Source of the DNA: Vicinamibacterales bacterium
GTDB lineage: Bacteria; Acidobacteriota; Vicinamibacteria; Vicinamibacterales; JAMQPK01
Direction: 5' to 3'
Assembly: GCA_023717525.1 (NCBI GenBank)
Contig: JAMQPK010000235.1
Location: 28,427 to 92,426, forward strand
DNA length: 64,000 bases
Below, piece after piece: positions 1-64,000 of this stretch (its first letter is position 1; every line of letters begins with the position of its first letter). The position numbers were made by a program, and so were the translations under genes. Below the pieces are notes generated by a model. The model did no database searches. It saw only the letters and a program-made list of their open reading frames with translations, and was not told where the DNA came from.

Positions 1-654
1 ATTCTGCTGGAACGAGCGCATCTCCATTCCACCGCCGCGGTACTCGATCTTGGGTGTGGCAACGGTTCCATCGCACGACCATTGACGCGGTACCTGCAAC
101 GCCCCGGTCGATATGAGGGGATCGACGTCAACGCGAATTCCATTGAATGGCTCAAGCAGCGCTACGCGAACGTACCGAACTTCGCATTTTCCCACGTGGA
201 CGTTGCGAACACCTGGTACAACCCCGGCGGTACGACGTCGCCGGAGCACTTCGCACTGCCGTTCGAGAGCTCGACCTTCGATATCGTTCTGCTGAAGTCA
301 GTGTTCACGCACATGCTACCCGTGGCCCTGCCGCCCTACATGCGCGAAATCAGCCGCGTCCTCAAGAAGGGCGGGCGCTCGGTGATCACATACTTTCTTC
401 TGAACGAGGAATCACGAAGGCTGATCGAGCAGGGCGCAGACGCCTTCCAGTTGGGCCAGACTCCTGCGGCCGATTCATCCCATCGGATTGCGAAGCCTGA
501 TGCCCCAGAGTTCGTGGTTGCTCACGATGAGGGTCGGATCCGCAGCTACTACGCCGAAACCGGGTGCAGCATTCTCAATGTGGAGTTTGGCAACTGGAGT
601 GGCCGGTCTTCGACTCTCGGTCATCAGGATCTGGTGATCGCCGAGAAGAGGTAG
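1..654 (+). CDS. class I SAM-dependent methyltransferase (5' end runs off the window)
   Basis: Frame open from nt 1. Nt 40-66 translate to VLDLGCGNG (SAM-binding motif I). ORF-track entry 82..654 is the same frame from an internal TTG. Confidence 0.8.
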   Translation: MLLERAHLHSTAAVLDLGCGNGSIARPLTRYLQRPGRYEGIDVNANSIEWLKQRYANVPNFAFSHVDVANTWYNPGGTTSPEHFALPFESSTFDIVLLKSVFTHMLPVALPPYMREISRVLKKGGRSVITYFLLNEESRRLIEQGADAFQLGQTPAADSSHRIAKPDAPEFVVAHDEGRIRSYYAETGCSILNVEFGNWSGRSSTLGHQDLVIAEKR

Positions 655-659
655 AGCTG

Positions 660-1907
660 CTAGCGCTCGAGCACTCTCACCTCGAACATCTGCCTGGTGC
701 CATCCTTCGCGAGGGCGGGAAACGCAAATCGATCGCCGTCTCGATTCCAGCAGGGCGCCGGATCGATCCGCAAATCGCCGCCGGTATAGGTGCCGCGGCT
801 GAAATCCGCCGTATGGAACGACGCGCGGTCGGTGCGTCGAACAATCGTGTAGTGCATGGTGGCTCCGGTGGTGGCGCCGTTCACGATCCACTTGCCGTCG
901 CGCGAAAGCGCCGTATCGCCTTCCGGGTCTCGAAAGACTTCCGGGCCGCCAATGGTCTCGACGATCTGCTGCGCCACGGCGTCGTAGAGAATCAGCTTCT
1001 TCTCGACGGCGCCGAGCATGCGCGATTTGAAATCCCACTCCGGGTGTCCGCCGATGAAGACGCGCTGCTCGGTCAGTTCCGAGCCGTCGGGCTTGACCGT
1101 CATCGGCACGTTGATTCTCGTTTTGGGGTCGTCAAAGTTCGCCCGCACGAAAAAGAAGATGCGATCCCCTTCACGATTCCACAGCGTGTGGTTCAGGAAA
1201 AGCGCCTTGTCGACGATCGTTGGGTGAGTCGCCACGAGGGCGTCGCGCATCTGCTTGAACGAGGCAATCAATTTGCGGGTGCCCGTCGCCGCGTCGACCA
1301 CGAACAAGCCGTCATCCAGAGGATCATTGACGCCGACCGTCCAGTCCCAGGCGCCCGGATAACCGGTGACGGGACGGAGCCGCGCCATCCGCGCGTAGTT
1401 GATTTCGGTAAACGCGCCGCCGTCCTGCCTGACACCACCGTTGGCGGCGGGCCGGTCGTCGAAGTGAAACTCCCGCACGCGTTTCCGTTCGAAGATGTCG
1501 TAGAGGGCAGTGAACACCTTGTTCGTGCTTGGATCGCGATCATTGAAGAAGAACTGCCGGGACGGCTTCTCCGGATTCCAATACATCATCGCGCCTTGCT
1601 GGGGATTCCATCCGCGCGTCTCAGTCAGTTTCGTTTCCGCATAGCCGTTCCCGGCGTCGAGCAGCACGATATCGGCGGCGTCGCCTGGTGTGGGCATGTG
1701 GTCCTGAAACGTTGTCCGCAGCGCGATCAGATACTTGCCGTCAGCGTTGTAGGGCGAGTTGCCGACGTGCCCGATGTAGCCGTAGAAATGGTGTGCCGGA
1801 CCGCTTGTGAGCTGGCGCACCTCGTACTTGAGCTGCGCGCGCGACGCAGAGCCCGTGGAGGCAACCAGACAAAGGACCTTGGCCAGCCGATACATAAGAA
1901 GTTTCAT
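660..1907 (-). CDS. secreted beta-propeller protein (TolB / oligogalacturonate-lyase-like fold, function unknown)
   Basis: ORF-track 660..1964. Start moved to ATG 1907, which gives a signal peptide MKLLMYRLAKVLCLVASTGSASRA. Strand-rich repeats and the C-terminal ...CWNRDGDRFAF... pattern resemble this propeller class (fold-level call only). Confidence 0.6.
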   Translation of the reverse strand: MKLLMYRLAKVLCLVASTGSASRAQLKYEVRQLTSGPAHHFYGYIGHVGNSPYNADGKYLIALRTTFQDHMPTPGDAADIVLLDAGNGYAETKLTETRGWNPQQGAMMYWNPEKPSRQFFFNDRDPSTNKVFTALYDIFERKRVREFHFDDRPAANGGVRQDGGAFTEINYARMARLRPVTGYPGAWDWTVGVNDPLDDGLFVVDAATGTRKLIASFKQMRDALVATHPTIVDKALFLNHTLWNREGDRIFFFVRANFDDPKTRINVPMTVKPDGSELTEQRVFIGGHPEWDFKSRMLGAVEKKLILYDAVAQQIVETIGGPEVFRDPEGDTALSRDGKWIVNGATTGATMHYTIVRRTDRASFHTADFSRGTYTGGDLRIDPAPCWNRDGDRFAFPALAKDGTRQMFEVRVLER

Positions 1908-1933
1908 CGTCAGTAGCTCAGGAACTGTGCCTA

Positions 1934-3199
1934 TCAGCGCAGCACGGCCATTCCCATCCACCACAACGGCTTTCGAGCCGACGGGATGTCGTAGCGACGC
2001 ACGAACGAGAGCCGTCCGTCGGTCCCGATGCGGAACACCGCCAGGTTCGCCGCCATCGCTTCCGCCCCCTCGCGTGCCTCCACGGTGGTCTGGTTGCCGA
2101 CGATGAGCACGCGGCCACTTGGATCGATCGAGAAGGTGCGAGGGGTAACGCCGTGCGAGTCAAAGTTTGCAATCAGTGTCGGCTCTCCGGTGCCCTGGTT
2201 GATCCGGAACAGCGCGATGTCGTTGCTGCCATGATTCGCCGCTGCGTTGCCGTTGCGGTTACCCACGTAGATGAATTGGCCGTTCGGGTGAACATGGACG
2301 GTGCTCGTAGCCTGGCCCGCCGATTCGCCGCCGCCATTGGCAAGCGTGCTCTTGCTGAAGAGCGGCGCGGTGCTCAGAGCGTCGTTCTTGATCCCGTACA
2401 CCTGAAGCATGTTCTGCGACTCGAGCGTCAGGAATGCCCACCGACGCGTCGGATGAAAATCGAGATGCCGGGACCTGAACCCAATCCCGTTCGACGGCGC
2501 GATTGAGGCGACCATCGTCAGCTTCCCATCATCGTAGCGAAACTGCTTGAGGGCGCCAGGGTCTTCTTTCGTCGTGCTCGTGGGCTGGTTCCCTCGCGTA
2601 ACCAGGATCACCGCCTTGTTGTCCGGCAGCACGCGTACTTGATGCGGATAGACCCCGACATCAAGATCGGCACGCTGAGGGACCTCTGCGCCAATCGTTC
2701 CGTCGTTGTTGATCGCGTGGACGGACACACCGCTCTGCTCGTTGTAGGCGACGAGCAGATGTCTGCTCCGAATGTCTCCGGTAATGTAGACCGGACGCGC
2801 GCGCAAAGCTGCGGGCGTCCCGTGGGCGCTCAAGGCGCCCGTCGACGGATCGATGCGAAACGCGGTCACGCCGTGCTTGTCGCCGATCGGCTTGACGCCA
2901 GAATTGGCGTAGCTTCCGCCCCCGTTGCTCCACGCGATGTAGATATACGGAGTAGACGGCGATACCCACGCCTCTTGCACAAAACCTGGCATCATCAGGG
3001 TCGCCTGTTTCGTCAGTGTGGCACTTTCGACATCGACGCGGTACGCGCTCAACTCCTCGCCAACGCTCGCATAAACCATGACTTTCGCCGGATTGGCGTC
3101 AGCGAGGACGCTGACGATCGTCGCAATCGTCACGATTCCGACCGCGATGCATACGGACCAGATGTGTCGATAGTGAATGCCTTTCTTTCTGTTGTGCAT
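1934..3199 (-). CDS. lactonase-family 7-bladed beta-propeller protein (6-phosphogluconolactonase / carboxymuconate-cyclase-like), membrane anchored
   Basis: 421-aa ORF with an AGGGGG RBS upstream of ATG 3199 and an N-terminal hydrophobic anchor IWSVCIAVGIVTIATIVSVLA. Family call from overall sequence pattern, from memory. Confidence 0.65.
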   Translation of the reverse strand: MHNRKKGIHYRHIWSVCIAVGIVTIATIVSVLADANPAKVMVYASVGEELSAYRVDVESATLTKQATLMMPGFVQEAWVSPSTPYIYIAWSNGGGSYANSGVKPIGDKHGVTAFRIDPSTGALSAHGTPAALRARPVYITGDIRSRHLLVAYNEQSGVSVHAINNDGTIGAEVPQRADLDVGVYPHQVRVLPDNKAVILVTRGNQPTSTTKEDPGALKQFRYDDGKLTMVASIAPSNGIGFRSRHLDFHPTRRWAFLTLESQNMLQVYGIKNDALSTAPLFSKSTLANGGGESAGQATSTVHVHPNGQFIYVGNRNGNAAANHGSNDIALFRINQGTGEPTLIANFDSHGVTPRTFSIDPSGRVLIVGNQTTVEAREGAEAMAANLAVFRIGTDGRLSFVRRYDIPSARKPLWWMGMAVLR

Positions 3200-3317
3200 C
3201 TCGCCCCCTTTTTAGCTGCTGCGAGAGTATAAAGCCGCTTTCTGGCGAACGGCGACCGCAGAGCCTGCGCGCGACTCCGACCACAAGTCGTGCGACATGC
3301 GATACTTACCCCTCGAC

Positions 3318-3403
3318 GCCGGGGTGGCGGAACTGGCAGACGCACAGGACTTAAAATCCTGGGTCCCGCGAGGGGCGTGTGGGTTCGATTCCCGCCCCCG
3401 GCA
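3318..3403 (+). tRNA. tRNA-Leu, anticodon TAA (UAA), type II with long variable arm
   Basis: Hand-folded cloverleaf: acceptor GCCGGGG/CCCCGGC, D stem GCG/CGC, anticodon stem CAGGA/TCCTG with loop CTTAAAA, long variable arm, T stem GTGGG/CCCGC with TTCGATT loop, discriminator A. CCA is not encoded; a T-run follows. Confidence 0.92.
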
Positions 3404-3432
3404 CTTTTTCACAGCAAATGAGCTGACCCGAT

Positions 3433-3900
3433 CTAAACCACGATGATATCGAAGTGGTGAACGTCTTCCTTCCGGCCCAGTGATTCGTACAGTTTGATGG
3501 CGGGCAAGTCGTCGCGGTCAGCCTGAACGTAGATCACGTAAACCTGCCGCGCCGTGGCGATGGCCTTCAGGGCGCCAATCAACCCCGTGGCGACACCCTT
3601 CCGGCGGTGTCCTTCCGCCACCGCCAAATCGTAGATGTAGATCTCGCGTCTGTCCTGCTCGAACTTGTCGAGCTGATAGGCGGCCAGGCCGCCGACCACG
3701 TCTTCACCCTGGCGTGCGACAAGGGCAATGAAATGCTGCTTGGCGAGGAGCGATCGGAGATAATCATTTCCCGGAACGGCGCCCTGGTAGGTGTGGACGT
3801 CTTCGAAGGCCTCCCCGAAAACCCTCAGCAGGTTTTTCAGAAGACCAACGTCAGATGGCGCCAGCTGCTTGACCTCGTAGCTCATCGGTTCTCGCTCCAT
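3433..3900 (-). CDS. GNAT acetyltransferase, AAC(3)-I-like aminoglycoside 3-N-acetyltransferase family
   Basis: Segments [38 protein letters not shown]...[10 protein letters not shown]...VYVIYVQAD match my memory of AAC(3)-Ia ([38 protein letters not shown]...). Alternative start ATG 3885 has a GGAG RBS. Confidence 0.75.
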   Translation of the reverse strand: [155 protein letters not shown]

Positions 3901-3981
3901 TTTCTGATTTCCCAGATGGCGTATACAAGCTGTCCCCCTAGCGGCTAGAATCCTCTAGCCCGAGAGGGGGGAGGACACAGG

Positions 3982-4983
3982 ATGATGAGCTTGAAACGGA
4001 ACGTGTCGATAGCAGTGTTTGTTGTGGTGGCGGCCATCTTCGCGTTCAGCAGGCCGGTCGAAACGCAACAGCCACCGGTTGCGCCCTCGGCGCCGCATTT
4101 TCACCACATTCAACTGAACTCAGTGAACCCGGCAGCGGCCATCGACTACTACCTGAAGGCGATTCCCGGGACAACCAAGGAAAAGATTGCCGGGTTCGAT
4201 GCCGTGAAGACGAACAACATCTACATGTTGTTCAACAAAGTCAACACGCCGCCGTCGACCTCAGACACGGTGATCTGGCATTTCGGGTGGATTTTGCTGG
4301 ACTCCCGGCAGGAACTGGACCGCTTCAAAACGATGGGGCTGAAGACGATTCAGATGTACACCGATGACGCTGGTGGCCCGATGATCGACATCACCAGCGA
4401 CACGTTCCCTGGCACTCTCACGAAAACACAGCTTGCCGACGCCAGGGCGAAGGGCGTGCAGCCCACTCGCATGGCCGGCTATCAGTACCTTTTGGGGCCG
4501 GACGGCGCAGTGTGGGAGAACAACGGCAACGGACCGGTGCGTTTCGATCACCTCCACCTGTACCACGAGAATCCGGTGTGCGCTCAGGAGTGGTACATCA
4601 CGCATCTCGGTACGATTCGGCCTCCAATGCGGGGTGGCGGTCCCTCTCCGGTTCCGACGGGCGACTGCAAGATTGCGTACGGCGAACCCAGCTGGCCTGC
4701 GCCGGTGAAGCAGGGCTTCGTGCGTCAGCCAGGCGGCCGCACGCTCGTCGACGATGTCGGGTTTTACATCCTGCCGAAGCAGGGCTCAGCTCCGCTCGCG
4801 CCCACGCGGGGATCGGTTGTCGATCATATGGGGCTCAGCGTCTCGGATCTGGCGGCAACGGTTACGCGCTTGAAGAGCGAGGGCGTGAAATTCATCGAAG
4901 AGATACATCCGTGGGGCACCAGCCGCGCAGCGATGATCGAAGGACCCGATAGCGTGGCGATCGAGCTTGTCGAGGTGAAATAG
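3982..4983 (+). CDS. secreted VOC (glyoxalase/bleomycin-resistance/dioxygenase) family protein
   Basis: Signal peptide, then HFHHIQLNSVNP... and a C-terminal VVDHMGLSVSDLAATVTRLKSEGVKFIEE...IELVE module typical of VOC domains. Confidence 0.7.
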   Translation: MMSLKRNVSIAVFVVVAAIFAFSRPVETQQPPVAPSAPHFHHIQLNSVNPAAAIDYYLKAIPGTTKEKIAGFDAVKTNNIYMLFNKVNTPPSTSDTVIWHFGWILLDSRQELDRFKTMGLKTIQMYTDDAGGPMIDITSDTFPGTLTKTQLADARAKGVQPTRMAGYQYLLGPDGAVWENNGNGPVRFDHLHLYHENPVCAQEWYITHLGTIRPPMRGGGPSPVPTGDCKIAYGEPSWPAPVKQGFVRQPGGRTLVDDVGFYILPKQGSAPLAPTRGSVVDHMGLSVSDLAATVTRLKSEGVKFIEEIHPWGTSRAAMIEGPDSVAIELVEVK

Positions 4984-5909
4984 TGAATCGACGGGAGTTT
5001 CTCGGGTCGACACTAGCTGCTGTGGCCGTCGCACGGCTCGGTGCGCAGGACAGGCCGGCGGCCCTTTGGGGCGGGCCGGTGCTCGACATCCATCTGCACC
5101 TCCGCCAGAACATCGATTCCGACTTCGATCACATCGAAGGGTGCGGCGTCGCGAAAGCCGTTCTCCTGACCAACGTGAACGCGCAAGACCGAGCGAAGGC
5201 GGCGATGGCCAAGTACTCGCGCCGCTTCGTTCGTTTCGCTTCTGTTGATGTGACGCAGCCTGGCGCGGTGGATTTGCTGACGGCGGCCGTGAAAGACGGA
5301 GCGCTTGGTTTTGGCGAGATCAAATCGCAGGTGGAGGCCGACGGCCCGGAGATGCGGCGCCTCTATGCCGCTGCGGCAGAGCTCGGCGTGCCCCTCACCA
5401 TCCACTTTCAGGAGTACGCACAGCCCAATAGCCCGGGAACATTCAACCGCGGGCTCAAGCGATTCGACGCAATGTTGAAGGCATACCCGAAGACGACGTT
5501 CATCGGCCACGCCGATGCGTTCTGGGCCAACGTCAGCGCCGACTACGCGAACGATACCGCCTATCCGATAGGGCGCATCGTGCCAGGCGGCGTCACAGAC
5601 AAGCTCCTGACTGCGTACCCAAATCTCTATGCCGACATGTCGGCGAACTCCTGCAACAACTTCCTGAACCGCGATCCAGAGTTTGCGGCCACCTTTCTCT
5701 TGCGGCATCAGAACAAGCTGATGTTCGGCAGCGACTGCGGTTGTCTCGATGGTCGCGGCGGCACGGCGCCCGGTGCGCCGGCTTCGCGGCTCGCGGGCAA
5801 GTGCGTCGCACGGGAAACGCTCACAGTGCTGAAAAAGCTGGCGCCTGCGAACGTCTTCAAAAAGATTACGTGGGAAAACGGGATGACGCTGCTGAAGATT
5901 CCGGTCTGA
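4983..5909 (+). CDS. Tat-exported amidohydrolase-family metal-dependent hydrolase (TIM barrel)
   Basis: GTG start overlaps the upstream TAG by 1 nt. Twin-arginine signal MNRREFLGSTLAAVAVA. DIHLHL metal motif and ...MFGSDCG... near the C-terminus. Confidence 0.75.
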   Translation: MNRREFLGSTLAAVAVARLGAQDRPAALWGGPVLDIHLHLRQNIDSDFDHIEGCGVAKAVLLTNVNAQDRAKAAMAKYSRRFVRFASVDVTQPGAVDLLTAAVKDGALGFGEIKSQVEADGPEMRRLYAAAAELGVPLTIHFQEYAQPNSPGTFNRGLKRFDAMLKAYPKTTFIGHADAFWANVSADYANDTAYPIGRIVPGGVTDKLLTAYPNLYADMSANSCNNFLNRDPEFAATFLLRHQNKLMFGSDCGCLDGRGGTAPGAPASRLAGKCVARETLTVLKKLAPANVFKKITWENGMTLLKIPV

Positions 5910-5916
5910 GCCCGGA

Positions 5917-6195
5917 TCAGAAATGCAGCATCGGTTTGGGGCGTTCCCACCAGGACCACCCGGACGTTTCAAGCGTCACGCGCTCGTCATCCAGCCATTC
6001 CAAGGCGGTCCGCCAGTTCTTGAAGTCGCGCGCCTTCACCGGCACGCCGCTGATGAACCATACAGCTGATGCTTTGGCCCGACTCGGAAGGATGAGGGCA
6101 TGGGCCGTCCGGCCATCAATATGCCGAAGACGCCACATCACCGTGGGTTCGCTGTACGTGGGGGAGCGCTGAGTCACCGCGCCAGGTGTAAGCAA
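5917..6195 (-). CDS. small hypothetical protein
   Basis: 92-aa ORF, mostly G/C-ending codons. An internal ATG at 6138 (MWRLRHIDG...) is an alternative start. No recognisable motif. Confidence 0.4.
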   Translation of the reverse strand: MLTPGAVTQRSPTYSEPTVMWRLRHIDGRTAHALILPSRAKASAVWFISGVPVKARDFKNWRTALEWLDDERVTLETSGWSWWERPKPMLHF

Positions 6196-6299
6196 CAGGG
6201 GTACCGAGCGAAACCTCGCAATCGGCGGAGGAACGCAGCGACGGAAATGTCGGGAGACAGCCCTGTGGCGGAGCTTAGGTACCGGAAAGGAAGACTTCT

Positions 6300-6662
6300 A
6301 TGCTCTGGGATCTCTACCAGCAATATCGAATTGGACAACTGGACCGGAAGCTCGACCGCGTCCAGGACGCCTCGAATCAGGACTCGGTCGCCCGCGACGC
6401 ATTGGCTCGGCTGGAAGAAAAACTGGACCGGCTCGCGCTGATCAACCGTGCGATGTTCGAGCTGCTTCGGGAATCAGCAGGGATGTCCGAAGAGCGCTTG
6501 AGCGCCAAAGTCCTCGAGATTGACCTGCGAGATGGTCAGGCAGACGGTAAGGCCGCCCCGGAGCCCAAACGCTGCCCAAAATGCGAGGCGATGATCTCGC
6601 CGAGGTTCGGGCGATGCCTCTTCTGCGGCTACCAGGACACCGCCGTCGCGTCGTTCACCTGA
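6300..6662 (+). CDS. hypothetical protein, coiled-coil N-terminus plus C-terminal zinc ribbon
   Basis: 120-aa ORF. CPKC-x11-CLFC four-cysteine ribbon at the C-terminus. AAGGAAG RBS-like run before the ATG. Confidence 0.55.
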   Translation: MLWDLYQQYRIGQLDRKLDRVQDASNQDSVARDALARLEEKLDRLALINRAMFELLRESAGMSEERLSAKVLEIDLRDGQADGKAAPEPKRCPKCEAMISPRFGRCLFCGYQDTAVASFT

Positions 6663-6882
6663 GGGACCGCTGATCGGCGTCGGTCGCCGCCTGTAACCTG
6701 GCGCGCCATCCCGCCCAGAACGCGCTGCGCGGCGTAAGCCGCGCCAATGTCCCCGGCGGACGATTCAGCCAATCCGTATCGCGCCGCCCGCCACGCCATC
6801 CACACCGCCGCTCGGGCTTGCTCCGGCGCTCAACAACCACGACCTGCGGGGCATCGTCGGTCAAGAATGCACGGTTCGTCAT
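6655..6882 (-). CDS. small Arg-rich hypothetical protein (ERR/GGRR motifs)
   Basis: 75-aa ORF containing VVVVERRSKPERRCGWRGGRRDTDW. Shares the motif logic of the neighbouring ORF 6940..7191. Overlaps the convergent gene end by 8 nt. Confidence 0.35.
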   Translation of the reverse strand: MTNRAFLTDDAPQVVVVERRSKPERRCGWRGGRRDTDWLNRPPGTLARLTPRSAFWAGWRARLQAATDADQRSLR

Positions 6883-6939
6883 GACCGATGTATCGGGCGG
6901 TCGGTGGAATCTGTGCAGCCCCGTGCCGGGGTGTGCGGT

Positions 6940-7191
6940 TCAACGGTCCGAGGAGTCGATGTCTGGAAAATCCACGACGGTGTAGCCGTGCAGTTGCCAG
7001 TCGCGCGTGGGTGGTTTCCGTCGCTCTTCCATGCGGCGCTCGGCCCGCACGTCAATGGGGCGAGACTTCGCGCGCCGGTCTTCGCCGCGGCGGCGATCCC
7101 AGCGCACGTCGACATCGCTCACCGCGATCAGGCTGTCGATGAGCACGCTGTAGGTGGAAAACTCACCCCGCCGTACATAAATGACGCGCAT
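6940..7191 (-). CDS. small Arg-rich hypothetical protein (DRR/ERR repeats)
   Basis: Start taken at ATG 7191 (MRVIYVRRGEF...) inside ORF-track 6940..7425. Codons are almost all G/C-ending. Contains VRWDRRRGEDRRAKSRPIDVRAERRMEERRKPPTRDW. Confidence 0.5.
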   Translation of the reverse strand: MRVIYVRRGEFSTYSVLIDSLIAVSDVDVRWDRRRGEDRRAKSRPIDVRAERRMEERRKPPTRDWQLHGYTVVDFPDIDSSDR

Positions 7192-7339
7192 TTTGCGACC
7201 CAGCGCCGTCAGTGTATCGTCAGAGCAGGCCGCCCGAAAAGAACTATTGCCTGGGCAGGTTTCGGTTGTGCCTGCGCGGAGGCTTCCGGTATGCTTTTCG
7301 TTCCGGCGTTGGTTCACTTTCTCTAAGGAGCAGTTGGTG

Positions 7340-7834
7340 ATGAAGAAGGTATTCGCTCTTCTGGTTCTGGCCGCGTGCGCGCTGCCGGTTGTCGCTGGCG
7401 CGCAGAGCGCGACGGATCCAGCCAAGATGGTTCAGATTTTTTCGAATGCGCTGAAAACTGACGGTGCCACGCTCCAGGTGGTTCTGCTGAACGACCGCAC
7501 GGTCGAGGCGCTGTTTGGCCAGTCGCCCGCGAAAGCCGCGCTGCGAACCAAAGGGCGGATGACCACGGTGTTCTTCATTTCCGGCACCGTCACGAAGGAA
7601 TTCGAGTTCGATCCAACCTTGAAGGTCGAGCAGAAGGGCAAGACGTTCGACGGGAAGGCGTCGAGCATGAAGAACTTCACCGCCGGAAAAATTGCGAAGG
7701 GCGAACAGATTCAAGGGATGGTGGAGTTGCCTGAGAAGCTGGATCTCTACGAGCCGTTCAAGGTGACGCTGTCCGGGAAGAGCGTGGAGTTCCGGCTCGG
7801 CGAGGACGACGTGAGGGATTACGGGAATCGGTAG
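7340..7834 (+). CDS. secreted hypothetical protein
   Basis: ATG 7340 is preceded by an AAGGAG RBS (7325-7330). Signal peptide MKKVFALLVLAACALPVVAGA. The longer ORF-track start 7181 lacks both. Confidence 0.7.
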   Translation: MKKVFALLVLAACALPVVAGAQSATDPAKMVQIFSNALKTDGATLQVVLLNDRTVEALFGQSPAKAALRTKGRMTTVFFISGTVTKEFEFDPTLKVEQKGKTFDGKASSMKNFTAGKIAKGEQIQGMVELPEKLDLYEPFKVTLSGKSVEFRLGEDDVRDYGNR

Positions 7835-7886
7835 ATTTGAAATGTAAAATCTGAAATTTCAAATTTCAGATTTCAGAGTTCCAGAT
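7835..7886. repeat. AT-rich 7-bp periodic micro-repeat hairpin (TCTGAAA/TTTCAGA family)
   Basis: TTTGAAA/TCTGAAA words are followed by their complements. Perfect 12-bp stem AAATCTGAAATT (7847-7858) / AATTTCAGATTT (7862-7873) with a 3-nt loop. Confidence 0.8.
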
Positions 7887-7890
7887 TGAC

Positions 7891-7926
7891 GAGGGCCGGG
7901 AGGAATTCTTCCCGGCCCTCTTTTTT
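7891..7926 (+). terminator. rho-independent terminator between convergent genes
   Basis: 10-bp GC stem GAGGGCCGGG (7891-7900) / CCCGGCCCTC (7911-7920), followed by TTTTTT (7921-7926). Confidence 0.7.
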
Positions 7927-7927
7927 G

Positions 7928-10018
7928 CTAGGGCAGAGCGAGCGCGATCAACTCGGCGGGCCGCGCCGGCGCCGAGACGGATACGACGATGTACTGCTTG
8001 TTGTTCAGCATGTAGGTCATGGGCACGCCGGTGGTATTTGCCGGTAGCAGAATCTCGGAGACGATCTCGCCGGTCGCCTTGTCGTACGAGCGGAACCACG
8101 ATCCGGTTTGTCCGTTCACGGTCTCCAATGGGCCGCGTTCACCAGCCCAGAGCAGCGTCTTCGTCACCATGATGCCCAGCCGCCCGCCACGGCCGGTCTT
8201 GGGGATATCCACGCCTTTCAGCATGGGGTGGTTCTTGATCGCGTCGGGCGTGTTGCCAACCGGCTTCATCCAGACGTGATCGCCGGTGTTCATGTTGATC
8301 GCCGTGATGCGGCCGTACGGCGGCTTCACGAGCGGCAACCCGAACACGGTGGTCGGCGGAAGCGCCGGTCCTGCCCCCGCACCTCTCGCACCTTCCGCAC
8401 CCGCCGCACCTCCCGCACCTCTTCCTCCTCGCCCTCCCGCCGCCGCGTCGTCGCCTCCGCGGCCTCCACGTCCTCCGCCTCCTTCACCGCCGCCGCCACC
8501 GCCCTGGATGTAGTTCATGTTCGAGCGTGACGGATCGTGAATGAGGCTCAGGCGCGTAGGCGCCGTCGTCGAAAAGATGTACACGATGCCCGTTTCGGGG
8601 TCGAAGCAGCCGCCTTCCCAGTTCGCGCCGCCGGTTGCCGCCGGCAACATCAGCAGTCCGGCCTTTCCTCCTTCGCCCATCACGATCGGTGGAGTGAAGA
8701 TCGGACCTATCTTGTGCAGGCCGGCAATGCGAAGGGCCTCGGCCTTGATCTCCGGCGTCCAGTCGAGCAGATCCGCTTCCGAGACACCCTGGCGTTCATA
8801 TGCTGCCGGTTTGGTGGGGTACGGCTGCGTCGGCGAATACCACTCGCTCGGAACGGTGCCTTTTTCAACCGGCTTTTCGACAATCGGCCACACTGGCTGA
8901 CCGGTCATCCGATCGAATGTGTAAAGCCAGCCCTGCTTTGATGGCACCGCGACGGCTTTGATGGCTTTGCCATCGACCGTGATGTCCATCAGGATAGGTG
9001 GGGAAGGGAAGTCCCAGTCCCAGATATCGTGATGGATCGCCTGGTAGTACCAATAGCGTTTGCCGGTGTTCAGATCGAGGCTGACCACGCAGTCCGTGAA
9101 GAGATTGGCGCCGGGCCGATGACCGCCGAAATAATCGCCGGTCGCCATCTCTGTGGAGAGGTAGACACGATTGGCAACTTCATCGATCGTGATCGCGGCC
9201 CAGTTGCCGGCGTTGCCGGTGTACGACCACGAATCGTTTTCCCAGGTTTCGTTGCCCTGTTCACCCGGCTGCGGAATCGTGTGGAAGATCCACAGGCGCT
9301 TCCCGGTGCGCACGTCGTATCCGCGTACATAGCCCTTGGTGTTCTCCTTCGTCTTGGGTGCGCCACCGGGCAGATGGGCGGCACCGATGACCACGACGTT
9401 GCCACCGACCACCGGAGGAGCGTTGATGCCGATCTCGCCGGTAATCGGATCGACTGACGGCTGATCCAGCTCGGTCTTCAAATCGACGACACCGTTGCGT
9501 CCGAACGACGAGACAGGGATTCCCGTCTTCGCGTTGAGCGCCACAAGGTGATAGCCGGGAGTGATCGTCAGTATCCGCTCGTCGCCCTTGCCGTCGGTCC
9601 AGTAGGCGACACCGCGGCCCGATCCCTGACGCGGCGCACTCTCGCCGCGCTTGCCTTCGTCCATGCGCCACATCCAGAGCTGTTCGCCCGTGGTGGGATC
9701 GAGCGCGACAACGTTGCGCCGTGTGCCGGCCTGCGCGTAGAGGACGCCGTTGACCATCAGCGGCGTCACCTGCATGTTGTAGTCGGGCCGCGGGCCGAGA
9801 TTGTCCGTCTTGAAACGCCAGGCAACACGGAGGTTCTTGGCGTTCTCTTTATTGATTTGGTCGAGGGGCGAGTATTTCGTGCTGCCAGGCTCGCCGGCGT
9901 AGGCGCGCCACTCGCCGTTCTTCGTGCCGTATTGACCCGCCACCGGCGCCGTGCTCCACGCAAGAAGCAGCGCTAAGGGAACAAGCCGAACGATTCTGCG
10001 ACAGCGGGCCAGCGACAT
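7928..10018 (-). CDS. PQQ-dependent dehydrogenase (quinoprotein 8-bladed propeller), secreted, paralogue 1
   Basis: Signal peptide. EWRAYAGEPGSTKYSPLDQIN...LRVAWRF N-terminus, HHDIWDWD motif, W-rich propeller repeats. AAGGAG RBS before ATG 10018. Gly/Arg-rich insert at aa 506-552. Confidence 0.88.
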   Translation of the reverse strand: MSLARCRRIVRLVPLALLLAWSTAPVAGQYGTKNGEWRAYAGEPGSTKYSPLDQINKENAKNLRVAWRFKTDNLGPRPDYNMQVTPLMVNGVLYAQAGTRRNVVALDPTTGEQLWMWRMDEGKRGESAPRQGSGRGVAYWTDGKGDERILTITPGYHLVALNAKTGIPVSSFGRNGVVDLKTELDQPSVDPITGEIGINAPPVVGGNVVVIGAAHLPGGAPKTKENTKGYVRGYDVRTGKRLWIFHTIPQPGEQGNETWENDSWSYTGNAGNWAAITIDEVANRVYLSTEMATGDYFGGHRPGANLFTDCVVSLDLNTGKRYWYYQAIHHDIWDWDFPSPPILMDITVDGKAIKAVAVPSKQGWLYTFDRMTGQPVWPIVEKPVEKGTVPSEWYSPTQPYPTKPAAYERQGVSEADLLDWTPEIKAEALRIAGLHKIGPIFTPPIVMGEGGKAGLLMLPAATGGANWEGGCFDPETGIVYIFSTTAPTRLSLIHDPSRSNMNYIQGGGGGGEGGGGRGGRGGDDAAAGGRGGRGAGGAAGAEGARGAGAGPALPPTTVFGLPLVKPPYGRITAINMNTGDHVWMKPVGNTPDAIKNHPMLKGVDIPKTGRGGRLGIMVTKTLLWAGERGPLETVNGQTGSWFRSYDKATGEIVSEILLPANTTGVPMTYMLNNKQYIVVSVSAPARPAELIALALP

Positions 10019-10033
10019 ATAGACTCCTTTGCC

Positions 10034-10127
10034 TAAAGTTCTAAAGTTCTAGAGTTCTAAGGTTCTAGAGTTCTACGGTTCCAGGTTCGAACTCTAGAAC
10101 CCTAGAACCGTAGAACCCTAGAACCTT
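10034..10127. repeat. 8-bp periodic inverted micro-repeat array (GGTTCTAG/CTAGAACC family)
   Basis: About 6 GTTCTANN words, then about 4 CTAGAACC-type words. Arms 10059-10081 and 10105-10127 pair at 22 of 23 positions (hand alignment). Central palindrome GTTCGAAC at 10085-10092. Confidence 0.85.
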
Positions 10128-10133
10128 CTTCCC

Positions 10134-12215
10134 CTATGGTAACGTCAGCGCGAGCAGCTCCGCCGGACGTCCTGGACCCGCGACGGCAATCACAATATAT
10201 TGCTTGCCGTTCATCATGTAGGTCATCGGGATGTTCGTCACGTTCGCGGGAATCTGCATCTCGGACACGATGTCGCCAGTCATCTTGTCGTACGATCGGA
10301 ACCACGAGACCTGCTGGCCGTTCACGGTGTCCAGCGGGCCACGCTCGCCGGCCCACAACAACGTCTTGGTCACCATCGTCCCGAGGCGTCCAGGACGCCC
10401 GGTCCGCTCTGGAATTTTCACGCCCTTCAACATCGGATGGTTCTTGATGTTCTCAGGGGTGTTGCCGATCGGTTGCATCCAGACGTGCTCTCCCGTGTTC
10501 ATGTTGATTGCGGTAATGCGCCCGTAGGGCGGCTTCACGATGGGTAGACCGAAAGCGGTAGTTGGCGCCGCCGCGAGACCACCAGCGCCATCCGGCGCCG
10601 CACCCGCACCCCTCGCACCCCCCGCACCCCTCGCACCCCCCGCACCTGGCTCAGCCGCATCATCCCCACCTCCGCGGCCTCCTCGCCCTCCCCGTCCGCC
10701 ACCCTCACCACCACCGCCGCCGTCGATGTAGTTCATGTTCGAGCGGGCAGGATCGTTGACGAGCGCTCGCCGGTTGTACTGCGTCGACGACCAGATGTAG
10801 AGCATGCCGGTCTCGGGGTCGAAGCAGCCACCTTCCCAGTTCGACCCGCCGTTGTTGCCCGGCATCTGCAGAGAGCCGGCCTTTCCGTCCGCGCCTCGCA
10901 CAGCCGGCGGTTCCCAGGCGGTTGGGCCGTACTTGTAGAGATTCAGCACGCGCAGCGCTTCGGCTTTGATCTCGGGGGTCCAGTCGAGCAGGTCGCTTTC
11001 GCGGATGCCCTGCAGATCGTACGGCGCCGGCTTGCTCGGAATCGGCTGCGTTGGCGAGTACCACTCGCTCGGCACCGTCCCTTTCGGTACGGGCGTTTCA
11101 ACGATCGGCCACACGGGTGCGCCAGACACGCGATCGAACGTGTAGAGATACGCCTGCTTCGATGGCACCGCGACCGCTTTGATCGGTTTGCCGTTCACCG
11201 TGATGTCCATCAGGATCGACGGATTCGGCACATCCCAGTCCCAGATGTCGTGATGCACCATCTGGAAATACCAGTAGCGCTTGCCGGTGTTCAGATCGAG
11301 GCAGACGATGCTGTCGGTGAAGAGGTTGTTGCCGGGACGATGCCCACCGTAGTAATCGCCCGTGCCGGCCTCGATCGTCAGGTACACGCGCTGCAGCTGC
11401 TCGTCGATCGTAATCGGCGCCCAGTTACCGGCGTTGCCGGTGTACGACCACGAGTCGTTCTCCCAGGTCTCGTTGCCGAACTCGCCCGGCTGCGGAATCG
11501 TGTGGAAGATCCAGAGCCGCTTGCCGGTGCGTACGTCGAAGCCACGAATGTAACCCTTGACGTTCTCCTTCGCTCGGGGTGCGCCGCCAGGAAGATGCGC
11601 AGCGCCGACGACGACGACATTGCCGCCGATCATCGGCGGAGAATTGATCCCGATGTCCGCGGTTTCCAGGTTGATGTTCGGTTGATCGATCTGTGTCTTG
11701 AGATCGACGACGCCGTTGGCGCCGAACGACGAGACCGGGACCCCGGTCTTCGCGTTCAAGGCGACCATGTGGTAGCCGGGCGTAATGGTGATGACGCGCT
11801 CGTCACCCTTGCCGTCGGTCCAGTAAGCCAGGCCGCGGCCGGAGCCCTGGCGCGGCGCGCCTTGTCCACGCGCACCTTCGTCCATGCGCCACATCCACAG
11901 CTGTTCACCGGTCGTCGGATCGAGCGCCGCGACGTTGCGGCGCGATCCGGCCTGCGTGTACATGACACCGTTCACAACAACCGGCACTGCCTGCATGTTG
12001 AAATCCGGGCGCGGGCCGAGGTTGTCGGTCTTGAAGCGCCAGGCAATGCGTAGATTCCTGGCGTTCTCTTTATTGATTTGATCGAGCGGTGAGTACTTGG
12101 TGTTTCCGGGCTCGCCTCCGTAGGTACGCCACTCGTTGTTCTTGGCACCTGTCTGCGCCGACAACGACGTCGTCGCGACGAGCAGCAAGCCGACCATCCA
12201 CAGCCTTCCTGACAT
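10134..12215 (-). CDS. PQQ-dependent dehydrogenase, secreted, paralogue 2
   Basis: Start set to ATG 12215 (MSGRLWMVGLLLVATTSLSA signal peptide, AAGGAG RBS). Long runs identical to paralogue 1 (GKRLWIFHTIPQPGE, NDSWSYTGNAGNWA, HHDIWDWD, KPPYGRITAINMNTG). The ORF-track extension to 13370 is antisense to proB. Confidence 0.88.
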   Translation of the reverse strand: MSGRLWMVGLLLVATTSLSAQTGAKNNEWRTYGGEPGNTKYSPLDQINKENARNLRIAWRFKTDNLGPRPDFNMQAVPVVVNGVMYTQAGSRRNVAALDPTTGEQLWMWRMDEGARGQGAPRQGSGRGLAYWTDGKGDERVITITPGYHMVALNAKTGVPVSSFGANGVVDLKTQIDQPNINLETADIGINSPPMIGGNVVVVGAAHLPGGAPRAKENVKGYIRGFDVRTGKRLWIFHTIPQPGEFGNETWENDSWSYTGNAGNWAPITIDEQLQRVYLTIEAGTGDYYGGHRPGNNLFTDSIVCLDLNTGKRYWYFQMVHHDIWDWDVPNPSILMDITVNGKPIKAVAVPSKQAYLYTFDRVSGAPVWPIVETPVPKGTVPSEWYSPTQPIPSKPAPYDLQGIRESDLLDWTPEIKAEALRVLNLYKYGPTAWEPPAVRGADGKAGSLQMPGNNGGSNWEGGCFDPETGMLYIWSSTQYNRRALVNDPARSNMNYIDGGGGGEGGGRGGRGGRGGGDDAAEPGAGGARGAGGARGAGAAPDGAGGLAAAPTTAFGLPIVKPPYGRITAINMNTGEHVWMQPIGNTPENIKNHPMLKGVKIPERTGRPGRLGTMVTKTLLWAGERGPLDTVNGQQVSWFRSYDKMTGDIVSEMQIPANVTNIPMTYMMNGKQYIVIAVAGPGRPAELLALTLP

Positions 12216-12263
12216 CCTGCGCTCCTTCGTGATGATGCAATGGGGTGAAGCGACCTGATTATA

Positions 12264-13394
12264 GTGGAAATGGCTCATATAATAGGGGTTCTGGATCGAG
12301 CGAAACGGCTGGTCGTGAAGGTCGGCACCAATACGCTGACCGGTGGGGAGGACGGACTCTCGCGTCCCCACATGCTGGGCGTGGCTCGCCAGATCGCGAA
12401 GCTCGTGCGCGAGGGACACCAGGTCGCCCTCGTGTCGTCGGGTGCGATCGTCGCTGGGCGCGAGGCCCTGAAGCTGGCGAGGAACGGAAAGGACATCCCG
12501 TTCAAGCAGGTACTGGCTGCGGTTGGCCAGGCCAAGCTGATGCAGAAATGGGACGCGCTTTTCTCGGCCGAGGACATCGTCGTTGCGCAGACACTGCTGA
12601 CGCGTGGAGATCTGGCGGATCGCCAGGGATACCTCAACGCTCGTAACACATTGCTGGCGCTGCTGGAGCGGAAAGTTGTGCCCATCATCAATGAGAACGA
12701 TGTCGTCGCGACCGAGGAAATCAAAATCGGCGACAACGACAACCTCTCGGCGCTCGTCGCGAACCTGATCGACGCCGATTTGCTGATCCTGTTGACCGAT
12801 CAGGCCGGTCTCTACACCGCGGATCCGCGTCGAAGCTCGACTGCCACGCTGATTCCAGAGGTGCGTGTCATCTCGGACGACATCATGGCGCTCGCGGCCG
12901 GTGCGGGAACCTCGCGTGGGACAGGCGGGATGGTGACGAAGGTACAGGCCGCCCGGTTGGCGACCGAATCCGGGGTCACCGTACTGGTGGCGGGTGGAAC
13001 GACCGACAATGTCCTTGTGAGGGCTGCCCACGGCGAAGCGATCGGCACGCGGTTTCCGTCGAGCCGCACGCGCCTGGAAAGCCGCAAACGGTGGATTCTG
13101 GCCGGTTTGGGAGGGAAGGGCGCCGCGCATATCGACGAAGGCGCCGCGGCTGCACTGCAACGCGGACGGTCGCTGCTGCCCGCCGGCATCGTGACGGTGA
13201 AGGGTCCGTTCGACCGTGGCGACAGCGTGAACATCGTGGGGCCCGAGGGCAAAGCCGTCGCGTGCGGTGTGGCGAACTACAGCGCGTTGGACCTCCAGCG
13301 CATCAAAGGCTGCCGCTCGGCTCAGATAACGGAGATTCTGGGATACCACTTCGGCGACGAAGTGATTCATCGAAACAACGTGGTGATGTTGTGA
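12264..13394 (+). CDS. proB: glutamate 5-kinase
   Basis: RLVVKVGTNTLTGG..., VALVSSGAI, NENDVVATEEIKIGDNDNLSALVA, and a C-terminal PUA-like segment. ATG 12270 is an alternative start. Confidence 0.93.
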   Translation: MEMAHIIGVLDRAKRLVVKVGTNTLTGGEDGLSRPHMLGVARQIAKLVREGHQVALVSSGAIVAGREALKLARNGKDIPFKQVLAAVGQAKLMQKWDALFSAEDIVVAQTLLTRGDLADRQGYLNARNTLLALLERKVVPIINENDVVATEEIKIGDNDNLSALVANLIDADLLILLTDQAGLYTADPRRSSTATLIPEVRVISDDIMALAAGAGTSRGTGGMVTKVQAARLATESGVTVLVAGGTTDNVLVRAAHGEAIGTRFPSSRTRLESRKRWILAGLGGKGAAHIDEGAAAALQRGRSLLPAGIVTVKGPFDRGDSVNIVGPEGKAVACGVANYSALDLQRIKGCRSAQITEILGYHFGDEVIHRNNVVML

Positions 13395-14662
13395 GCCTCG
13401 AGACCGAAATCAAAACTGACGAGCTGCTGGAGAAGGCAGCCGCGGCCAAGGCCGCGTCGGTGGTGCTCGCTCAGCTGTCGACAGACACAAAGAACCGTGC
13501 GCTTGAGGCGATTGCGCGCGCGATCCGCGCGCACGAGGCGCAGATTCTCGCCGCCAACGCGAACGACTGTGCGATTGCGCCGCCACGGATCGAAATCGAT
13601 CGGCTGCGCCTCACACACGAGCGTGTGGCCGGGATGGCGCGCGATGTTGAGGCCGTGGCGAAGCTGGCCGATCCGGTTGGCGAGGTCTTCGACGCCACTT
13701 CCCGCCCGAACGGGCTGAAGGTGTCGAAGCGGCGTGTGCCGTTCGGTGTGGTCGGCGTCGTGTACGAAGCGCGTCCGAACGTCACGTGCGATGTCGCCGC
13801 GCTCTGCCTCAAAACCGGCAACGCCGTGGTGCTGCGAGGCGGTAAGGAAGCGCTCGAAAGCAACCGCGCCATTGTCGCGGCCATTCACCAGGGACTCGCG
13901 GGGTCGGACGTGCCGGAAAGCGCCGTTCAGCTGATTGCGTCGACCGATCGTGCGCTCGTGCAGCGGATGTTGAAGCTGAGGCAGTATCTCGATGTGATCG
14001 TGCCTCGAGGCGGACAGGGGTTGATTCAGGCCACCATCGAGAACGCCACCGTACCGGTTATCGAGACGGGTGCAGGCGTGTGCCACACGTACGTCGATGC
14101 ATCGGCCGACGTCGAGATGGCGACGCGCATTGTGCACAATGCCAAAGTGCGACGCCCGACGATTTGTAATGCGCTCGATACGGTTCTCGTGCATCGCAGC
14201 ATCGCAGCTACGTGGCTGCCTGCGATCGCCGCCAGTTGGGCTCACGTGCCCGTCGAGATGCGCGCCGATCCTGAGGCGGCGCGGCTGCTCGCCTCCGCTG
14301 GCGTCGCGTGCACTCCGGCCACGGCCGAGGACTGGGGTAAGGAATATCTCTCGCTCGTGGCCGCAGTGAAGGTCGTTGGCAGCCTGGACGAGGCGATCGA
14401 CCACATCCGCATGTTCGGCTCCGGGCACTCGGAGGCGATTGTTACGAGCGATGACAAGGCGGCGTCCCGCTTTCTGAATGAGGTCGACGCCGCCGCTGTG
14501 TTCGTGAACGCAAGCACGCAATTCACCGACGGCGCCGAGTTTGGCCTTGGCGCCGAGGTGGGTATTTCGACCCAGAAGCTTCATGCGCGCGGGCCCATGG
14601 GCCTTCGCGAACTGACGACTTATAAGTGGGTGATCGAAGGAACAGGACAGACGAGACCCTAA
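13391..14662 (+). CDS. proA: glutamate-5-semialdehyde dehydrogenase (gamma-glutamyl phosphate reductase)
   Basis: GTG 13391 overlaps the proB stop (GTGA). Aldehyde-dehydrogenase-like sequence with ...VIVPRGG..., ...CNALDTVLVH..., HSEAIVT, FVNASTQFTDG. Confidence 0.92.
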   Translation: MSLETEIKTDELLEKAAAAKAASVVLAQLSTDTKNRALEAIARAIRAHEAQILAANANDCAIAPPRIEIDRLRLTHERVAGMARDVEAVAKLADPVGEVFDATSRPNGLKVSKRRVPFGVVGVVYEARPNVTCDVAALCLKTGNAVVLRGGKEALESNRAIVAAIHQGLAGSDVPESAVQLIASTDRALVQRMLKLRQYLDVIVPRGGQGLIQATIENATVPVIETGAGVCHTYVDASADVEMATRIVHNAKVRRPTICNALDTVLVHRSIAATWLPAIAASWAHVPVEMRADPEAARLLASAGVACTPATAEDWGKEYLSLVAAVKVVGSLDEAIDHIRMFGSGHSEAIVTSDDKAASRFLNEVDAAAVFVNASTQFTDGAEFGLGAEVGISTQKLHARGPMGLRELTTYKWVIEGTGQTRP

Positions 14663-14664
14663 TC

Positions 14665-15528
14665 ATGGAAAAGGCCCTGAAAGGCGTGTCACTGGCGTTC
14701 GTCGGCGGAGGCGCGATGGGCGAGGCGATGATCAGCAGCCTGCTGAGCAGCCACGTCATCGAGCCGAAGGCGATTACCGTCAGCGATCCGCACAAGGAGC
14801 GGATGAAGGATCTCGAATCGCGCTACGGCATCCAAACGACGACGCAGAATCTCGCGGCCGTGAAGGATGCCGACATCGTCGTGCTGTCGGTGAAACCGCA
14901 GATGCTGCGATTCGTGTTCCGGGATGTCTCTGGCAAGCTGAAGAAAGACGCGCTCGTGATCTCGATTATTGCGGGGGCCAGAATGGACTCGATGGAAACT
15001 GGCCTCAAGCACAGCGCGATCATCCGGTCGATGCCGAATACGCCGGCTCAGGTCGCCGAGGGCATGACGGTCTGGACGGCGAGCCGTGCCGTGACGCCGG
15101 GGCAGCGGGCGCAGGCTCAGGCCATCCTGCGCGCATTTGGAAAAGAGCTCCACGTCGCCGACGAGGCGTTCCTTGATATGGCGACGGCCATCAGCGGCTC
15201 CGGTCCAAGCTATGTGTTTCTCTTCATGGAAGCGCTCATCGACGCAGCCGTGCATCTGGGATTCTCGCGGGAAGACGCGAGGACGCTTGTCACGCAAACC
15301 GTGCGTGGGTCCGCCATCTACGCTGAGCAATCGCCGTCGCATCCCGCAGAGATGAGGAATCTGGTGACGTCGCCCGGCGGCACGAGCGCGCACGCGCTCT
15401 ATCAGCTCGAGAAGGGCGGGTTCCGGACGCTGTTGTCGAAAGCCGTGTGGGCGGCGTTTCAGCGCAGCGTGTCTCTGTCGGCTCTCAATGGCACCGTGCG
15501 GCCCTTCGAGGAAGACGACGAGCGGTAG
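14665..15528 (+). CDS. proC: pyrroline-5-carboxylate reductase
   Basis: ATG 14665 lies 3 nt after the proA stop. Rossmann motif VGGGAMGEAM, then MPNTPAQV and SPGGTS motifs. Confidence 0.9.
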   Translation: MEKALKGVSLAFVGGGAMGEAMISSLLSSHVIEPKAITVSDPHKERMKDLESRYGIQTTTQNLAAVKDADIVVLSVKPQMLRFVFRDVSGKLKKDALVISIIAGARMDSMETGLKHSAIIRSMPNTPAQVAEGMTVWTASRAVTPGQRAQAQAILRAFGKELHVADEAFLDMATAISGSGPSYVFLFMEALIDAAVHLGFSREDARTLVTQTVRGSAIYAEQSPSHPAEMRNLVTSPGGTSAHALYQLEKGGFRTLLSKAVWAAFQRSVSLSALNGTVRPFEEDDER

Positions 15529-16265
15529 TCCCCTTCGCCAAGTATCCGCGACGGCTTCGGCGCCTTCGGACGGAGGCCGAACTTTTCGATGGCGTGCGTC
15601 TCGATGTGCCGAATCGCCTCTTTCAAATCGTCGGTCACGAGAAACAGGTCCAGGTCGACGGCACTGATCGTCCCTGCCTTCACCATGTCTTCCAGCAGCG
15701 CGGTGAATCCGCGCCAGTAAGCGGCGCCCATCAGCACCACCGGAAAATTCGTGATGGTTTTGGTTTGAATCAACGTCAACGCTTCGGTTAGCTCGTCGAG
15801 CGTGCCTAGCCCACCCGGCAGGGCAACGAACGCGAACGAGTACTTGAAGAGCAGCACCTTCCTCACGAAGAAATAGCGGCAGCTCACCATCTTGTCGAGA
15901 TAGGGATTTGGCTCCTGCTCACTGGGCAGAATAATGTTGACGCCCACCGATCGCCCGCCCGCTTCCTTGGCGCCGCGATTCACTGCCTCCATCAAGCCAG
16001 GCCCGCCGCCGGTCATGACCGTGAAGCCAATGCGGGTCAGGCCTTTGCCAAGCTCCATGCCAAGGTGGTAGTAGGGATGGGTTTCCGGGATCCGCGCCGA
16101 TCCGAAGACCGTAACGCAGGGACCCGTGAAGTGGAGTGTGCGGAATCCGCGAATGAAGTCCACGACGGCGCGAAGCAGCAGCCGCATCTCGCGCAGGCGC
16201 GAGTGTGGTCCTTCGAGCAGGACGTGGTCGTCCAGCCTGGGAGGGCTCTTTGCGTGTTTGCTCAT
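15459..16265 (-). CDS. LOG-family (TIGR00730) nucleotide 5'-monophosphate nucleosidase / lysine-decarboxylase-like protein
   Basis: VTVFGSARI..., GGGPGLMEA and PGGLGTLDELTEAL (PGGxGTxxE) motifs. 3' end overlaps convergent proC by 70 nt. Confidence 0.85.
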   Translation of the reverse strand: MSKHAKSPPRLDDHVLLEGPHSRLREMRLLLRAVVDFIRGFRTLHFTGPCVTVFGSARIPETHPYYHLGMELGKGLTRIGFTVMTGGGPGLMEAVNRGAKEAGGRSVGVNIILPSEQEPNPYLDKMVSCRYFFVRKVLLFKYSFAFVALPGGLGTLDELTEALTLIQTKTITNFPVVLMGAAYWRGFTALLEDMVKAGTISAVDLDLFLVTDDLKEAIRHIETHAIEKFGLRPKAPKPSRILGEGDYRSSSSSKGRTVPLRADRDTLR

Positions 16266-16280
16266 TTAGCGCGCGTCCGC

Positions 16281-16808
16281 CTAGAAGAAGAGACTTCCGG
16301 CGGATAGCAGAAGCATCGCGCCGAAGACCATGGCCATCAGCGAGGCGATACACCACGCGATCAGGCACACGGCGATTGCACGCACCGGGCTCGTGTAGTC
16401 GAGTGCCTGCTGAATGGCCACGACCATTGTGACAACGGTCCAGATGCCGACGACAAACGAGAGCATCGGTCCCAGGATTGGAATGAACCTGAAGAACCGC
16501 AGAATGCCTGGCGACGCCGCGAATCCGATGGCGCGGAGCATCTGCCCCATGTTCGCTTTCGTTTGCGCCTCGGGGATCAAGTACACGCCCACGATGTAGG
16601 AAAGGCCGGCCCAGATCACCCACATGAACAGGGCACGAGCGACATGTGCGATCGCCAGGCTGCCAATGCCGTGTCCAATGCCAGAGGCAACCGCGGCAAG
16701 CACGACCACCGCCACCGCCTGTATAGTGGCCGACTCGTCGGCTTCCACCTCCTCGTAGACGCGCGGGTCGAGTTTCGCCGCGCCGATCATGCGATCGACG
16801 AACGTCAC
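16281..16808 (-). CDS. Yip1-family membrane protein
   Basis: N-terminus MTFVDRMIGAAKLDPRVYEEVEAD followed by five hydrophobic helices, the typical Yip1-domain layout. Confidence 0.7.
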   Translation of the reverse strand: MTFVDRMIGAAKLDPRVYEEVEADESATIQAVAVVVLAAVASGIGHGIGSLAIAHVARALFMWVIWAGLSYIVGVYLIPEAQTKANMGQMLRAIGFAASPGILRFFRFIPILGPMLSFVVGIWTVVTMVVAIQQALDYTSPVRAIAVCLIAWCIASLMAMVFGAMLLLSAGSLFF

Positions 16809-17860
16809 GATGCCGCTCGCTTTCCACCTCGCCGCTCGGCTACATACGCGTCGACGAAGCTGATGGTCGTCGCCATGATGACCGGACCAAGCACGAGGCC
16901 GAGGAGACCGAAGGCCGCAAGGCCGCCGAGCAGGCTGATGAAGACGAGCAGTCCGTTCATTTCAGTTCGTCCCGCCAGAAGTATCGGCCGCAGGAGGTTA
17001 TCAATCAGGCTGATGCCTCCGGCGCCCACGACCATCAGCGCAATCCCCCGGCCGGTCTCGCCCGTGAGCAACAGCCAGAGGGCCACTGGGGCCCAGATGA
17101 CACCTGCGCCGAGCGGGAGCAGCGCGAAGAACGCCATCATCACACCCCAGAAAATCGGCGCGTCTATGCCGAGCAACGCAAAGGTGATGCCTCCGATGGC
17201 ACCCTGTACCATGGCGACGGTCAGGCCCGAAGTGATCGTCGCGCGGATCAGCAGGCCTGTTTCTGTGAACCGTTGCTCGCGGAACGATGGCTCGAAGGGC
17301 AGCACCTGCCGCAGCCGCTCCATAATCGCCTCGCCGTCCCGAAAGAAGAAGAAGAGCGCGAACAGCACGATGACGATATTGGCCACCATCACTGCGATGT
17401 TTCTGAAAATGGCTCCGGCCCCGTTGGCGACGACTCCGCTCGCGCGCTCGGCCGCCTGACGGATGTACAGATCGAGCGGACCGAGATTCCGGCCGAACCG
17501 CTGACGCTGCAGCCACGCCCAGCCTCGTTGAAGGCGCTCGAATCCCTTCGAGCTTTCCTTCGACAAGTCGATCGAGTTGATCGCTTGTGTGGCCTCCTGG
17601 ACAAACACGAACACCAGCAGGACCAGCGGCACAATGATCATGATCGTCACTGCGGCGGTGCCAATGGAGGCCGCCCAGGTCCGGCCAAAGCGTTGTTCGA
17701 GCCTCTTGTAACTCTGATAGAAAAACGCCGCAAAGATGGCGGCCCATGCCAGGGGTTTGAGAAATGGCTGGAACAGTACGTAGACGAGATAGGCGAGCAG
17801 GAAGACGCAGGCGTAGCGCAACAGCGTCCTGTCCCGCTCGCGCGTGTCCGGATCGGGCAT
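16805..17860 (-). CDS. AI-2E family transporter (PerM/UPF0118)
   Basis: Polytopic membrane protein with FFFFRDGEAI... and GLLGLVLGPV... segments typical of the family. 4-nt overlap with the downstream gene. Confidence 0.8.
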   Translation of the reverse strand: MPDPDTRERDRTLLRYACVFLLAYLVYVLFQPFLKPLAWAAIFAAFFYQSYKRLEQRFGRTWAASIGTAAVTIMIIVPLVLLVFVFVQEATQAINSIDLSKESSKGFERLQRGWAWLQRQRFGRNLGPLDLYIRQAAERASGVVANGAGAIFRNIAVMVANIVIVLFALFFFFRDGEAIMERLRQVLPFEPSFREQRFTETGLLIRATITSGLTVAMVQGAIGGITFALLGIDAPIFWGVMMAFFALLPLGAGVIWAPVALWLLLTGETGRGIALMVVGAGGISLIDNLLRPILLAGRTEMNGLLVFISLLGGLAAFGLLGLVLGPVIMATTISFVDAYVAERRGGKRAAS

Positions 17861-17895
17861 GCGTTAGGATAAGGCTAAAGCAGTAGAATGCTGGC

Positions 17896-18933
17896 ATGCG
17901 AAAGCTTCTCGCGATCGCGGCTGCGGCGTTCTTGCTGGCGCAGACCTCCTCTATGACCGCTGCAGCTTCAAAAGGGATCACCGACGTTCCTGGGGTGAAG
18001 GTGGGGCACTTCACACGCTCGGAGCGACTGACCGGTTGCACGGTCATCCTCACGGAAGCAGGAGCGGTCGCGGGCGTCGATGTGCGCGGCTCGGCGCCGG
18101 GAACGATCGAAACCGACCTGCTGAATCCCATTAATCTGGTCGAGCAGGTGAATGCTGTATTTCTTTCCGGCGGCAGCGCCTTCGGTCTCGATGTGGCCAC
18201 GGGTGTTCGCAAGTTCCTGTACGAGAAGAAAATTGGATTTCCGACACGCGCCGCGAACGTACCCATCGTGCCAGGGGCAATCTTGTACGACCTGAACGTT
18301 GGGGGGAAGCCGGAGATTTGGCCAACGGCCGATTGCGGATATCGAGCAGCGCAGTCGGCGACCGACGGTCCGGTCGCTGAAGGCAACGTCGGTGCTGGCG
18401 CCGGTGCGACGGTGGGCAAATCCGGCGGTGGCGGCGGACCGATGAAGTCCGGCATTGGCACGGCCTCGATTACGCTGCCAGATGGCCTCGTGGTTGCGGC
18501 GATCGTCGCGGTGAACGCCGTTGGCGACATCATCGATCCGGCGACGGGCCGGGTTCTCGCGGGCGTGCGGACGCCAGACGGCAAGGGTTTGGCCGACTCG
18601 CGGAAGATCTTGCGCGAGGGTCGTCCGCTGAGCGCGCAGCCGGGCCAGAACACCACGATCGGCGTCGTGGCGACGAATGCGCGTTTGACGAAGGTGCAGG
18701 CGACCAAGGTCGCGCAGATGGCGCACGATGGTCTGGCGCGCACGATTTACCCCGCGCACACCATGGGCGACGGCGACACGATCTTTGCGATCGCCACCGG
18801 GACGACTGGCAACGGGGACGTCTCGCGCATCGGCGCTCTCGGCGCAGAGATGATGGCCGAGGCCATTGTGCGCGCCGCCCGCGAGGCTACAGGCATTCCC
18901 GGGTATCCTGCCGCGAGAGACATTGCCCGCTGA
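17896..18933 (+). CDS. P1/S58 family peptidase (DmpA-type aminopeptidase), secreted
   Basis: GITDVPGVKVGH...TGCTVIL, SGGSAFGLD, NVGAGAGATVGK motifs. Signal peptide present. Confidence 0.82.
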   Translation: MRKLLAIAAAAFLLAQTSSMTAAASKGITDVPGVKVGHFTRSERLTGCTVILTEAGAVAGVDVRGSAPGTIETDLLNPINLVEQVNAVFLSGGSAFGLDVATGVRKFLYEKKIGFPTRAANVPIVPGAILYDLNVGGKPEIWPTADCGYRAAQSATDGPVAEGNVGAGAGATVGKSGGGGGPMKSGIGTASITLPDGLVVAAIVAVNAVGDIIDPATGRVLAGVRTPDGKGLADSRKILREGRPLSAQPGQNTTIGVVATNARLTKVQATKVAQMAHDGLARTIYPAHTMGDGDTIFAIATGTTGNGDVSRIGALGAEMMAEAIVRAAREATGIPGYPAARDIAR

Positions 18934-18939
18934 CGCTGT

Positions 18940-19062
18940 ATTGAAGATTGTGGAATTGGAGAATTGGGCAATTGTTGTTTGATTGACCATTGAAGACCAA
19001 CGACTGAGACCAACGACCAACGCCTAGGACTAACGACCAACGACCAACGACCAATGACCAAA
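18940..19062. repeat. composite 7-bp periodic array: ATTGNNG words (18940-18996), then ACCAACG words (18996-19062)
   Basis: attgaag attgtgg aattgga ... attgaag | accaacg actgag accaacg accaacg cctagg actaacg accaacg accaacg accaATG accaaac. The last words contain the start codon of the next gene. Confidence 0.85.
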
Positions 19063-20112
19063 CATAAAATTGCAGTAATTCCCGGCGACGGCATCGGACA
19101 AGAAGTGATCCCCGCAGCGTTGGGCGTGCTCGAGGCCGTTGCCTCGAAATGCGGGTTCGGATTCGACCTCAAAGAGTTTCCCTACGGTTGCGCGTACTAC
19201 ACGAAGCACGGCCGGATGATGGCTGCCGACGCCTTCCAGCAGCTCGCCGATTTTCCGGCGATTTACTTCGGCGCGGTTGGCGATCCGTCCGTCCCTGATC
19301 ACATCGCCGTGTGGGAGTTGATTCTCCCCTTGAGGCAGCGCTTTGATCAGTACGTAAACCTCAGGCCGATGCGCCTGTTTCCTGGTGTGACCTCGCCGCT
19401 CGCCAACCGCGGGCCGGCCGATATCGACATGATCTGCGTGCGCGAGAACTCGGAGGGCGAGTACGCGGGGATCGGCGGACGAATACACGCGGGCACGCCG
19501 AATGAGGTGGTGGAGCAGTCGGGACTTTTCTCGCGGCACGGCATCGGCCGCATTGCGCGCTACGCCTTCGAGCTCGCATCAACACGACCCCGGCGCGAAC
19601 TGGCCAGCGCGACCAAGTCGAATGCACTGCAACACTCGATGGTGCTCTGGGACACGGTCGTCGATGAAGTTCGGAGGGATTATCCGGGTGTGAACTTCAA
19701 GAAGTATCACGTCGACGCACTGGCGGCCCGAATGGTGACGCATCCGCAGACGCTCGACGTGATTGTGGCGTCGAACCTCTTCGGCGACATCCTTACCGAT
19801 CTTGGCGCCGCGATTTCAGGCAGCCTCGGATTGGCGGCCAGTGGCAACATCAATCCGGAGCGGAAGCATCCCTCGATGTTCGAGCCGATCCACGGATCGG
19901 CGCCCGATATCAAAGGCAAGGGTATCGCGAACCCGATTGGTGCGATCTGGGCGGGCGGGTTGATGCTCGATCATTTCGGCGAGCGCGAGGCGCACGGCAT
20001 GATTGTTGCGGCAATTACGAAAGTACTGTCGACTGGGAACGTCAGGACGCCCGACATGGGCGGTAAGGCGACGACGAAGGAAATGGCTGCGGCGATTCAA
20101 GCCGCTGTCTAG
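19054..20112 (+). CDS. tartrate dehydrogenase / D-malate dehydrogenase (decarboxylating), isocitrate-isopropylmalate dehydrogenase family
   Basis: Long colinear similarity to my memory of E. coli DmlA/YeaU (IPGDGIG, AIYFGAVG..VPDHI, QYVNLRP.RLFPGV, VRENSEGEY, ATKSN, VASNLFGDIL.DLG, FEP.HGSAPDI.GK.IANP). Confidence 0.85.
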   Translation: MTKHKIAVIPGDGIGQEVIPAALGVLEAVASKCGFGFDLKEFPYGCAYYTKHGRMMAADAFQQLADFPAIYFGAVGDPSVPDHIAVWELILPLRQRFDQYVNLRPMRLFPGVTSPLANRGPADIDMICVRENSEGEYAGIGGRIHAGTPNEVVEQSGLFSRHGIGRIARYAFELASTRPRRELASATKSNALQHSMVLWDTVVDEVRRDYPGVNFKKYHVDALAARMVTHPQTLDVIVASNLFGDILTDLGAAISGSLGLAASGNINPERKHPSMFEPIHGSAPDIKGKGIANPIGAIWAGGLMLDHFGEREAHGMIVAAITKVLSTGNVRTPDMGGKATTKEMAAAIQAAV

Positions 20113-20508
20113 CTATGCGGTGGCTTCAACAGCCTCTGGCGCCGCCTTGACTCGGGCCGAGGGCTCAACGAGAAGGCGAAGACCGTAACCTTCCGGTGTG
20201 CCGGTCGAGCGCTGGAACTTCCCCTGGCGATACACCGCCGACAAGACACGCCCGGACCGGAGGGCGGGAGGAATGCCCTCCAGGGTTCTCACATCGCGCT
20301 CAATCTGAAAGCTGACCAGCCGGTACATCGGAATCGACGTCGACTCTTTCCACTCGATGTAGATGCCTGTCTCGCTGACGTCCCGCGTAATGACGCTGGC
20401 GAATCGCGTCGTGCCTCGGGCGTCCTTCCATGTGACGCGGCCGGCCAGATTCAGCGGTCGGCGTTCGGCTCTCTGGTCGCGCGATTTGGCGATGTGAAGC
20501 GTGGTCAT
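20113..20508 (-). CDS. PilZ domain protein (putative c-di-GMP receptor)
   Basis: RAERR (RxxxR) and DVSETG (DxSxxG) motifs at canonical spacing. Start taken at ATG 20508; the rest of ORF-track 20113..21054 is not supported. Confidence 0.7.
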   Translation of the reverse strand: MTTLHIAKSRDQRAERRPLNLAGRVTWKDARGTTRFASVITRDVSETGIYIEWKESTSIPMYRLVSFQIERDVRTLEGIPPALRSGRVLSAVYRQGKFQRSTGTPEGYGLRLLVEPSARVKAAPEAVEATA

Positions 20509-20705
20509 GCCAGAACGTATATCAATCGATTGGCCAATCAATTGGCCGCCATCATCGAAGTGCGTGCAATCACGTAAATAGCTGTGAATAAATGAGTTGA
20601 TAAGAGATATGTATCTTTGAGGTCGGTCTGGAACGTCGTTGATCGCGATACTTAGTATCCAAACAAGGCAGGGACCGATTACTTTGTATCCATCGCTCCC
20701 CCGCG

Positions 20706-23639
<2,934 letters not shown>

Positions 23640-23671
23640 CGACGGGAGTATACGACAGTAAGATAGAGGGA

Positions 23672-24337
23672 TTGAATCGCGTTCTCCTTTCCCTGCTGAT
23701 GCTTGCGGCGATCGCGTGCGGCCGTGGAACTGAACCGGCGGCGCCGCCGTCTGTAGTCCAGACGCTCCCGCCGGCAGCTGTTCAAATTGGACCGAGGCTC
23801 GTGGTGCTGGGCGACAGTCTGACGGCCGGCCTCGGCCTGCCGCCGAACGAGGCATATCCCGCGCTGCTTGGAGTAAGGCTTCGAGAAGAGGGTTACGACT
23901 GGGAAGTCGTCAACGCAGGCGTCAGCGGCGACACGTCCGGCGACGGACGGCAGCGTGTCGGCTGGGCACTTGAGGGCGACGTTCGGATCCTGATCGTCGC
24001 GCTCGGTGCGAACGATGGCCTTCGCGGGCTGCCTGTCGGTCAGATGAAAGAAAACCTCCAGATCATCATCGACCGCGCGCGTCAGCGGGGCATTCCGGTG
24101 CTGCTCGCTGGGATGGAGGCGCCTCCGAATTACGGCGATCAGTACACGAAGGAGTATCGCGAGGTGTTCAGCGATCTCGCTCGCCGGAACAAAGTGGAGT
24201 TTGTGCCGTTTCTGCTCGAAGGCGTCGCAGGCGACCCGCGCCTGAATCAGCCGGATGGCCTGCACCCGACCGGCGCCGGCGCTGCACACATTGCCGACCA
24301 CCTATGGCCCACGGTGGAAAAGATGCTGAAGAAATGA
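23672..24337 (+). CDS. SGNH/GDSL hydrolase, TesA-like arylesterase / lysophospholipase L1 (lipoprotein)
   Basis: TTG start after a GAGGG RBS. Lipobox LAAIACG. GDSLTAG, GANDGL and DGLHP blocks of SGNH hydrolases. Confidence 0.85.
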   Translation: MNRVLLSLLMLAAIACGRGTEPAAPPSVVQTLPPAAVQIGPRLVVLGDSLTAGLGLPPNEAYPALLGVRLREEGYDWEVVNAGVSGDTSGDGRQRVGWALEGDVRILIVALGANDGLRGLPVGQMKENLQIIIDRARQRGIPVLLAGMEAPPNYGDQYTKEYREVFSDLARRNKVEFVPFLLEGVAGDPRLNQPDGLHPTGAGAAHIADHLWPTVEKMLKK

Positions 24338-24999
24338 TCGAGTTGCGCGGCGTATCCAAAACGGTCAAGAGCGGCGACCAACAGCTCACTATTCTTCATC
24401 CCATCGACCTGCTGGTGCCGTCTGGGCAGCGGATGGCCATCGTCGGGCCGTCGGGCAGCGGGAAATCGACGCTGCTTGGCCTCATTGCGGGACTGGATGC
24501 GCCGACAACGGGTTCGATCCTTGTGGACAGCACCGACATCACCAGACTCGGGGAAGATGATCTGGCAAGGCTGCGGGGCGCCAAGATTGGGTTCGTCTTC
24601 CAGTCGTTCCACCTGATTCCCTCGCTGACTGCGCAGGAAAACGTCCTCGTGCCGATGGAGATCGCGGGGCGCCGCGACGCGGCTGTACGTGCGCGCGCAT
24701 TGCTCGCTGAGGTCGGTCTTGCCGACCGCGGTCATCACTACCCGTCGCAGCTGTCCGGCGGCGAGCAACAGCGTGTCGCGATTGCTCGCGCGCTCTCGAA
24801 CGAGCCGGTGATCGTGCTGGCCGATGAGCCGACCGGAAATCTCGACAGCTCGACCGGCCATCAGGTGATCCAACTGTTGCTCGGCATCAATCAGGCTCGC
24901 GGCACGACGCTCGTCGTTGTGACGCACGATACGGAGATCGCCTCGATGGCCGATGCGCGGATTTCTCTGAAAGACGGACGGGTGGTACCTGGAATTTGA
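24334..24999 (+). CDS. ABC transporter ATP-binding protein (YbbA/LolD-like)
   Basis: ATG 24334 overlaps the upstream stop (ATGA). Walker [10 protein letters not shown], signature LSGGEQQRV, Walker [15 protein letters not shown]-track start 24304 is an alternative. Confidence 0.88.
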
Positions 25000-25064
25000 A
25001 ATCTGAAATTTTAAATGTGAAATCTGAAAGTGGTAATGATCCAATCATCAATCATCAATCTTCA
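24993..25064. repeat. 7-bp periodic array: TNTGAAA words (24993-25030), then ATCATCA/CAAT words (25037-25064)
   Basis: tttgaaa tctgaaa ttttaaa tgtgaaa tctgaaa gtggtaa tgatcca atcatca atcatca atcttca ATG. Fills the whole spacer between the ATPase stop and the permease start. Confidence 0.8.
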
Positions 25065-27581
25065 ATGAGGTTCGTCGTACTAACGGCCATTCGGGAAACA
25101 CGCGCGGCGTGGACGCGGCTGGTGTTCTTCTTCGTTTGCATCGCAATCGGCGTGGGAGCCATCGTTGCGCTGCGCTCGATCATTCAGAGCGTTCGGCAAG
25201 TGCTGTCGACCGAAGCCAAAACGCTGATTGCGGCCGATATTCTGCTTTCGACCGATCGTCCGTGGCAGCCGGGCACGCCTGAGTTGATTGCGGCTCGAGT
25301 GTCGGCTGTGCCGGGTGCACAGCGGATCGCTTCGACCGAACTGCCGACCATGGCCAGGCCCGCTGAAGAGAGTGCGGGGAAGGGGGGCGTTGCGAGAGTT
25401 GTCGAGCTCCGCGCCGTGCAGCCAGGCTTTCCGTTCTACGGCCAGCTGACACTGCAGGACGGGCGTCCCTATTCGCATGATCTCCTGAAGGACAAGGGGG
25501 CGCTCGTCAGGCCGGAGTTGCTGGCCCAACTCGGTCTACGCGTCGGCGACCGCGTGGCGATCGGCAAAGCGCAGTTCACGATTCGCGGCGTCATCTCGAA
25601 TGAACCGGGACGGTCCTTGAGCGCGTTCAGTCTTGGACCGCGTGTGCTCATCGATGACCAGGAACTTTCCGATACGGGCCTGTTGACGTTTGGCAGCCGG
25701 GTCGTGCGGCAGGAGCTGCTTCGCGTGCCCGAATCGGCGATCGATGCCCTGGCGCGCGACCTTCAGAGCAAGCTGCAGCCCCAGTTCGTTCGCGTGCGGT
25801 CCTATCGGGATCGCCAGGAGCAAATCGGCGAAGACTTCGAGCGCGCCGAGAACTACCTGAGCCTGGTCGGGCTCGTCATCGTCGTGCTCGGCGGGATCGC
25901 AGTGTCGAGTGTGACGCGGGTGTTCGTGCGACAGAAGATCAAGAGCATCGCGATTATGAAGTGCGTCGGCGGCACCAGCCGTCAGATCTTTGCCGTGTAT
26001 TTACTGCAGGCCCTTGCGCTGGGCGTGCTGGGCAGCGTGATTGGCGTCGCCCTGGCTGCCATCGCGATCGCCGTCATACCCGCCGACATGAATCAAATCG
26101 GCACCATCACGGTGACGTACGGCTTGACGCGTTCGGCCGTTGCTCAAGGCGTTGGCATCGGCACGCTCGTCGCGTTGCTGTTCGCGATGGTGCCGCTGCT
26201 GGAAGTGCGGCGCGTGAAACCGTCCCTGCTGCTGAGGCACGAGACGAGCGGACGGCGATTCGACTGGCTTCAGTGGATCGCCGCGGCGCTTGTCGGCGCG
26301 GCGCTCGTGAGACTGGCGACATGGCAGGCGGCGTCGCTGGTTGTGGGCCTCAGCGTATGTGCGGGCTTTATCGGGCTCACGGTGATTCTGTATCTGGCTG
26401 GCATGGCTCTGACGTGGATGACAAGACCGCTCACGCGGTCCAGTTGGTTTCCGATGCGGCAGGCTGTGTTGCATCTCCGGCGCCCTGGGAATCAGACCAG
26501 CGTCATTCTGCTGACCGTCGGCCTTGGCGCATTTTTCATCATGGGTGTCCGCGGGCTTCAAGTCGGTCTGCTGAACCAGTTCGCCATGCAGATTGGCGAG
26601 GAAACACCCGATCTGTTCCTCGTCGATATTCAGAAGGATCAGGTCGACCCTCTGCGGGTGTTTCTTGCTGACCGCCTGCCGGGCACGGAGGCCAACCTGC
26701 TGCCTGTGCTCAGAGCCCGAGTGACGGGGCGCGGTGTCAGCTTCGAAGAGATGGAGGATCTGAAGGGCCGCGGAATGTTGTCGCGCGAGTACACGATCAC
26801 GTATCGAGGCGGGCTCGAGCCGAACGAGACGCTTGTGGCAGGGCGTTTCCCGAATCCTGGAGAGGTGTCGATCGAGGAAAGCATCCGCCAGCGGTTCAAC
26901 ATCAGCATCGGCGACGTGATGCGCTTCGACGTGCTGGGCCGTTCCGTCAACGCGACAGTGACCGGGGTTCGCCATGTTGAGTGGCGTGACGGGCGTAGCG
27001 GCGGCTTCATGTTCGTCTTCGGGGCCGGCACGTTCGAGAGCGCGCCGCACTGGTTCATTGCTCCAGTGAAGGCGAACACGGCGAATGCCGCCGATCGAGC
27101 CAGGCTGACCCACGATCTCGTCGTCCGGTTCCCGAACGTGTCCGTCATCGACTTGCGCGAGATTCTTCAGGCCGTCCGTAAGGTGTTTGGCGTGGTCACC
27201 GTGGCGATCGACGTGGTCGGCACGCTCGTGATTCTTACGGGCGGGCTGATTCTCGTTGGCGCGGTTGCCGTTACGAAGTTTCAGCGCGTATACGAGGCCG
27301 CGATTTTCAAGACCCTTGGCGCGAGCTCTCGGACGATGGCGGCGATGCTGATGGTCGAGTACGGCCTGCTGGGTACGTTGGCGGGCGCAATCGGCTCATT
27401 CGGCGCGCTCGCGCTTGGTTGGGGCGTCAGCCGCTATGCGTTGGACATTCCCTGGCGGCCGGCGCTGCACGAGAACGTCATCAGTACCGTGGTTACTTCA
27501 CTGCTCATCATGACGATAGGCGTTGTGGCCAGCGCCGACGTCCTGAGGCGGAAGCCGCTTGCGACGCTCCGGGCTGAATAG
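25065..27581 (+). CDS. ABC transporter permease with two FtsX domains (YbbP-like)
   Basis: Start set to ATG 25065 (MRFVVLTAIRETRAAWTRLVFFF...). The 23 codons upstream in the ORF track only translate the repeat array. Polytopic, with large periplasmic loops. Confidence 0.85.
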   Translation: MRFVVLTAIRETRAAWTRLVFFFVCIAIGVGAIVALRSIIQSVRQVLSTEAKTLIAADILLSTDRPWQPGTPELIAARVSAVPGAQRIASTELPTMARPAEESAGKGGVARVVELRAVQPGFPFYGQLTLQDGRPYSHDLLKDKGALVRPELLAQLGLRVGDRVAIGKAQFTIRGVISNEPGRSLSAFSLGPRVLIDDQELSDTGLLTFGSRVVRQELLRVPESAIDALARDLQSKLQPQFVRVRSYRDRQEQIGEDFERAENYLSLVGLVIVVLGGIAVSSVTRVFVRQKIKSIAIMKCVGGTSRQIFAVYLLQALALGVLGSVIGVALAAIAIAVIPADMNQIGTITVTYGLTRSAVAQGVGIGTLVALLFAMVPLLEVRRVKPSLLLRHETSGRRFDWLQWIAAALVGAALVRLATWQAASLVVGLSVCAGFIGLTVILYLAGMALTWMTRPLTRSSWFPMRQAVLHLRRPGNQTSVILLTVGLGAFFIMGVRGLQVGLLNQFAMQIGEETPDLFLVDIQKDQVDPLRVFLADRLPGTEANLLPVLRARVTGRGVSFEEMEDLKGRGMLSREYTITYRGGLEPNETLVAGRFPNPGEVSIEESIRQRFNISIGDVMRFDVLGRSVNATVTGVRHVEWRDGRSGGFMFVFGAGTFESAPHWFIAPVKANTANAADRARLTHDLVVRFPNVSVIDLREILQAVRKVFGVVTVAIDVVGTLVILTGGLILVGAVAVTKFQRVYEAAIFKTLGASSRTMAAMLMVEYGLLGTLAGAIGSFGALALGWGVSRYALDIPWRPALHENVISTVVTSLLIMTIGVVASADVLRRKPLATLRAE

Positions 27582-27589
27582 TTAACATA

Positions 27590-27934
27590 GTGGGTTCAAT
27601 GGACGTGACACCTTACAAAGAGATGTTGTTGCGCAAACGGGGGGAAATCCTGTCCGGGGGAGGCCGCGATCCACTCACCGTGACGATGGATACCAACACC
27701 CGTCAGGGGGATCTCGCCGATCAGGCCACTGGCAATAACGAAGTGCACATCCAGCTGAAGCTGAAGCAAACCGACGCCAAGATCCTTCAAGCGATCGAAG
27801 AGGCGCTGGAGCGGATTCAGAAAGGCACGTATGGCGTCTGTCGCGATTGCGGCGATCCGATTGCCGAAGCCCGTCTGAATGCCATCCCCTGGACTCGCGT
27901 CTGCATCACCTGCAAAGCGAAACAAGGTTCGTGA
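27590..27934 (+). CDS. DksA/TraR family C4-type zinc-finger regulator
   Basis: CRDCGDPI...RVCITC four-Cys finger after a coiled-coil region. ATG 27599 is an alternative start. Confidence 0.85.
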   Translation: MGSMDVTPYKEMLLRKRGEILSGGGRDPLTVTMDTNTRQGDLADQATGNNEVHIQLKLKQTDAKILQAIEEALERIQKGTYGVCRDCGDPIAEARLNAIPWTRVCITCKAKQGS

Positions 27935-28419
27935 CACCCGCCGAGCTCGCCGGACTGTTTCAGAGCCTCTACCGGGAGACCAGCGAGCTGCTGTTGTTGC
28001 GGCAAGCGAGGGCGCGGTCGATCACGTCCTATGAGGCGAACAACGCCTACCAGCAGGTTCTGGGGCGCCAGGACGTGCACTTGCGTTGGATCTCCGACGC
28101 CATAACCGATCTTGGCGGCGCGGTTCCCGAGGTTGGTCTCGATGAGAGCCAGACCTCGACCGTCAAAGGGACCGACGTGAAAACGATCGTTCAGTTGGAT
28201 GCGAAGGCCCAGCAGGCGTTCATCGAACGCTGGAGGGCGCGTGTAGAGACGATGAGCAACGCACGCCATCGGAAGATGCTCGAGCTGATGCTCGGCGAGA
28301 TGGCCGAGCACCTCCGCGTATTCGAGCAGGCGCTCGAGGGACGCACCGACATCCTCGGCCGCCATACCGAGGGCAAGATCCTTCGCGGCGTGGTGCTTCC
28401 GGCACGTCCGAGGGACTAG
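27931..28419 (+). CDS. hypothetical helical protein, translationally coupled to the DksA/TraR gene
   Basis: GTG 27931 overlaps the upstream TGA (GTGA). 162 aa, predicted helical, no recognised motif. Confidence 0.55.
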   Translation: MTPAELAGLFQSLYRETSELLLLRQARARSITSYEANNAYQQVLGRQDVHLRWISDAITDLGGAVPEVGLDESQTSTVKGTDVKTIVQLDAKAQQAFIERWRARVETMSNARHRKMLELMLGEMAEHLRVFEQALEGRTDILGRHTEGKILRGVVLPARPRD

Positions 28420-28432
28420 GAAGAAGGGTCAC

Positions 28433-28912
28433 GTGCGCGCTCGCGTTGCGATCGCCCTCGGCAGCAATCTCGGCGACCGCCGCGCGCACATCGAGTACGC
28501 GATCGAGGCACTGTCACTGGACCTCACCGAGGTCACGCAATCGCCGATCGTCGAAACACTGCCGGAAGGCGTAGGCGGCGAGCATGGACCGTACCTGAAT
28601 GCCGCGGTCGTTGGCCTCACCAGCCTCTCTGCGCGCGATCTTCTTGATCGATTGCTGGAGATAGAGGAGGAGCGCGGCCGTCGCCGTCCGTATCCTCAGG
28701 CCCCGCGGACGCTCGATCTCGACCTGATCCTCTACGGAGACTCGGTCATCGCGGAGAGCGATTTCACGATTCCGCATCCGCGCTTCCGCGAGCGCGAGTT
28801 CGTGCTGACACCCCTCTCGCAGATCGCTCCGGACATGCGGGATCCCGTAACCGGGCGGACGCTGCTGGAACTTCAGTCGGCGATCACCAGCGCAAGCGCG
28901 AAGCCATCGTAG
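28433..28912 (+). CDS. folK: 2-amino-4-hydroxy-6-hydroxymethyldihydropteridine diphosphokinase (HPPK)
   Basis: IALGSNLGDR, RTLDLDLILYG and IPHPRFREREFVL motifs. Confidence 0.9.
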   Translation: MRARVAIALGSNLGDRRAHIEYAIEALSLDLTEVTQSPIVETLPEGVGGEHGPYLNAAVVGLTSLSARDLLDRLLEIEEERGRRRPYPQAPRTLDLDLILYGDSVIAESDFTIPHPRFREREFVLTPLSQIAPDMRDPVTGRTLLELQSAITSASAKPS

Positions 28913-29526
28913 CCCTTGCTGCCTACCGTCTGAACGACAGTGGCAGACACTCGAGGTTCGTCCGCGAGCAGATCAAGGAACTGGCGCGCTCCCTGGACCT
29001 TGGGATCCCGGTTGTCGGGGTCCACGATGCCGCCGTCGCGAACGACGTTGTCGGCGATGATGAGCGTTCCACGGCGGGACAGTCTCAAGGCCCAGTGAAG
29101 GTACGTGGGGTAGCTCTGCTTGTCGGCATCGATGAAGATCATGTCGAACGGTCCGGTCAGCGTCGGTAACGTTTCCTGCGCTGGGCCGAGGCGAATGTCG
29201 ACGACGTCACCCACAACGGCGCGGTCGAGGTTCGCACGGGCAATTTGCGCGTGGACGGCGTCGGACTCGAGTGTAACCAGCCGACCACCAGGCTGCAGAG
29301 CCTTGGCCAGCCAGATAGTGCTGTAGCCACCAAGAGTGCCAATCTCGAGTATCGAACGCGCATTGTGCGCTCTGGCCAGGAGGTGGAGCAGCTTTCCCTG
29401 AGGGGGAGTGACGCTGATGTCGGGAAGCTTCGCATCGCGGGATGCGTGCAGAGCCGCCTCGGGTTCCTGATCGCTCGCAAAGAGGCTCGTCAGGTACTCG
29501 TCGACAGCCGCCCACCGCTGATCCAT
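28873..29526 (-). CDS. class I SAM-dependent O-methyltransferase (family 3, caffeoyl-CoA OMT-like)
   Basis: ILEIGTLGGYSTIWLA (motif I), FIDADK, and the typical C-terminus ...GYDGFALALV. The start overlaps the upstream permease stop (TAATG). Confidence 0.85.
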   Translation of the reverse strand: MDQRWAAVDEYLTSLFASDQEPEAALHASRDAKLPDISVTPPQGKLLHLLARAHNARSILEIGTLGGYSTIWLAKALQPGGRLVTLESDAVHAQIARANLDRAVVGDVVDIRLGPAQETLPTLTGPFDMIFIDADKQSYPTYLHWALRLSRRGTLIIADNVVRDGGIVDPDNRDPKVQGARQFLDLLADEPRVSATVVQTVGSKGYDGFALALVIAD

Positions 29527-30746
29527 TACTCGTACCGCAGCGCGACGATAGGATCGAGTGCGGCGGCCTTGCGCGCCGGGTAGAAGCCGAAGATGATCCC
29601 CGTCGCTGCGGAGAAGCCGAATGCCATCGCCACGGCATTGGGTGGAACCTGCGTGGGAAACTCCCAGAAACGCGTGGCCAGATCGGCCATCCCGAAGCCG
29701 AGCGCGATGCCGATGCCGCCTCCCAGCAGGCTGATCACGACGGCCTCCACGAGGAACTGCAGCTGCACGTCCCAGCCCTTGGCGCCAATGGCCATGCGAA
29801 TGCCGATTTCGCGGGTGCGCTCAGTGACCGACACCAGCATGATGTTCATGATGCCGATGCCGCCCACGATGAGCGACACGCCCGCGATGCCCGCAAGCAG
29901 ATTCGTCATGGTATCGAGCGCTGCGGTGCGGATCTCCGCGATGTCTTCCTGCGTGCGCACGGTAAAGTCGTCCGGATCGCCATTGGCGAGCTTGTGCTGC
30001 GTGCGCATCACGACCGACACGGCATTGGAGACGTCACTTGTCGCGTCGGCATTGGCGGCCGACAGCGTGATGCTCTGAATATACTGTTGGCCCATCAGTT
30101 TTTTCTGCACCGTCGTGTAGGGCGCAAAGAGCGTGTCGTCCTGATCGTCGCCCATGCCCGCCTGCCCCTTGCTGCCCATCACGCCAATGACCTTGAAGGG
30201 CTGATTCCGCACGCGAATCACCTGGCCGGTCGGATCGACCTCCGGTCCAAAGAGTTGCTCGCTGACGGTCTTGCCGAGCACGGCGACCTTTGCGGCACTG
30301 TTGACATCCTGCGTGCTGAAAAACGAGCCGTATCTGATCGGCCACTCGCGGATGAGCGGGAAGTCGACATCGGTGCCCTGGACGCGCGTCGACCAGTTCT
30401 GGTTGCCGGCGATCACCTGCCCGCGCATGTTCACCCCAGGGGTGATGTACTGCACGTTCGGCACTTCCTTCCGGATCGCCTCGACGTCATCGATGGTCAG
30501 CGTCGCAGCGGCACCGCTGCCGCCGCGCACGCCGCCGGCAGTGAAGTTGCCGGCATTGATGGTGACGAGGTTTGTGCCTCCGGCCTTGATCTGCGCTTCG
30601 ATGCGCGCCTGCGCGCCGTTGCCCAGGCCGACGAGCGTGATGACGGCCGATACACCGATGATCATGCCGAGCATCGTGAGGGCTGTGCGCATCTTGTTTC
30701 TCGCCAGCGCCTTCAGCGCGATTCGGGTCGTCATTACAGGAGACAT
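29526..30746 (-). CDS. MacB-type ABC transporter permease (FtsX domain with large periplasmic domain)
   Basis: N-terminus ALKALARNKMRTALTMLGMIIGVSAVI. C-terminus with TREIGIRMAIGA and ARKAAALDPIVALRYE, typical of MacB/FtsX permeases. Confidence 0.9.
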   Translation of the reverse strand: MSPVMTTRIALKALARNKMRTALTMLGMIIGVSAVITLVGLGNGAQARIEAQIKAGGTNLVTINAGNFTAGGVRGGSGAAATLTIDDVEAIRKEVPNVQYITPGVNMRGQVIAGNQNWSTRVQGTDVDFPLIREWPIRYGSFFSTQDVNSAAKVAVLGKTVSEQLFGPEVDPTGQVIRVRNQPFKVIGVMGSKGQAGMGDDQDDTLFAPYTTVQKKLMGQQYIQSITLSAANADATSDVSNAVSVVMRTQHKLANGDPDDFTVRTQEDIAEIRTAALDTMTNLLAGIAGVSLIVGGIGIMNIMLVSVTERTREIGIRMAIGAKGWDVQLQFLVEAVVISLLGGGIGIALGFGMADLATRFWEFPTQVPPNAVAMAFGFSAATGIIFGFYPARKAAALDPIVALRYE

Positions 30747-30760
30747 GGGTACCTCACACT

Positions 30761-30847
30761 ATTGGAGATTGAGTGATTGAAGATTGAGTGATTGAGATTG
30801 TCTCATTGGCTCAATGTTTCAATCTGCAATCTGCAATTCTTCAATGT
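30761..30847. repeat. 7-8 bp periodic inverted array (ATTGAGN / NTCAAT family) inside the MacAB-type operon
   Basis: attggag attgagtg attgaag attgagtg attgag attgtctc attgg | ctcaatg tttcaatc tgcaatc tgcaattc ttcaatg. Left and right halves are approximate reverse complements. Confidence 0.8.
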
Positions 30848-30851
30848 CCAG

Positions 30852-31592
30852 TTATGCAATAGCCGGCATGGACGCAAGCTCTGTGTCGGCGTCGCGGCGA
30901 TTCGTGACCTGCACATCGTCGCGGATGCGGCCGTCTTTGAACGAGACGATGCGCGTGGCGTATTCGGCGATGTCGTGCTCGTGCGTAATGAGCAGCACGG
31001 TGATGCCGTGTTCCATGTTCAGCCGTTGAAAAATTCCCATCACCTCGACGCTTGTGCGCGAGTCGAGGTTGCCAGTGGGCTCGTCGGCCAGAATCAGTGA
31101 GGGCTGGTTGATGAGTGCGCGGGCAATCGCCACGCGTTGCTGTTGGCCCCCTGACAACTGGTTGGGATGATGATGCGCGCGCTCGCTGAGGCCAACGGCC
31201 TTCAGCGCTTCCATGGCTCGTTTGTGGCGCTCGGCCGTTTTCAGTGATTTCTCGGTGTAGAGCAGCGGTAGTTCCACGTTGTCGAGTGCCGACGTGCGTG
31301 AGAGCAGATTGAAACCCTGGAAGACGAAGCCGATCTTCCTGTTGCGCACCTCAGCCAGCTCGTTCCGGCTGAGCCTGGCCACGTCGCGGCCGTCGAGAAA
31401 ATACTGGCCGCTCGTCGGATGATCGAGGCAGCCGAGGATGTGCATCAGGGTCGACTTGCCGGACCCCGATGGACCCGTGGCAGCCACGAACTCGCCCTGC
31501 TCTATGCTCAGCGTGACGCCGCGCAGCGCGTGAACTTTGACCTCACCGACTTCATACGTCTTAATGAGATCGCGGACCGAGATGACGGACAT
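30852..31592 (-). CDS. MacB-type ABC transporter ATP-binding protein
   Basis: Walker [36 protein letters not shown]. The start overlaps the upstream stop (TAATG). Confidence 0.92.
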
Positions 31593-33439
31593 TACCTGCC
31601 GCCCCTCCCGCCGCCTCCGCCCTGGAACCCGCCACCAGGAAAGCCGCCTCCCGGGAAACCGCCGCGCTGCTGGCCGAGACCGGGGAAGGCGTTCCCGCCG
31701 GTTGCGGCCGTCGTTTGCTGGGCTGCCGTCGTGACCGCCGTGACGACCTCCGTGTCGTCATCCAGCTTTCCGTTGTCGAGCACCTGAGCGAGCTCGGATT
31801 GCTGGCCGTCGGTGATTCCAAGGCGCAACCGGATGCGGTTGAGTTTTCCGTTCTCGTGCAGCCACACCTGGCCGAAGGACTCAGTCGGCGGTAGTGGCCC
31901 AAACAGCGCGTCGATCGTGGTCGCGCTCGGTGCCGCCTGCCCGGTCTGACGTGGTTGTGCGCTCGCTGCCCGCGTTTGACCGCGCTGTGCAACAGGCGCA
32001 GGTTGTCCATCCGCTGGTGGCGCAAAACCTCGAGCACGCATGCGCTCGAGCGTCTGCTCGCGCTCTTCCGGCGACATGCCGGCCATTCGCGCGAGCATGC
32101 GGGCCTGGAAATCTTCTCCGCGCCCGCCGCCGCGCCCGCCGCCGAATCCACCAGTGCCTGAGCCTGCATCGGCGCCAGCTTCGCCGCCAGTACCGGCACC
32201 AGCACCGGCACCGCGCCCGCCGCCGCGGCGTGTGCCCTCGGTTGCCGATGGTTCCTGATCTGTTGAGGCGACCGTCGCCGGTGGTTTCGATGGAGCGGCC
32301 GGCTGCGCGCGCGGTGCTGCTGCCGGAGTCGCAGGCAAGGTCGCTGGCGGAGTCATCCGGGTATCCGGCGGGGTACTCGTTCCGCCAGGCGCGTCGCTGC
32401 CGCCGCGCCGCCCGCCGCGGCCGCCCGCCGGCGCCGGAGGAGGCGTTTGTCCAAGCGCCGCGAAGATCTCGTTCGTCGGACGGAACCGCAGCGCCGCGTT
32501 CGGCACGCGCAGCACGTTGTTGCGCCGGGCGATCTCGATGTTCACGTTGGCCGTCATTCCCGGCTTCAGTTTCAGCTCGAGGTTGGGCACGTCGATCACC
32601 GTCGAGTAGGTCACGACGTTCTGCACCGTTTGCGGCTGCAGGCGCACCTGCGTGACTGTTCCCCTGAACGTGTCGTTGGGATACGCGTCGACGCGGAACT
32701 GCACGAGCTGCCCAGGCCTGATGCGCCCGACGTCCGATTCGTCGAGGCTCGCGATCACCTGCATCTTCGTAAGGTCGGCCGCAAGCAGGAACAGTGTGGG
32801 CGCCGACATGCTGGCCGCAACCGTCTGACCGACGTCGACATTGCGCGCAATCACGAGTCCATCGATCGGCGCTTCAATGATCGTGTGCTGCTGATTGACC
32901 TCACTCTGGCTCAGCGACGCCTGTGCCTGAGTCACCGCCGCCTGCTGAGAGCGGAGCTGCGCGTCGGCGGACCGCACATTCACCTCGGCTGCCTCGAGCT
33001 CGGTCTGGGCGATGAGCTTCTTCGCTGAGAGCTCCTGCGCGCGCCGCAACTTGGTGCGCGCGTCATCGGAGGCGACGCGCAGGCGTTCGAGATCGGCCTG
33101 GGCACGTATCAGATTGGCTTTCGACTGTTCGATTTGTGTCTGGAAAAGAGATGGATCGAGCCGCGCCAACACCTGACCCTTGTGCACGAGCGAATTGAAA
33201 TCAGCGTTCAGCTCGAGGATGGTCCCAGAGACCTGCGTGCCGACCTGGACGGTCGTGACCGCCTGCAGCGTCCCGGTCGCGCCGACGGTCTCGGCGATGT
33301 CGCCGCGCGAGACCTTTGCGGTCGTGATCGTGGGCGCCGGGGCTTTCCTCGTATAGCGGTAGTACGCGTAGCCTCCACCGCCCGCGAGGATCAGAACTCC
33401 AAGGACGAGAATGATTTTGCGCAGAGCCGTATCCTCCAT
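31592..33439 (-). CDS. efflux periplasmic adaptor (MacA/HlyD family) with a ~175-aa Pro/Ala/Gly/Arg-rich insertion and a Gly-rich tail
   Basis: TM anchor, lipoyl and coiled-coil hairpin region (LDPSLFQ...), and beta-barrel (RVPNAALRF). A low-complexity stretch at aa ~331-507 precedes the last domain ([21 protein letters not shown]). Tail is [23 protein letters not shown]. Confidence 0.85.
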
Positions 33440-33487
33440 ATGTGTATACGACAGAGGGCCAGCTGTCGTTGCCTTGTCATCGTTTTG

Positions 33488-34651
33488 TCATATATTCGCA
33501 GCGACCGTTTCCCAGCGCCCGCTCCGGGCGGATCGAAGCACGGCGTCGGTGACGTAGTCGGTCGACAAGCCATCCCTGAACGTCGGCCCAATGGTCTTGT
33601 TGGCCCCCAATGCTTCGAGGAAGTCCGCAACCTGATGGACAAACGTATGTTCGTACCCGATCTGCAGGCCCGGTACCCACCAGTGTTTCATGTATGGATG
33701 ATCGCTGTCCGTGATGTGAATGCTTCGCCAGCCGCGCAGCCGCCCTTCCTCGCCGTGCTCGAAGTACTGCAGGCGATGCAAGTCGTGGAGGTCCCATTTC
33801 GCCGACGCGTTCTCGCCATTAATCTCGAGCGTGTAGAGCGCTTTGTGACCTCTGGCGTAGCGCGTCGCCTCGAACGTGGCCATCGATCCGTTCTCGAACC
33901 GGCACAAAAAGGCACTCGCATCGTCGATGCCGACCGGCTCCACGCGTCCCGTCAGGTTGTGTTTGCGTTCCTTGATGAACGTTTCGGTCATCGCCGTCAC
34001 TTCGGCGATCGGCCCATTCAGCCACAACGCCGTGTCGATGTTGTGCGCGAGCAGATCGCCGGTCACACCGCTGCCAGCGACGCCGACGTCGAGGCGCCAG
34101 AGTCCTTCGCCTCCCTGGGGGAGGTCCTTCGAGATCGTCCAGTCCTGAAGGAATACCGATCGGTAGTGAAAGATTCGTCCGAAACGGCCTTCGTCCAGGA
34201 GCTGCTTCAGCAGCATCACGGCCGGCGCCCGGCGATAGTTGTACCAGACCATGTTGGGAACACCAGCGGCTTCGACGGCGGCGACCATTCGTTCGCCCTC
34301 AGCCGCGGTTCGCGCGAGCGGCTTCTCGCACATCACGATCTTTCCGGCCTTCGCGGCGGCAACGGCGATCTCGGCGTGCGTGTCGTTGGGTGACGCGATG
34401 TCGATGACATCGATGTCCTTCCGGCTCACGAGCGCTCGCCAGTCGGACTCGACGGTCTGGTAGCCCCAGGTGTCGGCGAACGCTTTCACTCGATCGGTAT
34501 TGCGAGCCGCGACGGCCTTCAGTACCGGTTCGTAGGGCAAATCGAAGAACCTGTACGCCTGGCGGAAGGCGTTCGAGTGCGCCCGGCCCATGAACCCATA
34601 ACCGACCATCCCGACGTTCAATGGTTTCTTCGTCGGCACGACTAGTCCCAA
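33488..34651 (-). CDS. Gfo/Idh/MocA family oxidoreductase
   Basis: N-terminal Rossmann motif [21 protein letters not shown] motif, typical length. Confidence 0.88.
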
Positions 34652-35694
34652 CCGTGTGCGTTACGCACGGCAATCATCGACGACAGCACACTGCGCCACG
34701 TCTGCGGGTTCATCATCGTCTCGTTGGAGAACATGCAACCGTCCCAGCAGATGTGTTGAAAGGCGCGCGTTGGCCGGCCGGACTCGTCTTTCAGCCACTC
34801 GCCGGCGACGTCGACGATGTCCATCTTGCCGTTCGGGTCGTCTGGCAAACAGTGGCGGCCAGTCTTGTCGTGCGATCCGGAGCCTTTGACGGTCGCGTCA
34901 TTCTGAGCCACGTGAAAATCGATCGTCCATGGCCGCAATGCGCGTGTCATCGTTCTGATGGCAGATATCAAGGTCGTCCGATTGGTCCAGTCGAAGCCTT
35001 CAGGCAGTAGACGATCGTCGGGTGAGTTGTACCCGAGCGTGAAGAGCAGGGTGTGCGCCATGTCTGCCTGAAACCCGAGTGTCTTCGGCCGGCCAACCAT
35101 TTCGAGCAGCTCCACGTTCTGTTTCCAGCTGTGCATACCGCCCCAACAGATTTCTCCTTCAGCAGCCAGCCGCTCTCCACAATCCTCGGCGATATCGCAC
35201 GCCGAGCGGAACGTATCGGCGATGCGCTTTGTGTTGGCTGACGGATCGCTGGCCCATTCTGCAGGGCTCGACGCCGAGTCAATTCGAATGACGCCATACT
35301 GGCGGACGCCAAGGTCGCGGAGCCTGTTGCCTATCGTGCATGCCTTCCGCACTTGCGTCAGAAACCGGCCGCGATCGTCCGCGTTTCCCATGGCCGACCC
35401 GCCGCCGGTCGGCGGCCAGACCGGCGCCACCAGCGAGCCGATGCTCAGATGCCTGGCGCGAACTTTGTCGGCAAGCAGCTTCAACTCGTCATGAGTCGCG
35501 TCGATACTCGTGTGCGGCTCGAACAGGAAGAGATCGACACCGTCGAACTTGAGGCCATTCACCTCGGTCTCCGCGGTCAAGCGGAGCATTGTGTCGAGGT
35601 CAATCGGTGGTTCCGAGTCCGGGCCCTTTCCAACCAGCCCGGGCCACATCGCGTTGTGGAGGGCGGGCAGTGAATGCGTCGGGGCTGACGTCAT
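34642..35694 (-). CDS. sugar phosphate isomerase/epimerase (xylose-isomerase-like TIM barrel)
   Basis: [10 protein letters not shown]..., and an overall pattern of AP-endonuclease-2 / xylose-isomerase-like barrels. 10-nt overlap with the downstream gene. Confidence 0.7.
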
Positions 35695-36896
35695 GCGATC
35701 GCCTCAGGATTGCCGGGGCCAAAATGCTTGAGGATGACGAGGGGATCGGTCTCACTCAGGTTCTGGATCTTCACGCCCGCCGCCGCTGTGTCAGCCGTGA
35801 CGAACAACTCGTCTTCCGTCATCTCGCCGAACCTGATCATTGATGGCGTAGAGACGGTGTGTTTCCCGATGACGCCGTGGCCCTGGGTCAGAATGAGGCC
35901 ATAGGCCGCGGCGTCTTTCACGGTGACGGATCGCTTTGGAAAGACCGTGAGTTCCTTCGCTGAATACCACTTCGTGCCATAACAGACCCACCGCTCGGAA
36001 TAGCCGAGGTCGGTTTCCTGCCCAGCGGTGTGGATACGCTTGGGGAACACACGGTTCGATTGTGCGAACTCCGGATTCACATTCGCATCCCAGTCGAGCA
36101 TGCCGACGAGAAAATCCAAATCATGCTGGCGTTCGGCGGGGACGTCTTTCGTCAGCAGGCTGCGATCGACGACACGGCCATCGACCAGCGATTGAAACAT
36201 CGCAAATACGTCGCTGTTCACCTGAGGCTCGTAGGTTACCAGGGAGCCGGGCGCATGCAGAATACCCGGATTGATTTGCCAGCCAGTGCCGGGCTGAAGG
36301 CGATACGCCCGCGAATGATTCAGAATGCCGTTATCGCCCTTGTTCCAATCGCCGAGGCACCGCCGGACGTCATCTTTGGTCGTGCCCGGTTCGAGGCCCA
36401 TGAAGGTGTAGGGGAAACTGTTTTCGATCTGGTTGTACTGTGGAGGGAAATAGTACGCCTCGGGCTTGCCCTTCTGGCCGACCATCGCAGCGTGCTCGTC
36501 GCTCTGATGCAAGTGGTGAGGAATAGCGCCTGCGTTGTCGAAGAACTTGCAGAGCAGATTCCAGCCGCCTTCTCTCTGCATCACCGCCGGCCCGATCAGC
36601 AGGTCGCCGCCGGCGTCGATGAGCGACTTGAAGAGCACTCGCGCACCATTGCCCAGGCGCACGTAGCTCAAACCTTCGTCGTCAGGGGTTCCGGGGCCAT
36701 TCGATGCATGCGTGGTCGATGAAAACCACCGTTCGTTGATACCGCCGCGATGCCCGCCGAGGGCATAAAGGTCGTCGGGGTGCAGCTTCAGCCGGCGGCC
36801 GGGAATCATGAACGTGCGAGGGACCCAGCAGGGCTCCAGCCTGAGGATGCCAGCCCCTGCCCCGATGGCATCCTGGCTTGCTGCTCGATTCGACAT
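35691..36896 (-). CDS. cupin-fold sugar isomerase-like protein (type I phosphomannose-isomerase-like), function uncertain
   Basis: 401-aa ORF with a His cluster [11 protein letters not shown] and a second beta-rich half. ATGA overlap with the downstream gene. Family call is weak. Confidence 0.45.
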
Positions 36897-36965
36897 GTGG
36901 ACACTTCATATCACATCAACGCGAACTTCGTAGCGCTGCCGGTGCGGATGTGATAATTCTCCCGC

Positions 36966-38390
36966 ATGACTCTTCGATCTTTGGGCGCGGTGTCCTTCGT
37001 CGTCTGCTTGCTGGCGCCCGCTACAGCTCATGCGCAGGGCCGGGGCGGTCCGAACTGGACCACCTATAACTCGGATGCCCAACGCACGGCATCGATCCGC
37101 ACGGACCCCAGAATTTCGACCGACAGCGTGTCGAAGCCGGGTGTATTCCAGCTGATTTGGAAAACCCGGCTGGAGAACCAGTCGCGCCAGATGAACTCGC
37201 TGACGCAGCCGCTCCTGCTGAACAACATCATTTCGTACAAGGGGTTCAAGGCTCTTGCCTTTGTCGGCGGGAGCGCCGACAACGTCTGGTCGATCGACTA
37301 CGAGCTCAATCGGATGTTCTGGGCCAGGCGCCTGAATCCCGGCTCAACGGGAAGTGGGACCCCACAGTGCCCTGGAGGACTGACGGCCATCACACGCGTC
37401 ACGCCGCTCCCACAGGCCACACCTGCGCCAACCCCAGCGCCGGCGCGTGTTGGAGGACCGGCGGGCTTGAATCTTGGAATGAACCTGGCCGCCGCCGTTT
37501 ACGCGATTTCCGGCGCTGGAATGGTGCACGTGCTGAATCCGCAAACAGGTGAGGATCTCTCGCCGCCTGTGAAGTTTCTGGCGCCGAACGCCAAGGTCCT
37601 CGGGTCGGTGTTTGTCGACGGCATGTTGTACGCGGCAACGGCGGACAACTGCGGAAACGTTGCCAGTGGGGTCTGGACGGTCGAGCCTGGGTCCGAGGCA
37701 AAAGCCATCAGGAATTGGACTGCCGGAAAGGGGACCGTCGTCGGAAACGCCGCACCGACGCTCGGCGCGGATGGTACGGTATACGTCGCCACGACGGGTG
37801 GGGAGGTCGTGGCGTTACAGGCTCGATCGTTGACGCCCAGCGGCGTTTTTACAGCAGGGACACCGTTTACGACGGGGCCGATCGCTTTTTCTTATAAGAA
37901 CCGAGCGGTCGTCGTCGCGGGGAATAGCGATGGGCGGCTATACGTGCTTGATGCCGCCGGGATGACGGCTGTTTCGAGATCGGAGCCCGTCGCCGCAACG
38001 GCACCGAATTCTGGCCTCGCGACATGGGAAGACTCCGATGGAACGCGTTGGGTACTGGCGTCCGCCGGCACCAAAGTGCTGGCGTTCAGGTTCGTCGATC
38101 GGAATGGAACGCCAGCGCTGCAGCAAGCCTGGAGTTCGCGCGACATTGCGACGCCAGCGCCACCCATCGTGATCAACGGCGTGGTGTTCGCCCTCGCCAG
38201 CGGCGGCCCGCGCAGCGGTCCTGCGGTGCTCTATGCCATCGACGGCCGATCGGGAAAAGACTTGTGGAATAGCGGCAGTGCCATCACCTCGTTCGTGCGG
38301 TCGGGAGGCCTGTCGGGTGGAGATGGCCAGGTTTATGTCCCGACGTACGACAACACGTTGTACGCCTTCGGTATTCCACTCGAGCACTGA
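36966..38390 (+). CDS. secreted PQQ-like / BamB-like beta-propeller repeat protein
   Basis: Signal peptide. Repeated ...LYA.D..G..LW... blades. The C-terminus VYVPTYDNTLYAFGIP resembles that of the next gene. Confidence 0.72.
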   Translation: MTLRSLGAVSFVVCLLAPATAHAQGRGGPNWTTYNSDAQRTASIRTDPRISTDSVSKPGVFQLIWKTRLENQSRQMNSLTQPLLLNNIISYKGFKALAFVGGSADNVWSIDYELNRMFWARRLNPGSTGSGTPQCPGGLTAITRVTPLPQATPAPTPAPARVGGPAGLNLGMNLAAAVYAISGAGMVHVLNPQTGEDLSPPVKFLAPNAKVLGSVFVDGMLYAATADNCGNVASGVWTVEPGSEAKAIRNWTAGKGTVVGNAAPTLGADGTVYVATTGGEVVALQARSLTPSGVFTAGTPFTTGPIAFSYKNRAVVVAGNSDGRLYVLDAAGMTAVSRSEPVAATAPNSGLATWEDSDGTRWVLASAGTKVLAFRFVDRNGTPALQQAWSSRDIATPAPPIVINGVVFALASGGPRSGPAVLYAIDGRSGKDLWNSGSAITSFVRSGGLSGGDGQVYVPTYDNTLYAFGIPLEH

Positions 38391-38403
38391 CAGGAGTTCG
38401 AAG

Positions 38404-39984
38404 ATGAAGAGAGTGACGCACCTTTTGGCGCTCGTATGCTGCTGTGTGACCGTCGTCATCGGCGCGCAGCGTGGCGTCTCGCAACATGGCCAGACGGCGA
38501 CCGACTGGGTGACCGACGGAGGCGACAATCAGCGTACAGGCTGGGCCAGGGCGGAGACGATTCTCAATAGAGACAACGTCAAAGATCTGAAGCTTTCCTG
38601 GACGATGGCGACCGAGAATCAGCCACGGGCGCTCCATTCACTGATGCCGGTGCTTGTCATCGGCGAGTTGACCACGTCGAGCGGCCGCAGGCAGGTGGGC
38701 ATCGTCAACGGCATTTCTGACAACCTCTACGGGTTCGACGTCGAGACCGGCAAGATGCTTTGGCACAAACACTGGCTCTACGAAGGGCAGGTCCAGCCAG
38801 GGGTCGATCCGCTTCATCTGGGATTCCTTCGCCCCGGCGGCAGTAGCGACACGCCGGTTGTCGGCCCGCCCGATGCGGCAGGTAGACGGCCGGTGTATTT
38901 CGTGACCGGCGACGGGATGCTGCACATCGTGAATGCGGCAGACGGGGAAGACCTGGAGGCGCCTTACATGTTTCACACCGGTAAAGGCTGGAGCCTGAAC
39001 CTCGTGGGGAATGTTCTGTGGATGGCGAACACATACGCGCAGAGTACGTTGACGGCCGTCCGCCTGGACGACCCCCAGCACAAAGTCATGAATTTCAACG
39101 CGGGCAGCGGTGGAGCCTGGGGCCGCCGCGGCGCGGCGATCGACTCAACTGGAACGGCGTGGACCACAACGGGCGATGGTATCTACGATCCGTTGAGCGT
39201 CCCGCCGAGATATGCCAACAGCGTGATCGGCGTCCACATCGTCGGCGACACGCTGCAGTTGAAGGACTACTACACGCCGACGAACTGGCAATGGCTGCAG
39301 AAACGCGATCTCGATCCGAATAACACGCCGACGATCTTCTCGTACAAAGGGCGCGAGCTGATAGCCGCCTCGGGAAAGGAATGCCGGGTGTACCTGCTCG
39401 ATCCGAAGTCAGCCGGTGGAGCCGATCACCAGACGCCACTCTACAAGACGCCGCTCTTCTGCAACGAAGAGGTCGATTTTCAGGACGCCGGCAGTTGGGG
39501 CGCGATGTCTACGTGGGAAGATACCGACGGAACCCGGTGGATTCTTGCGCCGTTCTGGGGACCGGTGCACTCCAAGTTCAAGTTTCCCATCACGAACGGC
39601 GCGGTGAGCGACGGCGGAGTCGCCGCCTTCAAACTCGAAGAGCGCGACGGGAGACTGCAGATCGTTCCGGTGTGGGTGTCGCGCGACATGAAGCGGGGCG
39701 AGCCGGTCATCATCGCGAATGGCGTGGTGTTCGGATATGGAAGCGGAGAAGAAACCAAACAGTCGTTCTCCGATCTCGGGTTACAGTTCGATTCGACGAT
39801 TCGCGCGGCGAAAGGCACGCGCGCCACCATTTACGCCCTCGATGCGCGCACCGGAAAAGAGCTGTGGTCGAGCGGCGATCAGATCAAGACCTGGAATCAT
39901 TTCGCCGGATTGACCGTTGCCAACGGACGCGTCTACCTCGGCACCTATGATGGTGTGTTGTATTCGTTCGGGATTCCCAGGTAG
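38404..39984 (+). CDS. secreted PQQ-like beta-propeller repeat protein (paralogue of previous gene)
   Basis: Start set to ATG 38404 (MKRVTHLLALVCCCVTVVIGA signal peptide). Blades such as LYGFDVETGKMLW and IYALDARTGKELW. C-terminus RVYLGTYDGVLYSFGIP. Confidence 0.75.
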   Translation: MKRVTHLLALVCCCVTVVIGAQRGVSQHGQTATDWVTDGGDNQRTGWARAETILNRDNVKDLKLSWTMATENQPRALHSLMPVLVIGELTTSSGRRQVGIVNGISDNLYGFDVETGKMLWHKHWLYEGQVQPGVDPLHLGFLRPGGSSDTPVVGPPDAAGRRPVYFVTGDGMLHIVNAADGEDLEAPYMFHTGKGWSLNLVGNVLWMANTYAQSTLTAVRLDDPQHKVMNFNAGSGGAWGRRGAAIDSTGTAWTTTGDGIYDPLSVPPRYANSVIGVHIVGDTLQLKDYYTPTNWQWLQKRDLDPNNTPTIFSYKGRELIAASGKECRVYLLDPKSAGGADHQTPLYKTPLFCNEEVDFQDAGSWGAMSTWEDTDGTRWILAPFWGPVHSKFKFPITNGAVSDGGVAAFKLEERDGRLQIVPVWVSRDMKRGEPVIIANGVVFGYGSGEETKQSFSDLGLQFDSTIRAAKGTRATIYALDARTGKELWSSGDQIKTWNHFAGLTVANGRVYLGTYDGVLYSFGIPR

Positions 39985-40008
39985 CGGGACACCGAAAAGG
40001 AGATTGCC

Positions 40009-40770
40009 ATGCGGCATGCCGGGATTTCTGCGGCGGTTCTGATCGCGATTCCTGTCTTCCTCGCGAGTGGCGCTGCGCAGCAGCCCTACGCGCCCAAACA
40101 AAGCGATCGGCCTGAGGTACTGGCGCAGGACGAACCGGGCTTTCAGCCGATTTTTGACGGCCGGACGCTGGCAGGGTGGGAAGGCAATCCGACGTATTGG
40201 CGAGCCGAGAATGGGGTCCTGGTGGGCGAGATTACACCGGCGACCGTGATCAAGAGCAACACCTTCATCATCTGGCGCGGCGGCCGGCCGAAAGACTTCG
40301 AGTTGAAGCTCGACTTCCGCATCACTGAAACCGGGAACAGCGGGATCAATTATCGCAGCGCGGTTGTGCCCGATACCGTCACCCCGGACAATAAGTTCGC
40401 GATGCGCGGCTATCAGTTCGATATCGACGGCAGAAAGATGTACACAGGAAACAACTACGAAGAGAAGGGCCGCTTGTTTCTCGCCGTGCGCGGTCAGATG
40501 ACGCACGTGGTGGGAGGTCGACCGCCCGTCGTGCTGTCCTCCTTTGCCGAATCCGCAGAACTCGGCAAGCTCGTCACCGACGACTGGAATTCCGCTTACT
40601 TGATTGTGCGGGGGAATTCAGCGACGCACATCCTGAACGGCCGCTTGATGTGCGTCACCGTCGACGACGACGCGCCGAATCGGCCGGCTGACGGATTCAT
40701 TGGCATGCAAGTGCACGTCGGCCCGCCGATGAAGATCGAGTACCGGAATATCCGCCTGAAGAATTGGTAG
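40009..40770 (+). CDS. DUF1080 (3-keto-disaccharide hydrolase family) protein, secreted
   Basis: FQPIFDGRTLAGWEG..., NSGINYRS, GYQFDID, MQVH...IEYRNIRLK, the characteristic family pattern. Confidence 0.82.
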   Translation: MRHAGISAAVLIAIPVFLASGAAQQPYAPKQSDRPEVLAQDEPGFQPIFDGRTLAGWEGNPTYWRAENGVLVGEITPATVIKSNTFIIWRGGRPKDFELKLDFRITETGNSGINYRSAVVPDTVTPDNKFAMRGYQFDIDGRKMYTGNNYEEKGRLFLAVRGQMTHVVGGRPPVVLSSFAESAELGKLVTDDWNSAYLIVRGNSATHILNGRLMCVTVDDDAPNRPADGFIGMQVHVGPPMKIEYRNIRLKNW

Positions 40771-40774
40771 AGAA

Positions 40775-40859
40775 GGTTCTAAGGTTCTAGCGTTCTAGGG
40801 TTCTACGGTTCTTGGAACACTAGAACCATAGAACCCTAGAACGCTAGAACGCTAGAACC
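40775..40859. repeat. 8-bp periodic inverted array (GGTTCTAG/CTAGAACC family), strong hairpin
   Basis: Left arm 40784-40811 pairs with right arm 40823-40850 at 27 of 28 positions. After a 2-nt mismatch, 7 more pairs (40775-40781 / 40853-40859). 11-nt loop. Confidence 0.88.
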
Positions 40860-40866
40860 CTGGAAT

Positions 40867-43800
40867 TTAGTGCTTCTTGCGCAGTCCCGGCAGGCCTTCT
40901 TCAAACAGCGTGTAGACCGTCGGCACGAACACCAGCGTGATGAACGTCGACGTCAGGAGCCCGCCAATGACGACGCGCGCCAGCGGCACCTGCAGTTCGC
41001 TGCCTTCACCGATGCCGAGCGCCATGGGCACCATGCCCAGCATGCACGCAAGCGATGTCATCAGGATTGGGCGAAGCCGCGTGCGACCGGCCACTTCGAC
41101 GGCTTCGCGTAGCGCCATCTTGTCGCGGCGCCTCAACACGTTGGTGTAGTCGACGAGCAGAATTGCATTGCTGACGACGATGCCACCCAGCATGATGACG
41201 CCGAGATACGCCTGCAGGTTGAACGACGTGTTGGTCAGATAGAGTGCCAGCACGACACCGATGGCTGCCGTGGGCACCGAGAACATGATGATGAACGGAT
41301 CGCGAAGCGACTCGTACTGCGAGGCCATGACGGCATAGACGAGGATCAGGGCCAGGATCAGCACCATCCGGAGCTCATTGAATGCTTTCGCCTGCTGCTC
41401 GACCTCCGCACCGAATCCGACGCTGAACCCCTGTGGCCGCGACAACTGAGGCAGGCGATCGTTCACCGCGCCGACGGCCTGGCTGAGAGACACTTCAGGA
41501 TCGGCGCTGACTGTGATGAGGCGCTCCTGATTCTTGCGATCGATCTGCGCAGGGCCGAGTTGCGACTGGATTTTCATCAGGTTCTTGGCAGGCAGTGACA
41601 CGCCAGACTGCGTTGTCACCATGACGTCATCAACGTCGCCGACATACTGCCGATCTTCTTCGCGCAGGCGAACCACGATGGGGTATTCAAACCCGCCCTG
41701 GCGGAACTGTGCGGCAATCGTGCCACCGACGTTCGTCCGGATGGTGTTCGCCACCTGTGTGGTATTCAGGCCGAAGAGCGCAGCCTTCGGGCGATCGACC
41801 TGGACGGCCAGTTCGGGGCGCGCATCGTCGCGGCTGAGCCGTGGATCGGCCACGCCCGGCGTCGTCTGAAGCAGGTCCATCACGTCCTGGGCGATGCGTC
41901 GCGATTCGGTCAGATCTTCGCCCCGGATTTCAACCGACATGCGGCCTCCGCCGTTGCCGACGCCGCCCGACATCAATCGATCGATCTGGTTGTTGCCGCC
42001 GCTGGCGTTCGCGCGGACGATGACGCCCGGAATGCCGGTCAGCTGACGCCGCAAGTCGTATGCGATCTGCTCGCTGGATCGCTTTCGTTCGTCTTTGGGC
42101 TTCAGGAACATGGTCAGGAAGCCGCGGGCCGTGCCTCCACCGCCAAACCCGCCGCCGCCACCACCGCCGCCGCCGCCGGACTGACCCGCGCTGGCGATGA
42201 CGGTTACGGCTTCCGGCACGAGCTCCTTCACGCTTTGTTCGAGGCGCGACATGATCGCATCGGTGCGCTCGATGCGCGTGCCTGGCGCGAGCTCGGCCGA
42301 CAGCTGAATGACGCCCTCATCGGTCTGCGGCGCCAGCTCGGTGTTCAGAAGCGGGAACATCAGCACGGCCGCGACCACCGACAACACGCCGACGCCGATG
42401 ACGATTGGGCGGTGGTTGAGCGCCGAATGCAGGAACCGCTTGTAGAGGTCGTCCATGCCTTCGAGAAAATTTTCGCTCGCGGTGAAGATCTTTCCGCCAA
42501 GGCCTTTGCGCTCCTCGGGGGGCGGGGGCAGCTTCAGGAGGTTCGCGCACAGCACCGGCACCAGCGTGACGGCGACGAGCAGCGACATCAGCAGCGAAAA
42601 GATGACGACCACCGACAACTGGCGGAAGAGGATGCTCGAGATGCCGGTCAGGAAGAGCAGGGGCACAAAGACGGCGATGTGCGTCAGGATCGACGCAACG
42701 ATGGCCGACCAGACTTCCTCGCTGCCCTCAACGGCGGCGGTCACGCGGTCCTTGCCGTGTTCCATGTGCCTGAACGCGTTTTCGAGCACGACGATCGAAG
42801 CGTCGACCACCATGCCGATGCCGAGCGCAAGTCCTCCGAACGTCATGACGTTCAGGGTGAATCCGGCGAAGTACAGCAGGGCGAACGTGCCGATCACCGA
42901 GATCGGGATCGACGTGCACACGATGAGCGTCGAGCGGAAGCTGCGCAGGAACGCAAAGATGATGAGCGTGACCAGCAGCGATCCGAGCAACGCGTGCTCC
43001 TGCACCGAGCTGATCGAGCGGCGGATGTACACCGAGCTGTCGTCGAGTACCGTGACCTTGATGTTGGGCATTTCGACGTTGATGCGGGCGACTTCTGCCT
43101 TCACGGCCTCGGCAATCTCGACCGTGTTCGTGCCGGATTGCTTCTGCACCTGCATGCGGACGCCGGCCTTGCCGTTGATACGCAAGAGCGATCGGACGTC
43201 TTCGGTCGTGTCCTTGACCTCAGCCACGTCGCGCAGGTAGATCGGCACGCCGTTCCGGGTCATCACGACCATGTTGCGGATCTCGTCCAGGTTCTGGAAC
43301 TGAGCCTGGCTGCGCAGCAGATACGTGCGCTCGCCCTGGAAGACCTCGCCGAGCGGCGTATTCTGATTCTCCGAGCGGAGGAGCAGGTTAATACGTTCGA
43401 CGGGCAGATCGAGCGCCGCGACTTTTTCTTTCGAGAGTTCGACGTGAATCTGGCGGCGTAGTCCGCCACCGGTCGTAACCGAGGCGACCCCGCTGACGCG
43501 CTCGAGACGCGGGCTCAACTGGTTCTCGCCGATTTCCCTCAGTGTGACGCGGTCATAGTCGCCTTCGATGCCGAGGCTCATGATCGGCTGCGCGTTGGAG
43601 TCCTGGCGGAAGATCGTGAGTGCCTCAGCCTCGAGCGGCAAGCGGCCGCGCACGCGGTCGAGACGCGTCCGCAGGTCGTCCATCGCCTCGTTGAGGTCGG
43701 TGCCCCAGGTGAACGAGAGGCGGACGATGCTCGAGCCTTCCTGCGACGTAGAGTTCACCTGCTCGAGGCCGGCGACGGCGCTGACGGCCTGCTCGATAGG

Positions 43801-43995
43801 CCTCGTCAGGATCTGTTCGATTTCCTGGGGCCCGACACCCGGATAGCCCACGCGAACCGTCACGGTTGGGTACGTCACGTCGGGCAGCAGGTCGACCGGG
43901 AGGCGCGTCAGTGAAATGCCGCCGAGCAGAATGATCACGGCGCTGATCATGAACATCGTAACGGGGCGTTTGATCGCAGTGGCTGGAATGCTCAT
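40867..43995 (-). CDS. RND efflux transporter permease (AcrB/HAE1-like)
   Basis: 1042 aa, 12-TM architecture. N-terminus IKRPVTMFMISAVIILLGGISL. Typical conserved TM4/TM10 regions. Unusual SGGGGGGGGGGFGGGG run in a periplasmic loop. Confidence 0.93.
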   Translation of the reverse strand: MSIPATAIKRPVTMFMISAVIILLGGISLTRLPVDLLPDVTYPTVTVRVGYPGVGPQEIEQILTRPIEQAVSAVAGLEQVNSTSQEGSSIVRLSFTWGTDLNEAMDDLRTRLDRVRGRLPLEAEALTIFRQDSNAQPIMSLGIEGDYDRVTLREIGENQLSPRLERVSGVASVTTGGGLRRQIHVELSKEKVAALDLPVERINLLLRSENQNTPLGEVFQGERTYLLRSQAQFQNLDEIRNMVVMTRNGVPIYLRDVAEVKDTTEDVRSLLRINGKAGVRMQVQKQSGTNTVEIAEAVKAEVARINVEMPNIKVTVLDDSSVYIRRSISSVQEHALLGSLLVTLIIFAFLRSFRSTLIVCTSIPISVIGTFALLYFAGFTLNVMTFGGLALGIGMVVDASIVVLENAFRHMEHGKDRVTAAVEGSEEVWSAIVASILTHIAVFVPLLFLTGISSILFRQLSVVVIFSLLMSLLVAVTLVPVLCANLLKLPPPPEERKGLGGKIFTASENFLEGMDDLYKRFLHSALNHRPIVIGVGVLSVVAAVLMFPLLNTELAPQTDEGVIQLSAELAPGTRIERTDAIMSRLEQSVKELVPEAVTVIASAGQSGGGGGGGGGGFGGGGTARGFLTMFLKPKDERKRSSEQIAYDLRRQLTGIPGVIVRANASGGNNQIDRLMSGGVGNGGGRMSVEIRGEDLTESRRIAQDVMDLLQTTPGVADPRLSRDDARPELAVQVDRPKAALFGLNTTQVANTIRTNVGGTIAAQFRQGGFEYPIVVRLREEDRQYVGDVDDVMVTTQSGVSLPAKNLMKIQSQLGPAQIDRKNQERLITVSADPEVSLSQAVGAVNDRLPQLSRPQGFSVGFGAEVEQQAKAFNELRMVLILALILVYAVMASQYESLRDPFIIMFSVPTAAIGVVLALYLTNTSFNLQAYLGVIMLGGIVVSNAILLVDYTNVLRRRDKMALREAVEVAGRTRLRPILMTSLACMLGMVPMALGIGEGSELQVPLARVVIGGLLTSTFITLVFVPTVYTLFEEGLPGLRKKH

Positions 43996-44015
43996 GGGGC
44001 CTCGATGTAACTAGT

Positions 44016-44061
44016 GAGCCAGAGAACTGGAGAACCTTAGAACCGTAAAAACTATGGAACC
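44016..44061. repeat. one-armed 8-bp periodic array (NNTAGAAC-type words) at the adaptor/RND junction
   Basis: gagccaga gaactgga gaacctta gaaccgta aaaactat ggaacc. Runs into the last codons and stop (44052-44054) of the adaptor gene. Confidence 0.6.
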
Positions 44062-45494
44062 GGGGCGCCGCGTCTTCCGCCCCGACTGCCTTCGCCGCCA
44101 GGCGCTCCCTGAGGCTGAATATTCGGCTGATTGCTCTGGCTGGCGCTCGGCGGAGCCGGCGCGCTTCCGCCCTGGCCCTCGCCCGCGTCTGCCGTGGCCG
44201 CACCACCGCCTCGACGACCGCCACGTCCGCCAGCTCGCGCACCACCGCGCGCCCCGGCAAGCACGACACGGTCGCCCTCACGCAGGGCCGCGGCGCCTGT
44301 CGAAATAATCTTCTGGCCTTCCTGGAGGCCAACAAGCACTTCCGTGACGTCCTGGTGCTCGATGCCGGTCGTCACGCCATGGAACTTGGCGGTTTCACCA
44401 TCGGCGATGAAGACGCCAATTTTTCCGGAGACGTCGACGATCGCGAGCGTCGGCACGGTCAAGGTCTTCTCGTGTTTTTCCACCGTGAACGTCGCTCGCG
44501 CGTACATGCCCGGCTTCAATCGGAACGTCTGGTTCGGAACCTCGATCTCCACCTGCGCCGTGCGCGTTGCCGGATCCAGGATCGGAGCCACGCGGGCCAC
44601 GCGGCCGGTGAACGTCTCGCCTGGGTACGCATCGACTTCGATGCTGACCGTCGTGCCCGGGCTGATTCGCCGAAGGTCTCGTTCGACGACGTTGATCACC
44701 AGGCGGACAGTGCGAATGTCAACGACCGAAATAAACGAGGTGTTGGCGTTCACGCTGGCGCCGGGGTCCAGTGTGCGCTTGCCGATAAAACCCTCGACAG
44801 GCGCGGCGATGACGGTGTTGGACAGGTTGATCTTCAGTTCATCGAGGCGCGCTCTGGATTGCTCCATCTGCGCGACGGCGAGATCGAGCTGAGCTTGTGC
44901 CGCCTGGTAGCGCGAGTCGGTGTCGTCGAAGGTCTGGCGGGGCAGAAGGTCGCGCTCGAGCAGGCTGCGCGATCGTTCGAGGTTGTTGAGCGCCAGTTTA
45001 AGGTCGGCCTGACGCTGGCGAATCGAGGCCTGCGCAACGCCGTACGACGCTTCGGCCTGTTTGACCTGCTCCTGTATTTCGCGGTCTTCGATCTTCGCGA
45101 TCCGCTGACCCATGCGGACGTGATCGCCCATCTTCACGTACACGTCCTCGAGGCGCCCTGCAGCCCTCGGCACGGCGTCGACCGTGGCGGCGCCAATGAG
45201 GTTGCCGACGACCGTCACGGTGTCGATCATGTCCGCGCGCGTCACCGAGGCCATCTCAATCGTGAGAGGCGGTCGAGGTCCGCCGCCGAACCCGCGGCCA
45301 CCGCCGCCAAATCCGCCGCCGCCGAAGCCCCCACCACCGCCAGTGTCCGGACGAGCCTGCCGGCCGCCGCGTCCGCCGCCGGCTGCACCGGGATCCTGCG
45401 CCGATGCGCTCTCGACGCGATCGCCGGTGAAGTAATAAGCCGCCGCGCCGCCGGCAATGACGACGATCGCGGCGATGATTCCGTATTTGCGCAT
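44052..45494 (-). CDS. RND efflux periplasmic adaptor subunit (MFP) with Gly/Arg-rich N-proximal and C-terminal extensions
   Basis: TM anchor, then GGGRGGRQARPDTGGGGGFGGGGFGGGGRGFGGG. Canonical lipoyl, hairpin and barrel regions (...RIAKIEDREIQ..., ...VIAAPVEGFIG...). C-terminal RGG-rich tail. Confidence 0.88.
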   Translation of the reverse strand: MRKYGIIAAIVVIAGGAAAYYFTGDRVESASAQDPGAAGGGRGGRQARPDTGGGGGFGGGGFGGGGRGFGGGPRPPLTIEMASVTRADMIDTVTVVGNLIGAATVDAVPRAAGRLEDVYVKMGDHVRMGQRIAKIEDREIQEQVKQAEASYGVAQASIRQRQADLKLALNNLERSRSLLERDLLPRQTFDDTDSRYQAAQAQLDLAVAQMEQSRARLDELKINLSNTVIAAPVEGFIGKRTLDPGASVNANTSFISVVDIRTVRLVINVVERDLRRISPGTTVSIEVDAYPGETFTGRVARVAPILDPATRTAQVEIEVPNQTFRLKPGMYARATFTVEKHEKTLTVPTLAIVDVSGKIGVFIADGETAKFHGVTTGIEHQDVTEVLVGLQEGQKIISTGAAALREGDRVVLAGARGGARAGGRGGRRGGGAATADAGEGQGGSAPAPPSASQSNQPNIQPQGAPGGEGSRGGRRGAPVP

Positions 45495-45514
45495 AGTTAC
45501 CGAGGGCCTCTCTC

Positions 45515-47173
45515 TTAACGCGCGCCGGCCTGCTGCACGCGGTCGTACTCGACAAGGGACTTGCGATAGTTCAGCAGCGCGCGCAACTCCGAGTTCTGCG
45601 CGTCGCGCAGGTCGCGCTGCATCTGCACCACTTGATAGTTAGTTGACATCCCGACTTCGAACCGGCTCATTTCCGCATCGAGGCGCCGCTGCGACAGGTC
45701 GCGTGCCGCCCGGGCCGCCGCCAGCGATTCGGTGCTGTTGGTGACCTGCAGCGCGGCGTTGGTCACCTCGGTGGCAACCGTCAATTCGGAGGCACGAATC
45801 TGCGCCTGATTCTGCTGAAGCAGCAGACGCGTCCGCGCGGCCTGGGCTTCGGCGGTGTTGCCGCCGATCGGGTAGCTGATGTTGACCGCAAGATTCCAGT
45901 TGGGGTAATCACGGCCGAACAACGTGCCCAGGGCGTTGGAATACCCTCCATCAACGAGGACTCCCGTCCGCACGCGATCGAGCCCGGTCGAATTGAAGGC
46001 GTACTGCGTGCCTCCAAGACCGGAGGCACCGTAGGACACGACAGCATCAATATCGGGGAGAGATTGGTCGCGCTGCGATTTCAGCACGACGCTATTGCTG
46101 TTGAAATTGTTCCTGGCGATCTGCAAGTCGGTGCGTTGCTGCAGGGCTGTGCGCACTGCACCCTCGACATCGATGGAGACCGACTGGAAATCAGGCCGGT
46201 CCACGGGATCGATGTGCTGCGTCCAAAGGGGATCGTTCGTCCCACCGACGATAAGCCGCTTCAGCGCGAGCTCCGCGGTGCGCATGAGGGCCAGCGAAAC
46301 AGTGAGCGTTTGTTGACGCGTGGCTTCTTCCGCTTCGGCCTGGACGACGTCCATGGGCGCCATCGTGCCGACTTCTACGCGTACTTTGTTGTCGGATAGC
46401 AGCTTTTGCGCCAGGGTGAGCGACTCGCGGGCGACGTCGACCGCCTGGATGGTGTAGGCGTAGTCCCAGTACGCGCTTCGCACGTTCGCGAGGGTGTTCG
46501 TGGATCGCGCCCTCAAATTCAGGTCGGCGTTGTCGCGATTGATGATCGTCGTCTGCATCTGCTGACGCGTCTGATCGATCTTGAAGCCCCTCATCAGCGG
46601 CTGTGTGTAACTGAACAGGTACGAGCTGTTGTACTGAGGGTCGAACGACGCAATCTTGTCGGTCGGTGAAACGACCTTCGAATTGCTGAAGGCCAGCGCT
46701 GCGACACCGCCGTACCACTGCATGTTCTGGCTGAGGCCCGCGTTGTACGTCATCGTCGATACGCTCGGACTGCCGGGGTTCAGCAAGTTCGACGGTGGCC
46801 GTGTGTTGTCGCGGCGGCCGAACGTGGAGGTCGCCACGGGCTTGTAGTTGGCGCGCAGCGACGCCAGCGTCAGGTCGAAGGTCTGTGGATTCAACCGCTC
46901 GACCGCCAACTCGAGGTTGTTATCGAGGGCGTGCCTCACGGCTTCGTCCAGCGTCATCGGCGTGTTCACGGCACCGACGACGGCAATTGACGGCGACGGA
47001 TCCTGGGCGGCACGCGTCAGGGCCGACGCCCGCAGGTTGTCGTTGTAGCGCTCGACGGCCTGCTTCACGAGATCTTCGGTGCGCAGTTTCTGCTCGGACG
47101 GCGCCTGGGCGAACAGCGCAGCCGACGCGAACAAGACAAACGAAGTAGATGCGACGAACGTTCTGTAACTCAT
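45515..47173 (-). CDS. TolC-family outer membrane efflux protein
   Basis: Signal peptide. Two repeated halves with LTLDEAV..AL.NN..L-type motifs and long helical segments. Confidence 0.88.
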   Translation of the reverse strand: MSYRTFVASTSFVLFASAALFAQAPSEQKLRTEDLVKQAVERYNDNLRASALTRAAQDPSPSIAVVGAVNTPMTLDEAVRHALDNNLELAVERLNPQTFDLTLASLRANYKPVATSTFGRRDNTRPPSNLLNPGSPSVSTMTYNAGLSQNMQWYGGVAALAFSNSKVVSPTDKIASFDPQYNSSYLFSYTQPLMRGFKIDQTRQQMQTTIINRDNADLNLRARSTNTLANVRSAYWDYAYTIQAVDVARESLTLAQKLLSDNKVRVEVGTMAPMDVVQAEAEEATRQQTLTVSLALMRTAELALKRLIVGGTNDPLWTQHIDPVDRPDFQSVSIDVEGAVRTALQQRTDLQIARNNFNSNSVVLKSQRDQSLPDIDAVVSYGASGLGGTQYAFNSTGLDRVRTGVLVDGGYSNALGTLFGRDYPNWNLAVNISYPIGGNTAEAQAARTRLLLQQNQAQIRASELTVATEVTNAALQVTNSTESLAAARAARDLSQRRLDAEMSRFEVGMSTNYQVVQMQRDLRDAQNSELRALLNYRKSLVEYDRVQQAGAR

Positions 47174-47212
47174 TACTCCTGACTCCTCGAAAATGAAAAA
47201 AATCGCGCTGGC

Positions 47213-47677
47213 CTAACGGGAACCGTTCCTGTCGTGGTCGCGATCCCGCTTTGAGATCGCCTGCAGCAGCAGCCGCTGCTCCGGCGTAAGAACGCTATGA
47301 ATACGGACGAGCATGCTCGTCCGCTCTGAGCTCACCTTGAATCGCGCCAACTCCAGCGAATCCGCTGCTCGCAGCAACTCGCGCTCGCTGGCGGCACCCT
47401 GCTTCATCAGTTGGGAAAAATCGCTTTGGGCGCGATCGAAGTCTTCCTTCTGTACCTTCATCCGATCCATTGACGCCTGGAAGATCTTCTCGATGTGTGC
47501 CGTCTGCTCGGCCGTCAGCTTGAGCTCCTGGCGGTACTTCTCGGTCGTCCACCAGCGGGACGGGGGCTTGGCGCTTGGACCGTTCGAAGGGCCTTGAGGC
47601 TTCGGGCCCTGCTGCTGACCTAGTACGGCCACCGAAAAGAGACAGACGAAGATGGAGGCAAAAATTCTCGTAGTCAT
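47213..47677 (-). CDS. periplasmic Spy/CpxP-family (LTXXQ motif) protein
   Basis: Signal peptide. LTAEQ and LTPEQ motifs flank helical segments. Confidence 0.7.
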   Translation of the reverse strand: MTTRIFASIFVCLFSVAVLGQQQGPKPQGPSNGPSAKPPSRWWTTEKYRQELKLTAEQTAHIEKIFQASMDRMKVQKEDFDRAQSDFSQLMKQGAASERELLRAADSLELARFKVSSERTSMLVRIHSVLTPEQRLLLQAISKRDRDHDRNGSR

Positions 47678-47715
47678 GCGTCTAAACCCAAATACGACGG
47701 TCGTATACGGGGTGT

Positions 47716-48912
47716 TTACGATGGTTCAGGGGTATGCCCGCAGAAGGTCGCCAGGTTCCGAACCGTTGCGCCCACCAGATTGTCGGGAGTTGAGGCCCCG
47801 GAAGTCAAACCAATAGAGAGGTTACGGGCTTCCGGCAGCCACCCCTGGCTCCTGACTTCCGCCTTTTCGCCGGCAGGACGGTGGCGGATGACGGCGGGCG
47901 ACTCGAGACACTCGGGATCGGCAATGTGGAATGTCGGCACCCGTTGAGCGCAAATACGGGCGAGGTTGCACGTGTTGCTGCTGTTATACCCGCCAATCAC
48001 GATCATCAAGTCGAGTGTCTGCTCCTTCAGGAGGTTGACGACAGCGTCCTGCCGATCCTGGGTTGCGCTGCAGATGGTGTCGAAAGCCCGGAAACGCACG
48101 CCCATTTCGACTTCTCCAAAGCGATCCAGCATTGCCTGCCGAAAGAGCTCCTGAACCTGCAGCGACTCCGACATCAGCATCGTGGTCTGGTTGGCCAGCC
48201 CCACGCGTTGAAAGTCACGGTCGGGATCGAATCCCGGTGAGACCGCGTTGCGGAAGCGCGCAAGGAATGTCTCCCGGTCGCCGCCGTGCCGAATGTAGTC
48301 GCACACGAGGTTGGTTTCCTCGATATTCAGGACCACCACGAAATGGCCGCGTTTTTCATCGAGTGCCTGAGACGCCGTCGCTTGTGTTTCCTCGTGCCAG
48401 ACCTTGCCGTGAATGATCGACGTGAAGTCATCTTGCGCGTAGCGCTTCACGTTCTTCCAGACGTTCAGCACCGACCCGCACGTCGTGTCGACGAGCACGC
48501 AGCCGAGCCCGACGAATCTCTGCATCTCGCCGGTCGTCACGCCAAACGCGGGCAGGATGACGACATCCTGCGGCCCGAGCGTGCTGCTGTCGACACCGGG
48601 ATCGGACAGAAACTGAATGCCCTTGTCGCGAAGCCGTTCGTTGACGTGAGGGTTATGGATGATCTCGCCCGTCAGAAAAATCCGTCGGTCGGGGAAACGC
48701 TCGCGCGTCTGGTATGCGTAGTCGACCGCGCGGTCCACCCCATAGCAGAACCCGAACTCGCGGGCGAGATGAATCGTGAGCCGCCCGGATCGATAGCTGT
48801 AGCCATCGGCCTTGATTTGCTCGACGAGTTCACTGTGATAGTTGTCGTTCAGCTCGGACGCGACCGCGTGTTTCAGGTCGAGCCCTTTTCGGAAAACGAG
48901 CGAGGAGGTCAT
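47716..48912 (-). CDS. ispH: 4-hydroxy-3-methylbut-2-enyl diphosphate reductase (long form)
   Basis: FGFCYGVDRAV, GEIIHNPHVN, TCGSV, NSSNT motifs. The ATG overlaps the anti-sigma stop (TAATG). Confidence 0.9.
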   Translation of the reverse strand: MTSSLVFRKGLDLKHAVASELNDNYHSELVEQIKADGYSYRSGRLTIHLAREFGFCYGVDRAVDYAYQTRERFPDRRIFLTGEIIHNPHVNERLRDKGIQFLSDPGVDSSTLGPQDVVILPAFGVTTGEMQRFVGLGCVLVDTTCGSVLNVWKNVKRYAQDDFTSIIHGKVWHEETQATASQALDEKRGHFVVVLNIEETNLVCDYIRHGGDRETFLARFRNAVSPGFDPDRDFQRVGLANQTTMLMSESLQVQELFRQAMLDRFGEVEMGVRFRAFDTICSATQDRQDAVVNLLKEQTLDLMIVIGGYNSSNTCNLARICAQRVPTFHIADPECLESPAVIRHRPAGEKAEVRSQGWLPEARNLSIGLTSGASTPDNLVGATVRNLATFCGHTPEPS

Positions 48913-49511
48913 TACCGGATGTCGAGGCTCGCTTCCTGCAGCTCGGGCGGAGTCGTCATGACGTCGATGGCCCTCAGCTCGAGCACGCGACGGGGTCCGT
49001 CGAGGGCGTCCTCGATTTCCATCAGAATCTGTTCATCGCGCGAGTCGGCAACGTAGCGCGCCCGGGCGATCGATTCGGCTGCCGCCGGCGCCTGAAGCAG
49101 CCGGCTGGCGGCGCCGGAAGACGCACGGCGGTCCATCGCAAATCCCAGAAACAAGCCTGCGGCAAGGCCCGCGGCTGCCGCGCCGGCCACCCAGCGGCGT
49201 GCCGGGCCAAGCACACGTCGCACGACCGGGTTGGGACTGGAGTGGCCAGGGAAGAGCAGCACCTCGGCTGGATGCCCCTGGCGCTCGAGGCGGCGGAGGA
49301 TACGGTCGCGCTGTTCGTGCAGCCGGTCGTTCGTGAACACGGCATCGGCCTCGCGCACGGCGTCTTCGCGGATCTGCTCGAGTGCCCGCGCGAGATCGTC
49401 GAAGCGCGCCTTGCACTGGCCGCATTCGGAAAGGTGTTGGTGGTCGCCTGCGACCACATAGGATTCCATCAACTGCTCGTCACTTAAGTGAGGGAGCGGT
49501 TCAAAACGCAT
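48912..49511 (-). CDS. anti-sigma factor (zf-HC2 type, single TM)
   Basis: HLSECGQC = H-x3-C-x2-C motif, a TM segment WVAGAAAAGLAAGLFLGFAM, and position directly after an ECF sigma gene (11-nt overlap). Confidence 0.78.
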   Translation of the reverse strand: MRFEPLPHLSDEQLMESYVVAGDHQHLSECGQCKARFDDLARALEQIREDAVREADAVFTNDRLHEQRDRILRRLERQGHPAEVLLFPGHSSPNPVVRRVLGPARRWVAGAAAAGLAAGLFLGFAMDRRASSGAASRLLQAPAAAESIARARYVADSRDEQILMEIEDALDGPRRVLELRAIDVMTTPPELQEASLDIR

Positions 49512-50214
49512 GACGATGCCCCTCCATTGCCGTTCTGAGCTTCCGGACGGCGCGGAACAAGTGCACTCGAACGGTCGACTCGTTCAGGCCCGTGATCGCC
49601 GCCACATCCCGGGTCGAGTGATCGTTGTAGTGGCACAACATGAAGACCAGACGCTGCCGTCCAGGCAGCTTGCGCACGGCGGTCATCAGGAGGTCGCGCC
49701 ACTCGCGAGCCAGCAGTGCATCTTCTGGCGATCGGTCCGCCGGCCGGATGGCGCGCTCGACTGTGTCCTGATCGCGGCGCCCGATATCGGCCACCGGCAT
49801 GAGCCAACGCGCGCGGCGCGTGCGGGCTTTCTGCCGATCCAGGCAGCCATTAATCAAAATTCGCGTGAACCACACTTCGAACGACAAGCCCCGCTGGAAC
49901 GACGCGATATGCGTGTACGCTTTCACAAACGCATCCTGCACGGCTTCGTCCGCATCGGCGGCATCGTGCAGGTAGTGCCACGCGATGCGCGACGCGCGGC
50001 GCTGCTGTCGCGCGACGATTTGAGAAAACAGGTCGCGGGCGCCTCCATGATTTCCAGCGGCCTCGAGATCTTGCACCTGACCTGCGAGATCGGTTTCCAG
50101 CTCCGGCGCACGGGCAGACCCCGAGGCAAGGCGCTCCTCCCCAGGAGCGACAGAGGGCATAACCCTCGCCGAAAGCGCTGATACACCGGCCGTCACGTGG
50201 TCGCGCCTGCTCAT
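49501..50214 (-). CDS. ECF-type RNA polymerase sigma-70 family factor
   Basis: Region 2 (DADEAVQDAFVKAY...F..W..RILIN) and region 4 (LPGRQRLVFMLCHYNDHSTRDVAAITGLNESTVRVHLFRA). The N-terminal extension makes the start uncertain. Confidence 0.85.
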   Translation of the reverse strand: MSRRDHVTAGVSALSARVMPSVAPGEERLASGSARAPELETDLAGQVQDLEAAGNHGGARDLFSQIVARQQRRASRIAWHYLHDAADADEAVQDAFVKAYTHIASFQRGLSFEVWFTRILINGCLDRQKARTRRARWLMPVADIGRRDQDTVERAIRPADRSPEDALLAREWRDLLMTAVRKLPGRQRLVFMLCHYNDHSTRDVAAITGLNESTVRVHLFRAVRKLRTAMEGHRHAF

Positions 50215-50298
50215 ACTTGGATACGACGCTCCGAGGCTTTCATTTACAGCAGTTTACGGGTGCTCGACGCCCTTAATGATACCAGATACCATGAGCCG

Positions 50299-51735
50299 GT
50301 GCTGTTTGAACCGGTCATTGGCCTCGAAATTCACGCCAGACTGCTAACTGAAACCAAGATCTTCTGCGGCTGCAGCACGCGGTTCGGCAATCGCCCGAAT
50401 ACGAACGTCTGCCCGGTATGCCTCGGGCTGCCTGGCGCCCTGCCGGTGCTGAACCGCCGGGCCGTCGATTTTGCCGCCAAAGCCGCGCTCGCCCTGAACT
50501 GCGAGGTCCAGGAGCGGTCGATTTTCGCCCGGAAGAACTACTTCTATCCGGACCTGCCGAAGGGCTACCAAATCTCTCAGTACGAGCTGCCGCTGGCGAC
50601 CGAGGGCGCGCTCGAGTACACCGCCAACAGCGTCAGCAAGCGCGTCGGCATCATCCGGGTGCACATGGAAGAAGACGCGGGAAAATCGCTGCATGAAGGC
50701 TTTGCCGATTCGGATCAGAAGACGTATCTCGACTTCAATCGCAGCGGCACGCCACTGATTGAGATCGTCACACACCCCGACTTGCGGTCCGCCGCTGACG
50801 CCGCGGATGCGTTCCGGCGCCTCCGCGAGATCCTGACAACGCTTGGGGTGAACGACGGCAATATGGAAGAGGGAAGCCTTCGCTGTGACGCCAACGTTTC
50901 TGTGCGGCCAGTGGGACAGCAGACGCTGGGCACGAAAACCGAGGTGAAGAACATCAACTCCTTCCGCTATCTCGAGAAGGCACTGGAGTACGAAATCGGG
51001 CGGCAGACCGGCGTGCTGCAGTCGGGCGGCACCATCGTGCAGGAGACGCGGCTCTGGGACGCGGACGCCGGCGAGACGTTCTCGATGCGGAGCAAGGAAG
51101 ACGCGCACGACTATCGATACTTTCCCGAGCCGGACCTGCCGCCTGTGCAGCTCGCGCCGGCGCGCATCCAGGAAATCCGCGGCACAATTCTCGAGCTGCC
51201 GGACGCGCGGCGCCTGCGGTTGATGGCGGATTACGGTTTGTCCGAGCTGGACGTGAAGGCGCTCGAGCGCAGCGACCTCGTCGCATTGTTCGAAGGCACC
51301 GCCAAAGCGGCCGGCAACGCGAAGGCCGCGTTCAACTGGATCTCTGGCGAGGTCGCGCGGAAGCGAAACGAACTGGGCGAGCGGTTCGACCGCGAGCGCG
51401 TGTTGCCGCAGTCGCTGGCGAAATTGATCGGCATCGTCGAGAGCGGGGCAATCAGCGCGTCGATCGCCAAGACGGTGTTCGAGCGGATGTACGACAGCGG
51501 CCGCAGCGCAGACGAGATCGTCGAGCAGGACGGGCTCGCGCAGATCGGCGACGAGGGTGCCCTGATGGCCAGTGTTCGGTCGGTGATCGATGCCAATCAG
51601 GACGCCGTCGCTCAGTATCGCAACGGCAAGACGGGGACGATCGGATTCCTCGTCGGTCAAGTGATGAAGGCAACCGGCGGAAAGGCCAAGCCCGCGCTTG
51701 TGAACGATCTGTTGCGCCGGGAGCTGGACCAGTAG
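50299..51735 (+). CDS. gatB: Asp-tRNA(Asn)/Glu-tRNA(Gln) amidotransferase subunit B
   Basis: FEPVIGLEIHARL...KIFCGC, VCPVCLGLPGALP, EEDAGK, and a C-terminal YqeY-like domain. Start set to GTG 50299 to match the usual N-terminus. ORF-track start 50197 would overlap the divergent sigma gene. Confidence 0.9.
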   Translation: MLFEPVIGLEIHARLLTETKIFCGCSTRFGNRPNTNVCPVCLGLPGALPVLNRRAVDFAAKAALALNCEVQERSIFARKNYFYPDLPKGYQISQYELPLATEGALEYTANSVSKRVGIIRVHMEEDAGKSLHEGFADSDQKTYLDFNRSGTPLIEIVTHPDLRSAADAADAFRRLREILTTLGVNDGNMEEGSLRCDANVSVRPVGQQTLGTKTEVKNINSFRYLEKALEYEIGRQTGVLQSGGTIVQETRLWDADAGETFSMRSKEDAHDYRYFPEPDLPPVQLAPARIQEIRGTILELPDARRLRLMADYGLSELDVKALERSDLVALFEGTAKAAGNAKAAFNWISGEVARKRNELGERFDRERVLPQSLAKLIGIVESGAISASIAKTVFERMYDSGRSADEIVEQDGLAQIGDEGALMASVRSVIDANQDAVAQYRNGKTGTIGFLVGQVMKATGGKAKPALVNDLLRRELDQ

Positions 51736-51749
51736 AAACTGTTGCTCGC

Positions 51750-52442
51750 GTGATCGAAACGCATCAACTCTCCAAACTCTACAGTCGCGGTGTCTACGCG
51801 CTTCGTGACCTCTCGATGAAGATCGAGAAGGGCGAGTTCGTCTTTCTGACGGGCCCAAGCGGCGCCGGCAAATCTACACTGCTTCGGCTGCTGCTGCGCG
51901 AGAGCCTGCCAAGCGAGGGATCGATTGTCGTCGCCGGCCGCAACCTCGCAAGGTTGACGCCGCGTCAGGTTCAGGCCTATCGCCGCAGCGTCGGGTTCGT
52001 GTTCCAGGATTTCAAGCTCATTCCCCGCAAAACCGTTCTGGAGAACGTGTCGCTGGTGCCGCGAGTACTGGGCGCCCCGGTGTCGACGCAGCAGCGCAAG
52101 ACCTTTCAAGTGTTGAAGTGGGTCGGCCTTCAGCACCGGATGAACGCGTTTCCCATGGAGTTGTCGGGCGGCGAGCAGCAGCGCGTGGCGATCGCGCGCG
52201 CGCTCGTCAACGATCCGATGCTCATTCTGGCGGACGAACCGACGGGGAACCTGGATCCCGACCTGTCGCTCGACATCATGAACCTGCTGCGGGAAGCGAA
52301 CGCGCGCGGTACGACCGTTCTCGTGGCGACGCACGACCGCGAGCTCATCCGGCGAGTCGGCCGTCGAGCCGTAGCGCTCGACCATGGGCGGCTGATCGAC
52401 GCCGACGAACACGCGGGGGCGGAGGCCGATGCGGGCGCTTAG
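51750..52442 (+). CDS. ftsE: cell division ATP-binding protein FtsE
   Basis: [40 protein letters not shown]. Followed by ftsX with a 14-nt overlap. Confidence 0.9.
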   Translation: MIETHQLSKLYSRGVYALRDLSMKIEKGEFVFLTGPSGAGKSTLLRLLLRESLPSEGSIVVAGRNLARLTPRQVQAYRRSVGFVFQDFKLIPRKTVLENVSLVPRVLGAPVSTQQRKTFQVLKWVGLQHRMNAFPMELSGGEQQRVAIARALVNDPMLILADEPTGNLDPDLSLDIMNLLREANARGTTVLVATHDRELIRRVGRRAVALDHGRLIDADEHAGAEADAGA

Positions 52443-53325
52443 GTATTTCCTCGACGAAGCGGTGGCCAGCCTATGGCGAGGCGCGAAGACGACGCTCATC
52501 GCGATTGTGACGATTGCGGTTGCCTTTTTCGTGCTCGGGGGCTTCCTGATGATCACGACGAATCTGGAGCGGCTGCTGTCACGTTGGCAGGAGGCCGCGG
52601 AATTCTCCGTGTACCTGCGCGACGAGGCGGCAGCAGAGCAACGGACGGGGATTGAGACCGTTCTGCGCGGAAGCCACCTTGTGCGCGCGCTCGAGGTCAT
52701 CTCCAAGGAAGAAGCCCTGAAACGATTCAAGCGCGACTTTGGGGCCCTGGCCGAAGCGACGGGGGATTTGACCGAGAATCCGCTGCCCGCCTCGATCGAG
52801 GTGCGTCTGGTGCCGGATGCGAACCCCGCAGATGTCCAGGCGCTCGCCGCGAAGGCATCGTCCCTGCCGGGGGTAGCCGACGTCCGCTACGATCGCCAAT
52901 GGATTCAGCGCCTTACGAGGGCGGTCGATCTGGTTCGGGCGGGAGGGTTCGGCTTGGCGGCCATTCTGGTGCTGGCGGCGGCGCTTACCGTAGCCAGCGT
53001 GATTCGCCTGGCCCTCGTGGTACGCCGTGAAGAAATTCACATCATGCAGCTCGTTGGCGCACCGCTTGGCTACATCGGCGGTCCTTTCGTCGTCGAAGGT
53101 CTTCTTCAGGGCGGGGCTGGCGCCGGTATTGCCCTCGGGATGCTGTGGATGACGTTTTTGTTTGCTCGTGCGAGGATGAACCCGCTGCTGATCAACGGGA
53201 TCGACCCTGCCGGGCTGGCCTTTCTGCCTCTGTCGATGATCGCCGCGATTCTGGCCGGCGGGATGATTGTGGGATGCATCGGCGGGCTGATTGCCGCCCG
53301 GACTGCTCGTGAGATTGCTGACTGA
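52429..53325 (+). CDS. ftsX: cell division permease-like protein FtsX
   Basis: N-terminus LRYFLDEAVASLWRG..., a periplasmic domain, and a C-terminal 3-TM FtsX domain with EIHIMQLVGA. Confidence 0.88.
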   Translation: MRALRYFLDEAVASLWRGAKTTLIAIVTIAVAFFVLGGFLMITTNLERLLSRWQEAAEFSVYLRDEAAAEQRTGIETVLRGSHLVRALEVISKEEALKRFKRDFGALAEATGDLTENPLPASIEVRLVPDANPADVQALAAKASSLPGVADVRYDRQWIQRLTRAVDLVRAGGFGLAAILVLAAALTVASVIRLALVVRREEIHIMQLVGAPLGYIGGPFVVEGLLQGGAGAGIALGMLWMTFLFARARMNPLLINGIDPAGLAFLPLSMIAAILAGGMIVGCIGGLIAARTAREIAD

Positions 53326-53379
53326 GAAAAACGATTGAAAAGGGTTCCCGATCCCCTCTAGACTGGATCTACCCGTTAC

Positions 53380-53643
53380 ATGACGCAGTCGAAAGCCCCT
53401 GGGACTCTGACTGATTTTTATCGGGAAGAGTTTCTGAAACATCAGCGCTGTCTTGAACGGCAGCGCGAGTACTACTCACACAGCGCGATCGCATCGGTCG
53501 AACAAGCCCTCACCCGCGTCATTGCCCAACTCGAACAGCTCTCCACGAAAGATAACGCCGATCAGGTGGTGAGCGGCCTTCTCAGGAAATTCAATGTGGT
53601 GACAGGCCTATCGGGCTGGAGCGATCCGAAGAACGTCCACTGA
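53380..53643 (+). CDS. small hypothetical protein with atypical (A/T-ending) codon usage
   Basis: 87-aa ORF with no motif. Many A/T-ending codons by eye, unlike its neighbours. Its TGA is 1 nt before the open frame of the next gene. Confidence 0.4.
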   Translation: MTQSKAPGTLTDFYREEFLKHQRCLERQREYYSHSAIASVEQALTRVIAQLEQLSTKDNADQVVSGLLRKFNVVTGLSGWSDPKNVH

Positions 53644-53785
53644 GATTCCGTCCCTGTCCATTTTTCGCCAGCACTTCCTGACCATCGCGCGCGGAGCGAT
53701 CGACGCCGCGTCCCCACACCGTCTCATCGACCGCACCCTGCGCGACTCCGACGTCGCCTCACGGCTGGAAGGGCGCACGCTTCGG

Positions 53786-54943
53786 GTGATCGCGGTCGGT
53801 AAGGCCGCGCCGTTCATGGCCGTGGCGTTTGCAGAGAGCGTGCGCTCCCAGATCCGTGACGGCATTGTCATCGGAACCCACCTTCCGATCGAACTGCCGG
53901 CGCCGTTTGAATGGATACCGTCCAGCCACCCGCTGCCGGACGAGCGCAGCGTGGCGGCCGGCCGGCGAGCGCTCGATCTCGCCAGGCAAACCGACGCTCA
54001 GGAGACCCTCGTTGTGTTGCTGTCAGGGGGCGCCTCGGCGTTGATGGCCGTGCCGGCGGGGAGTTTGACGCTCGATGACAAGCGAACGGCGGTGAACGCC
54101 CTGCTGAAAGGCGGCGCCGACATCACCGCGCTGAATACGATTCGGAAGCATCTTTCTGCCGTGAAGGGTGGGCGCCTGGCGGCGGCGGCACAGGGCCCCA
54201 CCGTCTGCTTCGCCATTTCCGATGTCGTTGGCGATGACGTCAGCGTGATCGGATCGGGACCGACGGTTGCGGATCCGTCGACGTATCGGGATGCGTGGAG
54301 TTACGTCGAGCGCTACGGCGTCGAGCGTCAGCTGACGGCTGCGGCTCTGGGTTATTTACGCGCTGGTTTGGAAGGCAAGATCGAGGAAACGCCCAGTCCC
54401 GGCGACCCTCGGCTCGCGCGCTCTTTGACCCGGGTGGTCGGTGGACGCTTTCATGCGATGACCGGCGCCGCCGAAGCCGCGCGGTCCCTCGGTTACGACG
54501 CCGTGACGATCGACGAGCCGGTTGTCGGCGATGCGCGGACGCAGGGTCCGAGTCTGTTGAATATGGCGAGGGCCGTCGCCGCGGGGAAAAGCCGGCCGCT
54601 TGCGGTGATTGCCAGCGGCGAGACGACGGTCAAGGTGGCTGGCAAGGGACGAGGCGGCCGCAATCAGGAGATGGCCTTGTCGGTTGCGGGGGCGCTCGCG
54701 AATGATTCAGGCGAGGTTGCGGTCGCCAGCATTGGGACCGATGGCATCGATGGGCCTACTGATGCAGCCGGGGCATTCACCGACACCACAACCGCCGTCC
54801 GCGCCAGGCAGCAGTCGCTCGATCCTCTCGCCTATCTTGCCGACAACAATGCCTACGCCTTCTTCGAGCGGCTGGGTGACCTCATCATGACGGGCCCCTC
54901 GACGACGAATGTCGGGGATATTCAGATCGTACTTTTCAGATAG
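53786..54943 (+). CDS. glycerate kinase / hydroxypyruvate-reductase-like protein (MOFRL family); true 5' end probably upstream
   Basis: VIAVGKAAPFMA, LLSGGASAL and SGETTV...GGRNQE motifs. The first canonical start is GTG 53786. The same frame is open and homologous-looking from about 53642 (see findings). Confidence 0.85.
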   Translation: MIAVGKAAPFMAVAFAESVRSQIRDGIVIGTHLPIELPAPFEWIPSSHPLPDERSVAAGRRALDLARQTDAQETLVVLLSGGASALMAVPAGSLTLDDKRTAVNALLKGGADITALNTIRKHLSAVKGGRLAAAAQGPTVCFAISDVVGDDVSVIGSGPTVADPSTYRDAWSYVERYGVERQLTAAALGYLRAGLEGKIEETPSPGDPRLARSLTRVVGGRFHAMTGAAEAARSLGYDAVTIDEPVVGDARTQGPSLLNMARAVAAGKSRPLAVIASGETTVKVAGKGRGGRNQEMALSVAGALANDSGEVAVASIGTDGIDGPTDAAGAFTDTTTAVRARQQSLDPLAYLADNNAYAFFERLGDLIMTGPSTTNVGDIQIVLFR

Positions 54944-54945
54944 GT

Positions 54946-55006
54946 GTCAGGCGATAGTCGATAGACGTTGGTCGTTAGTCCCAGTCGTTGGTCGTTGGTC
55001 CTCGCC
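54946..55006. repeat. 7-bp periodic array, CGTTGGT orientation (inverted copy of the ACCAACG element)
   Basis: gtcaggc gatagtc gatagac gttggtc gttagtc ccagtc gttggtc gttggtc. The reverse complement of 54966-55000 matches 55254-55288 at 34 of 35 positions. Confidence 0.85.
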
Positions 55007-55045
55007 ATTGCTCAACGCAACGAGAGCGAAGAAAAGGGGCTGGAT

Positions 55046-55156
55046 ATGGGCATTCTTGGCCGCAGACTACTAGCGATCGCGGCGGTTCTGATTCTCGGTC
55101 ATGTTTTGCTTTTCATGCTGGCATATTTGTTTTTAGACATCCCCACATGTTGCTGA
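55046..55156 (+). CDS. candidate 36-aa hydrophobic peptide (very tentative)
   Basis: MGILGRRLLAIAAVLILGHVLLFMLAYLFLDIPTCC. AAGGGG lies ~9 nt upstream. Low-GC codons atypical for the window. It could equally be non-coding cargo between inverted repeats. Confidence 0.25.
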   Translation: MGILGRRLLAIAAVLILGHVLLFMLAYLFLDIPTCC

Positions 55157-55246
55157 ACGTGCATCGACCCAACCACCGCGGCATCGTTCGACGTATGAAC
55201 GCTCCAATCGTATTGGTGCCAGCCGCGCAGCCAATGTGTTTTACTT

Positions 55247-55309
55247 GAACTGAGACCAACGACCAACGACTGGGACTAATGACCAACGACCAACGACCAA
55301 CGACCAAGA
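55247..55309. repeat. 7-bp periodic array, ACCAACG orientation, abutting the rnr start codon
   Basis: gaactgag accaacg accaacg actggg actaatg accaacg accaacg accaacg accaaga aGTG. 55250-55307 matches 19004-19061 at 54 of 58 positions. Confidence 0.85.
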
Positions 55310-55310
55310 A

Positions 55311-57581
55311 GTGATAAACCGCGAAAATATTCTGAAGTTGATGCGCGACAAGGTCACGCATCCTGCGACGCCACGTGAGCTGCTGCGCACTCTTCGCATT
55401 CCTCAGGAGGAGCGCGCGACCTTTCGCCGACTCCTGAAGATGCTCGTCACGTCTGGCGAGTTGATTGAAACCAAAGGCGGGCGCATCGGCCTGCCCGACA
55501 AGATGGATCTCGTCGTCGGGCGGCTCGAGACGCATGCGAGCGGGTTCGGCTTCGTCATTCCCGACAAGACCGGCGAAGCGACGCCGGACGTCCACATTCC
55601 CGCCGGGAACATCAAGGAAGCGATGCACGGTGATCGTGTCCTCGCCCGAATCGAACGCCGTACGGGCGACGATCGCATCGAAGGCCGAATCATCCGAATT
55701 CTCGAGCGCGGCAGCTCGACCATCGTCGGTCGATTCGATCGAGACGAGTCCGGGCTTGGGTTCGTGCAGCCGTTCGACCGGCGGGTACTGACCGATGTGC
55801 ACATTCCAACCGGCCAGTCGGCGGAGGCCGAGGTGGGCGAGATGGTTGCCGTGGAGATCACCCGATGGCCGACGCCGGCGCGCGGGCCGGTGGGCCGGGT
55901 CATACAGGTACTCGGCAACATCGATGAGAAGGGGGTCGATACCGAAATCATCATCAGAAAGTTCGCCATCCCCGACGCCCATGGGGAGGCGGCCGTCGAA
56001 GAGGCTCGTGGATTCGGGACGGTGTCGCCCGCCGACATCGCTGGCCGGACGGATTTTCGCCAGACGACCACCGTGACCATTGACGGCGAGCACGCGCGCG
56101 ATTTCGATGACGCGATCAGCATCGAGAAACTGGCGAATGGCCACTATTGGCTGGGCGTGCACATCGCGGACGTTGCGCACTACGTCCAGGAGGGAAGCGC
56201 GCTCGATCTGGAAGGGTACGATAGGGCCACGTCGGTGTACTTCCCGGACCGCGCGGTTCACATGTTCCCATCGGAACTCGCGACCGGCATCTGCAGCTTG
56301 AATCCTCGGGTCGACCGACTGGTGCAGAGTTGCCTGATGGAGATCGACCATCACGGTGCGGTCGTGCGGTACGAGTTTCATGACGGCGTCATCAACACCG
56401 CTGCGCGCATGACCTACACCGATGTGCACGCCATTCTCACCGAGAAGCCGGCGGCGCTCATGGGTACGTATCGCGAACTGGTTCCAAAGTTCGAGCTGAT
56501 GGGCGAGTTATTCCATGTGCTGAACGGCCGGCGCAAGCGCCGGGGCTCGATCGACTTCGACCTTCCCGAAGCAGAAGTCGTACTGGATGACGCCGGCCGC
56601 GTGGCCTCGATCGTCGAGTCGGAGCGGAACCTTGCGCACAAGCTGATCGAAGAGTTCATGCTGCTGGCCAACGAGACGGTCGCGTCCTACGTCGATGGGC
56701 GCGGGATGCCGAGCCTCTATCGCATCCACGAGCAGCCGGACCCGCTGAAGGTCGAGCAGTTCGAAGAATTCGTCTCAGGATTCGGGTATTCGCTGGCGGC
56801 GCCGCCGGGTGGCGTGCGCCCGAGAAACTTTCAGAAGCTGCTCGAGAAACTGCACGACAAACCGGAGGCGCGGCCTATCGCGTTCCTGATGCTGCGGACC
56901 ATGCAGAAGGCGAGGTATGCCGAGCGAAACCTCGGCCACTTCGGCCTCGCGGCAGATTCGTATACGCATTTCACCTCGCCTATCCGGCGCTATCCCGATC
57001 TCGTCGTTCACCGGATGCTTCGCGAAGTGCGGCATCGCGGCATCGACATGGAGCGCGTCGAAGAGCTCGAGCAGGATCTGCCGGGCGTCGCGAAGCACTG
57101 TTCCGACATGGAACGGCGCGCCGACGAAGCTGAGCGCGAACTGGTGCAGTGGAAGAAAGTGCGGTTCATGGCCGACAAGGTAGGCGACGAATTCGAAGGC
57201 TACGTCACAGGCGTCGCGGCCTTCGGCTTGTTCGTTCAACTATCCGAGCACTTCGTCGAAGGGCTCGTGCACGTGTCGAGCATGGCCGACGACTACTATC
57301 GTTTTCTCGAGCGGAGCCACTCGCTGAAGGGAGAAAACACGGGCAAGGTCTATCAGCTTGGTCAGCGGGTGAAGGTGCAGGTCGTGCGCGTCGATATGGA
57401 TCGCCGCCAGATCGATCTTGGTCTCGTCGAAATTCTCGAAACCGTCAGAGGTGATGAATCACGCCGGGGACCCCGACGCAGTAAGGCGCGCCCGAAGCAC
57501 GAGCAAAGAAAAGGACCTCGGCGGAAGCAGCGCCCGGGCCGCCGGGAGCGTCGAAAGCGGGGAGGACGAAGGGGCAGATAG
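55311..57581 (+). CDS. rnr: ribonuclease R (RNase II/VacB family 3'-5' exoribonuclease)
   Basis: N-terminal HTH/CSD region, RNB catalytic domain (TIDGEHARDFDDAIS..., SVYFPDRAVHMFP, RYPDLVVHR), S1 domain (GYVTGVAAFGLFVQL), and a Lys/Arg-rich tail. Confidence 0.93.
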   Translation: MINRENILKLMRDKVTHPATPRELLRTLRIPQEERATFRRLLKMLVTSGELIETKGGRIGLPDKMDLVVGRLETHASGFGFVIPDKTGEATPDVHIPAGNIKEAMHGDRVLARIERRTGDDRIEGRIIRILERGSSTIVGRFDRDESGLGFVQPFDRRVLTDVHIPTGQSAEAEVGEMVAVEITRWPTPARGPVGRVIQVLGNIDEKGVDTEIIIRKFAIPDAHGEAAVEEARGFGTVSPADIAGRTDFRQTTTVTIDGEHARDFDDAISIEKLANGHYWLGVHIADVAHYVQEGSALDLEGYDRATSVYFPDRAVHMFPSELATGICSLNPRVDRLVQSCLMEIDHHGAVVRYEFHDGVINTAARMTYTDVHAILTEKPAALMGTYRELVPKFELMGELFHVLNGRRKRRGSIDFDLPEAEVVLDDAGRVASIVESERNLAHKLIEEFMLLANETVASYVDGRGMPSLYRIHEQPDPLKVEQFEEFVSGFGYSLAAPPGGVRPRNFQKLLEKLHDKPEARPIAFLMLRTMQKARYAERNLGHFGLAADSYTHFTSPIRRYPDLVVHRMLREVRHRGIDMERVEELEQDLPGVAKHCSDMERRADEAERELVQWKKVRFMADKVGDEFEGYVTGVAAFGLFVQLSEHFVEGLVHVSSMADDYYRFLERSHSLKGENTGKVYQLGQRVKVQVVRVDMDRRQIDLGLVEILETVRGDESRRGPRRSKARPKHEQRKGPRRKQRPGRRERRKRGGRRGR

Positions 57582-57595
57582 CCTCTGTGAGGCTA
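57577..57595. terminator. short hairpin shared by convergent rnr and tatA ends
   Basis: ATAGCCTC-TGT-GAGGCTAT, a perfect 8-bp stem. Each arm contains one gene's stop codon (TAG 57579-57581; CTA 57593-57595). No T-run. Confidence 0.3.
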
Positions 57596-57748
57596 TCCGT
57601 CCTTGTGGTCGGGATCCTTCGAGGCGTTCTTGAATTCCTTGATGCCCTTGCCAACGCCCCGGAAGATTTCCGGGATGCGGTTCGCGCCGAAGATCATCAC
57701 AACGATGACGAGGATGATGATCAGTTCCGGCATGCCTATCCGACCCAT
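57593..57748 (-). CDS. tatA: twin-arginine translocase TatA/TatE family subunit
   Basis: [49 protein letters not shown] 7 nt upstream of ATG 57748. The longer ORF-track form (to 58123) is unsupported. Confidence 0.88.
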
Positions 57749-57768
57749 AAAACGCTCCTTGCTGACCG

Positions 57769-59016
57769 CTACACTGTGCCCTGATGCCGAGGTGAAATCG
57801 CCCGTTTCATTGTACTCGTAAAGCGAGGCCCGATAGCTACTCGCATAGCCCGTCCGGCGAGCGCCCACTGCCGTGTCCCGAGGAGCCTCCGGCGCAGTCC
57901 ACGGTAGGGCTGGACACCCCCGACCAGGTCGACGAACACTCGGCGGATGGCCTGGCTCTCCTGGAGCGCGTCCACGAGGAGCGACGAGAACGCCGGCGTA
58001 AAGAACATCGCGCCCAGCGCCGCGGCACGAACCAGCTCCGGACGAATTTCGGCGTCGAGCCGTCGCTGGTAGGCGAGTGGAGCATCGGCTGGTGAACGGG
58101 ACGTCAGCGCGTCGGCGGCCCATTGTCCCGAAAGCAACGCGTAGTAGATCCCCTCGCGCGTGAGCGGATCGACTAACCCCGCCGCGTCACCAAGCAGCAT
58201 CCAGCCGCGGCCAGCGGAGCGATTCCCGTCGCTGGACTTGTACCCAATGCTGGGAATTGGCCATGCGTACGGTTCCAGGCGCCCGTCTCGATCGAGATCG
58301 TGGGATCGAATCCACGCCCGAGACTGTTGCCGCAAATCGGTAGAGGTGGTTCGTTCAGTGGCAGGCGCGCAGATTCCGATGGCAAGGTGATCGGGCCTGG
58401 GAAACGACCAGAGATATCCAGGCTGTCGCATCATGGATTTGATGTCGATGGCGGTCGATGTGGCGCCGTGCACGAAGAAACCAGCGGCGACAGAGAGCTG
58501 CTGCCGCGAGAACGGGACGGAAAATGTTTTCCGCACGAGACTGTTCGCGCCGTCGGCGCCGAGCACGACGGTGGCCTGGTGCTCGGTGCGGTTGGTGCTC
58601 ACGAGGGCGGAGGCGCCGGAATCGATGAGGCGCACGCCGGTCACCTTCTCCGCAATCAGCCGCGCACCCGCATGCAATGCCGCATCGACGAGAGCGCGGT
58701 CGAATACCGCCCGGCTGAGCACAACGAGCGAACTCGCCGGGGTGGCACCGCGATCAATCAAGGGCACTGCGGCGGCGGCCCCGTGCGGACCCGGCGGTTC
58801 CACATTCGCGGACTTTACGACGACGGCCGGCAGCGCCGCGATGTCGACGACGTCCGAAACCAGGGCGAGGGCTCGGCCGGTCAGCCCGCCGCCGCATGGT
58901 TTCTCTCTCGGATGCGTCGGATCGAACAGAGAAACCGCGACCCCGGCGCGTGCCAATCGCACGGCCGCCATGGCACCCGCAGGTCCGGCCCCGACAATGG
59001 CAACTGAGAACGCCAA
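57769..59016 (-). CDS. geranylgeranyl-reductase-family FAD-dependent oxidoreductase
   Basis: N-terminal [14 protein letters not shown] dinucleotide motif followed by ...EKPCGGGLT..., and [19 protein letters not shown] later. Confidence 0.82.
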
Positions 59017-59038
59017 ACTGTTATAGATTACTGTAGCG

Positions 59039-59548
59039 ATGTCGCATCCACTCGTGATGGCGCTTTTTCCCGATTCAGGTGCAGCAGCGGCAGCCGCGCA
59101 CGACGTGCAGTCGAGGGGGGTCGCACCGGAGGATTTGTCGGTCGTGGCGGCCAGTCATCGCGAAGAAGGAGAGATCGCCCAGCAGATTGGCGGGAGTCCG
59201 GGGACGGAGATCGAAGATTCGCCTGCCGCCGGGCGGCTTGGCGAGCTGAGCGGATACATTCTTGCGGCGATTGCGATCGGCTTCCCAGGGACGGGGACCC
59301 TCGTGGCGGCTGGCCCGCTGGCGGCTGAATTGGCCGAAGCCGCCGGGCATGCGGCGGGAGATTTGAAGGCGACGCTCGAGGGCGCCGGGTTGTCGGCGGT
59401 CGAGGCTGAGCAGTGGCAGTCGAAGATTCGGGCGGGCGCCGTGCTTATCGGTGTTCACGCACGCGCCGTGAGCGGCGCGGATATCGAGTCCGCCCTCGTG
59501 CGCCACGGTGGCGGAAAGGTGATTCACACCGAGTGGAAAGACAACTGA
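59039..59548 (+). CDS. hypothetical protein with YflT / general-stress-protein-17M-like N-terminal domain
   Basis: LVMALFPDSGAAAAAAHDVQSRGVAPEDLSVVAAS resembles the YflT-type domain, followed by a Gly/Ala-rich hydrophobic segment. Call is tentative. Confidence 0.45.
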   Translation: MSHPLVMALFPDSGAAAAAAHDVQSRGVAPEDLSVVAASHREEGEIAQQIGGSPGTEIEDSPAAGRLGELSGYILAAIAIGFPGTGTLVAAGPLAAELAEAAGHAAGDLKATLEGAGLSAVEAEQWQSKIRAGAVLIGVHARAVSGADIESALVRHGGGKVIHTEWKDN

Positions 59549-59581
59549 ACGGACGCTGAGCGCGCTGGGGGCAAAACGACT

Positions 59582-60040
59582 ATGACGACAGAGGTCGATG
59601 CGGGGCGATTTACCGTCGGGGTATTTCAGGACATCGAGTGGGCGGTGCGAGGTGTCGAAGCGCTGAAGAAGCAGGGGCTCGCCGTCGAATCCTTGTCCAT
59701 TCTCGGAAAGGCATCGCCCGCGCTCGCGGCGTTCATCGAGCGTGAGCTTGGGATGCCACAGTCGTTTGACATCCATGGGATTGGCGCCGTTGTCGCGCGT
59801 GGACCCCTCGTCGCCGCGCTGCAAGGCAGCGATCAGGGGCTGCTGAAGCTGGGCGTCTCTGGGACGATGCGCCGCGTCGGGTTTCAGACGCACGATGGCC
59901 GAATTTTCGATGCGTTGACGGCGCGCGGAGGCGTGTTGGTGGCTATTCACAGTGAGCCGCGCGCAGCTGATGCGTTGGCGGTTTTGCACTCATACGGCGG
60001 CGGAAACGCGGCAATCGGAGCGTGGACGGGGCGGGTCTAG
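59582..60040 (+). CDS. hypothetical protein, second YflT-like domain protein
   Basis: FTVGVFQDIEWAVRGVEALKKQGLAVESLSILGKAS has the same domain pattern as the previous gene. Tentative. Confidence 0.45.
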   Translation: MTTEVDAGRFTVGVFQDIEWAVRGVEALKKQGLAVESLSILGKASPALAAFIERELGMPQSFDIHGIGAVVARGPLVAALQGSDQGLLKLGVSGTMRRVGFQTHDGRIFDALTARGGVLVAIHSEPRAADALAVLHSYGGGNAAIGAWTGRV

Positions 60041-60066
60041 GCAGTGTCGTCTGCGGGTGACAAACC

Positions 60067-60106
60067 GATGAACCCCGGAACACTGGAACACCTAGTACAT
60101 TAGAGC
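60067..60106. repeat. degenerate 8-bp periodic array (GGAACA/TAGTAC words, CTAGAACC-family relative)
   Basis: gatgaacc ccggaaca ctggaaca cctagtac attagagc. One-armed and weaker than the other loci. Confidence 0.45.
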
Positions 60107-60122
60107 TTTGGGGCGCTTTTCT

Positions 60123-60138
60123 TGGCTTCGGTTTTGCA
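60123..60138 (+). promoter_or_regulatory. candidate sigma-54 (-24/-12) promoter upstream of the TonB-like gene
   Basis: TGGCTT-CGGTT-TTGCA fits TGGCAC-N5-TTGCW with GG and GC at the correct spacing. About 53 nt upstream of ATG 60191. Confidence 0.35.
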
Positions 60139-60190
60139 CCTTGCACCCTTCATGTATGGGGCGCAAAATACTCTTGAGACTTCTCATCGC

Positions 60191-61048
60191 ATGAGCGACC
60201 TCCGTCCCAACGCCCCACCCGAAACGCGGTTCCTCTTCGAGCAGTCGCAGAAGAGGTCAGTGGAAGCTCTGGGTGTGTCGCTGGCCATTCATGCGGCATT
60301 CTTTGGCTTGGCGATCTGGATTGCGCTGCATCCTGCCACCCGGTCTTCGACGCCCTCACTACTCCACGACACGCTCAACAAGGACATCGTCTGGCTTGAT
60401 ATGCCGGGCCCAGGTGGTGGCGGTGGAGGTGGCGGGAACAAGTCGCCGGACCCGCCGCAAATCGCGAAGCTCGAAGGGAAAGACAAGATTACGGTTCCGG
60501 TTGTGAAGCCACCGGATTTGCAGAATCCGAATGAAAAGAAGCCGGAAGAGAATCCGATTCAAAACCTGAATATTCCAGCCGAGACATTGTCGGCGGCGAA
60601 TCAGGTGCTGGCGGGTGCGATGGAAGGCATTCCGACGTCCGACTCGCTCGGGTTGGGCACAGGCGGTGGTGCAGGAACGGGATCTGGAACGGGAATCGGA
60701 TCGGGTCGCGGCTCTGGTCTGGGCGAGGGATGGGGTGGCGGCACGGGTGGCGGAGCATACAGGCCCGGCAACGGTGTCGACAGCCCGGTTCCGATCTCGC
60801 AGCCGAAACCGCAATACACGTCCCAGGCAATGCGGGCGAAGATTCAGGGGACGGTGCTGCTCGAGTGCATCGTGACGCCGGACGGTACCGTCGGGCCGGT
60901 GCGCGTGCTGCGGTCCCTCGATCCGACGTTCGGCCTCGATCAGGAAGCGATCAAAGCCGCACGGTCGTGGCGCTTCAAGCCAGGCATGCGCAAGGGAGAG
61001 GCCGTGGCCGTGCTCGTGACCATCGAGATGGCGTTTACACTGCGATAG
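60191..61048 (+). CDS. energy transducer TonB-family protein with Gly-rich linkers
   Basis: Start set to ATG 60191 (MSDLRPN...). TM ALGVSLAIHAAFFGLAIWIAL. C-terminal TonB domain (PQYTSQAMRAKIQGTVLLECIVTPDGTV...AIKAARSWRFKPG). ORF-track start 60122 is an alternative. Confidence 0.82.
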   Translation: MSDLRPNAPPETRFLFEQSQKRSVEALGVSLAIHAAFFGLAIWIALHPATRSSTPSLLHDTLNKDIVWLDMPGPGGGGGGGGNKSPDPPQIAKLEGKDKITVPVVKPPDLQNPNEKKPEENPIQNLNIPAETLSAANQVLAGAMEGIPTSDSLGLGTGGGAGTGSGTGIGSGRGSGLGEGWGGGTGGGAYRPGNGVDSPVPISQPKPQYTSQAMRAKIQGTVLLECIVTPDGTVGPVRVLRSLDPTFGLDQEAIKAARSWRFKPGMRKGEAVAVLVTIEMAFTLR

Positions 61049-61184
61049 AGAAACTAGAAATTGGAGACTATGAACTAGAAAGTAAGTGGAAAGCAGATAC
61101 AGAAAAGGCCCGGTGGGTTAAACCCAGCCGGGCCTTTTCACTTTCGAACTTACTTTCCAGTTTCTACTTCTTAGTTTCTAGTTG
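61049..61184. repeat. 8-bp periodic AT-rich inverted arms flanking a GC-rich terminator stem
   Basis: Left arm agaaacta gaaattgg agactatg aactagaa agtaagtg gaaag... Right arm ctttcgaacttactttccagtttctacttcttagtttctagtt is its approximate reverse complement (GAAAGTAAGT / ACTTACTTTC). Confidence 0.75.
61103..61138. terminator. bidirectional rho-independent terminator between the TonB-like gene and groEL
   Basis: AAAAGGCCCGGTGGGTT-AA-ACCCAGCCGGGCCTTTT: a GC stem with one bulge, an A-run on one side and a T-run on the other. Confidence 0.75.
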
Positions 61185-61187
61185 CCC

Positions 61188-63168
<1,981 letters not shown>

Positions 63169-63236
63169 GTGTCGCTCCAACTGAGTGAGTAAAAGTGGTT
63201 AGTTCTTCCGGGTTGCGAGGACGTCCTCTGACCGGT

Positions 63237-63263
63237 TTAGCACTCGCCCTACAAGACTGCTAA
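63237..63263 (-). promoter_or_regulatory. CIRCE operator (HrcA binding site) upstream of groES-groEL
   Basis: TTAGCACTC-N9-GACTGCTAA versus consensus TTAGCACTC-N9-GAGTGCTAA (one mismatch). Lies 69-95 nt upstream of the groES ATG. Confidence 0.85.
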
Positions 63264-63318
63264 TGTAGTCAAAGCGTGGAAATTCGTCAAGAGGGGGGCA
63301 ATCGACGATTGGGGGACA

Positions 63319-63396
63319 GGTGATATGGCGATTTGATTGGGCGATTTGATTGAGCATTTCCTATCACCCAATCACCTATCCCGAAATCGCCAATCT
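63319..63396. repeat. 7-bp-word inverted array with a perfect 13-bp tandem duplication (GATTG/CAATC family)
   Basis: GGCGATTTGATTG occurs twice in tandem (63327-63339, 63340-63352). Complementary words on the right: TATCACC, CCCAATCA, CGAAATCGCC, CAATC. Confidence 0.75.
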
Positions 63397-63606
63397 TCAG
63401 GGTCTTCGCTTTATCCGGTGTTCGGCGAGTTTCCTGCTGAGGGTGTTGCGATGAATGCCCAGGACGTCGGCGGCTTTGGACAAGTTGCCGTCCGATTCCG
63501 CGAGCACTCTCGAGATGAAGCGGCGCTCGAACTCCCGGCTCGCGTCGGCGAAGCGGATCCCTTTCACGACCATCTCCTCGATCAGGCGTTCGAGACGTTC
63601 GTTCAC
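63397..63606 (-). CDS. small Fis-type helix-turn-helix DNA-binding protein
   Basis: The C-terminus GNLSKAADVLGIHRNTLSRKLAEH is a Fis/NtrC-type HTH. 69 aa. Begins 3 nt after the purC stop. Confidence 0.8.
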   Translation of the reverse strand: MNERLERLIEEMVVKGIRFADASREFERRFISRVLAESDGNLSKAADVLGIHRNTLSRKLAEHRIKRRP

Positions 63607-63608
63607 CG

Positions 63609-64000
63609 CTATTCCAATTCCAGCCCGCTCAGGAGCTGGAAGGCCTGGATGTACTTCTCCCTCGTCTTCTGGATGACGTCGTCCGGAAGGCCTGGAACGG
63701 GCGGGTGCTTGTTCCAGCGGATCGATTCGAGGTAGTCGCGAACGAACTGCTTGTCGAAGCTCGGTTGGGGACCACCAGGAACATAGAGATCGCGCGGCCA
63801 GAAGCGCGAGGAGTCGGGGGTGAGCGCCTCATCGATGAGGATGATCTCACCCTTGTCGGCGCCGGCGGTCACCCGTCCGAACTCGAATTTCGTGTCGGCG
63901 ACGATGATGCCCCGATGTTCGGCGTGTGCCGCACCGCGTGAATACAAGCGAAGGGTGAGCTGACGAAGCCGCGCGATCGTCTTGGCGCCGACGATGCGGC
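63609..64000 (-). CDS. purC: phosphoribosylaminoimidazole-succinocarboxamide synthase (SAICAR synthetase), 5' end beyond the window
   Basis: GIIVADTKFEFG, LIDEALTPDSSRFW and FDKQFVRDYL motifs. The frame stays open to nt 64000 (checked by hand). Confidence 0.92.
   Translation of the reverse strand, partial: RIVGAKTIARLRQLTLRLYSRGAAHAEHRGIIVADTKFEFGRVTAGADKGEIILIDEALTPDSSRFWPRDLYVPGGPQPSFDKQFVRDYLESIRWNKHPPVPGLPDDVIQKTREKYIQAFQLLSGLELE

Follow-up and report, generated by a model that had tools for sequence, protein, structure and literature searches.

Introduction

The spacer between a glycerate-kinase-like gene (glxK) and rnr, the gene of RNase R, in a soil acidobacterium contains two heptamer arrays, which are inverted relative to each other and enclose a stretch of low GC content with a short hydrophobic open reading frame (ORF). 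The question that this locus raises is whether these parts compose a mobile element resembling a MITE, a small gene presented in the loop of a giant stem-loop, or a spacer built in a way that is ordinary for this group of bacteria; the first two possibilities were put forward in the first-pass annotation of the locus. The window, i.e., the whole 64-kb stretch of DNA that was analysed, is ordinary chromosome of the lineage Vicinamibacteria (Acidobacteriota), and its gene content includes PQQ dehydrogenases, MacB-type ABC transporters, an AcrB-type pump, an IDH-like gene, TatA and others. The Rnr protein shows 91% identity to that of the Vicinamibacteria MAG L001 and approximately 82% identity to those of a group of Vicinamibacterales MAGs; among JGI metagenome contigs, the best match to Rnr was 89% identical, and the metagenome and genome scans found no strain-level relative.

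Features of the glxK–rnr locus

The coordinates of the arrays, genes and other features are listed in Table 1. The glxK-like gene ends with a TAG codon (54941–54943), and its relatives align from about position 53612 onward, before the annotated start. The left array begins 8 nt past this stop codon and presumably constitutes the glxK 3′ UTR. In run X3, a strain variant, G55311A, replaces the GTG start codon of rnr with ATG. The spacer, 367 nt long, is the longest in the comparison with 24 close relatives, in which it comprises 11–158 nt. The ORFs 54968–55156 and 24996–27581 begin within arrays, and gene callers can be misled in such places.

Table 1. Positions of the genes, repeat arrays and other features considered in the window.
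Feature	Position	Strand	Basis and remarks
glxK-like gene (DUF4147 and MOFRL domains)	53786–54943	+	Pfam; tblastn vs. the L006 orthologue
Left array, G/T-rich	54952–55000	+	CGATAGT ×2, then CGTTGGT units with irregular TTAGTCCCAGT insert; inverted copy of the right array
Interior, single-copy, lineage-specific spacer	55001–55234	.	GC approximately 0.52; no homologue
36-codon hydrophobic ORF	55046–55156	+	encodes MGILGRRLLAIAAVLILGHVLLFMLAYLFLDIPTCC; preceded by AAAAGGGG
Putative rnr promoter motif	55235–55245	+	TGTGTTTTACT, TRTGn-type extended −10 motif
Right array, A/C-rich	55249–55307	+	ACCAACG units with a higher-order period of 20 nt; 3 nt separate its end from the rnr GTG
rnr, GTG start (OB_RNB, CSD2, RNB and S1 domains)	55311–57581	+	Pfam; orthologue alignment
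Third array copy	18995–19061	+	orientation as in the right array; reaches ATG (19054) of isocitrate/isopropylmalate dehydrogenase gene; no Shine–Dalgarno sequence
ATTTCAA/CTGAAAT array	7835–7887		TRF
CTAAAGTT and inverted GAACCCTA array	10033–10125		TRF
CTGAAAT, then CAATCAT array	24989–25066		TRF
GATTGAGT, then CAATCTG array	30765–30837		TRF
AAGGTTCT and inverted GAACCCTA array	40773–40865		TRF
TTTCTAG array	61154–61183		TRF
GGCGATTTGATTG	63327–63352		period 13, two copies; outside the 7–8-nt class

Three copies of the ACCAACG array

TRF assigned period 7 to all three arrays, with 5.1 copies in 54966–55000, 7.9 copies in 55254–55307 and 9.9 copies in 18995–19061. The word GACCAACGACCAACG, with two mismatches allowed at most, occurs 11 times in the window, always inside the three arrays, against an expectation of 0.21, and none of 100 shuffles reached 11 occurrences. 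A repeat search delimited the inverted arms as 54952–55000 and 55254–55302, each 49 nt long, 88% complementary and separated by a gap of 253 nt. Recomputation of two comparisons quoted in the first-pass annotation gave the same values, namely 34 of 35 positions for the reverse complement of 54966–55000 against 55254–55288 and 54 of 58 positions for 19004–19061 against 55250–55307.

The unit variants of the two arms stand in mirrored order, and when the units of one arm were permuted the match fell in 297 of 300 trials. The irregular higher-order arrangement GACCAACGACCAACGACTGGGACTAAYGACCAACG is common to all three copies in the window, the likeness ending at the array edges; the third copy stands alone, with neither a partner nor an interior. 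In run X1, a metagenome run holding this genome, the array core reaches a depth of 216–273 vs. 10–12 in the flanks, and 21–26 contigs, each with a depth of about 5–17, match the arrays with 2–5 mismatches. The common variant order, the depth in X1 and the more than 20 other contigs bear out the earlier proposal that the block belongs to a discrete dispersed family and is not a product of local slippage; the copies share one ancestral sequence, which has spread through the genome by some dispersal mechanism. The family is specific to the lineage of the window, since the ACCAACG dimer (ACCAACGACCAACG) is missing from all 160 related loci examined, vs. three arrays in the window. Searches of viral contigs gave no match to the higher-order array core.

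Taken by itself, the right array is unstructured (fold of 55250–55330: MFE −3.4 kcal/mol, z-score +0.6); in the fold of 376 nt, the two arms pair with each other (z-score −6.4). With regard to the giant stem-loop suggested earlier, the arms can, as far as thermodynamics goes, close a stem of approximately 35–49 bp. The interior has no structure beyond chance and folds no better than shuffled sequences on either strand.

Heptamer arrays as a clade-wide class

TRF analysis revealed about ten further intergenic arrays in the window, composed of other units of 7–8 nt; all arrays of the window sit in spacers, and the GC content of the array-bearing spacers is 0.40–0.52. A survey of the clade covered the window and 160 related loci, 1.28 Mb altogether. 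Period 7 is the commonest non-triplet tandem period in this sample, and it is strongly associated with non-coding DNA: 122 period-7 arrays fall in the approximately 10% of the sequence that is non-coding, vs. 94 in the coding 90%, which corresponds to an enrichment of about tenfold. As many as 74 distinct units are used by the 98 stronger arrays, and units of 8 nt are common as well. Arrays were found in 91 of approximately 570 spacers of at least 30 nt (16%), with no preference for the orientation of the neighbouring genes (18% of the convergent, 16% of the co-directional and 13% of the divergent spacers).

Neighbouring arrays are often mirrored; in 16 of 35 such pairs the two arrays repeat one unit in opposite orientations, with gaps of 1–82 nt, and no pair is direct. 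The 253-nt gap of the glxK–rnr pair is an outlier with respect to this range. Inverted pairs fold as long hairpins, with z-scores of −8.6 and −11.7 for two pairs of the window and from −6.4 to −8.9 for pairs of the loci L005 and L009. The G/T-rich arm stands first in 12 of the 16 inverted pairs, a polarity too weak to build on, and over all loci the arrays close to starts and stops show a weak trend in their strand composition (27 vs. 16), obtained with crude start-codon calls. Assemblies made with k = 31 are broken by heptamer and octamer arrays. A literature search found no description of such heptamer arrays in Acidobacteria.

The glxK–rnr spacer in related genomes

Arrays with other units occupy the glxK–rnr spacer of approximately 18 of the 24 close relatives, as judged by eye. 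They include GGTTCY/RGAACC hairpins (L002, L004, L005, L006, L009, L083 and L087), CCCTAAT/CCCCAAT units (L007, L008, L013 and L082), TTTTCAG units (L010 and L012) and GGCTTCC followed by AACTGAA or GACAACT (L011, L017, L085 and L086); the spacers of L003, L014, L015 and L084 contain no array, and that of L081 contains an unrelated 80-nt hairpin. The units track sub-clades, which indicates vertical inheritance of the arrays. Array turnover at orthologous spacers combines overall fast change with vertical persistence, and it is slow when judged by the tracking of sub-clades.

The closest relative, L001, has a layout resembling that of the window, with a G/T-rich arm, a 45-nt interior containing the promoter motif described below, an A/C-rich arm and the GTG codon; the pairing of its arms is weak (z-score +0.17). 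In distant relatives, a gene encoding a membrane protein of about 140 aa is located between glxK and rnr.

Putative promoter and leader of rnr

The last 35 nt or so of the interior align with those relatives that carry an A/C-rich array before rnr, and a partly conserved GCCAGCC..GC stretch (approximately 55219–55234) is located just upstream of the extended −10 motif. The pattern TGTGnnnTACT occurs eight times in 2.57 Mb, both strands included; six of these occurrences are located in rnr spacers (those of the window, L001, L011, L017, L085 and L086), each directly before an A/C-rich array, and the other two read TGTGnTATACT. The TRTGn extended −10 pattern is known from Gram-positive promoters. 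The −10 hexamer of the motif in the window (TGTG-T-TTTACT) is TTTACT, whose second position is not the canonical A; a simple sigma-70 scan of the locus found nothing. TGTGTTTTACT is probably the rnr promoter, with a transcription start site predicted near 55252, and the right array would then make up the whole rnr 5′ UTR. According to the first-pass annotation, conservation of the interior as ordinary rnr leader sequence in relatives would speak against its proposal; the 3′ end, which matches the conserved motif upstream of rnr, comes close to this. The remaining 215 nt or so (55001 to approximately 55215) are unique to the lineage. A further 18 spacers, of which 13 belong to close relatives, have TATAGT or TATATT about 8 nt before ATG, which implies a leaderless rnr mRNA in those cases.

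No Shine–Dalgarno (SD) sequence precedes the GTG codon of rnr. Arrays adjoin starts lacking an SD sequence at three positions of the window, 19054 (the IDH-like gene), 25065 (an FtsX/MacB permease gene) and 55311 (rnr), and end 0–3 nt before them. The array reaching the ATG of the permease gene, which is part of an ABC operon, consists of CAATCAT units; the Pfam match of the IDH-like protein starts at residue 5.

The interior and its short ORF

Recomputation of the GC content of 55007–55246 agreed with the earlier description of this stretch as less GC-rich than its surroundings (0.51 vs. 0.63 and 0.62 in the 2-kb flanks, with 0.62–0.63 in the window). The low value is no mark of foreign DNA, since it lies within the range usual for array-bearing spacers of the window. 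No second copy of the interior was found in the window, in the 160 related loci or in indexed sequencing runs. The interior has no period-7 signal and no decayed heptamer periodicity; a weak period-3 autocorrelation (z-score about 2) leaves room for a decayed or real coding sequence. No Rfam family matched at gathering, and the only match at E ≤ 5 was a meaningless one to a lncRNA (E 3.3). The interior was also considered as a remnant of the membrane-protein gene found in distant relatives, and this candidate was rejected after an HMM gave no signal against the six-frame translation. No intrinsic terminator, i.e., a short GC-rich hairpin followed by a U-tract, was found in 54800–55400. A canonical intrinsic terminator is present at 7891–7927, beside another array.

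The 36-codon ORF and its peptide are as the first-pass annotation gave them, including AAGGGG 6 nt upstream of the ATG codon; the predicted product carries RR at its N terminus and a single clear hydrophobic helix. When the 253 nt are shuffled, 39% of the resulting sequences contain an ATG-initiated ORF of 36 codons or more, so the ORF itself is not significant, and an 86-codon ORF in another frame overlaps it. The GC3 value is about 0.53 (counted by hand) vs. about 0.75 in the genes of the window. No protein in a collection of 5.8 billion sequences shares enough words with a 47-aa extension of the peptide, NCBIfam contains no match, and the Pfam search yielded CbtB alone, below the threshold (E = 0.014, 16 bits vs. 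a cut-off of 27). The ORF is missing in all 24 close relatives, and neither a promoter nor a terminator consensus was found for it. It is probably fortuitous and not a gene.

Of the words sampled from 50000–54900, 99% are present in run X1; its exact contigs end at 54988, with a further 37-nt piece to 54995, and resume at 55250. Nothing with at least 80% likeness to 55005–55248 was found in the contigs of runs X1, X3, X5 and X6, where the depth is zero. The stretch missing from the k = 31 contigs of X1 includes the rnr promoter motif. The likeliest cause of the gap in X1 is graph cleaning of a short low-depth piece located between array nodes of very high depth. Interpretation of the zero depth as an empty site was rejected, since the missing part takes in the motif conserved before rnr and absence cannot be proved from contigs.

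Discussion

The observations presented here are best explained if the ACCAACG/CGTTGGT blocks are an STRR-like heptamer family, ordinary members of a clade-wide class of arrays that occur singly or as inverted pairs, and if the interior is not a mobile cassette but a lineage-specific spacer that has become larger and has the rnr promoter at its 3′ end. The probability of this explanation, taken as a whole, is estimated at about 0.68.

The reading nearest to the first-pass annotation treats the arrays as the terminal inverted repeats of a MITE- or REPIN-like element spanning 54946–55309, inserted by a transposase encoded elsewhere. Its appeal comes from the 49-nt inverted arms with their 88% complementarity, from the dispersal of the arm family, of which X1 contains some 20 or more near-identical copies with a depth like that of the genome, from the length of the spacer, which exceeds those of the 24 close relatives, and from the precedent of REPINs as inverted doublets of short repeats (PMC3116915). 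The junctions speak otherwise: there is neither a target-site duplication nor a shared flank, and the outer flanks (..GTGTCAGG and AAGTGATA..), like the inner junctions, show no direct repeat. The interior is single-copy and the third array is a lone arm, the arms belong to the clade-wide array class, and they are not palindromic REPs but tandem SSRs that fold to nothing alone. Both arms occur in X1 with exact flanks and are thus resident sequence; the arm–promoter–arm order is already present in L001, with its 45-nt interior, and the interior of the window ends in the conserved rnr promoter motif. A Pfam scan found a transposase in none of the 22 window proteins scanned. With these findings the MITE-like reading is given up as highly improbable. 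A marginally better chance, still a very small one, can be granted to the proposal that the interior, as the loop of the stem, presents a gene for a small RNA or for a small membrane peptide, the latter resembling a type I toxin or serving as an accessory subunit. The ATG codon with AAGGGG 6 nt upstream, the RR followed by a hydrophobic helix, the weak period-3 signal and the sub-threshold CbtB-like match (E 0.014) are what such a gene might show, but the absence of a homologue among 5.8 billion proteins, of any NCBIfam match and of the ORF itself from the 24 close relatives, the GC3 value of about 0.53 against about 0.75, the shuffle rate of 39% and the overlapping 86-codon ORF all point the other way. 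Such a gene, whether of an RNA, a toxin or a membrane peptide, would also lack a promoter or terminator consensus, an Rfam match and excess structure on either strand; with respect to type I toxin–antitoxin systems, a hydrophobic ORF is present, but the promoter consensus, the second copy and the structured RNA are missing.

An equally slight probability is attached to the interior being an assembly artefact or a minority allele, in which case two contigs bounded by arrays would have been joined via sequence that is rare or foreign, and the arms would lie closer together in the common allele. It is true that X1, with 99% of 50000–54900, contains nothing at least 80% alike over 55005–55248, that the same holds for X3, X5 and X6, and that the interior is present in no indexed run. 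Logan contigs, however, show presence and not absence, and a unitig of about 280 nt with a depth of about 10, lying between array nodes with a depth of 100–270, might be lost in graph cleaning, on what is supposed of the assembler. The missing part also carries the promoter motif conserved in five relatives, and carries it just where it is expected, an outcome that a chimeric join would not give.

As regards the dynamics of the arrays, they may grow and shrink by replication slippage in steps of 7 nt, inverted pairs being kept alike by template switching at quasi-palindromes or by gene conversion; template switching of this kind (PMC7202029) would keep inverted arms alike. This combination of processes appears reasonably probable. 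Slippage alone leaves the same irregular variant order 36 kb apart unexplained, and some dispersal mechanism is needed. At the level of expression, transcripts from the internal promoter would carry the A/C-rich arm only, and this arm might act as a structure-free translation leader that operates without an SD sequence, a suggestion with slightly better than even chances. As no terminator is present between the left arm and the promoter, the arms would pair in read-through RNA coming from glxK, forming a duplex of approximately 35–49 bp that stops 8 nt short of the start codon; such a duplex would mask the leader and/or make an RNase III-type target, insulating rnr from upstream transcription. 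This insulating role is doubtful, at perhaps one chance in several. More speculative still, and rather improbable, is the generalisation that the arrays of Vicinamibacteria are modular cis-elements, in which A/C-rich arrays would provide tunable SD-independent leaders and G/T-rich partners would silence or cleave read-through RNA, the elements being spread by a copying process that keeps the order of variants. If it were true, the glxK–rnr locus, with the promoter inside the loop, would represent a natural switch by which the leader is masked or unmasked.

For the glxK–rnr locus, the analysis removes a false lead, there being no MITE and no toxin peptide; the interest attaches to the clade-wide pattern of arrays and not to the finding as it was first framed. 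The pattern is a barely described genome feature of abundant, poorly studied soil bacteria, in which about one spacer in six is filled with fast-evolving arrays, often arranged as mirrored hairpins and often reaching start codons without a ribosome-binding site. The many unit families, together with conserved array positions, make good comparative material on the function and spread of heptamers in bacteria, a question that dates from the cyanobacterial STRRs.

Several known systems share some of these features. The glxK–rnr structure resembles MITEs in its size of about 360 nt, its inverted ends and the absence of an internal transposase, and differs from them in having no target-site duplication, a single-copy interior, ends made of SSR arrays that are also found alone, and the promoter motif of the neighbouring gene inside. 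RAYT-mobilised REP/REPIN sequences are likewise short, abundant, intergenic and genome-specific, and occur as singlets and hairpin-forming inverted doublets (PMC3116915). REPs are palindromic units of fixed length and the arms of REPINs lie tens of nucleotides apart, whereas the arrays described here are non-palindromic, of variable length and 253 nt apart; no RAYT was found among the 22 window proteins scanned. The GGGAATC/GGGGATT arrays of Xanthomonas and Nostoc form G-quadruplexes, are intergenic and are conserved in position between related species while their length and sequence vary (PMC4692102). The complement of GGGGATT (CCCCAAT/CCCTAAT) fills the glxK–rnr spacer in L007, L008, L013 and L082; the ACCAACG/CGTTGGT units differ from those arrays in having no G-runs and cannot form a quadruplex.

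The TAACTGA direct repeats of marine Beggiatoaceae immediately precede start codons, and in the largest class the repeats end 1 nt before the start; a role in translation has been proposed for them (PMC4679880). The window arrays that end 0–3 nt before the SD-less starts of rnr, the IDH-like gene and the permease gene are similar in this respect. The Beggiatoaceae repeats are based on one dominant unit across phyla, in 2–6 copies with one inverted case (PMC4679880), whereas the class represented in the window comprises genome-specific families and frequent inverted pairs. Like the cyanobacterial STRR/heptameric SSRs, for which slippage has been proposed as the origin, the arrays consist of 7-nt tandem units in a few to about ten copies, are overwhelmingly intergenic, and include several unit families at many dispersed loci (PMC4692102, PMC4679880). 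The likeness extends to the quick change of copy number and sequence between relatives: at least three head-to-tail 7-nt copies, intergenic placement at many loci in several families and rapid turnover at one site were all observed. One STRR unit of Calothrix, TTGGTCA, nearly equals a unit of the window (reverse complement TGACCAA vs. CGACCAA). What sets the Acidobacteriota arrays apart from STRRs is the diversity of 74 units among 98 arrays, the common occurrence of 8-nt units, the mirrored arrangement of almost half of the neighbouring pairs and, at the glxK–rnr locus, the placement of one arm on each side of the putative promoter.

The rnr start and proposed leader

The TATAGT or TATATT hexamer lies about 8 nt 5' of the rnr start codon (about 13 nt before the ATG) in 18 of the compared relatives (loci L002–L009, L013, L081–L083, L087 and others), and this proximity implies that the rnr mRNA would be leaderless in most Vicinamibacterales. 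The sub-clade of the window, by contrast, has a putative TRTGn promoter (extended −10 motif) and a proposed array leader instead of a hexamer close to the start. A related strain in metagenome run X3 differs from the window at several positions within 55309–55332, including G55311A, which changes the rnr start from GTG to ATG; the ATG at this position supports the assignment of the predicted start codon to 55311.

The 5' end of the glxK-like gene

In the glxK-like gene, similarity to the orthologues extends from about 53612 on, immediately past a TGA codon (53600–53602). The earliest ATG, GTG or TTG of the reading frame does not come until 53786, and in Pfam the match to DUF4147 begins at profile position 45. 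Either the gene uses a non-canonical start codon, or a frameshift or an assembly error is present. A 73-codon ORF (53381–53602) is located just upstream of the start of homology.

Arrays and hairpins around genes

Two MacB-type ABC operons each contain a tandem array, which would therefore be part of the transcript as RNA between cistrons. In the first operon, the CAATCAT array directly reaches ATG 25065, the likely start of the permease gene; the longest ORF begins at TTG 24996, which falls within the array region, and this start is probably incorrect. Arrays also coexist with true terminators, since a textbook intrinsic terminator follows the TGAAAT/ATTTCA array. Two near-perfect mirrored hairpins, one surrounded by tandem PQQ-dehydrogenase genes and the other by convergent genes, gave RNA folding z-scores of −8.6 and −11.7; neither has a U-tract, which rules out reading them as canonical terminators.

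Positions and settings of arrays and hairpins
Feature	Location	Details
Array in MacB-type ABC operon	window 24989–25066	between ATPase and FtsX/MacB permease genes
Array in MacB-type ABC operon	window 30765–30837	between ATPase and FtsX/MacB permease genes
TGAAAT/ATTTCA array	within window 7835–7927	begins right at stop codon of gene 7181–7834
Intrinsic terminator	window 7891–7927	GGGCCGGGAGG..CCTCCCGGCCC + T6; downstream of TGAAAT/ATTTCA array
Mirrored hairpin	window 10033–10125	8-nt units, GTTCTA + 2 variable bases, plus inverse
Mirrored hairpin	window 40773–40865	8-nt units, GTTCTA + 2 variable bases, plus inverse
GGAAGAC array	L070 5949–6072	17.7 perfect copies; at contig end
Hairpin element, ~80 nt	L081 about 2700–2790	CCTTTACCACAGAGGACACGGAGG ... 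CCTCTGTGTTCTCTGTGGTAAAGG; spacer before rnr

Arrays and spacers in relatives

Orthologous spacers downstream of rnr in L001–L017 (about 7660–7790 and 9800–10030) keep arrays with related units of the AGCTGGT/ACCAGCT and CTACTTT/CTTTCTA families across species, so both the place of an array and the family of its unit can last over distances of about 82% protein identity. The GGAAGAC array of locus L070 is the cleanest and longest observed, and it probably broke the assembly, causing the contig end.

Upstream of rnr, more distant relatives (L026, L032, L044, L046, L048, L061, L065, L078, L107, L130, L136, L147, L153) possess a glxK–rnr spacer of 420–615 nt with a conserved gene of about 140 aa, whose product has a single membrane helix at its N-terminus as well as an LNFG motif that is conserved; no similarity was found between this gene and the stretch between the two arrays of the window's glxK–rnr spacer (55001–55234). 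The distance from glxK to rnr is just 5–6 nt in many other relatives. The 89%-identical relative L081 lacks arrays in the spacer before rnr; its hairpin element may belong to another dispersed repeat family. In L007, L008, L013 and L082, this spacer contains CCCTAAT/CCCCAAT arrays. These resemble telomere repeats, and they are complementary to GGGGATT, a heptamer that has been described for Nostoc and forms G-quadruplexes.
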